Of a stretch of 64,000 nucleotides of DNA, positions 1 through 64,000 are shown piece by piece; within the stretch, counting starts at the first letter, position 1, and each line of letters opens with the position of its first letter. This DNA comes from Gnetum montanum (lineage: Eukaryota > Plantae > Gnetophyta). Location of the stretch: NCBI GenBank assembly GCA_015680685.1, contig MNCI01002560.1:1-64000 (forward strand), read 5' to 3'. Below the pieces are notes generated by a model. The model ran no database searches. It was not told the DNA's origin and saw nothing but the letters and a program-made list of their open reading frames with translations. The position numbers and the translations under genes were made by a program.

Positions 1-20
1 ATATATATATATATATATAT
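1..20. repeat. (AT)n microsatellite
   Basis: atatat... run at window start. Confidence 0.9.
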
Positions 21-637
21 AGATATAATAACCATTAATGAAGTATATATAGTGTGAAGCCCTGTTTTAGAAAACTTGCCTTTAATTATCCCAAGTCATA
101 AAATATTATTTTAAAACATTATTATATATAAGTTGCTACCCATAAAAATATTTGCAATATTGATGTCAAAATATTTAAAATATTTATTTGTAATATCACA
201 TTACATTTAATATAAATATTAATGTTAGCATAAATTTCTCCTAATTCTATGTATAACTTCCTAACTCCCTAACTACATAACTTCCTCCTAACTTGTTGGG
301 CAAGTAATCTTCTAATTGGTTAACCCAAGTTACTTGGGAGAGAAGTTAGGTGACATATTTTTGAATATGTAACTTCCCTACCTACCTTTGAACCCTATAA
401 AAAGGCTTCAGGGGTCAAGAAAAAAGGAGGGAAAAAATTGGAATCTTAATTTGAATCTCAATTTTTTGAAGAAGAGGAGGAATTTTGGGAGGTCTCATAA
501 ATCACACTTTTGAGAAGATATTGGGATCACACTTGGGCTCTCATTTGGAGACACACATGGGGTCTTCAGAAGAGCTTTGTAAAGAAGAAATTGTGAACGA
601 TTGCTTGTAAGATGGCTTGCTAGAGTAAAGATTTCAN

Positions 638-1004
638 NNNNNNNNNNNNNNNNNNNNNNNNNNNNNNNNNNNNNNNNNNNNNNNNNNNNNNNNNNNNNNN
701 NNNNNNNNNNNNNNNNNNNNNNNNNNNNNNNNNNNNNNNNNNNNNNNNNNNNNNNNNNNNNNNNNNNNNNNNNNNNNNNNNNNNNNNNNNNNNNNNNNNN
801 NNNNNNNNNNNNNNNNNNNNNNNNNNNNNNNNNNNNNNNNNNNNNNNNNNNNNNNNNNNNNNNNNNNNNNNNNNNNNNNNNNNNNNNNNNNNNNNNNNNN
901 NNNNNNNNNNNNNNNNNNNNNNNNNNNNNNNNNNNNNNNNNNNNNNNNNNNNNNNNNNNNNNNNNNNNNNNNNNNNNNNNNNNNNNNNNNNNNNNNNNNN
1001 NNNN
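638..1004. other. Assembly gap (N run)
   Basis: Ns; further gaps at ~43690-43723, 49099 and ~56793-56849. Confidence 1.
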
Positions 1005-1705
1005 TATTTCCATCGAATCTTACTCTATTTCTAGTTTTCTTGTGGAACTATCTCTTTCTCTGGGGAAAATTAGGAGTAGATTGCGGAGTTGTGCTCAAAT
1101 GTTTTTGCAAAATTTTATTTGTTACAAGTAGGTATTATAACGACCACGTAGACTAGGCAGTTGAACAAAATAAGTCATTTGTAGTTTACACACAATGCAA
1201 TCGTTACATTTCTCACAACCGCACACTGCAACAACACACACACATACTCACATTAACTACTAAGTTTATTTGGAGGTATCTGGGCCTTGGTGTTGCCAGA
1301 GACCAGTAGGCACCTAAATCCTGTTCAAGGACACTCATTGGCGGTCGTGTCCCAAACAGTCGCAACAGAAACCCAAGTTAAGACTTCATTGTAAATGTGA
1401 AGACTGTAATCCACAGTCGAAAATTTCAAATACTTTATACATTTGGGGCTAAAAAATGCCTCATAAGTGGTCAAAACCTTATTCCCAAAGTGAAAATAGT
1501 TACCTAGTGTCTATATTTGGGCTTGGGGTGTCAAAAATGCCATTCAGAATCCCAAAAAAGTAATTTAATGGGTTTTATGGGGGGGGGTCAGGGTATACAC
1601 TTTTCTACATTGGAAACACATGCAAGGGGTAAATCTCACCTACCCCCATGGAAGGATGCAAGTTTTGAAAACATTCTTTCTTCAATGTGCAAACTACATG
1701 CATAG

Positions 1706-3599
1706 TGTAGCGATTGAAAATGTCAATCGCTAGAACACCAAGAGGTTGTTGGGTGAAAATTTTAACCTCAAATCTATGCAAGGGCCATGCTCTAGAGAAA
1801 TGAAAGTGGGGTTCCCTAAATGGTCTAGTCAATCAGATAGGGACTTAATTGGTGTATCTTAACCTTTCGTAAACAATTTTTTCGGGAGCGAGAAACCTGA
1901 TGTAAATTGATGATCAACAAATGTAAAGCAGTGAAAATAGTGCAAAACAACGATGACAATAAGAAAAAAGTAATACAAACTTGGGTGATAAAGTGCACCT
2001 CCCCAAGGTCACGAGTTTGATACTTTGCTTTGCTAAAAGGTGTATAACAGAACATGCAACACAAGAGAGGAACAACTTACACAAAGTAGTATGGTCACAA
2101 ATCTCTGAGTCATGGAGTTAACCAGAAAACTCAAAGCCAACCAGAGTGCTAAAAATTTCCAACTATGCTCTCCAAAAGGCAACTTAAAAGTCAATCAATG
2201 CTAAAAGCTAATATCCAACCCAAAAACCAACTTTTTTTTGCCAACTCCCTGAGCATTTTTTGCCAGGATATTTATAGGGCTAGGAGCAAGAGAAAAACCT
2301 GGTCTAGATGCCATGTGTCTTGGGCCCCACAAGGTGCAAACATGGCTATACTATGTAGGTGTGAGATGTTGGAGGTGAGCCTTGTTACAATCTAACCATA
2401 CTGCTGAAATTGCATGTGCCAAAATCCAATGTGCCAACAATGCAAAAAAAATGGAGCCTATGCTCTAGGAGTATGTCTTACATACTCTTGCAAGCAAGGT
2501 CAAGCATAGGAACAATTTTTCAGGGATTGACCAGGGGTATGCAAGATGAAGCAAACTTGCTGATTTTGTCTACCAAAGAGATATCGGGGCAAAAACAACC
2601 ATTTCCAACAAGTTATGGAGCTAACAAAAGATGTGTTGATGCCTTTATGCCAGTGTTGCACTACTCACTCTATTCAGCACGTTGGCATAGCATAAGTAAC
2701 TTCTTGCTTCACTACATAGGGTAGCATAGCGTAGCCATTGGTTTTAACAAAAAAATTGTGTAGGAGCTGAGAGAATTTGTGTGAGGCTTGGTCAAGGAAA
2801 AAATTGCAACCTTTGTTCTCCATATGCCTAAAATCCTTCATGCTTGCTGAATTCATCTTTGGAACATTTCTATTGCTTTTGCATCATTGCTACACTGTGC
2901 TATGCTATGTAACATAGCATAGTGTAGTAGGCAATGTAACATAGCATAGTGTAGTAGGCAATGTATCATGCTTCCTTGTTCAATCTACCATTTTCTACCA
3001 AGAAACCTTGCTCGAGGCTTGAGGGCTAAGTGGGACAACCAGTTTTGGAGGACAAAGCATTGCCAAGTGCAATCTCCTTGTTGGAGTCACTTGGCAAAAG
3101 GGGGGGGGGGGCCTTTGTGTGCTTTTTCCCTATTACGCTCTGCTACGTTGCATAGCGTAGCACCCTGTGTTGGTGGAGCAAGTTTTCTTGGCGGTTGCAA
3201 CATGAACAAATGCTTTTGAAGACAAACTTATCATCAATTTACATCTTGGATGCTTGATTGATTTCTTTGAGGCTTGCTACACTGCGCAATGTAGTGTAGC
3301 ATAGAAAACTTCTATGCTAGGAAACTTGTTGAATTGTTTTTCTTATCTCAAACATTTTTGACAACTCCTATCATGGTCCTTGAGTAGATTGCTAGCTGGG
3401 TCAATTTCTTGATTGGATAGGCTAGAGAGTCTAGCAGGCCTGTCATCCATGGAGATAGAAAACTTTCCAGACTGTATAGTCTATCCTTGGTGCCTACACC
3501 ATTCTATCAGTGCATCATGACACTACAGTTGTGGAAATCCTTGCCCAAATTCCAAGACTCTACTAAAGCATGAGGGTCATGAAATTTTATGGTGTTTCA
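1706..3599 (-). repeat. Element A 3' LTR
   Basis: tgtagcgattg...ggtgtttca; colinear direct repeat of 18544-20401. Confidence 0.95.
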
Positions 3600-3612
3600 C
3601 TAGCCCCTCTTT
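3600..3612 (-). promoter_or_regulatory. Element A polypurine tract
   Basis: Minus strand AAAGAGGGGCTAG directly before the 3' LTR TG. Confidence 0.85.
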
Positions 3613-4976
3613 GTCGACATTTGGAGGATCTTCCCAATAGACATTGACAAAGAATACGAAACACCACAAAGGATAAGATGCCTACATTTCTCTTCGATGG
3701 TCGCTTAGATGTTTCTTTCGTGTGCTTGGGAGTATCAGGGTAGTCATGGAGGGAAAGAGGGAAAGGATGGAGTTGAGGGGACAGGTTCAAAAAAGGGAAA
3801 GATGTAACATAGTGCGGTCCCTCGTTGAAGTGCTTGTGAGGGAGTTAATGCACATGGGCATCTTTATTTTGTTGGTTTTCAACCTCTCATCGGAATTCTT
3901 AGAGATGGTCATTATAAAATAGCTGATGTGTTATTTTGTTTTGAGCTCTTTTGCTCTTTTACGCTTTTGCACTTTTTCTTTTGCTATTTAACCACATTCA
4001 CTTGAAAAAATAATTATTATTGTAGCATAGGTGTTTCCTCCCTGAGATGAGTTTTTTTACATCCATTTTGGGCTTTGTCCTACCTACAGGTGCTTCCCAT
4101 GCAACAAGCTACATTACCCGCATCATGGACTTTGTGGTTGAGCAAGTGGAAGGGCTTTATATGCATCGAGAAAACTTGTAAAAGAGAGGTAAAAGGGGCT
4201 ACTGTGAGTGTGAGAAATGAGGTGAAGAAGGTTAAGAGGGAGAGTAGGATGTGCACTCCCAAGTAGCCAAGCTAGTCAGAATGGTCACCTCAGAATGATG
4301 TAGTATCTTGTACTCCTTGTTAAACACATCTCTGACCGATGCCATCTCGGTCGATATCCTACAAACACAATAGAAAGTAGACCTGAAAAACATAACCATG
4401 AAATGAGGTGAGGGAAAGATCCCATTTTCTTTAAGTGCTACTAAGGTTTGGAGCATTGTTGTTAAAGCATGTGACGTCCAAACCAAGAAGGCCAATAGTG
4501 GTTCTAGCACTGGCAAACTGAAGGGGTTGGCACAAAGGAGGCTAGGAGTTACAATGATGCGAGTGCTCAGGAGTCCTCGCCCAAGGAAAAAATCATGCAC
4601 TTTAGCTGTAAGCTAAGGAACCTAACATCTGAATATATTTTGAGCTTAGATGATGGCAGGGGCTAGAGGGTAGCAACTTTGTGGCTAGGAAACAATAGTG
4701 TTGGGACTCCAGTAGCAAGCGATGACAACGGAAGCTACTGCCAATGCGATGGGCAGTGGTAGCGGTAGCTCCGAAAGGTCAACAAGATGTCAAACAACAT
4801 CTTTGGAGGATTAGCAAGATGCCAGGGGTAGTGGCATTTCATATGTTCTAGAGGATGTTTTTTTATCATCATGAAATACATTCTAGAACTGCAACATCCC
4901 ACCCAATGTTGGCACTGTGCACGCTCACTTGTTTGTGGGATCATGGATGTGGGCTGAGAGCATTGTGCTGTGAACC

Positions 4977-5245
4977 CAGTTTAAGGTCTTGGTAGACCAT
5001 CATATGTACTAGTTTAAGGTCCCAATAGACTGTAATGTGCTAGTCTAAGGTCCTAGTAGATTGATGTGCTAGTTTATCATTGTAGCAGATGGTGGATGGG
5101 CCAATTTAAGCTCATAGCAAACTGTTTGTGCTAGTTTATCATTGTAGGAGATGATCTGTGCTAGTTTATAGTCATAGCAGACTAGCTGTGCTAGTTGATA
5201 GTCATAGTGGACTATCTATGCCAGTTTATAGTCATAGCATACTAT
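4977..5245. repeat. Tandem array of ~9 x 30-31 bp downstream of the element A integrase
   Basis: Recurrent (c/t)agttta(a/t)(g/a)gtc.tagcagact units. Confidence 0.85.
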
Positions 5246-5267
5246 CTATGCTTACCTTGCCTTTGCA

Positions 5268-8200
5268 TTAGACGTAGTATGACTTGAGGTACAAGTGATT
5301 CATGGGATTTGCAAACTCTTTGCCATCCATGTCTACTAGTTTGAAGAATCCATTCTCATAGGCTTTCATGACTATCAATGGACCTTCCTAGTTTGTTGAG
5401 AACTTGTTTACATGCTTACAAAAACTTTGAGAACTAGGTCCCTTTTTTGATTGGCCATCGATGCAGATTGGAATGATGCTTTTGCCGCTAGTTGTCTTGG
5501 TACCATTTGATATGACCAAGTGTTTGAGCATGCTCCTCCTCTATGAAGTCAAGGTCAATGATCCTTGAATCATTATTCTGGGCCTCATTCATGATACTTG
5601 AAAGGATCATTCCAAGTGATGGTACCTGCAATTCAAGAGGTAACACCACTTTAGATCCGTAGACTAGGCTATAAGGAGTCTTACCTATGGCCATTGTACG
5701 GTAAGCCCACAGCACATAGAGGATTTTCTCGTGCCATCACCTCTTGCTATTGCTAAGCATCTTTTTGAGAAAGTTGATGATGGCCTTGTTTATTGCCTCT
5801 GCTTGTCCATTTTCCTGTGGGTAGTATGACAATGAAAATGATTGCTTAATGCCAATGTTGCTACAAAAGGTTTTGGTTCCTATGCTACTAAAATGTGGCC
5901 TGTTTTCTATCACAATAGTCATGAGAAGACCAAACCTTATTACTATGTTGTCCAAATAAAGTGGCAAACCTATTGAGATGTATTTTTCCAAAGGGGAATA
6001 GCCTCTACCCACTTTATGAAGTACTCGGTGGTAGTGATGATGAAGCTATGTCCTGTGGAAGACTTAGGTGTGATGGGTCCTATGATATTTAGCCCCCATC
6101 ATTGGAATGGCCATGTAATTTATGTAGGTTTCAACTCAATAGCTGAAACATGTATAAGATTTGCATGACATTGGAATGTATCACACGTCCTAACTTTGGC
6201 AAGGCAATCTCTTTCCATGTAAGGCCAGTAATATCCTAGGTGTTTGATTTTTGCTGCCATAGCCCTGGGAGCTATGTGTCCTCCACATAGTCCTTTGTGG
6301 ACTTTGTTAAAAAAAATTTGTGCTTCTTCCCACTAACACAAGTTAGCAATATCCCATCAAAGGAGCGTTTTCATAAGGTATTATCTCCTATAAGGACATA
6401 TTGCCTGGCACACTTTCGAATCGCATCCTTTTGAGAAGATTTCAAGTTGTGTGGGGTTCACCATTTTAAAGGTAGGATTTAACATTAGTGTACCACTCTT
6501 GAGCATTGGTAGCCTTATGGAGACAACATGTACCACTTGAGTGATACGGTCTGTGCATTCCATTATCGAAGTAGGTAAAGTTACAAATAGGTGTGGCGGC
6601 ACATTTAATGCTAACGTGGCTAAGGCATCTACTATAGTGTTTTCATTGCGTGGCACATGTTGGATGTCTATCATTGTGAATTATTTTAGAAAACTCTTGG
6701 AGAATTCACAATAAGATTTTAAATGTGATGCTTTACAGGCATAGACTTTGGTAATTTGATTGACAATGAGTTGGGAATCACCTCGAACTACCAAATGTTG
6801 GATCTTTAATTCTTGTGTTGCTAAAAGGCCCCTAAGAAGTCCTTCATACTCAGCTACATTATTTGTGCTAAGGAATGTAAAATGGTAAGCTAAAGGTCAA
6901 ATGTTCCACAAGGGGAATGTAATGACAGCAGCAGCACTACCACCTCATGTGGTAGAGGCACTGTCGAAAGTGGCTTCGAAGTGTAATGGTATAGTGTTGA
7001 TGCTGTTAACATGTTTGTTTGGGAATTCTAACTCTATGGTTTCCTGATCATCAATGGGTGAGGTTGTGATCTGTGTAGCTATTACTTATCCTTTTGTTGA
7101 TGATTGGGCTACATAGTGTAAATCGAATTTTGCCGTTATAGGTTTCCATCAGGCTATCCTGCTACTCTCGTTTAAGTTGTTCGTGATAGCCCAAAGTACA
7201 TTGCTTTTGCATATAATGTTAACCTTGCTATGGAATAGGTAATGTATCCACTTTTTTAGTGCAAATACTAGGGTGAGAAAATTTCTTTCTACTTCAGTGT
7301 ATTTCACCTCATAACCTATCAATGCATGGCTTAAGTAATATACTAGGATTTCAGAGTCGTCATCTCTCTTCTGACACAACAATGTTGTGATAGACATGTT
7401 CGAAGTGGCAAGGTAGATGTAGAAAGGCTTATCCTTCTATGGTGGGTAAAAAATTTGGAGATGCAAAAGCTCTTTCTTTAAGTTACTAAAGGCTTGTTGA
7501 AACTGTGTCGTCCACTCAAAGTTAACCCCCTTCTTTAACAAGTTTTGCATGGGCTGTAACTTGTTGGTTAACTTTGCTACAAACCTTCTAATAAACTGTA
7601 TTCTACCTTGAAACTTGTGAAATTATTTAAGGTTGGTAGGGGGTGCTAGGTTAATGATGGCCTTAACTTTATCAGGGTCCACTCGTATTCTAGCTTCCGA
7701 TACTACAGACCCTAACATGCATATGATTTTAACTCTAAAAACACATTTCTTTGGATTGAGACACAATTCATGCCTGTGACAATTCCTGAGGGCTACATTT
7801 AGATCGGTGGCATGATCAATAGCTCCCTTAGACTTGATTGCTATGTCATCCACGTAATCGTTCAGTCTCTCTAAGAGGTAGTTGCTGAATATGTACATCA
7901 TGGCTCATTGATAGGTTGCTCTGGTGTTTTTGAGACCAAAGGGCATCATAGTGTAACAAAAGGTTTTCCAAGGGGTCATGAAAGTAGTTGTTAACTAATG
8001 CTATGGATTGATGCATATTTGATTGTAACTTGAGAACCCATCCATGAAGGACAGTAAAGCATGACTAGCCATAGTGTTAATAAGTTGGTCAATGCTTGGT
8101 AATGGGAATTCATATTGAATCGTTGCTTTGTTCAGATCTCAGAAGTCTATAAAAATTCATGTACCTCCCATTTTCTTGGATACTACAATGATATTCAATA

Positions 8201-8715
8201 TCCACTTTGGGTAATCGACCATGCAGATGAAGCCTGCTTGATATAGCTTGGTGATTTCATCACATACGACTAGTGCAATTTCTGGTTTAATTTTTCGACT
8301 GGTTTGATATGCAGGTCTAAGACAATGTTATGTTGTATTAGCCATGGTTCTAAGCCTAGGATGTATTTATAGGACCACTTGAACACTTTAATATTATTTT
8401 GGAGAACCTTAGATACATCCTTTTATATTTGTGAATCTAGGAGGGAGCCAAGTTTTAATGTCTTTACTTCCCTACTAGATGTTGTTATAGGTGCTTTGAT
8501 GAGAGGGTCCTTGGTCACATCCCTGGCCTCTAAGTCTAAGGCTTGGATCAAATGTTCAAGTGAGTCTAGGGATGTTTCCAGGGACACTACAGTGTTATCA
8601 GTAGATGATTTCTAGTCTATTGATTCTGGGTTTAGATGTCTCATAAGCTTTCCATGAGGACCTGTCAAGGTGAAAAGCGAATGTAGATCATCGTGCATAG
8701 CCATTTTTTTCAAAC
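5268..8715 (-). pseudogene. pol: Element A pol block: RT (~8400-7620), RNase H (~7440-7050), archaeal-type RNase H (~6990-6560), integrase (~6370-5268)
   Basis: YVDDIAIKS, LNPKKCVF, YLSHALIGYEVKYTEVE, TNNVAEYEGLL..GDSQLIVNQ, HVPRNENTIVDALA, HKGLCGGH, YYPQENGQAEAINK, LWAYRT..TPYSLVYG; many stops and frameshifts. Confidence 0.93.
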
Positions 8716-8828
8716 CTATCATAATAAGAAAAATCCAAGTTAAGTGATACTTGTTTGTAGCAAAAACATGTAATAAATGTTTGTAATACAACATAAAATA
8801 ATCATCAAAATTTACAAGTTGAAGCTAC

Positions 8829-9235
8829 CAGTTTAAGGTCTTAGTGGACCCCATCGAGACTAGAAACAAATGCTAATATTGCCAGTTTAAGGTCGTAGTA
8901 GATCATAAAATATTATATAATTTGGTTTATGATATAGAATGAGTGATGAGATGTCATATAGGACATGCCAAATTATTGATTAGGTTAAAATATATGCTAG
9001 AATTGCTAGTTTAAGGTCTTTGCGGATCGCTACTAGGTAGAGTCAAAAGCCAAAGCTACTAGTTTAAGGTCTTTGCAAAGTGTTAACAGGTAGATTTTAA
9101 AATCTAAGATTTGCTAGTCTAAGGTCTTTGCAAACCATTAATGGGTAGACTTTGTAAACCAAGATTGCTAGTTTAAGGTCTTAGCGGACCATTAACAAGT
9201 AGACTTTGTAAAGATAGATGGCTAATTTAAGATGG
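8829..9235. repeat. Array of ~6-7 copies (~54-bp spacing) of the agtttaaggtctt(a/t)gcgga motif
   Basis: Copies at ~8829, 8884, 9007, 9060, 9115, 9169, 9223; same core as the 4977-5245 array. Confidence 0.8.
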
Positions 9236-9377
9236 AACAAAATTTTCAGTGAGTCCACCTGTCATGCTGTAGATAATTACTATGCTAAGGTGTTACTATG
9301 ACATAATAGCACTATGCTACAAGGGGTGTCCCACATTAATTGGGTCATAAAAATGACAAGTATTTTACCGTGTTGGC

Positions 9378-9384
9378 TATAAAT
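9378..9384 (+). promoter_or_regulatory. Candidate TATA box of the antisense gene in A
   Basis: ggcTATAAATagg ~150 bp upstream of candidate ATG 9527, followed by a (GA)n tract at ~9464-9482. Confidence 0.55.
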
Positions 9385-9526
9385 AGGGGTTTACCCCCTC
9401 GTAAACTCATCATTTTCATTGTTAGAGCCCAAGGCCCATACCCAGAGCGTAGCATGATTGCACAGAGAGAGAGAGAGAGAGAGCTGGTGTAGTGTAGTAG
9501 TTCTCAGGAAATTTGCAAGAAAGACA

Positions 9527-12500
9527 ATGGCACCCAAGGATGAATGCAAGCACTGAGGACTTGCCAAAGTAGATGAGGTGAAGGACACTCTGGGGCATCT
9601 ATCCTAGGCACACGTTGAAGTGTGAGAGGAGGCTCCATCTAGTCAGTAAGTTGCTATGCTACCCTTGTTTTCTAGAACCTTTTATCATTATTATGGTGAA
9701 ATTTTCGTCTATTACCACTATTTTAGTTTCCTTTTTGGCCACCATGCCATTATTTCCGACCACTGCATGCAACATCACCTTAACCGCCATTGTTAAGAAT
9801 GGCGATTACCTTGTCACAATGGTTTGGGTGACTATGAGTGGCATAGTGCATGTTTGGTGTAGCATACTATCTTTAGGAAGGGTTTAGTCATTCATGAAAT
9901 TTTCTAGGGTGAGGTGTACTTAATCGTAGTGTAGCATGAGTTATTTTGTATGGTAAGATTCTATGCTATTTAAGGCTGCAATTTTCATTTTTTTTTGTTT
10001 TTGGTTACACTTGCTACATGGCTATGTTTTCTATAGGGGTATGTTTGTCATATTTTCATGCATCTGCCTGTGCTTGTTCATTTGCTATCTTGCTACGCTA
10101 TGCGTATCATAGTCGTCACCCTTAAGCGTATATGTAATTGTTACATTGCATACTTGTTATGTTGTGGTGTGTATTGTAAAGTGAAACTAGTGTTGTTACA
10201 CAGTATGGTGCCTAATGGCTATGCTACACTATAAATGCTACTTTTTAACAATGCCTATGATGCTCAACTCTATTTTCTATTAAATAAAATTTGCGACCAG
10301 GAGAACATGCTATGCTACATGCAAAGAGAGGTTACGCTACACTATATGTGAAACAATGACTATGCTATGCTACGTGTAAGCTTCACCTAAACACAATGCT
10401 AACATTTGATGCTTTGTTGTGTAGGATAATGTTGATGCCCATTTTGATTTTTCTTGAGATTGTAGGAGTCCTATGTTGCCTCAGCAAACTGATCACCAAT
10501 GTTCCTCCTCCTCATGCACGTGTGGGGTAGTAGGTGGTCTAGTTCTGGGAGGTTGCACAAGACTTCTTACAGTTCCTCCTCCACTCTTTTAGTATGATCA
10601 TTTTGTCACACTTATTAGTGGAGACAACAACCACAATCACAGAAATGTTGTTGGGAAAAACTGGGGAATTCTGAAATTTTTGACTGATGGGTCAATCGGG
10701 GGTGAGCAGGAAAAAGGCTCCAACTAGTGGCCAAAAGGCTTGAGGAACTTAAGTTGGATCTGGAACATGCCCGAGTATAAATGCTATCATTTGTACAATA
10801 CATTATTCGTTGCCCATTACATGGGCACCTATTTTTAGAACCCACCTGAGATCGTTTACTATGCCGACAGGTGAGTTCTGTGAAGGTATCTCATCATGTT
10901 GTATAAATCATGTTACGCTAGACATAGGTGCTAACAATATATATATATATATATTTGTATTTCTAGGTTTTATGTTAACAGGAATGGTATTCATGGTGAT
11001 ACAGATGCCTTAGTGTTGGCACAAATGGCCTTGCAAGAGTTTTCCTCTACTGGGAATGTACACACTAATGTAAGGCCAATTTGGGGGTGAGTTTAAAACC
11101 TACCCAACTCGATATTTTCAATTTTATAGAAAGTGTAAAGAAGTTGGTTGGTTGGATAAGGAGTGGGCATCCCTAAGGCCACTCATTGTTGAAGATGTCC
11201 TAGTGGATCTCCCACCATTTCCCATGTCATTCAAACCTGGTACACTAAGCTATGAATTCGCTATTGTATGTTTGGGTGGTGATCATTTTTTTTTGCTAAG
11301 TTTTACTTTTTTTTCTTAACTATAACAAGAGTGAGGAAATCCAAAGAGGTCACTATGATCACCTCTAGGTGTAACAAAACTAACCTCTTTTTCAAGTACA
11401 GGGAAGTGGAGGAGACTTAGTGTTGGCCCTGCAATGGGACCCTAGCCATGCTTTTCCATAACCTTATGGACTTATTTTTGGCCATCACCCCAAGTGTCCC
11501 ACCTACCAAAATGCTTTCCCTAGCTGATTCCTTCTCTGAGAAGGCTAACCGCTTCTGTACACGCATTCACAGTGTACGGGTGGTGTTTGAAATCAATGAC
11601 CAACTATTTGCAGATCTTTTTGGTGTCCCTTATGATGGTCTCCCCATAGGAGAAAAAACTAAGAAGGATGAAAACCATCAAGGGAACATTGAGTGGCTAG
11701 GCATGACAAAGGACCAAAAGGGGATATACATCTCAAAGGTTAGGCTATGGGTGGCCAAAACGATTTACCCTCTCTTTCATGCTCATTCCTTCCCCAAGCT
11801 ACTCTCCCAAGGAAAAAACCTTGGGGTTGAGTAGGCTTGGATAATGAGGGACATCATGGAAGAGGGGACTTGCTACAATTAGGCCAAATACTTTTGCAAA
11901 GGCTTGTAGTTTGAAATGGTCAAGCTTTGTATGAAGCTTGAGTCCCATTTCAACGTGTACCATGCCTTCTTTATAGCCTGCCTTCGGCATTTTGCAGAAT
12001 TCTTTGTAGTATATGAGAATGGTGTCTATGTGATACAAGACCACAGTCAGATTTTCAAATTGTGAATTTGCCAAATCTTCCGTACCACATGATCTCAAGA
12101 TCCCCCAGAAGCCATTGGGGAATCATTTTTGATGATGACCAGGGATCAGGTGGCACATGCCTTTCATGCCAAGGACAACGTGGGTGAGGCACCTCCTATT
12201 AACATGGGTAGTGTGACATTGGGAGAGCATCTCATTGCAAAAACAATGGAAACTAGCTTACAATGTAAGAGGTCTCGCCCTGTTCAAGAGACTCCCTGTA
12301 GAAATGAAGAGGGGAGAAAGAAGATACGACTCAAACATTGCAGAGTTTAGCCTTTGATTAGTAAGTGTATTTTATTATTTGGCCAATGTTTACTATACTG
12401 TGCTATGCTAGGTAGCGTTGCACTTTGTGGCATCTGCCTTAAGTTCGTATAATTTACCTATTATGACTATGCTTTATTAGCAGAAGAAGAAGAAGAATAA

Positions 12501-14200
12501 GGGGAGGAAGAGGTGATGATCCCTAGAATAGGGGTAATTGGCAAAAATTAAGAGGCTCTAGCCATAGAGGAAAGGGCCCTAGCCAACAAAGAAGGGGCTC
12601 CTACCATAGAAGAAAGGGCCTAGGTTGGTGAGGAAGAGGCCCCTGCCAATGAAGAGGAGGCCTCTGCCAATGAAGAATGGGCCCTAGATGATGAGGAAGA
12701 GGCCCCTACCAATCACAAAGAGGCCCCTACTAATGACCCTTTCATCAGGTCTAGTTCATTACTGGAGGGGCATATGAGTATTGAGGATGCTGCTATGCTG
12801 TTAGGTCAGCTAGAAGGAGAGGGGATGCATTTTGATGCTAGTGAGTTTGACCACTTGTTTAAGAATGTATTAATGGGTGACCCCCTTCTATCACCCCTGA
12901 GGGTTTTCTGGGTAGGATCTTTACACTATCATTTAGGTTGCTCATCAGCTTTATCATGGTTCTCTCCACTATGGCTAACATGTTTTACCATGCAATAGAC
13001 ACCATCGTTGATACTTCTAGCCCTTCTTTCATCTTCCTACGACCATGGACCAAGAACCCCAATAAATTTACTTTCATGGAGGGGGTGGTCGACAACATCA
13101 TCGACCGTCTGAAGTAGATCAACATAGAAGTGGGTAAGTTAAAGTTTCTATGCTAGGCTTCCTATATTGTTATAGTTTCGCTATGTTACTGTGACTAATG
13201 TTTTTCTGTGTGTGGTTGACAACCTCTCACCTCAAGTGGGACCCTAAGAAAGTAGTAGAGGTCAACACTATGCCTGAATTCCCACAGGAAGTAATCGAAG
13301 TACCTCGTCACATATACGAAGAGACAAGCAAATGCACGTTGTACTTGGCACACTCCCTATGGGAATGCAGGCATGTAAATGAAGAATTCTAGAAATGGGT
13401 GCAAAGGATTAAGAAGGAGAATGCTAATCTAACTACTGAGGTGGGGGATCTCCGATCCAGGAATGAATTCCTGTTGGCCTAGGATACTAATGATGGTAGT
13501 TGATGCACGACCATCATCGACTATGTAAGATATTGGATGGCCATGATGCAACAATGAAGCCACACATGAAATAATTGAATAGCAAATGCAAATGGATCTT
13601 CTAGCCTAGAAGAACCAAGATTGGAAGGACTACAACATGAAGGTTTACAAGTGGGGGCAGGCACAGAAGAATCACAAACACATGTATAAACTAGAATGTG
13701 CCACCTACCATAAGTAGTATCATGATGCTTCCATAAAGTTTCATACCTATGAGGTATTCCTTGGCATCATTGGTGCTTCTGGGGCTTATGAAAGGTTCAT
13801 GCAACAAGTGATAGTTATTGAATCTCCCGAAAGGGAGATGACTTTTCCTATGGATGAGACAACTAATGCCACCTTTTCTCTAGGACCATCAAGATGGATA
13901 GCCATAGAGAAGGAGAAAGTTGCAGCAAATGCTAATATGGGAGATAGGAATTGGACCTACATTACTGAGGAGGAGATCTTGCAATGCCTCACAGTTAGCC
14001 TAGATCAAAGACCCCCTGAAACAGATGCAGGGCCATCTTATTTTAGTCACTTTTATCTATTTATTTATGGTGTGATAATTTATTTTATAAAATTTTTTCA
14101 TAGCTCTAGCTGATTTTTTTATTTTCTTTGTTATGTAGGATCCAAACAAAACCATAGGACCCACTAAGGCAGGGGATGGTGGTGTAGCCGAAGAATCATA
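9527..14200 (+). pseudogene. Multi-exon gene antisense to element A, lying between PR and RT; PMD (plant mobile domain/MAIN)-like core, acidic repeat, coiled-coil C-terminus
   Basis: GT-AG introns 9646-10424 and 10871-10966, with others downstream. Peptide LADSFSEKANRFCTRIH..FEINDQLFADLFGVPYDG resembles the PMD motif ERW..TxTF..MTITLxDV..LLGLPxDG. Exon-by-exon similarity to B 29590-34508. Confidence 0.72.
12560..12740 (+). repeat. 21-bp coding-type tandem repeat (EEEAPAN-like)
   Basis: gaagaggcccctgccaat(gaa) units encoding acidic heptads. Confidence 0.8.
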
Positions 14201-14699
14201 GCGTAGTGGTAGAGAGTTTTATTATTATGTTTGGATTCTCAAAAAAAATTTTAAGCCTTATTGATTAACAATTTTGAATGGGGCATGAAGGAGAAAAAAT
14301 TTATTTCATCTTGGTTAGTGTGTTGTATTTGTTTTTAGTCTATTTTTTGTCTCTCTTTTTTATTAATTAACTAAGCTCCTTAGGAGCATCTCATTTTAGT
14401 TTTAGGTCATTTCAGGCTATAACAATCGGTTAAGGCCATTCTGAGCCATTGCTAGGTTTAGGCCTTTTTGGGCCATTGGTTGATTGTACAGAAATTCTTT
14501 TTGCCATTTTTAGGCCTTAGCGGGCTGTTTCGTGGTGTAAACAGTGGGTGTAATGTGAATGGTTCAAAGAAAATGAGGTAAACACTAGCATAAATAGACA
14601 AATATGGAGTAAACAATGTGTAGAATGAACATATGGTTAATGTAAGTGGTGATCATTTTGGAAGCAGTGTAGTAGTTACGCTAACGCAAGTAACGATCA

Positions 14700-17600
14700 T
14701 TCTTGTAGCTGCTTCCTAACCCATCGTGGGCTCAGTGACGCATACAGTCAAGGGGCTTTGTTGTGGTATTCTTCTATGTCATTATCTACCTCTTGAAAAG
14801 GCAACTCGGCCCACGTAGTTTCATTTTTTGAGCCAACGTTTTGGGCTAGCTCATTAGCCAAGCAGGTAGCCTCAGTGGGGATAGTTGCTTCATTTTTACA
14901 GGTTATTATTTCTGAATCCTACTCCATATTGACATTGTTTATTGCTTGGGTGGCCTTTTTGTCACCATATATTACCACCTCCCTGCCCATGTACGGTAAG
15001 TGGATCTCTTAATCTATGGATGAAGAGATGGCCCTGAGTTGGGCTAACCATGGCCTCCCCAAGATCAGGTTAAACCCAGGCATCTTGTGTTGACTGACCC
15101 AAATTTGGATGAATAGGGGTCCTGTTGTTGCCTAGCCCTTCTCAGGTTCATCCTTAATGGACTCATCATAGAACATCAACTAAACTAGCCATGGTTCTTC
15201 AAGTGTAGAAGGAAGCATAACTGCATGAATTGCTTTCTCCTCCGCCGGTATGTTTTTGTCAATCAGTATCAACGTCAACATGTGAACCAAGGCCTCGTGG
15301 TGTGCAATGGAGGTCATTACTAGGTCATATAGGCTTATGATTATATTCTTTTATTTTAGGGCCTATTTGACCTGAGTAAGGGCATTTAGAAGGTCCTATC
15401 CACTTTCTTATTGTTTACTATCCTTCTCTTCCTCCATTCATCGTAGGAGACGAATCTCTTGTGGAGGAGAAGTTTCAAGTTTAGGGCTACACCTTCTTGG
15501 ATGGGATGGTGATGATTGTGTGCATGTAGGAGCATCAACTATTGATGATTGGGGGGGCGTAGGCATGGAAGACAAGGGCGTAGTATTGGGGGGACCTATT
15601 GTGGTATGTTCCTTGGTTGTCTTGTCCATCAGACGCTCTTCCCCTTTTCTTGAATGAGGAGGCTATGTGGTTATCTTAGATTGGCTCTGTGTGGTGGTGC
15701 CAGTTGAGGGTTTTGGCCCCCTAATGACAAATGGTGTTTGTGGTGTTAGCACGGGTGGCGACATAGTTTTGAACACAAAGGGTGTAGGGTCAGATGTTCT
15801 AGGGGGAACCTAGAGGATGAAAGGTTTTTGTGGCATCTTTTTTTGTTGTTGTTAGTGTCGCTACATTACATTGAGGCACATGAACCACAAATAGCTACTA
15901 TGGTGGTTCTGGGTTACTATCAATGCCAATTGTGTTGATGACATATCCCACGTTAGTGGCATTGAGGGGGTCCTTGTAGACATGCATGAATTAATTTTTG
16001 GTGCAGAAAGGATTTCTTTCATCTAGAAATAACTTTCCTTGATCAATTATGTGTTGGATGTCATCTTTTAATGCTAGATAGTAATCTATGTCATGAGCAC
16101 AAAGTTGATGGTAGTCACAGAATCATTCCAACCAGAAGTTCTTAGTAACTGGAAGCTCATTGTGCATAGCCAAGGAGGGGTTCCTAAGAAGTTCACAGTA
16201 CCATTGATATCACTTGGTCGCCTCCTTCAACATCTACTTATGTTGAATATACCAAGCCCCCAACAATTGCTTCAGAAGTTCTAAAGGCTTGACAGGTAGA
16301 GGGGCGTATTTGGAGTGATCTTTATGCTTGAATTTGGGTTTAGGCTAGGTTGATGCCTCTAGTGTTGAAGTTGAGGGTTGAGTAGCGTTGTTTAAGCTAG
16401 GCAGGGGGTTAGTTGAGGTTGTGGCCACCTTTTTGTCATCATTGTTGTTGTTTTTGGCCTCGTTTTCCACAGTGGCCACTGTGGCTATCGCAGCCTTGCT
16501 CTTCTCTTTGTCCTTTTTGGCATATGTATTTTTGTAGGAAACATAGGTCGGGCCTTTACTATCTTTGGCCGTGTATTGGATGCTCTTTGTTTGGGTGAAA
16601 GCTTAACTGAGAGAGTGTGGGGCTAGGTAGTATAGTTTCAACTTAATAAAGTTGTTTACTACCCCCTTGAAGATAGCCAACAGATGAGCCTTCATGATAG
16701 GCTTATGGATCTCATTCAGGGTAGCGTTCCACCACTGTATAAACTATTGCACTGACATAAGTGGGTCTTTCTTAACACTCATCAACTGATCTATTGTGAC
16801 TTTTGGCTTTAAATTATACTTGAAGCAGGTCACAATCCGAGTCAACACCTCCTGAAGAGTTGAGATGGAGGTGCATGGGAGCACATGGTACTAGTCTAAA
16901 GCTTTGCCCATTAGAGACATAGTAAGGACATGGATAATAGTGTGTATCCACTACTACAACAACAAAGATTCAAATCTAAATGTGACTAGATGTGCATTGG
17001 GATTGTCTTCCTTGTTGTATTTTGTGAATTGGGGGAGTGGCATCCCAGGAGGTAAGATGAGCATGGGAATGGCTAGACTAATGGGGTCATCATGGTAAAA
17101 ATCCATGACCTACATTGTATTGGAACTGATGGCTTTGAGACATTTAATCTCTTCAGTGGGGGTCTAGATAAGTTGAAACACTTGGTCCAGACCCTATGAT
17201 GCTGCAGATGGTTGTGGGGTTGCTTGAGCAACCGTCATGTATGTCGATGGGGGTTGTGATGTAGAGATAGAAGCCTAGCCCATGGGGGGCACTATTGGTG
17301 CTGCTCTTGTGCATGACGTTGCTTGGGTCATCCACCACCCAGTGGGTTGTGCTATTGATGTGGCAGCCGTTAATGGGACCATGGGATTGATAAGTTGCCC
17401 ACTTGGTGGGGCAGCCCATCGCCCCACTCTAGGTTGTACTACATGCGTAGGCTGGTGGGCTTGGGGTTGCACGTAGTATGATACTTGAGAAGGTTGGTTC
17501 ATAGGTAAGGAAGGGGCTGGGGCCCACCACGTCATTGAGACTAGGTTGGCTACTAGTGGTGGAACAGGTGTAGATGAGAGAGCAGAAATGAAGTTCACAT

Positions 17601-18305
17601 GTGACTAAGATGTAGGTAGAGTATGGACATATGGTAGCGTAGCTATGACCAATGTTGGGTACGCTACTGAAGTAGACTAAGAAGGTAGGGTGACTAGGGA
17701 TGAAGTTGAGGGACCCCCTTGTTGATACGTAGGAGGTACAGAATGACTTGCTACAATTGACAAGGGTGTAGATTCTGGTAGGGTTGTGGAAACCACAAAG
17801 GGGGTAGAAACAAAGAGCAGGTTCAACTAGAAGACCATGGTGGGAAGAATAACCATAGGGTAGATTTGGCCACCACCCTCTGAATGGGAGTCCAGGTCTT
17901 CCTATCCATCTTGGAATGCTTCATCGTAGTGAGATGTCATATGTTGTTTCCTAGACTTACTAACTCACATTAGCTAGCCTAAGATCCATTGATACATTTT
18001 TGTTAGGGGGATGGTAATGTCAAGGGTAGGGATAAATTCCCTCTTGTTCCAATGAAGGAACTTGAAATTGCATTTTTCCTCAAGTTCTTGGCAATCCAGA
18101 GGTAGATTTTCTTGGATCTTTGCATAGAGGAAGTCATAATGCTCTACATCTTGCGCTAGGAACTCAAGTGACAGATATTAGATCCTAAGAAACTGGCATG
18201 GCACTAGCAATGGTCTAGGTGGTTGCTCAGCACCTATGGTGCTTTGAGCTATGAAAGGAACCTCAAGGTTTGAGGTGGAAACTATGGTTTTTGGAGGAAT
18301 CATTT
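14700..18305 (-). pseudogene. gag: Element A gag-protease
   Basis: LPPGMPLPQFTKYNKEDNPNAHL, FCDYHQLCAHDIDYYLALK (Tat-type Cys/His motif), GFNLILGRPWLAQL; boundaries approximate. Confidence 0.8.
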
Positions 18306-18522
18306 TGTGTGATTAAAGGGAAATCGCAAATGAGAAACACAGAAAGTAATAGGTGATCGAAGGCTTTTCGTCCTACTTAGTTCCAAAGGAAACGTAGTTG
18401 AGACCAGTCTATACCACATGATGCATAGACAACCACAAGGGTTTCACATCTACGCTAGTAGGTGATGAGGTATAGATAGTGTTCAGGACTACCTAAAAAA
18501 TGTAGAAATGGAAACAAAAAGG

Positions 18523-18539
18523 CCCTCCTTCTAGCACCA
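18523..18539 (-). promoter_or_regulatory. Element A primer-binding site (tRNA-Asn type)
   Basis: Minus strand TGGTGCTAGAAGGAGGG 4 nt after the LTR CA; complements the plant tRNA-Asn(GUU) 3' end ..CCCTCCTTCTAGCGCCA with one C>T change. Confidence 0.85.
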
Positions 18540-18543
18540 AAAC

Positions 18544-20401
18544 TGTAGCAATCGAAAACATTAGTGGCTGGGACATAGAGAGGATGCCAGGCAAACAGTT
18601 TAACCCTGGATCTATGTGAGCGTCATGCTGAAGAGAAATGGAAGTAGGGTGCCCTAAATGGTTTAGTTGATCAGATAGTGGCTTAATCTGTGTATCTTAA
18701 TCTTTCATAAAAATTTGTTTCCAAAGAGAGACACGTGAAGTAAATCGACGATCACCAAATGTAAAGCGGTGAAAATAGTGCAAAACAACGATGATAGTAA
18801 GAAAATAGCAAAACAAACATGGGTGAGAAAGTGCACTACCCCAAGGTCACGAGTTTGATCCTTTACTTTACTAAAAGGTGTACAATAGAACACACAACAC
18901 AGAAGAGGCACAACTCACACACAATAGTATGGTCGTAGATCTCTGAGTTGTGGAGCCAACCCACAAACTCAAAGCCAACCCGAGTGCTATAAATTTTCAA
19001 CTATGCTCTCCAAAAGCCAACTTAAAAGTAAATCAATGCTAAAAGCCAATAGCCAACCCAACAACCAATTTTTTTTTTGCCAACCCCCTAAGCATTGTTT
19101 ATTGGGGTATTTATACTGCTAGGATCAAGAGAAAAACCTGGTCTAGATAACACGTTTCTTAGGCCTCACAAGGTGCAAACATGGTTGTACTATGTAGGTG
19201 TGAGATGCTGGAGGTGAGCTTTGTTATGCTGTGACCATATTGCTGAAATTGCATGTGCCAAAATCCAATGTGCCAACAATGAAAGCAATGGAGCCAATGC
19301 TCCAGGACTATGTCTTCCCTAATCTTACAAGCAGGGTCAAGCATAGAAACAATTTTTTGGGGATTGGCCAGGGGTATGCAAGATGAAGCAACCTTGTTGA
19401 TTTTTTTTGCCAAAGAGATACCAGGGCGAAAAAATCATTTCCAACAAGTTATAGAGCTAACCGATGATGTCCAGTGTTGCACTACTCATGCTATTCAACA
19501 CATTGGCATAGCATAAGTAACTGCTCACTTCACTATGCTACGCTACGTAGCGTAGCATAGCATAGCCACTAGGTTTGACAAAAAAATTGTGTACAAGCCA
19601 AAAGAATTTATGTGAGGCTTGGTCAGGCAAACAATTGTGACCTTTGTTCTCCATATGCCAGAAAGCCTTTGGGTTTTCTGAATTCATCTTTGGAACATTT
19701 CTATTACTTTTGCATTGTTGCTACGCTGTGCTATGCTATGTAGCGTAGCACAGTGTAGTAGCTAGTGTATCATGCTTTCTTGTTAAATCTACCATTTTCT
19801 ACCAAGAAACCTTGCTCGAGGCTTGAGGGCTAAGTGGGACAACGAGTTTTGGAGGCCAAAGAATTGCCAAGTGCAATCTCCTTGTCAGAGTCACTTGGCA
19901 AAAGGGGGGGGCGCCTTTGTGTGCTTTGTCCCTGTTACTCTCTACTACGCTACATAGCATAGCACCCTATGTTGGTGGAACAAGTCTACTTAGTGGTTGC
20001 AACATGAGAAAATGCTTTGGAAGACAAACTTTTCATCAATTTACATCTTGGATGCTTGATTTATTTCTTTGAGGCTTGCTATGCTGCGCAGCGTAGTGTA
20101 GCGTAGTAAATTTCTATGCTAGAAAACTTTCTGAACTATTTTTCTCATCTCAAACACTTTCGACAACTCCTATCATGGTCCTTGAGTAGACTACCGATTG
20201 GGTCAATTGTCCGATTGGGTAGGCTAGAGAGTCCAGCAAGCCTATTAACCTTGGAGATAGAAAACTTACTGGACTGTACAATCTATCCTTGGTGCCTACA
20301 TTGTTTTGTCAGCCCATCATGATGCTACACTTGTGGAAGTCCTTGCCCAAATTCCAAGACTCTGCTGAAGCATGAGGGCCTTGAAATTTTATGGTGTTTC
20401 A
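18544..20401 (-). repeat. Element A 5' LTR
   Basis: tgtagcaatcg...ggtgtttca followed by TSD CATAG. Confidence 0.95.
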
Positions 20402-21599
20402 CATAGCCTAGAAACTTTCCCTCCTTACTTTGGAAGTTTTCCCCTAGGATGGAGTCTTCACCCCTAGCATTGAAAATTGCATCCCCCATTGTGGAAGCCA
20501 CAATAGCTAGATTGCAACACTTCATGCACTCCAATGTTGACCAGCCACTTCAACAATCATGGTGGAGGGCTTAGCTTGAGAGATTCATCTCCAACATGGA
20601 AGGTGTTTAATGGTTACTCTTTATAGTAAATGGAATGGCCATGGGGGAGAGCACTTACTATATATAGTAATCCCTTAGATTTGGGCATCCATCTCACCTA
20701 AATTTTGTTGCTATTTCACAACAAATTTGCAGCTCCATCCATGGTTCAAATCCTATAAAAACCAGCCTCAAACACCATTTTTTGGTGACATAATCTTCAA
20801 AAATTTTAAACTATTTAGCAATTCTCTCAAGGTTCTACATTATTTTTGCAATCCAAGACTATTGGCATACATACACTTTTGCAGATAAAATTGTTCACTA
20901 TCCTACACTTGGGCATTCTCAAGCACTTGAGAGTTCTTTACAAGTTTCCACACTTGCATTCTCTTGAACCCAATGTAGACACCCTATGACAGTGTGTCCT
21001 TATAACCACCTTTAGGATTTTTGAATTTTCAAGATCCACAATGCAGTCCTAGGATTTCCAAATTCTAGTGTAGAGCATTTTGGTGGCTTACATTTTTTAC
21101 ACTTCTCAATCCCCATCATAGATAACATTGTAGATCTAAGGTTGTAGTTAAGGAAGGTTTGATAGCGTCAAGAGTTACTTGGAATATAGATCATGGAGTA
21201 GATTACATCATCTTCAATGGGCCTTGAACTCCTACACTAGTGAACCTTCCCCCACTTTTTTTGCTCATTCAATCATTTATACACATTTCTTTAACTTATT
21301 CTTTCCTTTTCCTCACTAAATTTTAAAGTTTTGAGTTTTGTGTACAAAATGCATTTTTTTTATTTGTGTATTATTTAGATCAACTATCAGTTTTGCATTT
21401 TGTGCACCACACTTTAAATTTCGTAAGTCCCTAGTTGATATACTAGACTAGCTAGGGTACCATGAATTCCATTCCTTCATAGAGGCCTTGGGGATTCATC
21501 AGTTGAGAAATTTTTTCATTAAGGATCTTTTTTTTTTCAGTGACCAAGGTTTTTAGTTACAACATTCATATCTACCTTCAAGAACAACTGAGGTTCTTT

Positions 21600-23560
21600 C
21601 AATGAATTAAATAAATAATCTATCCATGAAAAAGATCACTTGTTCTTCATCATTACCTGATTTGATTACTAGTAGCTGATATAGAACTACATACTATCTT
21701 TCTTCATCTTGACAAAGAGGATAAGGGCATCCTATGAAGATATAATCATATGAATTAGGTTATTTTTGAGAAAATCCTAGAGCCAAATCTTTAATTCTAA
21801 ATTAGAGAGTATCATTTCAAACATAAGCCTCAAACTATTTGCAGATTAATAAAATTAGCACAAGGATCAAAGAGAATTAAAAATACCAAATTAAAAATCA
21901 TATCACCAAAATCCATCATGGCGTTGAGCTCACTAGCTATTGGTTTTTTTATTGAAGCTTAGGTATAGGCATATGTCTACATATAATCTTATTTTCCTAT
22001 AGGTTTTTCACCTTTTCAAGAATCGTCAAAAAGCTTTAGATAGTTGTTGCTCTTATGGCTAATAAAGACATGATTATGGTAGTTAGAATATTTTCTAAGG
22101 ATGTTCACAATACTACCATAGGTATGATAAGTAATGGGTCCACTAGTGGCCCCACCACCTTCTACCTCTAGCTATGATTATTTCTTTCCATTAGAACCAA
22201 AATCCTAAGTCCAATTAGATTCAATCGACTTCCTATAAGAAATTTTGCCCTTGTTTTAAGAGCAACCATGCTGTATTACCTTAAGTTATTTATTGCATCC
22301 CAAATATAAACAAAAAACATGGACATTATTATATCTCTAAAGATAAAAAAGAAGAAAATGCTTCTTGATGGATGTACAAAGATCATCAATAAATCAGTTG
22401 GCCATAGCCTTTTCATTTTAATATATGTGTGATACATACATGCTCTACTCTGAGAACTTATACTTGTACTCAATGATGATTCAACTGTTGTAGTAGAGAT
22501 AGTAGAACTCATCTTCCTTTGGCTCTACATACTCTAAGGTAATGTAATGCATATTTAAAGCATCAAAAAAGTCTCTCCAATGGATATAAGACTCCTTCAA
22601 CTGATGTATCTTCTCCTAGATATCTCACTAATGACTAGAAGAACCCTTGAACTAGTGAGTTGTCAATCTCATTTTCTTTACTAAATACTAGATAATCAAA
22701 TTAAATATTTTTATGACCTCTTCAAGTCACTCCATAATATTAGTAGGGTTCTACTTAATGTGGAAGATAGGATATTCCAACTTATGAAATTATTCCATAA
22801 GTTTTCTCTTCATTAATAGTTTGCCATGATTGAAAACTACTCCAAAAAATAAGAAGCATTAATGGTAAATTAGAGTTCTTATTTTTATGTTAATGGAAGA
22901 ATTAAAATAGATAGTAGTTGACATATTCCTAATTAATCTTCTTTCTATAGTAGTTGACATATGCCTAATTAATCTTATATCTTTCTATAGGAGTAGGACT
23001 AGAAGCAATAGGATCTATTTATGGGTCAATCACTAACTCCTTTGTTTAATCAAGAACATGATTATTATCAAAGTTGGGTTGCTAGGCCTAATGTCTATTA
23101 TTCTATAACCACATCTACCTCTTACTTCTATCATAGTTGGACAAATCAGTAGAATATAAAAATTACTAAAACCTATTCTCTCATACTAGCATGTAACACC
23201 ATTCTTCATAATCTTATATTGAAGGGAATTATGTTGGATATAAAATCCTATTGAATAATTTTCCATGGTAAAGAAAAGAAGGCATTAAATAGATCAACAT
23301 GAAAAAATAAAATTGAAAGTCTATAGTGAGGCCATGACCAAGGATATGATCAAACTAAAACAATGTAACATTTGCATCATTATCATTCTTGCATTGTCCC
23401 AACAAAACATCGTTGACTAGATAAGTTTTTTTCTTTATTTGTCTCTATGAAGAGCTAGACTAATGTCCTAGCACCTACAAAATATTTTTAAAAACTCATT
23501 CATGAGATTTGACAAGGCTTCATAGCTACTCTTCAACCTAATGCTAACCCTTCTCCTTTC
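21600..23560 (-). mobile_element. Highly decayed L1-like LINE ORF2 (RT and RNase H remnants)
   Basis: Minus-strand HVDLFNAFFSLPW (~KLDxxKAFDxVxW) at ~23300; RGIRQGDPLSP-like remnant at ~23100; VEGGGATSGP..YGSIV and ASELNAM (RNase H-like) at ~22170-21920. Confidence 0.55.
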
Positions 23561-24128
23561 ATATGTAGGCTTGGGCCTAGCATTGATGGAGTTAAAGAAA
23601 ATGATATAATATTTAAATTAAATTTTATATATTGAAAAATAAAAGGTAATTGAAATATATGCTATACCATAAATGGAAGACTAAATTGAATTAAAAGAAA
23701 TATACTTCTAAAAATGAGAATAATGTAGTTGCAAATATAAAATTTCATAAATAGAAAGCATGATAAAAAGTGTTTTACCATAAATAATCTAAAAATCCAA
23801 AAGTATGAAATATATAGATATAATGTTTAAACACTAGCTAAATAGTCAACTATATGAATACCTAAACAATATGTAGAGCTAGAAATATAACAAGATATAA
23901 AAGATCTAAATTAGCAAAGGCAGTAAATGTATCGCTACTCTACCTAGCCCTAGAAACCTATAAATTGTTGATCTTTTAGTATGTTAAAACTTTCAAAAAT
24001 GGAGAATTGGTCTTGTGTTATGTAAAAACCTTTTAGACCTAAGTAAGCTCAAATCAATACATCAATAATACCAAGAAAAAAAATAAAAATGGATAATTTG
24101 AAATGATGGAATCTGAGAAAATATGTGA

Positions 24129-25507
24129 TGAAACACCACCAAAATTCATGTTGCAACCTTCATTTCCCAGCTTGAGGCAAGGATTCCTTGTAAATGTAAG
24201 ATATGTTTCCCATGAGCTATAATCTTGCATACTTCAACCTTTTGGGATAGAATAAATGCTTCAAACGTTTTTATGGCCTTGCTTCCCAAGTAGAAAAAGG
24301 TATCCCATGTTCACATTTTGGCATGGGAAGGACAAACATGCCTTAAGAATGAGTAAAATTAACATTTCCATTTTTTATAGGGTATAGCTTCAACTACACT
24401 AGAGCCATCAACTCTGATTGGTGCTACAATAGACATGGTGCTATAGTAGACAGAAAGTTCTATTCCATTCCAAGAGATGACAGTGGATACCATAGTCACC
24501 ACCAAGATCCAATAGAAGTACAATGTTGGAACTATTAGGACTTTCATTTTTTGAACATTAGCCAATGTAGTCACTCCAACGTTTTAGCAAGTTTTCAATG
24601 AAAGGATGTGACAACATAGTTGTAGCTTCAGCATAGTCCACCAAAGCTAGTGTAGTAAGAATGGTGCCAACATAGTCACAAAAATTCATTTGCTATTTAT
24701 TGCAAATGAATTGATTTTGTGGTTGTAGTCCATACCAGACTTACTATAAATGGTGACTATGTTGAGATTTAATAGTCATTGCATTTGCATATTAACACCA
24801 ATATGTTAGAAATCATGTCCATAGTGCATAGACTCAAAAATAACCATATCAACCCCATATATACCAAATGTAAATACAATATTCTAGTTTCAAATTTTTT
24901 GGCATCTACAACCTTCAAAATAGTGCTAAACTTTCATGACCACCAAATCTCACTACAATCATATTTTCACTTTTTTGTACAAAATCTAGTATTCTGCTAT
25001 GTACATAGACTTCTACATTGTTGTCATTACACTAAAAAGTGGAAACCCATTTCTATAGCCAGACCCTAGTAAAAACAAATGAAATGTTGTGAGAAATTGG
25101 AGTTGGTAAGAAATTGAATTGTAGAGTTGTCATAGAACACAACTTGCCTTCTTCAACATAGTTCAAGCTACTACAAGAAAATTCTAGTGCTCTTAGCATA
25201 AAATCAGTACTTCGTGAACCTTATTCTTTATTTCTATTTAAATAAAGTTATTATTCATGTTGTGCAAGTTTTAGTTTACATTTTCATTTCTACATCTATT
25301 TTCACTTCAGATTTGCAACTTTTACTTCATTTTCATTTCCATTTGTAGCTTCATTTATACTTTTGTAACTCCCTGGGTGATCAATATGACTATTGAGGGA
25401 AACTTAAATTTTGATTCCAAAGGCCTCTAGGATTTAGGGTTAAAACTATTCTAGTGCTTGGATTTTTTTGGTTTTCATTCCAACAACCAAAATTTCTAGC
25501 ACCAACA
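24129..25507 (+). repeat. Element B 5' LTR
   Basis: tgaaacaccaccaaaattcatg...ctagcaccaaca; repeated at 52624-54061. Confidence 0.93.
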
Positions 25508-25514
25508 ATTTTTT

Positions 25515-25527
25515 TGGTACTAGAAGG
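25515..25527 (+). promoter_or_regulatory. Element B PBS (degenerate tRNA-Asn type)
   Basis: TGGTACTAGAAGG just after the LTR. Confidence 0.7.
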
Positions 25528-26269
25528 TCCCAATTTTCTTCATCAAAACCTATTTGCCCATCTGCCATCTTTAGCTATATGCTTGAAATATTTGATTTTT
25601 TTGGAAAAAAAATTTGAATCTACATAAAATAAATATTTCAATCCATTCTCCTCTACCTCACAAACCCAACATGGGTGTTGTAAGTGTTTGGTTTTGGAAT
25701 TTTCACAACAGTTGCTATGTAATCCCAAAGCTAGTGTTGGTTTTTGGTCCAATTCACACACCCATTTTTCTACCAAAATCTTCTGGGATTTTTGGCATTG
25801 GTGGATTTAGCAACCAAATCTCCATCCCCCTTATTGAGAAAATTGTTAGCTCTCTAGAGTGATATTTTGATGCAAAGTCAATGTTTCCACTTTGGGGTTT
25901 AACCCCTCCCCACACACCAATGTTGAACAAGAATTGTGTAAGACTTCACATCTTACACTCTTTCTTTTCCCTTTGCTACATCCTAGTGTAGGTGCAACTA
26001 GGATGCTAGGAGATGGTGGAGTGTGCTATCATCTCTTTTTATTTTTAGTAAAGGGGTATACCTCCTTTAGTAGTTGCTTACTATTTATAGTAACTTTTTA
26101 AGCTATTTTTGTGTTTTTTAGCTATTTTAAAATTCTTGTTGGAATTTTCACTTTATTTAACCTTTTCCAATATTGTTTAGCTATTTTAGCACATTATCAT
26201 CATGTAATTCTAATAATCAACTAAGTTTACTTTCACATTCACTAATAATAGGTTTGAGTAGCAGGCCAT

Positions 26270-28856
26270 GAGGGTATATGACCTCAAAGACCCTACTTTC
26301 ATCAAGTGTAGGTAATCCTTAAGGCTTAGGGAGAAATGTTTTGAACTTTCAATCATAAATGAAGATCATTATATCTATATTTTTATCAAAATCTAGGCTA
26401 TCATGCTAATAAAATTGTGTGGAAGAATAATCCATAAGGGAGTATGAGCTCATCCACTAAGATGGGAAGGAATATATTCCTTCCCTATATGACCAAATAC
26501 ATCTCAATGAAACCTATGCTCACATCTTAACTTAGTTGATTGATATGGATGATGAAGATAAGAAGCAAAACTTGGAGAAGTAACAATAAGAGGAGTATGT
26601 GTTCAAGGTAGAATCCTAGCTTGAAAACATCCTAACAGGGTTGTTCCAACAATCAATCCCCAAGACTATGATGCCTTCCTCTACCCCCTTTATCTTTTTC
26701 ATGGGCAAAATTTCATCATCCTTTATCTCGTCCTACTTAAAGATGTTTGGTCCTACACTAGTCATAGTTATATACCAAATGCAATTGGTGTTATAGGCCA
26801 TCACATTTCATCTCTATGTCATTTTCCACCCAACCATGGCTTGTACAAACTTTGTTGCTGATTTTAACCATCACCAACTCATTGACTAATTAGGTGTGGA
26901 CCACTATGGGACGCCAAGCAACCAAGGGATACCATACCATCCTTTTTTATTTGTGCCATACATACTAGTACAAATATCTTACCTCTTGTTTGGCCTACCA
27001 ACCACAATAATAATAGAACCTCTCCCCTTCATTCTACAACTAATAGCAAGGTCACAAGTCTTCCAAAAAACATCACAACCATTTGTGCAAATCCCATAGC
27101 CAACAATTATACAACATGACTTGGATCAGACCTTCTAAATGATCTAGGACCTAATGGAGAAGCTGAAAAGGCTCAAAGTATCAAGATTATCAACTTTTAC
27201 TAGGATGATTCCATTATCCCTATGGTTCCACACATGAAACTTCCTCCTGGTGTCCCTATCCCTTAATTTAGTAAGTACAATGGATGAAATAATCCCAGTT
27301 CTCATCTTATAACTTTTTGATCTAAGTGCTTGCTATTACAACCATGGCCACACACCATAATGAGGATCTTCCCTATGTGCCTAATAGGAAAAGCAATTGA
27401 CTAGTACTATAGCTTACCTAGAGGATCTATATACTTAATGAAAGACTTGATAGCTTAATTCATTAACTACCTTAACTACATCTTGAAGCCCAATACTACA
27501 CTGGAACAACTAATGAAGGTCAAACAAGAATCACTTGAACCAACATAGAAGTTCATCCAACAATGGAATAGTCTACTAAATAAGATACTAAAACCTATAG
27601 CTAAAACCCAACTTTAGGCTATATTCAAGAGGATAGTTAATTATTTTATCAAGTCTTAGCTATACTACCTTGATCCATCATCCCTTAGTCAAGCATTTTC
27701 CCAAATTGAAAACATAGAGGATGCCACAGAAGCTAGTCATGACCCTAGTTACATGACATACAAGAACCAACACATGTGGAGAGATAAGAATAGAGGTAAA
27801 AATAATAATGTAGTTGTTGCAATGATGGCCAACAAAGGCCACTTCCATCTCATATGTTCCCATGGCCTACACAACTCAAGCTTCCTTAATGAGTAAACCA
27901 TGAGAGTAACCCAAATTTATAGAGGAAAAGAAAGAGGCTAGGCCACAACAACAACCTAAATACAAACTCTACATTTTGGGTCATATGGAGGAAGTTGAAA
28001 ACAAAAAATTAATGACCATAAACAAAGACTTCGTTAATGTGATGGAATAGGTAAAGTAATCACTCAAGTAGAAGAACAAAACCTTGAGCTTATATGACCT
28101 AGTCATGACTTCTGCTACTCACTATGAGGCACTAGTTAAGATGTTTACCTCTATTCCTATTAGTGAGGACATCCTTACTAATGAAGAGTCTATCCATGTA
28201 GTAATGGTACCCTCTTCATCTAAGGAATCAAAATCAACATCGCTAGTATTTCATGATAGTGAAATTAAGACAAATCCCCAAAATGATCAGGCAACCAAGG
28301 CATCCCTCTTTGCAACCATATATATAGGACAATAAAAAGTAAATAGGTAGATAATGAGGTGACAACCAATGTCATAACCTATACCATGATTTTCACTTTC
28401 ACTTCAGCACTTAAAGCCTATAATGAATCATAAGCTGTAGTCAAAGGCTCCATTTCTCTAGATTTTTTCATAGGAAAATAGTTCCCCATAATATTAGATT
28501 TCTTGGTAGTAGAAGAAACACTTGGGTTCAACCTCATCTTGGGAAAACCTTCACTTGCCCAACTAGAAGATATGCCTTCACCTATTCACTAAGAAATTCA
28601 CCTACCTTACACGAAAAGTGAAATCATTATCCATGGTGATAGTTTAGTCTCTTTAGCTATTAACAATGTTAAAATAGAACAAGGATCTAAAGTGGAGTTT
28701 CAATAGGAAATTCATACCATTTTTCATGAAATCAAAAGAGGTGATAGAGTAGAAGAGACCAAAGTAAATAATGATGAATCCATCAATGCACTATGGGAAG
28801 GGCTCCCCTTCAGCATTGTCAATGAAGGAGGAGGATAATATAAACTACTACAAAAG
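26270..28856 (+). pseudogene. gag: Element B gag-protease
   Basis: HMKLPPGVPIP*FSKYNG*NNPSSHL, LSLYDLVMTSATHYEALV, VDNEVTTNV (degenerate D[S/T/N]G site), GFNLILGKP. Confidence 0.78.
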
Positions 28857-29589
28857 GTTTGTATACATTTTCTAATCTCTTGAAGATTAGGAAACACCTG
28901 CACAAGTGATGTATGCTTCAGATCCTTATGCACTTATAACCTTGTAGCTATATCGACCTTACTTATTTATGTTATCTCATTTTTCCTTGTGTTAAATTTA
29001 AAGTTTCCTATAGTTTAATGCTTACTTTGGTTTTACATTCTTTTACTGTTAAAGATTTTTTTCCCAAAAGATAAAAACCTCATATAAATCCTTAAAGTTG
29101 AAAAATCCATAAAATTTTTTTTAAAAAAATAACAAAAAAGTATGTTTTCTTTTATGTATCATATTATCCACCATGGCCTTAAACATGCAAATATTGCATG
29201 ACTCACCATGACCTAAAACTAGCAAACAACAATATAACATGTTTTTACTTTAGTTTATAACCTTGCTTCTTAGCCATTTCAACCCTTTTATCAGATTATA
29301 ACCAAGTTTAGCCAATGTGGCCTCAAAACATAGATTACAATGTAGAACTGTAATGTGAGCAAAATGAAAACACTAGAACATTATAACTAGAATTAAAACT
29401 AAAACTTAAAATTAAAATTCAAATGTCTAAAACATCATAACCATAGCCACATGATGTGGAAGAAATGTCCAGATAATAAACTATTAAACAATAATGTTTT
29501 TTTTCTATCACTAGCCATACATCATCATCAACATGAAACCAAAATTCTAAAATTGAAAGGAAACTAATGAAAATAAGAAGTAAATATGG

Positions 29590-32500
29590 AAAAGGTGAAG
29601 GATCATTTCTACCCTATCCACTAGGGCTACTAGTGTCATCTAATGTCTATAACATGATAACACAAAACTAATCAATAATTAATGCACATCAAAACAAAAT
29701 GAATAACTTAAGCAAAAATAAAATGTAATAAAACTAAAGATAAAACAAGCAAACTTAAGATGGTTCTGGGGCTGCATGTTCTATGGGAAAGTTCTAAAGA
29801 CCAACCTCTAGACATTAGAGAAGTTGATCTTTATACATGTTAGCCCATTCTATATCCCCAAGAGTAATTCCTATGAGGATATTAGTTGTATCAGCATCAC
29901 TCCATGTAGCTAGCTCATGCAAAAACATGACGATAGTTATCTCCCATTAAACAATAGTTATTTGGTGAGTAGGAAAGTTTGCTACAACCACATTCTTTAC
30001 AAATATTTTATAAGTCTCCTCTAAGTTAATGTCCATCATGAATAACTCTAGTTTTCAATGCTTTGTAGAGTCCTCCTATAGCTACCTCAGGTAGGCATCC
30101 TTAGCTTTGTATGTCCTCTTGTAGTCCTTTTGTACGCAACCCTACCCAAGAACCCAAGCATAGTAATCCTTCCATTGGAGAGCCTTGCAGTTTTTGAGAT
30201 GAATTTGAAGCCTATATTCTACCAGTTCTCTAGCAAGGATAACCTTTCTATGGATTGAATTCTAGTAGCAAGAGCAACTTATCTCCTTGGTGCCCAAGCA
30301 GTCCTAGTTGAACACTTGCACCTTTATGAAGTCTTTACAATCCTTGAGGTCTTTCACCTACTTCTTTAGTTGTGCGTTTACCTTCGTTAATATCACAACT
30401 TGTTCCTATAGAGTTAACACAAAATAGTGCATACCTAGTGGCACCATTTTATAGCTTTTGTGGCACATTCTCTACATCAGGAGGTGAAGGAGGAAATGTT
30501 CACTGGTCAATTAGGATGTCATCTCAGTTTAGAAATCATAACCAACATAAGACAAAATCCAAAAAATAAAATTAGCTTAATAATTAAAAAAAAATTAATT
30601 AAAAATTTTTTGATAAAAACTTCATAACCATAGAAAATTATATGAAAACCAAAAATGCATAAATCATAAAGGAAAAAATGAGTTAGAACTCTTACCAAGT
30701 TCCAGGGCTGTCTATTGCAACTAGTTAACCATGTCTTTAGCTACATCCCACATGAATTCAAACTTATCTAGGGTCTACCATGGTTACATCCAAAAGCTAG
30801 AAGTGGAAGCCTTAGCTTAAGGTTCTTGGGCTACAACATGCATAATAAGCAAATTAAGAATTATGATTATGATCAAACATGAACCAATGAAAAAGAATAA
30901 CAATGCATAAAATAAAAAATCATAAGTACCTAGTGGATCCTCTAATGAGATAGTAGAAATCTCACCTAGTTGTTCATTCTTAATGAGGGCATCAAAATGA
31001 TCTATGGATGGAGGGCATAAATCCTTATTTTCCTATTACTGTAAGGCCTCATCCTCATAATGTTTTAATATTTCCTCTCCTTGACATTGTCGTTCCTCCT
31101 CTTCATGATGCCTTTGCTACTCCTTAGTCACTGCTACTGCTACCATGGCTTCCTACTCTAGTTACTTATCTACAAGTAGACCAATCATAAAACATTGAAC
31201 AACTTAGCATATTTTTTCTAATAAGAAACATTAAACCAACTTAAAATAAAACTTTTAAAATAGATTAATAAAAAAAAACCAAAATAGAACATACCTCTAA
31301 CATCATGTTGTAGCTTTCTAAGCTTGATTATCAATTTCTTCTTCTTCATGAGTTCCTCAATCACTAGTGCTATATCATCCACCAAGGACCTCTTAAGCTT
31401 TGTCCTAGCTATGTCATCAACTACAAAACACAATGCTAGGATCCCTTTAATCTTACCTAGCACTATGATAGGCTCCACCCCCATGCTGTTGGGGGATGCA
31501 CAATGCCTATCACTATTCCCCTTGGTGGCAATGAATAGTAATTCACCCACATCATCCGCTAAGTCTTGGGCACATGTGGTGGAAGCAAAATGCCTTATCC
31601 AAGGCCTAGTGAGTTGGAATGGATCTTGAGTCACCCATTGCCCAACCTTCCTCACCATAAGGAACTCAAAAAAACTTCATAGATAAGCTATGAAAAGTGT
31701 GAAATGCACATGTCACTTCATCTTGAGATTTGTTCTAATTTTCATGACTTCTAACTATATTAAGAAATCAAATGGGTAGCCCAATTAAATTGAGCACCCT
31801 TAGTGAGTACCTGATTCATTGTCCAAGATTTCTCCATATCTAGAAACTTCCCCTATGATAGTAACTTAGGATATGCATGGGATTAGAATAAGGGATACAT
31901 CTCTCTAACATGTAGATCCTAGAATTGGCTTAGAGAGAATCCCTTACTACTCCACCTACCTCCCAATTTTGGTGGCAACTAGTATACCATCATTTGGGAC
32001 ACCAAAGGGGTTACTAAAGTCACATCATGAACACTAGTAAAGAACCTTTTGACTCCTTGGATGAACAAGTCAAGGATGTTCAACATCTCTATAATGGAAA
32101 TGGTAGGCTTGGGCCCATAAGGAGGTTAAGCAAGCTCACATGAATGATCCTTGCATGGATAGCATTAGATGTCTCATCAAAAAAAAAACTTTGTGCAACT
32201 TCCACCTCATCAAATTTGAGTATCGAGATCTCCTCTGTATGGATTAAAGTGATAATTGTAGCTTCAATTGATGGAATAACCTCTACAACATAACCAAATA
32301 CAACCAATTAGCCTTAACATAGATGCACCATGTAAAACAAAATACAACTAGCATAGCCAAATTAGAACAAAACCAACACAACTACTTAAATAACCAAAAC
32401 CAAAATAACTTTAACAACTACATAACTAGAAAAAATGTTAACATAGAATTAACCTAAAATCAGTAAGAAAACCACTCACTTTGCTTATATGATGCAAGCA

Positions 32501-34508
32501 TCATAGGAGCTCTAGGAGATGGATTTTCTTCTATGTCATTAAGAGATGGGTTTGCCCACCAACTATGTATTGTCCCATTTACTAGAAATCTCTTATAAGC
32601 CTTAGGGTGGAATCTAATGTTTTCTTCAAAGTCACCCTTGAATTGCTCCACTACTACAAGCCTCACATTTGGGCTTTTTGTCAACACTTATAAAGCTATG
32701 TGAGCTAGGAGCAGGAAGTTGTCACCTTTGATAAACCATCCTAAACCTATAGGAAGTGAGAAAACAAGAAAAAATTATAACTAAAGCATGTAACAAAATA
32801 AGAATAACTATAAACCATAAATAACAACTTATGTACCCCTTTACATGATAAATGGTGCTTGGAGGATTTTGGAACCATGTGTGCACACAGTGGCTAACAA
32901 TCAAATTGTTGTCCATGTTATACTAGTTGAACTCAAGCATATTGCAAATTTTAGATAATTTGTGAATTCCCATTGTAGTTGTGTCATCATTGTTCTATCC
33001 CTCCACATGAACATTAGGTTGATCAATCAAGAACTTGATGATTAGGCTAGAGGAACCAATCTATGATCAAACCATTAGACTATAATTTTGGAGTTGGTAA
33101 GTAAGGAAGTCATTGAACCTTGGCCTAAACCATATTCCATAATTTCACCAGTTCATATGAAAAGTTGAAGTGTTGGATCCGACAAAATGGATGTAGCAAA
33201 AGAGCCCCACCATCTCTATAACCATGAAGATGGGCTTCAAGAAGGCCCTGTAACATTCAACCACAACTGTTATGACATGCAAGCCAAAGAAAAAACTAAA
33301 AAACATCAAAAATATTAAACAAGATAACCTTTTTATTCACCCAACATGGAAAATAACAATTAGAAAAAAAATCAAAATATGTTCCAAGTCCACATCCAAA
33401 ATCTACACTTCACACTAGAATGACCATAGCAAATCACTTATGAAAAATACCAAAAAACATTTATTTGGATCTAGACCACTTGCAGAAACTTTTAAAAATG
33501 TAAAAATATCCATAGGATCATGGGATGTTGAGGAAGAAAAATTTTCCAAGTGTCAAAAATGGCCATCTTCACAAGGGTAAATGTGTAACAACCTTAAAAC
33601 CACGATTTCATGCAACCGTAGGAAAACATCTATAGAAAATTAATCACTTATCTACTTTTTATTCTTTAATAGCCATTAGAATTGTAAAACTATGAACTAA
33701 AACCTCATAATCATAAACCACGAAATTTATTAACCATATTTTCAAAAGAAATTACCAAATTGACCTTACCATAGTCTTCATGGTGGAAGCCCATTTTCAT
33801 GCGAGCTTATAGAAACAATCATAAGAATCAAAATGTTTATCAAAATTTCATAATTTGAAATTTTTTGGAATCCTCAAATCTTAAACTAATAACCCATAAT
33901 CATCAAACCTAAAATTTCATAATCATTCACCATAGAAAAATTACCAAACTTAGACAAACAATGGCCTAAAAGTAGAAAACCCACTTGATGTACCCTCAAA
34001 AAAAAAAAACAAATAAAAAAGAATATCCATAAAGTGAAACCAAGTGATTCAAAAATATTTTGGAAAAAAAATAGTAGCCAATAATTTCATGACCTTAAAA
34101 ATTAAAAAATGTACCCATTTTTTCAGAAAAAATTTCAAATGTAGCATTGTTTTCTTAGACAAAAAAAGCAAAAACCCATGGAAATCATGGAAAAAAACAT
34201 TTAAAATTTAACGTAAACAAAACCCAAATCCCAAGTAATGTCGAAAATGAATAAAAATGACCTAGATCTATGATGGTATTTTTAAAGAATCATAAAATAA
34301 TGAATATGCAAGCCTAGATATGAGAAATAGGATAAACCCTAAAAATTGAATACATGGAACAAATGGAAGGAACTTATGAGAATGTGTACCTAGGAAAAAA
34401 TGGTGCTAGATCTTTCTCCAATACTTGGATAAGGAGATGTGAAAATCCCTAGGTAGCTACATTTTTCTCCTTCAATGTAGGATTCTTGGTAAGATCCTTC
34501 TTGTTCAT
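29590..34508 (-). pseudogene. Multi-exon gene antisense to element B, between PR and RT; homolog of the gene in A
   Basis: Candidate start MNKKDLTK (34508); introns ~33248-34390 and 32747-32836; peptides LSKICNMLEF..IVSHCVHTWFQNPPSTIY, ILDLFIQGVKRFFTSVH, FGVPNDG align to A. Confidence 0.7.
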
Positions 34509-35049
34509 TGTGTGGAAGACTAGTGCACAAAAATATACAGGATCCTTGGTCTTTGGTAGTCCTGAGGTGACTATGCTAACATTGTTGGTGAGAAAGGCCT
34601 TGACTACACTAAAAATAGAAAATTTTGATGTCAATAGGGCTTCAATATGGGCAAAATAGTGAAAATATGTACAAGTAATTTCTTTTGCAAGTTTTTCCAA
34701 ATAAAACCAAGCCATAAACCTAAGCACCAACACTAAAACACTAGTTTCCATTCATAACACTAGTTAACTTAGTTAGAAAATTGGAAACTAGGAACTACAC
34801 TAGGTTTTTTGAAGAATTTTTGCAAAAAATTAGTAATTTTGGATTGGTCCCACTAAGCACACCAAAAATGAATGCAAAAAGCCTTGACTATGCTAAGTGT
34901 TTCCAACATCCAAGTTAGACTACATTGAGGTTGGGATTCATGAAAACCTTGGTATAACCAACACTTCCATCCTATATCCTTAAATCCTATTATGAACTCC
35001 CTATAGCCTTATAATGTGATTAAATGAATTAAGTTTTAACAAAAATTTA

Positions 35050-37440
35050 TGACTATGCTTGGGAATCCCAAGGACTACTCTAGGCTAGCATAGTCCCAAC
35101 TAATTCCTAGCCTAGTCCATAGTGGAATAGACTTCTCCAAGCCCATTCAGCCTCTAATTGACTCCAAATGATCATCCTACCTCACTTAACCCATAACATA
35201 GCTCTTAGAAACATCATAATATGGTCAAATGCATTCAGTTGTGCTAGAAATTAATCATTCTCCATGACTAGGGAAACTCAGGAACTATACTAAGCCAATA
35301 TAGTCCCAGATAATGCCCATTGTAGTCCATTTGTAATCCTTGAAATAAGCATGTACAAACTCAAATAAACCTCCAAAGACCTCAGAACTATTTTTGCCTA
35401 AACATAGAAACAAATATTCAATTTTTCTAAGACAAAGCTCCATTTTCTATAGTGACTACACTAGGCCTACTTAGGCACTAGTGGTAGCTAGTGTAGTCCA
35501 CCTAGAAAGCCTTCAATAACTCACCTCCAAGTCAATCTCACCTCTTGAGAACCTCAAAACACCATATAACTAAATACTAGCACAAATGTTACCACCTTTT
35601 CCAATTTTTCAAGTGTCTAGACATCAACTACATTGATGAAAAATTAGGGCTACATTAGGCCAACATAATCCCTCTCCAAGGCTAGTGTAGTCTCAAAAAA
35701 ATTGTTGAAATCCATTTAAAAACTATTCAAATAAACCTATAGTAAACCTTAAAACACTATCTAAGCTTGTTTGAGTAGAAAACCTACTTTTTCACCATTT
35801 TGACAATTACCACCTTGAATATGTTGGAGAGATAAGGTAACTACGCTGGGCTAGCATAAGTCACTACCTAAGCCTAGTGTAGTCCATAAATGAATAATTG
35901 AAATATGCCAAAATTAAATTAAATTAAATTAACTTTTGGAAGGCCCTTCGATCTTGTAAAAACATACCTTGACCTCAAAATCCTTTATTGACCATGTCAA
36001 AGTGCTAGCTATGCTTGGGAAAGTTGGGACTATGTTGTGCAAGTGTAGTCACTACTAGGGCTCAACATAGTCCACATTTTGAGGCTCAATCCAAGTCAAA
36101 TCCAAGAATTAAAATACCTTTTTTGACTATAGAACCTTGCCAAGACACATTGAGATCATCAAATTTGGGCGTTAAGCCAAAATTCACTATTTTTGACTTC
36201 CAAAACCTTAACTACACTAAGGAAAATGGTGACTACATTGGCCTAGAGTAGTCACTTTCAATCCCTCATTTAGTCCACTCAAAGTTACTTAAAATGTATA
36301 GTAAAATGACCAAATCCACTCCCAATAAATCCTAGACCCTTAACAAAGCCTTTTTGACCATGAAATCCAACTTTTCTCATCATTTTTTATCATAAAATAT
36401 TGGAATATGGTGAAGGAAGTTGGGACTATGCTAGGCTAGTGTAGTCCTTGCCCTAGGCCCAACATAGTCCATTTGAATTTGCAAAAAAACATTGATACAA
36501 ATAACTCAAAATTTACTTTTAGGAGTCCTAGGGTCCATTAGAGTTATTTTTAGTAATAAAACTCATTTTTTCCAAGTTTTTAAACCTACCTATGCTGATG
36601 GGAAGTTGGGACTACGTTGGTTCAGCATAGTTCCTACTAGGGCCCAACGTAGTCCACTTGAAGATAACCAAAAATACCCAAAATGTTGTTCAAATATACT
36701 CCTAGAAAGACATAGAACCATATTGGATCATGCCTAAAGCTTGGAACCTTTGGAATCAAGAAAAGATTCATCCTTTTTCATCATGTTTTCATCCGTATCC
36801 CTCAAATACTCTTGGAATTACATGCCCAACATAGCCATAAGGTCTTTGATCATTTACAACCCAAACAAGCACCAAAACTAGTAATTTTGACACTAAAACC
36901 ATAACTGGTAGCACCAGTGAGCTCTAAAGCTCATTGGCATGGTCAATTGAGTTCTAGAACTCACCAAAATCCATTTCCCATTCATGAATACAGTGAAGAA
37001 GCTGGTGACTATGCTAGACCAGCATAGTCATAGTAGCAAAGGAAAATGTAACAACAACAAACAACAGTAAATAGCTTAGAATAGCCAAAAACTAACACAA
37101 AATTCCCAAAACCTCATTCCCATGTTACCTAACTACAATTCCACTTTATTTCATCCCTGGAAACTCCATAAACTCATCTATTCCCTATGACTACATTAAG
37201 GCCTTCTAGTCTAGCATATTCACAACTAAAAACATGCATTTTAGCCTTAAGAGAGTTCAAATTAGTGCCACAACTTGCAAATCTTCAATACCTACACCTT
37301 GCACTAGCTTTTTGGATCATTAGGAGCCTAAAAGTGACCATATTAAGCATGAAAAACTATACCTAAATGTTGACTATGCTAGAGAATTCATGACTACATT
37401 GGGCCAGCATAATCACTAGTAGGACCTAATGTAGTCACAA
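35050..37440. repeat. Degenerate array, ~190-bp period, with palindromic core GACTACGCT-N5-AGCGTAGTC
   Basis: Cores at ~35073, 35283, 35454, 35649, 35840, 36027, 36231, 36424, 36610, 37007, 37190, 37392. Confidence 0.8.
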
Positions 37441-38146
37441 GTAAAAGTGTTAATTTTGCTTCAAAATAACCCAAAAGTGATCATCTAATGTGTCCAAAAT
37501 CTCCCAATGACCCTATAGCCCCATATCATGGCCCACTAAGGCCTAAGACTGGCACAATCTAACCATTTTTAAATAGTATTATCCATGTTTTTCCACTTGT
37601 ATTCTATTTTGATGGGTTTGGCCTTATTTCATAGAGTTTTGACTTATTTTGCATTCCTTGCCCTTATTATTAACAATTGACCTCCCCTAGCCTTTGGTTT
37701 GATTACATTTATCTATTTTTTCACTACCATTGACCTTTATTGTCCTCTACCTAGCCTTTCATTAATGTTAATTAATGAGGTTTGGCCATCTTTGACCATC
37801 ATTTAACATCATGTATCCATGGCCTACCAAAGCCTTAAATTGGCAACATGGCCTGCCAAGGCCTAAAATTGGTCTAGTGCAATATGGTTTCCCATATTTG
37901 ACATTATTTTCCATGTTCTTATGATGTTTCAACTTATTTTGACCTTCATTTAAATTTCTTCAGCCTTCATTCCATCTAATTTACCTTTACCTACATCCTA
38001 TAGCCTTAGTTAACATTGTTCTCATTTTGATTAACACTAGGATTGTATGTCTTTGGATATTTACTAAGGTATTTTATATTATTTTAAGCATTATTTACTC
38101 AGTTTTACCCAACTACCACTTAATGTACTTATTTTTGATATGCAAG

Positions 38147-41100
38147 ATTGGAGTATGGATACCTAGAAGTAAATCAATTTACATTTAAGCCTAAGTAAAC
38201 CCCATAGTGATGTTGAATTATGTATTAACCTTGATTGGATAGATCGTGAACTTCAAAGTCTTGTCAACCATATAGTCTGAATTAAAAAAACTCCAGAGTG
38301 GCCTAAGAACCTAGTTAAAACCTTAGACCTTAAGGTTGGTGACATAAATGAAGAATTTCTAGTTGTGATTCCTATCATAATGCAAAATGGTAAGGAGAAA
38401 ACACTAAAACTAAGTTCCTAACTAGAACCTCAATAGGTTTAAGCCATCACCAAGGTCTTGCAAGGTAACACTAAAGCATTTTCCTAGTCATATGAAGACA
38501 TGACAGGCCTAGATCCACACTTGGTTCAACAAAATATCATACTTAAACCTACCATTAGATGAATTAAGCAAAAGTTTCATAATATTAGACATGATTTAAA
38601 CATAGTAGATCATAATGAAATCATAAAAGTATATCAATTTGGTTTCATTAGAGCTGTTGACTATGCAAAATGGCCATCCAACATAATGGTAGTTCCTATG
38701 AAAAATAGGAGTATTCACATTTGGATAGATTTCCAAGACTTAAATAAGGCAACCATCAAGGATGACTTTCCTTTATCTAGTATTGATTAACTTATCAACA
38801 CCATGGTTTCCCATGCCTTGTTACTCTTCATGGAAGGGTTCTTGGAATACAACCATATTAGGATCAACCCAGAGCATCAACTTGCTATGACCTTCATGTC
38901 CCCATGGGATACCTTTTGCTATACTTTGATGTCATTTGGCCTTGAGAAAGTGGAGGCAACCTACCAAAGAGCTATGACATATATCTTTAGTGATTACATG
39001 CTAGGTTTGCTCAATGAATATGTAGATGATAGAGCTGTTAAGTCCAAAGTGGCCCATGATGATACATGTGATTTAGACCTTGTACTTAAATGATGCCTCA
39101 TATATGAGCTTAGGCTCAATCCCAAGAAGTATGTTTTTAGTGTCAAGATTAGTAAGATTCTTGGATTTGTAGTATCTGAAGTAGGGGTAAATGTTGAGCT
39201 TGATAAGGTTAAGCCCATATCCAACTTGGTTTCACCTACTAACCTTAAGGAGCTTTGAGGATTGCAAGGAAGGTTGCAATTTATTTTTAGGTTTATTGCT
39301 ACACTTATGAATAAGTTACAATCCATGTAGCACTTTCTTATGAAAGGAGTTCACTATGAGTGGACAACATAATGTTAGGAAGCCTTTGAAAATCTTAAAC
39401 AAGAGTTAGCACAACTACCAATAGTCTATTATCCAAAATAGGGTAAACTATTTTATATTGACCATGCCATGTTTGATGCATCTATTACCTCTGTACTTTA
39501 TCAAAACTAAGATGATAGAGTGGGGATGCCATTATACTACCATAGACATGCATTGGTCACACATGAAACCCAATACACTAAAGTGGAGAAGTATCATCTA
39601 CCACTAGTATTCTCATTAAAGAAGTGGAGGCACAACCTCTGTAGGAGCCAAGTCAATTTCATTTGCAAAAAACAACATGCTTATAGCCATAGCAATCATC
39701 ATCTATGAAAGTAGCCATATAACCTAATGAAAATCCATAATAGTAGAGTTTGACCTTCATTACATTTTCCAATCCTCAATGAAAGGTCAAGCTATAGCCA
39801 TACAAGTTACAATTTTACCTATTGATGACCATGCAACCATATATCTTGAGTTTCTAATGAACATGTCAACACTATCAGCCAAGTGCCCTAGGATTATGAG
39901 GTATTCATGCACTTTAATGGAGCTTCAACTACCCATGGGGAAAGTGCCATTTCCATCACCACATTCCCTTCTAATGAAATCTAATCCTTCACCTATCGTT
40001 CTGAGTTCCCATGTACCAATAACATAGTAGAGTATGAAGGTTTGATTAGAGTAATGATGGTAGCTAATGACTTCGAAATCAAGTGTTTAAAGATCAAGGG
40101 AAATTCAAAACTTGTTGTCAACCAAGTAACCAAGGTTTACACATGTAAATCCAAACATTTGCAATCTTATTGTGACTTGGGAAGGCAATTGATGCAATGA
40201 TTTATAGACATTAATATCCAACACATACCATAAAATGAGAACACTATACTTGATTCCATCACGATGTCAGCCCTTAGTGTGATACTAGATGTGTTTAGCA
40301 AGTTACCCACATTAATCATGGACTATAATATTTCCATCACACAAAGTACTAAGGATACCTCTATGGTCATACTTCATAAGGGAGCAATATGATGATATCA
40401 AGTTTTATCTTATGCATGGTGAAGCTTCACAAGGCTTGAATACTACTCAAAAGGACATTGTACATCAATAATCAAAATAGTATGTCATAGTAGGTGATAA
40501 TACATGATGTCGATGGTCCTACAATGATATATTATTAGTATGCTTCGGTAAAACCCAAGCTAGAGTAAGTTCAAAAGGACGTATGTGGGGAACATATAGG
40601 ACCTAGAGCTATGGATGCTAAGATTAAATGGTTAGGCTATTACTAGTTCTATATGAAAAATTATTACCTATAAGTGATAAAAAGCTATGATACCTGCTAG
40701 TGGCACAACAATCTCATACACATACCACCAATTGAGTTACATGCTACTTAGATCACTTAGTAATTTCAACAATGGGCTTTGGATATCATCAGACTATAAT
40801 CCCTAAGTCTTTCATAGGTCAGAGCTTCATCATCACTGCAACCAAATACTTTACAAAGTCTGTAGGTTCACCTTGGATAAGGAAGAGTACATCTAAACAA
40901 GTTTGTAGGCTCATCTTGGATAATATAGTAGCCTATTGTGGCATGCCTCTGATCATAGTCATAGATAATGGCCCACAATTTAGTATCCAAGAAATAAAAA
41001 TTTATATCATGACCTAGGCATTATTCATTATTTCTCATTGACATATTTTCCTAAAGCCAATGAAAATGTTGAAGCAAGTAATAAAGCCATAATCAACTTA

Positions 41101-41615
41101 CTCAAGAAAATGTTGAACGATAGCAAGTGCAAGTGGCATGAGTAGCTTTTCCACATACTTTGGGCTTATATAATGACATACCATACAATAATAGGTGTAA
41201 TCCCATATATCATTATCTATGGTTATGAAGCTATTTTTCATCTTGAATTACAAGTAGCATCACTCTGAATGACCCTATCCAACTTCATCAACAATGAACA
41301 AAATAAGAAGCTACTTATAATGGACATAGACTTGGTGGAGGAGCATTGTGTATGAATTCTTGTTCAAATCAAATGCTATCAAGAGAGGTATAAATATTAG
41401 CACCATCATAACGTAGATAAGTGCAAGATCAAGGAAGATGACTTGGTCCTCAAAGCTATCCATGAATATGCAAAAAAAAATTCAACCAATTGAAAAGGAT
41501 CTTTCTTAATTACCGAGGCCTACAACAATAGGGCCTATTGGATAGCATACATGAATGGGAATGAGTTGGGCAATCTAGTCAATCATTCCTATCTAAAGCC
41601 ATATTACATGTACCT
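38147..41615 (+). pseudogene. pol: Element B pol block RT-RH-aRH-INT
   Basis: DLNKATIKDDFPL, YVDDRAVKS, LNPKKYVF, CTNNIVEYEGLI..KGNSKLVVNQ, IVIDNGPQF, LWAY, NHSYLKPYY. Confidence 0.92.
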
Positions 41616-42626
41616 AACAATAGCCAACAAGTGAGCCTACTTTTCATGGCCTACCAAGGCCTTAAATTGGCAACACATGTGACCTTTGGTAATAAGTTTT
41701 GCTAATCATTCTATGTTTACTTATACATTTAATTGTAACAACATGAATTTTTTCATCTAGTTTTATTCTTCTCTTGGACTTGTACTTGTAGGGTGAAGCT
41801 ATAAGTCATCATGGAGGTGCAACTCATCACAGTGACAAGTCATCATGTAACCTCAATCTACAAGACTTGGTGAGTTTGTCTTACCATGAAAAGAGTACTT
41901 GGTTCATATCATTTCCATTACCATTCCCTTGAGCCCAATCCCATAACCAAATTATAACCTTCCTTACCTTGAATGTCAATGTTAACTAATGTTTGACACT
42001 CATGCACAATGGTTGTATGACATCCCTTCATCATGCTCCACCTTCAAGTCCATTGATTGTAACACACCTCATTCAATGGAAAGCCATCTATGCCAATGAG
42101 TATGGCACATCTCACTTAATGGGAAGAACAAGTTAAATCAACGTTGGAAAGAGAATCCAAATGAAGGTTTAACACCATGAAAAAAAGGAAACAAAAATGG
42201 TGAAAAGAAAATTTCCAATAAAGTGAGTAGCCAATGAAGCTTAAAGGACAAATCAGTGGCTCCAAACATGTAAAGGGAGGAGCCTAATAGCCAAACTAAC
42301 CTTGGAGTGAGATGTTGGTTTCTCAAATGCATTTTTCAAGTAAACCACACTTCAAAGCACAAAGTGTGAAGCTCAAATGGATTGCCCAACATGTCTATTC
42401 AACATTGTAGCCATGATGTCAATGCTTGAAATGCATTTTCAACCTTCATGATCATTTTCATATCACCTCATTACTTGTTACCTCATCAGAACCTCACCCC
42501 ATCATCATGAACACTCTTGGGCATGGTTTGACACTACTAAATCAAGCACAAAGAGGAAATGTTGGTGATGGACTTGTAGTGATGTTTTACATTCTTCCTT
42601 AACATCTCTTAGAAAAATCCTCCAAA

Positions 42627-43130
42627 TGTAATGTCCCATTCCTTGTTAAGGATGGAAAAAATTATAAATAATGTAATTAACGTTCTAATGAAGGGGAACC
42701 TTGTTATGAGGTGTTATGATTATTCATGATGGAAAAGGGTTTGACCTATGCCATTTAAGGCCAAGGTTAGAAGTTGTGTCAAGCATGGAGCTATAGAGGT
42801 TGGATAGGCAAGTAACGAGGGTTGGGTGAAGCAAGATAAAAAGGGACTGATCACCCCTTTAGCAAGATAGCCTAAACATGGTGGTATTGTTGAATTGTCT
42901 CTAAAGATTAAGTGGCATAGGAAGATAACCCAAAAGGGCATTATAGTACTGTTTTTCATTAATATAATTTTTCCATTTTCCTTGCTTAATTCTTCATTAC
43001 TAATTACTTATTTTCCAATTAATTCATTATTTAAGTATTTATAATTTTTTTTATATAATATATAAGAAAATAGTGAATGTAATAAATTAGGCATTCATAT
43101 TTTTATGACATCTAAGAATGGGATGTCACA
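42627..43130 (+). repeat. Element C 5' LTR
   Basis: Direct repeat of 52089-52598. Confidence 0.93.
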
Positions 43131-43132
43131 TT

Positions 43133-43144
43133 TAGTATCTGACC
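43133..43144 (+). promoter_or_regulatory. Element C PBS (degenerate tRNA-iMet)
   Basis: tagtatctgacc vs TGGTATCAGAGC, 9/12, 2 nt after the LTR. Confidence 0.55.
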
Positions 43145-43349
43145 AAAATTCAGAAACCAAAGTGGAAGAAAAACATTATTTTATTATTATTATTATCATA
43201 GAACATAAGTACATTTAAGCAAAAGAACAATATGGAGGAAAATATTATTTTATTATTTTGTAATCATGAGGAGTAAGAGGAAGTACATCTAAGTAAGATA
43301 TAGAAAAGGAAGAATCGGGGAAACAAGTAGAATGGGAAAATAAAGATAA

Positions 43350-45800
43350 GGCAACTATAATTATTTGTTATGACTGAATGATTTAAGAATATTTGTAACT
43401 ATCTTCAATTGGGATTATCTTTCTTCAATAGCAGCATTTTCTTTAATAAGCACTGCTTTACATCTAGACAGTCCATCACATAACTATTTGATATATTTGG
43501 TTGCATATCTTTCTGTAGCTACTGATTTCTCTTTTGTTTGAAGCTGAGTATTTAACATATCCATTTGTATTGATTGATCATTCATGTTTCTTTTTTCATT
43601 CCTTTTCTTTTCTCTATAGAAAGAAAATTTAAATTATGAGTTATTAGAAAATCAACAAAAAAAGAGAGAGAGAAGAGAAAATTAATATANNNNNNNNNNN
43701 NNNNNNNNNNNNNNNNNNNNNNNTATAATCATTGTCGATTTCAAGGAAATGTGCATGAGTATCCAAATGGTGAGCATAACATGTTGCACTTTCCAACACT
43801 CCTAAGAGTTGCTCCAAATTTTTTATAGCATCTAGAGCATCATCAGGAATTGGATGCCAAGATGATGGAAGTCCAGCCTATATTAAATTATAATCTATCT
43901 TGAAATTGCATGATTGCAACTCCCATAGATAATAGACATCCTCACAAACAAAATAGGGTTTTTTGTTAGAGATTTGTTGATTAATATGTTGAATAAGCAC
44001 AAGTTCTTCTATAGTAGCTGCCATTATCTTTCCCATAGAATAAGAATAACTAGAGATAGAGAAAGAAGAAGCCACTAGAATAAATTCAAAAATTGTTGTT
44101 GGTGCTGCCTATGGAAGGAAACCTCTTCCAAGTGTTAGAGAAAAAGAAGGTATGAGTGGCGATCTAGGTGGTGGTGAAATAGAAGTTTGTGCATAAATAG
44201 CACCTACATCAGCTTTATCCATCTCCTAGATAAAATACTATTGGTCCATAAACCTTTGGAACAATTTTTTTTAATTAAAATCATACAAGAATAAGAGAAA
44301 AGTATTCAAACCTTTAAATAATCAAAACCTACCTTTCGTTGCTTTCCCTTATCATGTCTTGAACTTTGTTGAGTTGGTTGGGATTGTTGTTGAGCCTACT
44401 ATTAGGTTGGTTGTCTCATAACTACTGGACCACCAAAACTTTTCCTAGTACATTGTCTTTACAAAAAGAAATTTATTTTAAAATATAAGAATAAAATATA
44501 AAAATATAGATAAGATATTAAACTAACTAAATTATATTTAAATATATACATTGGGAGCAGAAAATATGATCTATTCTTGTAATTAAACCATACCAAAGGT
44601 CAAATTATCTTGAATTTCTTCAACCTGTATAGCCTCAACACTATGTGTTGGTTCATTCTACAACTCAGATTGCACTATCAAATACATAAAAAAAATCAAC
44701 AAAAAAGGAAATAATAAAAACATGGAAATACCTCACTGATTTCCTCTTGACTCTAAACTTACTGTAGATATAGTTGACCTTTCTTGGCATCCATAATCTT
44801 GCTCCTTATAACTCTCTCATTTTTAAGAAATTTAGGGCATAACCGAGGATTGTAACGAGTAAAATGTTTCTTGAGATGATCATAACTTAGGATCATATAC
44901 ATGATCAATGATATACAACATAGGGTATAGGGTTGGGAAGGATTTTATTGGGTAATAGTACTTTTAGTCATAGTAGTATACTAGGTAGAGAAACAAGATA
45001 TTGACCAATCATAAACTCTAGCAGTTATGGCATCATGAAGTATGAAAATAGAATAAGAAGTAATACTAAATTGTTTTCTATACCATAGAAATTTGCTACT
45101 AATGAATAGATATAAGTCAAAATGAGCATCATTAATGAAATCCTTATGAAAAAATTGATTTTTATGAATGTTAGAATTAGTAACATAATTAGATAATTCC
45201 TTCTTACAAAAAGATTTAAATTGTTGAGAATAAATTGAAGAAATTAAAGGATCCTCTCCTGGTTGAAAGCCTAAGATCACTTTAATATCAAGAGGAAGGA
45301 CTGTTATAGCTCCAAAAACTAATTGAAAAATAGAACTTTTCTTATTATCGTACTGCTCAAACCACTCCAAAAGAATACTCTTGCATTGGAAAAGTTTAAA
45401 TATTAGAAAAACCAATAAATCAGCTAACCTAGAAGTGGTAAGGTACTTAAAACCCTTCTTCCCAAGTAAGGTATGAACCGAATCAGAAGCAATAAGGACA
45501 TTATTTTGGTGTAAAGAAATATTAGACAACAAAGAGCCACTACCTAAAAGGGCCTAATGTGAAGCCTGATGTTTGGGAGCCATAAATTCTTTATAATAGA
45601 AAATCTTCAAGCTTCTTTGTTTACAGTAAAAAGTAAATTATCCTATTTCTTATATTTATAATATAATCATAGAAATATTATGATAAAGCAAAGAGAAAGT
45701 ATAACTTAGGATAACAAAATATTTAATAAAAGTTAACACATATTTTTTTAAAAAGAAAAATCTAAAGTTTACCTTTTATTTTTAAAGCTAACATTCATTT
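43350..45800 (-). pseudogene. Antisense, apparently intron-containing gene remnant in the C 5' region, with a PMD/DUF1985-like exon (44981-45532)
   Basis: LLEWFEQYDNKKSSIFQLVFGAITVLPLDIKVILGFQPG resembles the PMD-type motif; minus-strand splice-like sites (aag|gtaaac ~45770, gag|gtatt ~44730, aag|gtagg ~44333, tatctag| ~44226, tctatag| ~43614). Confidence 0.5.
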
Positions 45801-46299
45801 TTTTCGGATTTTATGATTTCTAGGCTTACTATATTTTTATATTTTATGATTTTTAGGCTCAATAAAGTGTAGTTATTTGTAGTTTAACATGAAGTATTTC
45901 CAAGATGATTCCAGTGGTATCAATTTCATCAAAATCTAACTTACGGTTTGGAAGATATTGTCATTCTTGATTTATGTGTAGTTTAAAATTTAAAATTAGA
46001 TATATATATATATTAAAAAATTTAATAATAATAAAATTTTTAAACAAGGGGTCTCAGGTTCAATCCTAAGCCTTGATTTCTAATTTAAATATATATATAT
46101 ATAATATTAAAAAAATAAAAATAAAAATAATAAAATAGGGGGCGCTAAGGCCTGTGGCGAGGGCTACAACCAACCGTGGTAAGGTTGCAGCTAGGCTATA
46201 GCTAGCCAGTCGAGGGGTCATGGACCATAGCTTTAGCCCTTGGGGGGCCAGTCCCCAAAATGGGGCAGAATAAAAATCCACACTATGACTATTTGCCCC

Positions 46300-46730
46300 C
46301 ACCACCACTACATCGCTGCTCATACCATTATCACCGATGCTACCCAAGCCTACCATGTTGCTTGTGCCACTGCTGTTTGTTGCCACTGTTGCCTCTTGCA
46401 CCCCTGGTGCTACCACATAGCCATGTGCCGCTAACACTGCACAACATTGTAATGGCCTGCAGCTATGCACGACCTGCAACAACACCTCACCTTCAACCAT
46501 GAATGCCATCACTACCTTCTCTTTGCCACCATCACTACCTTCTCTTTGCCACCATCACTACCTTCTCTCTACCACCCATCATTGACTCCTGTGTCATCCA
46601 TCATTGCCTCTGGAGCCACCCATCACTACCTCTTGTGTCTTCTATCATTGCCTCTTACACTACCCATCACCACCTCCCACATCATCCATCACCATCTCCT
46701 ACACTACCCATCACTACCTTCTAGCCACTG
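46300..46730. repeat. C-rich low-complexity tandem repeat (caccatcactaccttct...)
   Basis: ~22-bp units; source of several spurious overlapping ORFs. Confidence 0.8.
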
Positions 46731-46925
46731 CATGGACCATGAAATGGGCCATCCATCAATTGATGAAAAAATCAAATTTTTTCTAACAATTGATGGAAAT
46801 TTTGAAATTCTTGTCAATTGATGAAAATTTTTCAAATTTTTTTGTGCCCATAAGTTTTATTTTAAATAGAAAACATGCTTAAGTATTTACAAAAATTCAA
46901 ATTGGCTCTATGGTAGCAATAAAAA

Positions 46926-46994
46926 TAAAAATTTTATCATTAAGTGTGCATGTTCTAGAGTAGAATTACGATGGGTGACCTCTCAAGAAGTCTT
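46926..46994 (+). pseudogene. 5S rRNA-derived fragment (internal Pol III promoter: A box, IE, C box)
   Basis: ttaagtgtgcatgttctagagtagaattacgatgggtgacctctcaagaagtc aligns to plant 5S TTAAGCGTGCTTGGGCGAGAGTAGTACTAGGATGGGTGACCTCCTGGGAAGTC. Confidence 0.75.
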
Positions 46995-47343
46995 GAAAAA
47001 CATAAAACTTGAGAAAACTTAAAATGACTATAACTTTTGCATCCATAGTTTATTTTTAACCAAAAAAAATCAATTTCAACAAATTAAAACCCTCTATACT
47101 CAATGGAATGGTCAGATTTAGCTTTTAAACTACATAAAATTTGCATTTAATTCATTATTTTAGGTTCCAAAAATAATTAGGATTCAATACTCGATGAAAA
47201 ATGCATAATAGTTTCAAATTCTTTCACAACTAATTAAATGATTTTGAATCCCATAAAAAGGGCCATAGAGGTTGACAATTATCAACATACTTAAGTTCTT
47301 CAACTTACTAATGTCTAGAACCTAAAGAATAAACTAGAGAGAA

Positions 47344-50300
47344 ATGGAAACCTGAATAAATGATCGAATCAATGCCCTTGAAGACCAAATTAATGAGATC
47401 ATGGGTGTTCAAGAAGAACTTCATCACTCAAACCAAGGGTTCAGGATAGAGATGCAAAATATGTCAAAAGAAATTAGGAAATTTTCCCAAATTTTGGAAG
47501 GTGAATTGTCAGACGTGCAAGAAAAGATGGATTCCTTTGTAAACTACATCAAGTAATTAATCAACCATCTTATTCAAACCTTAAAATCCTACCCACGGTC
47601 TACCTAGAAAAAAAATCAAAATCAACCTCCCACTAGGGATTCACAACAAAAACAACCCCCAATTTTTAGTAGATAGGATACTGAAATCCATCTTGTAGAC
47701 CATAGACCTAAAACTGAAGGTGAACGATATGGGAACTAGCTTCATCCACATAGAGAAACATTGACACAAGTTCATGCTAAGAAAGTAAAATTAGATCATT
47801 ATGATGAAGCCCCTAGATCTAGTGCTAAGGTAAAGGATTAGCTTGATACAATAAAAAATTACTTCTATATGTTAAATTTGTAAATCCATGAACATCTTTA
47901 AGAGGACTTGTAGCAACATGGTGGAATGGACTATGCTCTCAAGGTTTGATTACAAATTATCTTAATGTTTCTTAGGATTTTGATTAGAAATTTGTTCTCA
48001 ATTCTTTTCTCAAAGAGTGTAAAATGAGACTTGATTCCTTAAGGTTGGGAAGAGGATCCATAAATGATTACTAGAGGGAATTTTGTTATCTTTCTTAGTA
48101 TGTAAGTCAACAAGATGAGGGAGAATCAGCTTCAAAATTTATTGGAGGACTACATGCTCAATTATATCCTCAAACACAAGCCCATAATCTTCAAATTGTT
48201 GATGAAGCATATAGAATTGCTAAGGATTATGAGGAATCAAATTAGATATGAGTGACCCTTCAACAAGCAACTCTTTGACAAACCACTTTTCCACAAGCAA
48301 TGGTAGAGGAGACACCAACAAAAAAATCTTGATTAGGATCTAGATGTTTCTTTTGTGGTGAAGATAATTTTAAATGTCATTGTCCAAAATTTTGAGGAAA
48401 AATACAAAGGACCAACCAAATTTAAAATCCAAAACCAAGCCTAAACATGAACAAAGGAAAAATTCTAGCCACTACCACAAGCATCAAGAAGATATCTACA
48501 TCAACTAAATCAAGTTTGCGTAAATTTCAATTTCCTTTACTAATTTTTGAAGGTTCAATTGAAGGTAAAAAAATTAAATTTTTGATTGACAGTGGTGCCA
48601 ATGATAACTTTATTTCACCAAAGTTAATTAATGTATTAAAATTAAGTTTACCTTCTAAGAAAATTAGTAAGATAGAACTAGTAGATGGAACAACTATGAG
48701 CAAACATACCAGGTATGGAGAAATTAACTTTACCTTGCAAAACATGCCTTTCATTGATAAATTTTTTGAATTTGAACTAGGTGATGTTAATGTAATTTTA
48801 GGAATGTCTTTCTTGTAAAAATTAGATGTTACTACCCACTTTGACATTTGTATTTTAAAAGTTCCAACCATTAATGGAGTTAGTGTTCTAAAGGGGGTAG
48901 GAATAGCAAAGAAAATTCATATGATAATTATTAAGTAAGCTAAAAGATTAGTTAAAAAATGTGCTATAATGTTGGTTGTTAAAGCAACCCAACCTAAAAA
49001 ATTTTCAAGTGTTGAGATCCTGAATGAACTTAAGGAATATAAAAATTTAGTATTTGGTGAAACTAGAGAACTACCTCCAAAAAGAACTATTGAGCATGNC
49101 ATAAAAATTTAGTATTTGGTGAAACTAGAGAACTACCTCCAAAAAGAACTATTGAGCATGCCATTGATATTTTCGTTGGTATACAACCTATCTTGAAAGC
49201 TGCTTATAGATTTTCTACTTCAGAATTAAGAGAATTAAAAGTACAATTAGATCAATTATTGGAAGAAGGAAAAATTAGACCTAGTGTATCACCTTGGGGT
49301 GCACTAGTTTTATTCATTAAAACGAAAGATGGTATACTAAGATTATGCATCGTTTATAAAGCATTAAATAAAGTGACTATTAAAAATACTTACCCTTTAC
49401 CTAGAATTGATGATTTATTTAATCAACTTACAAGTGCATGTTATTTCTCAAAGATTGATTTAAAATCAGGTTATAACCAAATAAGGATTAAGCAGGAAGA
49501 TATTGAGAAAACTACTTTTAGAACCAAATATGGATTATATGAATTTGTTGTGATGCTATTTGGATTAACTTATGTAGCTACAACATTTATAGCATTAATG
49601 AATAATATTTTTCATGAATATCTTGATCAATTTTTTATAGTATTTATGTATGATATACTTGTTTATTTCAAATCAAGAGAAGAACATATCAAACATTTGA
49701 AAACTATAATGGAAATTCTTAAATAACATCAAATAAAATCTAAATAGAGTAAATGTGAACTCTTTAAGAAAGAAGCTTCATACTTAGGACATATAGTTTT
49801 CAAGAAAGGATTGCAAGTAGATCTAGCAAAAATTAGTATGATCTGGGATTAGCTTGAATTAAAAGATGTTAAAGTAGTTTTTAGTTTCTTAGGGTTAGCT
49901 AGTTTTTATTGACATCTCATTAAAGATTGTTCTACCTTGGTAGTTCCATTAACTAACCTTTTGTAGGAGAAATGTGTGTTCAAATTTGATGAAAAATCCA
50001 GGGATCTTTTCTTAGATTAAAGATGCTACTTACAACAATACCTATTTTGAGAATTCTGGATGAAGATCTACCATTTGTAGTATCCACGAATTCCTATGGA
50101 ATAGGAATCAGTGCAGTTCTTTCATAGGAAGATAAAGTGGTATGTTATGAATCTCATAAATTATGAGGAGTTGAGGTAAATTACTCAACCCATGATTTAA
50201 AATTACTAGCAATTGTTCATGCTTTGAAAGTTTAGAGACATTATCTTTGTAGAAAAAGGTTTGTATTAAAACCAAATCATAAAAGTCTAGAATATTTGCA

Positions 50301-51910
50301 AAGAAAACCTATTTTGAATACTCGTCAAAGGTAATGGATAGAATTATTGGTAGAATATGATTTTGAAATCAAATATATTCCCAGTAGGAAAAATGTGGTA
50401 GCTAATGGCCATAGTCAAATGAGAAATTTATTGATAGGTATGGTAATGACTCCTATGGAAGAAGAAATTAAGGAACAAATAAAAGAAGACCCTTACATTA
50501 AAAAAAATTTAACCAGCATTTCCTATGAGCTTCAATATCAACTTACTTCTAATGGTTTATTGATGAAAGGACAAAGAGTATGCATACTAGAAGGAAACTG
50601 GAGACTAAGGTTGTTGTGTGAAGCACATGAAGTACCATAGGTTAGACACCTTGATAATATTAAGACCTATATGATAATTCAAAAATCTTATTTTTGGCTT
50701 GGAATGAAGAATGATGTATCTACATACATTAAAAATTATCCAACATGTTAAAGAATAAAAGCTAAATAGAGGAAACCTAGTGGATTATTACAACCTTTGG
50801 AAGTCCCAACCTAGAAATGGGAAGATATCACTATGGATTTCACTGTTAGATTGCCAATAATTAGAAAAGTAAATGAATCAATTTTTAAAGTAGTTGTTCA
50901 TCTATCAAAGATGGCACATTTTTATATCATCTAATGATAGTCAAATGTGGAATTTAACAAAATCTACAAACATAGTAGAAGAAATAGCCCAAAAATTCAT
51001 ATGAGAAATATTTTGATTACATGGTTGCTCAAAATCTATCACTTTGAATAGAGATCCCAAGTTCATATCCAAATTTTGAAAAAATTTCTTTAGAGCTTGG
51101 AACCTAATTGAAATTTAGCATAGCTTATCACCCTAAGACTAATTGACAAGCTAAACATGTGAATAGATTATTAGAAGATATCTTACAAAGCTATGTCAAG
51201 AGTCGACCAAAAATGTGGGAGAATTATTTACATCTAGCAGAATTTTCCTACAATAACAATTATCAAGGTTCCATACATCGAACAACATTTAAAGTAGTAT
51301 ATGGACATAATGGTTGGACATCATTAACCTAGGTAGATCCAACCTTAAGAGTAGAATGGAAGGAAGAAGAAATGAAAATAATGGAAAACATTGTCACAAG
51401 GGTTAAACAGAATTTACAAGGTGCCCAAGATAAATATAAAGGATATCCAAATCAACATTGACTTAAAAGAGAATTCAAAGTAGGTGTTCAAATATTACTA
51501 AGAGTAAAACCTAACAGAAGTTCTCTTAAATTGGGAAAATATACTAGATTAGCACCTAAATTTTGTGGACCTTTTGAAATCTCTAAAAGAATTAGCAAAG
51601 TAGCATATCAATTGAATCTTCTAGAAACCATAAAATTTCATCCAATTTTTCATGTGAGCTTGATAAAGAAATTTCATAATATGATGTACCATATGTATTA
51701 GATTGGAATACTTAGTCATTATAATCTAATGTCAACTTTGAAGTTAAACCCATTGCTATTAATAATCAATGAATCAAGAAATTACAAAATAAAACTATTA
51801 GTGATGTACTTGTTCAATGATCAAATTGTCATCAAAAGACATGGGAAAATAGGGAGTTTATTATAAATAATTACCTCCAACTTTTTGATCATCATGATAT
51901 TGAATGATAG
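47344..51910 (+). pseudogene. gag-pol: Element C gag-pol with C-terminal chromodomain
   Basis: [89 protein letters not shown], chromodomain KPIAI..VLVQ*..TWE (~51740-51890). Confidence 0.93.
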
Positions 51911-52075
51911 GTTGAATTTATTATGGATGTAATAAATTATGTTTATAAGTTTTGATCTTTTATTTGTATAGATGATAATGAGAAAATAAGGGAACTGAAG
52001 TGAAGGAGCATAAAAATGAAGTAGGCATTGAGTAGTTGGATATAGAGGAAGTGCTCAAGGAAGGGCTAGATGCTT

Positions 52076-52088
52076 AAGGGGGGTAGAT
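52076..52088 (+). promoter_or_regulatory. Element C PPT
   Basis: aaggggggtagat before the 3' LTR. Confidence 0.85.
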
Positions 52089-52598
52089 TGTAACATCTTG
52101 TCCCTTATTAAGGATGGAAATAATTTTAAACAATGTAATTAGCCTTCTAATGAAAGGACACCTCATTATGAGCGGTTATGATTATTCATGTATTCCTTGG
52201 GAAAAGGTTTGACCTATGTCATTTAAGGACCAGATTAGAGGTCATGCCAGGCATGGAGTTGCAGAGCCTAGAGAGGCAAGTAATAGGAGCTAGGTAAAGT
52301 AGGACAAAAAGGAACTGATCACCCCTTTGGTAGGATAGCCTAACTATGGTGGTAGTGCTAGATTACCTCTAAGGCTTAAGTGGCATAGGAAGATAACCCA
52401 AAAGGGTGTTACAATACTCTTTTTCATTAATATAATTTTTTCATTTTCCTTGATTAATTCTTCAATAACAATTATTTATTTGCTAGTTAATTCATTATTT
52501 AAGTATTTTTAATGTTTCTAGTATAATATCTGAGAAAATGGTGAATGTAATAAATTCAACATTCATATTTTTATGACATCCAGAAATGGCATGTCACA
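52089..52598 (+). repeat. Element C 3' LTR
   Basis: tgtaacatc...atgtcaca. Confidence 0.93.
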
Positions 52599-52606
52599 CC
52601 AGAGAT

Positions 52607-52623
52607 AAAAAAAGAGGGACTAA
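52607..52623 (+). promoter_or_regulatory. Element B PPT
   Basis: aaaaaaagagggactaa before the LTR; homologous to the A PPT. Confidence 0.8.
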
Positions 52624-54061
52624 TGGAACACCACCAAAATTCATGTTGCAACCTTCATTTCCTAACTTGAGACAAGGATTTCTTGAAAATGTGAGATACA
52701 ATCTTGCATACTTTTGGAGCAAAAGAAAAATTCTTTAAAATTTATTATTGCTTTTCTTCCCAAGTAGAAAAAGGTATCCCATGTTAGTATTTGAATTTGG
52801 GAAGGCTAAAACCACCTTTGAAATTGCTAAAATTAGCATTTACATGGTTTTCTGTATAGGTATATCCCCAACTACGCTAGAGCCATCAAATATTTCTAAT
52901 ACTATAGTAGACATAGTGCTATAATAGACGAGAAGTTCTATGTCATTCCAAGAGATGGAAATGGCCATCGTAGTCATTGCCAAGATACAAAATAAGTGCA
53001 ACATTGGAACTATTAGGATTTTCATTTTTTCCAACATTGGCCAACATAATCACTCCAAGATTTTAGCATGTTTTCAATGAAAGGATATGAAAGCATAGTT
53101 GCAACTCTAGTATAGTCCGTCAAAGCCAAAGCCAACATAGTAAGAAGGGTGACAAAATAGTCACAAAAGTTTGTTTACTATTTATAGTAAATGGATGGAT
53201 TTTGTGGTTGTAGTCCATACTAGACTTATTATAAATGGTAATTATGCTAAGATTTAATAGATGTTGTACCTAAAAATTAATGCTAATCTATTAGCAATAA
53301 TTTCAATAGTGCATAGACCCAAAAATAGTCACATCAACCTTTTATACCAAACATAAACAACATATTCAAATTCCAATTTTTTTGACATCTACAACCTTCA
53401 TAGTAGTTATTACCTTTCACAACTACCAATGTCCATTTCAATCTTATTTCCACTTTTTCTGGTAGCAAAAATAGGTACTACACTAAGAAAAAATACTCCC
53501 ATATAGTTTCCATTGCACCAAAAAGTAAAAATCAATTTCTATAACCACATTGTAGATCCTAGTGAAAACTAAGGAAAAGTTGCTAGAAATTGAGGCTAGG
53601 AAGAAACCAGATTGTGGAGTTGTCATAGAACACACCCTACCTTCTCCAATGAACTTCAAGATCCTACAAGCATCTTTTGGTCCTCTTGGCACAAAATATG
53701 TACTTCATGAACCTTATTCTTTATTTTTATTTAAATAAATTTATGGTTCATGTTGTGCAAGTTTTACTTTATATTTTTATTTCTACAATTATTTTCATTC
53801 TAGATCTGCAACTTTTACTTTGATTTTGTTCTTAGCTTCATTTTCATTTTTAGCTTCATTTTCATTTTCATTGCTAAAGCCATTTGCATCTCCATTTGCA
53901 CTTCTGTTTACACTTTCATAAGTCCCTGGGTGATTATTAAGATTTTCTAGGGCATCTTGAATCATATTTTTGGAGGACCTTGGGATTCAGGGTTAAAATT
54001 ATTTTGGTGCTTGGATTTCTTTTGCAATCCATTCCAACAACCAAAATTTCTAGCACCAACA
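52624..54061 (+). repeat. Element B 3' LTR
   Basis: tggaacaccaccaaaattcatg...ctagcaccaaca followed by TSD TGTGA. Confidence 0.93.
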
Positions 54062-54066
54062 TGTGA

Positions 54067-54696
54067 GAAATTGGTAGAAGTTCATGACGATAGAGGATGT
54101 CCCAAGATAAAAAAAGATGTCTCGTAATCCTAGAAGATGTCTTTGTTGAGAATTCTTATTTTAAAAAAGACATCTATCAAACCTAGAAGATGCATCAACT
54201 AAGGAAGATTAGTCTCTAGCTAGATTTCTCCCTAAAACTGAAGATACCTCCCTCATAGATAACACATCTTGTCATAAGATAAGAGGTCTCCTATAAGATG
54301 TCTTAGCTTCCTTGAAGACATCTCTTCTAATATTTCTTTTATTAGGAAAAGACATCTCCCTTATAAGGTAGGAAAAATAGTGAGACATCTTAGGTCTTAG
54401 AAAAGATGTCTTAATTAGCCTTTTCTAGTCATTGTAAGGATTTAAATAGACAAATGGAGGATAAAAAGACTATAAAAGGAATGTCAATCATAAAGGATTA
54501 AGCAATACTTCATTAAGAGAATTTATCAAGCAATTATATACCTTTTTATGAAGTTTAAGAACATTAATTTTCTATTGTTTGATGTATTTTTGTTGTGTGT
54601 CTCAAAGTAAAGAATTTAAAGTTTATTTCATTTCATTCTTGATTTCCTTTTTTTTTGTAAGCCCTAAGGGACTGGATGTTGTTTTTCCTATGGGTT
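54067..54696 (+). repeat. LTR-like fragment of an unresolved older element
   Basis: Many AGATGTC/GACATCT motifs, TATA-like tataaaagg ~54470, then T-rich U5-like tract; termini not established. Confidence 0.35.
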
Positions 54697-55155
54697 GAAG
54701 TGGTCATACTGAAGCACTTAACTAGGAGAGAAGGGTTGAGAGAGAAAATAGTAAATAACAAGTAATAAATAATAGGTAATAAATAAACATAATAAAATCC
54801 TATTCCATGCATTGCAATCTTTATCTGGAAAGCTCGTCTTTATTACCGTACACAAACTTGTGTTCAGGTACAATGTTTGCTCGAATAAAGATCCATTCAC
54901 TTTGGGACTCTTACTGTGGGCACATGGAAAATATTCTATCTTTGGAGTGATCAATCTGGCAGAGTTTTCCTACTGTCTAGCATAGGATGAGGAAACAAGG
55001 GAGAGTCTCCTCTTATTTATAGATATGATGGCGCACCGTGATATTGCGTACACGATATCGCAGGGGAAGACACAATATTGCGAGGGATGCGATATCGCAA
55101 TGGCCACGATATCGTGTATGCGATATCGTGGCCCATGCGATATCGCATCCCATCA
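54697..55155 (-). repeat. Element D 3' LTR (lacks ~390 bp of its distal end)
   Basis: Matches 60065-60458 only; ends cccatca next to the PPT. Confidence 0.85.
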
Positions 55156-55170
55156 TACCCCCATGACTAA
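55156..55170 (-). promoter_or_regulatory. Element D PPT
   Basis: Minus strand TTAGTCATGGGGGTA abutting the LTR TG. Confidence 0.75.
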
Positions 55171-56849
55171 ATCAAAACTCTTCCTCAAGTTTATTACAAT
55201 AATATCGAGAAGGTATGGGATTATTGACTCAATGGAAACTAATGGGATGACATTTGAACGGATCATCATTACAAGACTTGACAAAACTAGTTTGTTGCTG
55301 CGAATTGCCAATACTGTGACTTTCGTTGTCCATCCGTAAGTGCACCATCAATCTTTCTCCTTACATAGCTATTTCAGCGCTGCTCCATTCCAAGTGTTCC
55401 CTCCAGATCCAATCGGTTGTTACATGATCGCCATCTGCACACACAACATAGTCTTATATTAGCAAGGGTAATTGAATCATCATGTAATTGATACCTTGCT
55501 TCGGTGTAAGTTCATTGGCTAGGTTGTAGTATGGCTGATACAGATTTAGAGATATATAAATGATTACTACCGAAGATGTAGAGCTTAGGAAAAAATCAAA
55601 AAAATTAGAGCTAGGAGAAAATCGAAAAAATCGGGCCTCGTACCCCCATGACTAATCGCAAACCTCCAGTAGCATTGGAATGGAGAAAGAAAAAGGAACA
55701 AGAAAGATAGATAAAAAGGAACAACTATAGCATCGATAAAATGGATGTCAAGATGGAAATGAACAAAATAAAATAAAATAAATTACAAAATGTTAAGAAA
55801 AAGAAATTAACTGGTCCACCAAATAGGAATGTCAGTGGGTCCTCCCCAAAGAAGGTGCATGCCCTTAATGCCCTGACAAACCCACATTCAAAAAGTCCAT
55901 AGGCTCTGGGAATGTCCTTTGGAAGAAGAGTTAAAGACTTAACTATAAGAGTTTACTAAAAAGAACACGATGCATCTACCAAAATATACACTAGTGATAC
56001 AACTGGCAATGAGGTGAAAAGTGGAGAGAAGGGTGGAGAGAAGAGAATGGAATGGAATCCCAAGAACAAGGTCGTGTACAGCCCCTTGTGTGTTTCATGA
56101 TTAATGTGACTTGACAAATCTCATTCCAACTCCGGCCTCAAACCAACCACATCTAGTGACTTTGCATCAATTCATTCTGCCAATCCATCCTCTTGAATAA
56201 CAAGAATGCCTCTCCAAAGAGTCACCACCATTTCGACAGAACAAGGGAAAGAATGGGAAGCAAGAAGACCTTAGTTAGAGGGAACATTTTTGGTTCGATA
56301 ACTAGTGCTTGTAGGCCAAGTGATTATTTTGTCTAAGGGGTGTGCACTGAATTTTCACTTTTTCTTTTTCTTTTCTTCTCTCTCTCTCTCTCTCTCTCTC
56401 TTTTTATGTTTTGTGTTTTTATGCGTGAGAACCACACCATGTAAAGACTTCTTATTTTTATTGTCTCAACTTCCAATAATTGGGTAACATTGGAACGGTG
56501 AGAAAACTCAAGAAGAAAACATCCAAGCACCTAAGATAATGGCCAACACAAATGCATCAAGTTCCCTTGAAGTCACACCCTTTTCAATCCTTGAGTCTTT
56601 CCTTAGTTTGAGAAATGCCTAGTCACCGATTCATTAAAGTTATTATTATGAGGGACTGTATATTTCCAAGACAAGAGAGACCATAGACTTTGTGGATGGA
56701 TCGATGAAGTGAACTCATTACCTACCATATTAAAAGAATCATACCTTAGTATCAACATCATGACTTAAAGGTAAAAACCAAACATTAGCAATNNNNNNNN
56801 NNNNNNNNNNNNNNNNNNNNNNNNNNNNNNNNNNNNNNNNNNNNNNNNN

Positions 56850-57105
56850 AAAACAAGAAAAGTTAAAGAAATTTGTAAAACAAAAAACAAGAAAAGTTAA
56901 AGAAAGTTGTAAGACAAAAACAAGAAAAGTTAAAGAAAGTTGTAAAAAATAAAACAAGAAAAGTTAAAGAAATTTGTAAAACAAAAATGTGTAAAAAAAA
57001 TGTATAAAACAAAAACGTGTAAAAAAAACGTGGAAAACAAAAATGTGTAAAACAAAAACATGGAAAACAAAGATGTGTAAAACAAAAACGTGTAAAATAA
57101 AAACT
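56850..57105. repeat. A-rich tandem repeats (aaaacaagaaaagttaaagaaa(t/g)ttgt; aaaacaaaaacgtgt)
   Basis: Visible unit repetition next to an N gap. Confidence 0.85.
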
Positions 57106-57331
57106 AAAAATAATGGAGGGCCTCCAATGATCAGCATAGGTGGCCATCTCCCCCATGACTGAATTGCAAGGGAGAGACCCGAAATAATGAGCGCCTATTT
57201 GAATTTCATAAAAGTGCCCAACTTCTCCCAATTGATGTTCTTAGATTAAGGGGTGGAAGTTGGTGACGCTCATATTCCAATGTATCTATGCCTCCGTTGT
57301 TAACATGAGTTGTTTCCTCAGTTTGTTCCCT

Positions 57332-59540
57332 TCATATTGGTTTGCTCTTTCTAGTAGCTATCAACCATGGGGTGTCTACTATTGGTGTGGTTGCTACATA
57401 CAGGCACCTTTGAATTTGTGTTTCCTGGACACACCGATTACATGGAAGAGATGTTGAACATTCTACCATGTCATCACCCTTTAAGTCACTGTATCTGATG
57501 CATGGAACTTTCTTCTTCTCGATCTTTCCATAAATGTTTATCTTAGATATTTGCAAGGAAAGATTACGGATCCCTAGGTATGCATCTACTATACTTAGCC
57601 ATGACCTTCCCATTATAATTGGGAACCCCCCGTTGTTGTTGTTAACTTCTATCACCAAGAAATCAGCTAGGTAAGACCAACCACACACAGTGGTAACAAT
57701 GTCCTCCACCAATCCCAAGGGAATGGTGATAGACTAATCTACCAGCTCTAGTTGGATGTTACTCTTCTTAAGTTGGGGTAGGTTCCAGGCTTGATACATC
57801 TTTCATGAAATTAAGTTGACTCCAGAACCTGACTCAAGAAGAGCCTTATGTGGTTTAATCCTGGTGATTTGTAAATAGATTAAGGGGCTTCCTAGATTAG
57901 TTAGTTTCCTGGGAAGTTGGCCTACCTTGATCCAGTCAATTACATTATGTGTTAACATAACCATATGTGTACAGCTCTGTTGGAATGAAGGGTGCCCCGA
58001 AGTGTTAGATGGTGGAGGAGTGTACCTAGACTCAACTGCTTATTGTTGCGAGAGCTTGTCTGGGATTTTGGTTCTGAAGAAAGATGTTCTCTTTTTACAG
58101 TTGTCAAAACCAGTAGCAGGTTGAATATTTACAGCTCTCGCAGCATTACATTGCTACAGTTGAGTGGGGAGTTCCCCTTGCATTGTTGGAGTAGGTTATA
58201 TGGGAACTATAGGTGGAAGAGGTGCAGATGGAGTTGGAGGATGGTAAGTATGTGGGGTACCTCCCGAAGGATAAGGAGTCATCCTAAAGTACTCCCAAAC
58301 TTGGTAGTGACTTTGGGGAGTTGTGTGACTCATAGAGTCACTTGGAGAAACTGGCTGCTGTACATAATAGCCATAAGGATTAGGTTGCTGGTAAGGGTAT
58401 TGTTGTTTCAGCGGTGGCATCCTCCATGACTATGGGTATTTCCACTACTGATGTTGTCTGATGGGTTATGATGAAGTTCCACTTGGATAGTATGTCAATG
58501 GTTGGTGGAACTGTCTTGGGTTACCTTGAGGATAAGGTAACCTTCAGGGTGTCTGCTGTTGGTTAAGTCTTGGATTAAGTGCATACACCCCAAACTCCTG
58601 TAGATGTGAGATGATTTGACAACATCCCTTACAATGGGCATAGTGGAAAATCTTACATCCACCATCATCGTCTATCTCTGAATCCACAACTTCATCAGAG
58701 ATAGTAATTTTCCCCTTACCCTTGTTATGTGCAGGGCCTGAATTTCTCCACTTTGTCTTACCTTTGTCACTACTTCCTTCCTCCTTAGACTCCTCTACAA
58801 TTTTCAAGATAGTTTCAAGTCTGGAGTCTAAGGAATCCCACAATTGATCCATCTTAGCCGATACTTTTGTTGTTAGTTTTTGAATCGGCAAGGTTTTTTT
58901 GTTCACCAACTCTTCGAGTGGTGACTCATCCTCTTCATCGCAAAATTTCACTCTCTTCTTCTGAAGGGAGGGATCATGGTTGTATTCTTCTACACTCTCG
59001 CTTTTTCATAGTTCATCTTCTTCTTTTGCTACTTGTTCCAAAAAGCAATGAATATCATGGGCTCTAAGTTCTGATAGTCTCCCTTTGGCATAAGTCCCAA
59101 GGGTTCCTCTAGTTGCATGCCTTAGCCCATCCACGATGTGGCGAAGTTGATCTTCCTGTGCCCTTCAACAGTGTATGTTGGCTCTCCTACCTTGAGTCCC
59201 TCATACATTGCAAAGTTGTGGGATGGTAATACCTCATGTCGAAGTCTGCTGCAATGTATTCAACATATAATTCTGTCATGCCAATCTATGCCAAAGCACG
59301 GAGGAGCATGTTAGGGACTGATTGATCTGGAGGTAACACAATGTTACCTTGCAAATCTCTCCAGCGTAGCTATTCATTTTGATGGAGGATAAAGGTAAAG
59401 TCTAGAATATACTCATCGGGATGAGTATAGACTATCCAGTATTGTTTAGGACTTGGTAGATTTTGGTTATGTGTTTTTGACTACCAATTGTTTTGTGTAT
59501 TATCCCTAGGCGGTGAGTTGCTTTTGTTAGAAGAAGACAT
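57332..59540 (-). pseudogene. gag: Element D gag-protease remnant
   Basis: KALLESGSGVNLI, GLVEDIVTTV..YLADFLVIE..PIIMGRSWL (Athila-type protease); P/Q/Y-rich gag C-terminus. Confidence 0.75.
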
Positions 59541-59657
59541 GTTTATCGGTGTGCTAATTACCATTATATAATTTTTTCTTAATTAACCTGAAGGTTTGTT
59601 TAGGATCCCAATGATGTGAGTGATTTCCTATGTTCTATTCAATGTACAAACACTTAG

Positions 59658-59675
59658 TACCTGGCAATGGCACCA
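59658..59675 (-). promoter_or_regulatory. Element D PBS (tRNA-Asp type)
   Basis: Minus strand TGGTGCCATTGCCAGGTA vs Athila consensus TGGCGCCGTTGCCGGGGA. Confidence 0.8.
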
Positions 59676-59676
59676 A

Positions 59677-60458
59677 TGATGAGTGGCGAGATACCCCTAC
59701 ACTCAACCATATGAATATGAGTGTAGCACATGCGATCTGGTCGAACTCTATAGACTAAGTGCCTACATGTCCCATGGAACACTTAGGATTAATCATTCGT
59801 TGTCTTCCCAAACTTACTTGTAGTTGTCACGGTGTATGGTTAAGTAAGTCTGAGGTATATGATTTTTATAGTTTTTATGTTTTATCTCTTATGCTATTGA
59901 GTTGAAGGGTTGAGAAACTAATTACTAAATCTAACTAATGAACTAAGTCTAAATTGCCTAGCATCAGCATCTATTCCCACTTACCGTACACACCCTGAAC
60001 TGATGCAACTGCGGCTACCAAACGCTAATCGTTGCTGGGATCACCACGCGTAACGCACGTGCTCGAAGTGGTCATACTAAGGAACTTAACTAGGATTGAA
60101 GGGTTGAGAGAGAAAATAGTAAATAACAAGTAATAAATAACAATAATAAAATCCTATTCCATGCACTGCAAGCTTTATCTGGAAAGCTCATCTTTATTTT
60201 CGTACACAAACTTGTGTTCAGGTACAATGTTTGCTCGAATAAAGATCCGTTCACTTTGGGACTCCTACTGTGGGCACATGGAAAATATTCTATCTCTAGA
60301 GTGATCAATCTACTAGATTTTCCCTACTATCTAGCCTAGGATGAGGAAACAAGGGAGAGCTGCCTCTTATTTATAGATATGACGGTGCACCGCGATATCG
60401 CGTATCTGAGATCACAAGGGATGTAATATCATGACAGCCGCAATATCGCATCCCATCA
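59677..60458 (-). repeat. Element D 5' LTR
   Basis: tgatgag...cccatca inverted termini. Confidence 0.88.
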
Positions 60459-60469
60459 ATCAACAATTT

Positions 60470-61100
60470 CCATACTAGTTTCTTTATTACAAACCATTTT
60501 ATTAATGATTGCTATTAATTTTCCTCCAATGCCTCTAGGTTGATTGTCTAGTTTCGAAGTTAATCTGGATGAATAGCCTACCAATATTATTAGCCTAATC
60601 ATTATTTTACTACCTTGCAATATGTTAAATGTATCCATGCATGCCCAAAGTATCTACTAGTCATTGCCAAATGAACCTTCCATTCTCATCAAATACTAAA
60701 ATTACTATATCATTCTATGAAGTAAGGAAAATTTCCATCACAATTTACATCACAATCCCTAGATCCATCATGTTCTATGTCATGAAATTTGGAAATATCA
60801 CCATCAACATACGGCAAGTTTTGGAAAATGATGAATTATACGAGAAAAATATGAAATAAGGATTAGATAAAAAAAAGGACAGAATTAAATCAACATAAGA
60901 TATTATAATAAAGAGGTATTCCCAAAGAGGATTAAGTTATAATGAATAGGTAATAGAAGAAAGAAAATTTCCTCTAGCTTGAAAGATTTATCATCAATAA
61001 AGCTTTACCAAGTAATAAGATGTTAAGATCTAGAAATTTCTAAGAGATCCACCATGTACAACTATTATTAAGTGAATGAAAGAAATAGAAATATAAAATT
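60470..61100 (-). pseudogene. Possible LINE endonuclease-region remnant
   Basis: QPRGIGGKLIAII resembles the L1 EN motif xxGxSGGLxxxW; weak. Confidence 0.3.
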
Positions 61101-62036
61101 AATGTGAAGAAAGAATATCTTGCAAGGTATTTATAAATGAAAATCCATTATTGAAAAATTCCAAAAATAATAATCTATTTTCAAGATTGGAATAGATTTA
61201 TCCATAAATGGGTTCAAATGGTCTATAAACAGCTATGTTCATGGATTCATGTCATTAAAAATTACTATATATAATATGAATCATCCTCAGCTAGGTTCTA
61301 GATGCCCAAAATAAAATAATCAAATAATTAGAAAAAACTAAAAACTATCCATTTAACATATATTTTAACCAAATTCTTACATTATTCTAAAAATATTAGA
61401 GTAATATATAATATAAGGTATAAAATAATTAAACATAAAATAAATATTGGCATTATAAAATACCAAGAAATAATAAGAAAGAAAATACAAAATATGAATA
61501 TTTTCAAATATTTGATAATAGTAATGTCCATGATCCAATCCTTAAGGAGCATGTCATCAAGATAGAATAAAACATGTATACTTACTAAGAGGTCCAAGGA
61601 TCAAATCTTACTAACAAATAAGGGATTATTCTAAGATACACTATACACAATCTTATAGACAAATATACCATGATGTACTAATCGTAAAATACTAGTGTAT
61701 GTAAGCAAGGAGTTAAGGGTTCAAACCTTATGAAGTGCAATCCTAACTATAATCATAAGAGAGACATTAGAATACACAAGCATAAAGAACTATCAAGATA
61801 AAGTGTATTATTCACATAATATATTTAAATATATTTTCATGCTTAAAAAATAAACATAATAAAATAAATCACAAACCGAAGAACCCAACTTTGAAACACC
61901 AAGGTATTACAAGTAACTTTTAGTTTCTCCTTAATACTAATCCTCTTATGGAATTTTACCTAAACAAACTTTGTAGTTGACAAATACTACAACATTAGTA
62001 ATATATACTAGGAGCTTACAAATTCACTATACATAG

Positions 62037-62913
62037 TGATGAGCGGTGAGATACCCTTACGCCCAGCCATATGAATCACAAAGCGTTCATACATGATCTG
62101 GTCAAATTCTATGGACTTTATCGTTTCTAGTACACTAGTCCTCTAGGAAGTGACTCTTGCCTTAAGGTCAATTGTTATCTTCCTAATTACACTTGTGATG
62201 TACAATGGTATGGTTAAGTGTAATTGAGGCATCTAATTTCTATCATTTTGTGTTTTATGGTTTCAAAGTAATTAGATTAACTAAATTAAATTAACTAATT
62301 AACTAGCATTTAACTAATCCTAACATAAGCAACTTGTCCCACTTTTTGTACATGTCTTGAACCCACATATCCACTACTAGGTGAACATGCAGTACACTAC
62401 TAGGCGTACTATGCAATAATGCTACTAGGATTACCAAGCGAATATGTGTTACGCTCAAAGTGGTCATACTTATGTGTTTAATTTATCTTTCTTGATTGCG
62501 TCATTACCTTAAGTACTAGAAATAATTAATAAATAATTGCAACATTAAATAAATTATTGAAAACATTGAATGCATAAATGAATATAGCTAATCTATCCAA
62601 AGTGCTACAAGGTTTATTAGAAAGCTCATCTTTATTGTCATACACATTGTCATGCTTAAGTACAACAATGCTCAAATAAAGATCTATACACTCAATGAAT
62701 CCTGCTATGGGCACTCGGGTAAAAAATTCTAACTTTCAAATAGAAAAACTGCAAGAGCTTCACCACAACTACAATCTCTAATGCCATAAATGTAGTAGGT
62801 AGGTGCATATTTATAGCTAAAAATCAACACTGCATCGATGGGCCCTCATCAACACATGATACAATCCATTGATGAGGCCTTGTCGATGTAGCCAACTGAA
62901 CTATGACTCATCA
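62037..62913 (-). repeat. Element E 3' LTR (family related to D)
   Basis: tgatgagcggtgagataccc...ctcatca; colinear with the D LTR; followed by a PPT/3'-UTR homologous to 55156-55230. Confidence 0.85.
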
Positions 62914-64000
62914 TATCGCCATGACTAAATGAAAACTTGTCCTCAAGTTCTTTTACAAAATTGGAAAGGTATGGAATTATTGACTGAACTTTTCTCAAAC
63001 AAAACAAACTGACCAACTTAACAAAAAATGGAGTGCCTAGGTGTATGAATCAACACATTACAAAAAATGATAGTGTTCAAGATACAAAATTGAACACCAT
63101 GATACAACTCTTCAAAATTGGATAGCACATTCCTAGATGGCATGAAGTTGGATGGAGAAGATCAAATGGTCCCAGGTGGTGGTTGTTCCTAAGCCTCTAA
63201 GGGACCTTCACTAGCTTCATGTATGGGCAGTGGTTGAGGTGGCTACAACTGTTTTGCTACTGTTGCAACTTTAGACAGGAGTTGGAAAGCATCCAAAATT
63301 TCTTTCATTTTCTCCTCCCTACTTCTAGGACCATGCACTATTCATGTAGCTTTACTGATGTGGGTTTGAATAGGAACATCCTAAGGACATGAGATTTCTA
63401 TAAATAGCTCCTTCACATTGATGAACTAGGCAATAAACTATTTGCATTTAGTGTCAAACATCCTAACTATGTCCTATAGCTTATGGTAGTCATTTATCCA
63501 TTTTTCTAGGTTCTCAGCAATTGATCATTTATCTCTAATTCATGCTTTGAGAACTTAGAGTTCAACATTTGTAGTCTTAGGCTTTTACTTAGCATCTTTA
63601 TGGTGCTTGAATTCAACCTCGTATAACAGATACTAGCTAGGCTCTTGATTTTCTAATTCTAACCATAGCCATCTAGCAATTAGCATTTCTAGGTTTGCAT
63701 ATTAGAGATTTGCCAACTCCATATTCTCTATCATCTCTTCTATTTGCAACTCCTTTAAATGAATCTCTGCTTTGTTGTAGGTGTCGATCCCATCAACAAT
63801 GGGCTACCACATTTCTCTTTCCTATTGGAGTTACTAGAGAGCTTCATTAAATTTCACCTTTTTCATCTAAATTTTATTTTCATTAACTTTTCTTTTACAG
63901 GCCAACCTCATCTTTATAGCAATTCTTCACTTTTTCAAATTTGAGAGACTCATTTTTCCAGGTAGAAATCTTGATTGTATATTTCTGGTGCAAGGTACAC
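62914..64000 (-). mobile_element. Element E internal 3' region with a degenerate coiled-coil extra ORF (~63130-64000); continues beyond the window
   Basis: Minus-strand EIHLKELQIEEMIENMELANL..SIAENLEKWINDYHKL..KMKEILDAFQLL with scattered stops. Confidence 0.6.

Follow-up and report, generated by a model that had tools for sequence, protein, structure and literature searches.

We found that two diverged Tat-type Ty3/gypsy retrotransposons, here called A and B, carry the same conserved gene on their antisense strand, between protease (PR) and RT. As read from the DNA, this is a real accessory gene, selected and multi-intronic, nested in what is probably a gag-pol intron. Its product may well be a nuclear DNA-binding regulator that would act on a CTACG(C/T)T motif in the LTRs, spacer and introns and keep the element transcribed, a reading that we favor tentatively. 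Both elements lie in the window, the whole stretch of 64,000 nucleotides of Gnetum montanum DNA that was analysed, which is CpG-poor, plant-like and built of nested retrotransposons.

Element A occupies positions 1706-20401 on the minus strand, in the order gag-PR // RT-RH-aRH-INT. Its 5′ LTR (18544..20401) and 3′ LTR (1706..3599, with TG..CA ends) are 83% alike (K2P 0.17) and are flanked by the target-site duplication CATAG at 20402-20406 and 1701-1705. A primer-binding site, TGGTGCTAGAAGGAGGG, lies at 18539-18523 and a polypurine tract is present. The gag and protease region (14746..17136, minus strand) is decayed, while Pfam recognized RT, RH, aRH (RVT_3) and integrase in pol (5271..8715, minus strand). 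The protease of A is without a Pfam match, and we take it to be one from its position and a GFNLILG motif. Element B occupies 24129-54061 on the plus strand. Its 5′ LTR (24129..25507), beginning TGAAACACCA, and its 3′ LTR (52624..54061), preceded by a polypurine tract, are flanked by TGTGA at 24124-24128 and 54062-54066. The gag and protease region (27159..28860, plus strand) is again decayed, and pol (38147..41680, plus strand; RT, RH, aRH = RVT_3, integrase region) was placed by alignment to A and by Pfam. The LTR start TGAAACACCA and the type of primer-binding site are common to A and B. The initial annotation had called the LTR interiors of B unalignable; this stood for the comparison with A, where blastn gave no match, but not within B, whose two LTRs align with each other at 73% (K2P 0.27).

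A and B are old, related elements. Both have the LTR pair, target duplication, primer-binding site, polypurine tract and RT-RH-INT order of Ty3/gypsy elements, and RVT_3 lies between RH and INT in each (E 1.5e-18 in A, 3.7e-10 in B). Since this additional RNase H marks Tat elements, according to the accessible text of PMC6317226, we assign both to the Tat clade. The RT-RH-aRH-INT order is reported from hornworts, ferns, Ginkgo, cupressophytes, gnetophytes and angiosperms in the available part of PMC13468544. RT-RH is 55% identical between A and B. Among the 120 matches listed of 1,106, database relatives were 38-45%, at most 45%, identical to their RT, and those named by organism were angiosperm proteins, bar one with a bacterial label. 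In a quick tree of the first 60 database matches (unlabelled, midpoint-rooted) A and B formed their own long branch, which decay lengthens. RT-based locus scans of viral and metagenome contigs gave no match, nor did Rfam over 1500-43000.

A third LTR element of 10 kb (42627-52598) is nested in B just before the 3′ LTR. Its LTRs of ~500 bp differ by a K2P of 0.20, and it encodes protease, RT and SH3_Tf2-1. Between its 5′ LTR and protease we observed an antisense PMD-like ORF (44984-45553), which matched Pfam PMD below the cut-off (E 0.0095) and atlas PMD clusters at 0.92-0.93. In an element that is apparently chromovirus-like, an antisense PMD gene would be unusual. The pol of this element also holds a 62-nt tandem duplication with an N (49039-49164) that may be an assembly artefact.

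In A the spacer between PR and RT is a predicted intron of 6,030 nt (8716..14745, minus strand, GTATGC..TAG); its removal leaves the joined frame off by one base, and small indels adjoin the donor. The predicted intron of B spans 9,286 nt (28861..38146, plus strand, GTATAC..AAG), and its removal joins PR to RT in frame. The donors align with each other (GTATGC at 14745, GTATAC at 28861), as do the acceptors (an AG with its last base at 8716 in A and at 38146 in B). The initial annotation had given the cassette in B as 28857..38146. The same antisense cassette is there, but the likelier start of the spacer is 28861, because only this donor joins PR to RT in frame and aligns with the donor of A. 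A donor at 28857 was rejected, as PR and RT are not in frame from it.

The spacers of 6.0 and 9.3 kb thus look like one Ogre-type intron. Ogre elements have an intron separating GAG-PROT from RT-RH-INT, 274 bp on average, that is spliced from a subset of transcripts, as stated in the accessible text of PMC6317226. A and B resemble Ogre, as far as the available parts of PMC6317226 and PMC4408406 describe it, in the non-coding region, bearing splice signals, that stands between gag-PR and RT-RH-aRH-INT, in the 5-bp target duplication and in the size of ~19-20 kb. They differ from it in that their far longer spacers hold an antisense gene of 8 exons, whereas the available Ogre text describes no gene in the 274 bp, and in an RT that shares only 38-45% identity with the relatives listed and stands on its own long branch. 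In six RNA runs of one species label and low depth we found no spliced read or joint for either the spacer or the antisense gene; matches were sparse and mostly partial, which is no evidence of silence. A second check found RNA support for 0 of the 15 joints listed, with 528 further joints outside the listing.

The antisense gene comprises ~1,100 codons in 8 exons and has the same place in both spacers. In A (9527..14201, plus strand, read against the B copy) the exons are 9527-9645, 10425-10870, 10967-11239, 11329-12360, 12484-12911, 12999-13133, 13223-~14039 and 14139-14201. In B (29614..34508, minus strand) they are 34508-34390, 33247-32837, 32746-32480, 32282-31295, 31169-30930, 30830-30696, 30522-29755 and 29646-29614. 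All seven introns of B are GT..AG. Four introns of A are fully canonical, the acceptors of introns 3 and 6 end in AA, and the donor of intron 7 is doubtful or non-canonical. Exon 1 measures 119 nt and exon 6 135 nt in A and B alike, and T content is higher in all 14 introns (0.38-0.59) than in all 16 exons (0.14-0.32).

The initial annotation had aligned peptides of A and B around one intron. All the peptide pairs that it quoted are present, and the introns in question (A 10871-10966, 96 nt; B 32836-32747, 90 nt) are indeed GT..AG, phase 2 in the upstream frame and followed by gttt after the acceptor ag in both copies; in B a frame shift is needed just after the 32836-32747 junction to reach LLLAHIAL. 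The tBLASTx comparison that it had proposed, run on the spacers alone, gave a collinear chain with E 1.7e-38, and the best single match reached 51.9 bits, whereas 100 locally shuffled controls did not exceed 31.3 bits (best E 0.001). The introns lie at homologous codons as claimed, and seven are shared, not one. A frame-shift-aware alignment, to which the junctions were unknown, aligned 968 residues, 293 of them identical. In this alignment 5/7 junctions fell in the same column, one 1 column apart and one 4 apart, with equal phases in 7/7; the junctions had been picked by eye with both copies in view, and their match is not a blind test. Junction 5 is phase 0 in the alignment and phase 1 in the frame of exon 6.

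Upstream of the gene in A, a TATA-like box (9376..9387, plus strand) stands 150 nt before the antisense ATG and has no aligned counterpart in B. A decayed tandem array with a 54-nt period lies further upstream, at the RT end of the spacer (8810..9218), and related GCTAGTTTAAGGTC-type units with a 31-nt period follow the integrase at 4978-5252. In B the gene is preceded by non-coding spacer (34509..38146).

We compared the two copies by codon position. Identity of the antisense gene at positions 1/2/3 was 0.50/0.61/0.34 over 558 in-frame codons, as against 0.68/0.76/0.40 for pol and 0.59/0.75/0.35 for gag-PR. Position 2 exceeded position 3 with p 1e-19, a value to be read with the fact that most codon blocks came from tblastx, which favours this pattern. 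Position 1 also exceeded position 3, which still establishes the antisense strand as the coding one. Fourfold sites were saturated in the antisense gene, gag and pol. At the DNA level, 6/8 exons aligned above shuffles (z 4.6-9.7), and none of the 7 intron pairs did (z -0.9 to 0.8). Judged from these two decayed copies, the comparison shows that the antisense gene has been under purifying selection.

Both copies are now broken, with 28 and 37 stops and 13 frame shifts. Within the aligned codons, the two copies have 13 and 21 stops in 558 codons of the antisense gene, 14 and 21 in 735 of pol, and 15 and 14 in 415 of gag-PR. Stop-bearing codons were private to one copy in 28/31 cases and shared in 3/31. 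As the stop density matches that of gag and pol and the stops are mostly private, the gene was open at each insertion and has since decayed along with the rest of the element. The DNA run X1 has contigs in all 30 bins of A. Its summed depth, which is not a copy number, was 11,153 for the exon-4 core, 11,635 for part of gag and 516 for intron 1; of 112,554 contigs, 95,502 were <95% alike. This depth and divergence point to the gene being carried by a large and diverged family. Part of the stretch is present in 9 of the 21 runs listed, under five organism labels.

These results bear on the idea that the cassette is a functionless passenger, or that only its antisense RNA matters. The broken state of both copies and the lack of a spliced transcript in the six low-depth RNA runs would fit such a passenger. 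However, selection at the protein level alongside saturated silent sites and introns that fail to align, a stop density equal to that of gag and pol, which places the decay after insertion, and the far more diverged contigs recruited by exon bins than by intron 1 in X1 make this very improbable. We conclude, in agreement with the initial annotation, that the gene belongs to the lineage by inheritance and has been under selection, as indicated by codon-position identity, unalignable introns, decay like that of gag and pol, and a shared location in A and B.

The predicted protein of ~1,100 residues is hydrophobic in its N-terminal part and has a conserved core encoded by exon 4. A basic patch reaches 27-28% K/R and an acidic linker 25-30% D/E; by eye there is a possible coiled coil, and the conserved C-terminal domain is 29% identical between A and B. 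In A a 21-nt coding tandem repeat (12554-12736, EEEAPAN-like) expands the acidic linker; it is absent in B. Pfam gave no match of note, and there was no profile match to PF10536 (PMD), ATHILA, Transposase_32 or PF04195, as far as the sensitivity of the tool reaches with decayed single sequences. With exon 4, phmmer found 0 matches among 1.84 billion representatives, word searches found 0 among longer proteins and 0 among near-length proteins at E 10, and searches of metagenome contigs and PDB sequences gave no match. AlphaFold models built on alignments of only 4 and 2 rows had pLDDT 35 and 34 and were unusable; Foldseek with these low-confidence models found no match at E 0.001. By eye, two motifs, FGVPxDG and, in B, aromatic-N-W, resemble what we take to be PMD-type domains. 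No alignment resulted between the protein and the PMD-like ORF in the nested element (hhalign E 0.36; z below 1). It is possibly a remote PMD/DUF1985 relative.

The gene could instead be the tamed remnant of a DNA transposon or host gene (a dead transposase, a TnpA-like or a chromatin protein) whose function is unrelated to the motifs. Entry as DNA would explain the introns, since seven introns argue, by inference, against capture via mRNA, and Tr28 ORFs of Tat elements have been suggested to be remnants of inserted elements (PMC4408406, in its accessible part). We consider this origin unlikely, as no transposase or host family was matched and no terminal inverted repeats were common to the two spacers among the 25 longest pairs listed for each. 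Such an origin is in any case compatible with the gene acting as an activator of its own element.

We then counted short words in the elements, with TG and CA accepted as decayed CG. In A the top word was CTAcgCT, with 61 copies compared to 6.1 expected in shuffles and 26 for the best word in any of 10 shuffles; 35/61 sites fall in the two LTRs, each a copy of the other. Among 8- and 9-mers, the top words in B were ACTAcgCT (24 copies) and GACTAcgCT (16 copies). The motif was concentrated in non-coding versus coding DNA, 57 to 4 in A (p 7e-13) and 42 to 5 in B (p 5e-6), and lies in the LTRs, in intron 1 of A and in the upstream spacer of B. Intron 1 of A (9646..10424, plus strand) is densest, with 10 in 779 nt. 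The spacer of B (34509..38146) holds 30 CpG-decayed ACTACG(C/T)T copies on both strands, many as short inverted pairs. In the LTRs and the spacer of B the two strands carry the motif about equally. Its flanks are element-specific: GCTAcgCT occurs 30 times in A versus 3 in B, and GACTAcg 8 times in A versus 40 in B. By an order-2 Markov control the motif was in excess in 3/9 regions; it was not above the control in the B 5′ LTR with leader, the flank or the nested element. The 5′ LTR of A contains a perfect 28-bp palindrome (19533-19560) of head-to-head motif units. An unrelated CpG-centred word, AGAcgTCT, piles up at 54062-59000 (16 copies vs at most 8 in controls), a segment that includes a repeat shared with 60065-60421 and is probably the LTR of another element. 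This pile-up suggests that CpG motif pile-ups may be common host-factor sites.

It is possible, and we keep it as a serious alternative, that the accessory gene acts at another step, by protecting or exporting unspliced genomic RNA in a Rev-like manner or by guiding integration, and that the motifs are host transcription-factor sites. The element must export RNA that keeps a 6-9 kb intron, antisense ORFs have been proposed to play such RNA-export and integration roles (PMC7264820), an unrelated pile-up occurs in another element of the window, and no DNA-binding family was matched. In contrast, a motif found about equally on both strands suits a DNA target better than RNA, the motif flanks differ between A and B, and the accessible text of PMC6317226 has Ogre splicing only a subset of its transcripts.

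Regulation through the motif, the reading we favor, has a parallel in VANDAL transposons. VANC21 binds a motif of 9 bp that has accumulated in the non-coding DNA (introns, intergenic and terminal parts) of the element encoding it, and VANC6 binds a different motif (PMC5735166, in the text available). A and B likewise have a multi-exon accessory gene and a short motif enriched in the non-coding DNA of the element and differing between relatives. They are unlike VANDALs in that these are Mutator-type DNA transposons for which, in the same text, binding and demethylation by VANC are shown, and the parallel with A and B is one of layout only. The protein of A and B is without a DUF1985 match, and their motif is CpG-centred and mostly dispersed. 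VANC and PMD-C proteins have a common fold (bioRxiv 10.1101/2024.09.27.615353; PMC13547354), PMD-A is encoded by Gypsy elements (PMC5418596) and Tat elements carry PMD and coiled-coil extra ORFs (PMC4408406), each according to the part of the source available. The fuller proposal, an LTR retrotransposon with its own VANC-like anti-silencing, in which an antisense seven-intron gene of an unrecognised family, lying in a gag-pol intron, binds a CpG motif amplified and re-tuned by the family, is in our view doubtful.

We propose the following sequence of events. The spacer would be spliced from part of the sense RNA to yield Gag-PR-Pol, as in Ogre, and the unspliced RNA would be packaged, so that the gene is copied. 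The seven introns would survive reverse transcription as they read CT..AC on the packaged strand; 6/7 antisense introns of A read CT..AC or close on the strand of the element, and they would not be spliced from packaged RNA. The gene would have its own promoter, at the spacer end next to RT, and be transcribed from it. These four steps are well grounded. The fifth is weak: the product, with its exon 4 globular core, basic patch, acidic linker, possible coiled coil and C-terminal domain, may work like VANC or PMD-C.

Antisense extra ORFs are already known from Tat elements and common in them: PMD-CC in TatIII and V, Tr28/Transposase_28 in Retand and gene23 in maize Grande (accessible parts of PMC4408406, PMC7264820 and PMC11963269). 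The gene of A and B resembles them in being a selected accessory gene, antisense and lineage-wide, and in having a promoter of its own, tandem repeats nearby and suspected DNA binding. The same texts describe those as plain ORFs positioned after pol and before the 3′ LTR or upstream of gag, whereas this gene occupies the PR-RT interval, contains seven introns and has no match to PF10536 or PF04195. It differs likewise from the antisense TRP28 ORF of Retand, between pol and the 3′ LTR, and the 1.7 kb INT-to-LTR region of A has no long ORF. In the literature searched, we met no spliced antisense gene in the PR-RT interval, no antisense extra ORF interrupted by seven introns and no motif system of the VANC type in an LTR element; earlier Steinbauerova work and the supplements of PMC4408406 and PMC6317226 lie outside this coverage and could bear on novelty. 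Within it, the PR-RT position, the seven introns and the motif link appear new.

Copies that arise from spliced RNA are predicted, from this layout, to be missing the entire antisense gene. The function of Tat antisense extra ORFs is a stated open question (PMC7264820; PMC11963269, in the parts available). Since A and B each hold the gene and its candidate target motif in one element, in two diverged versions, a swap experiment could test this function directly.
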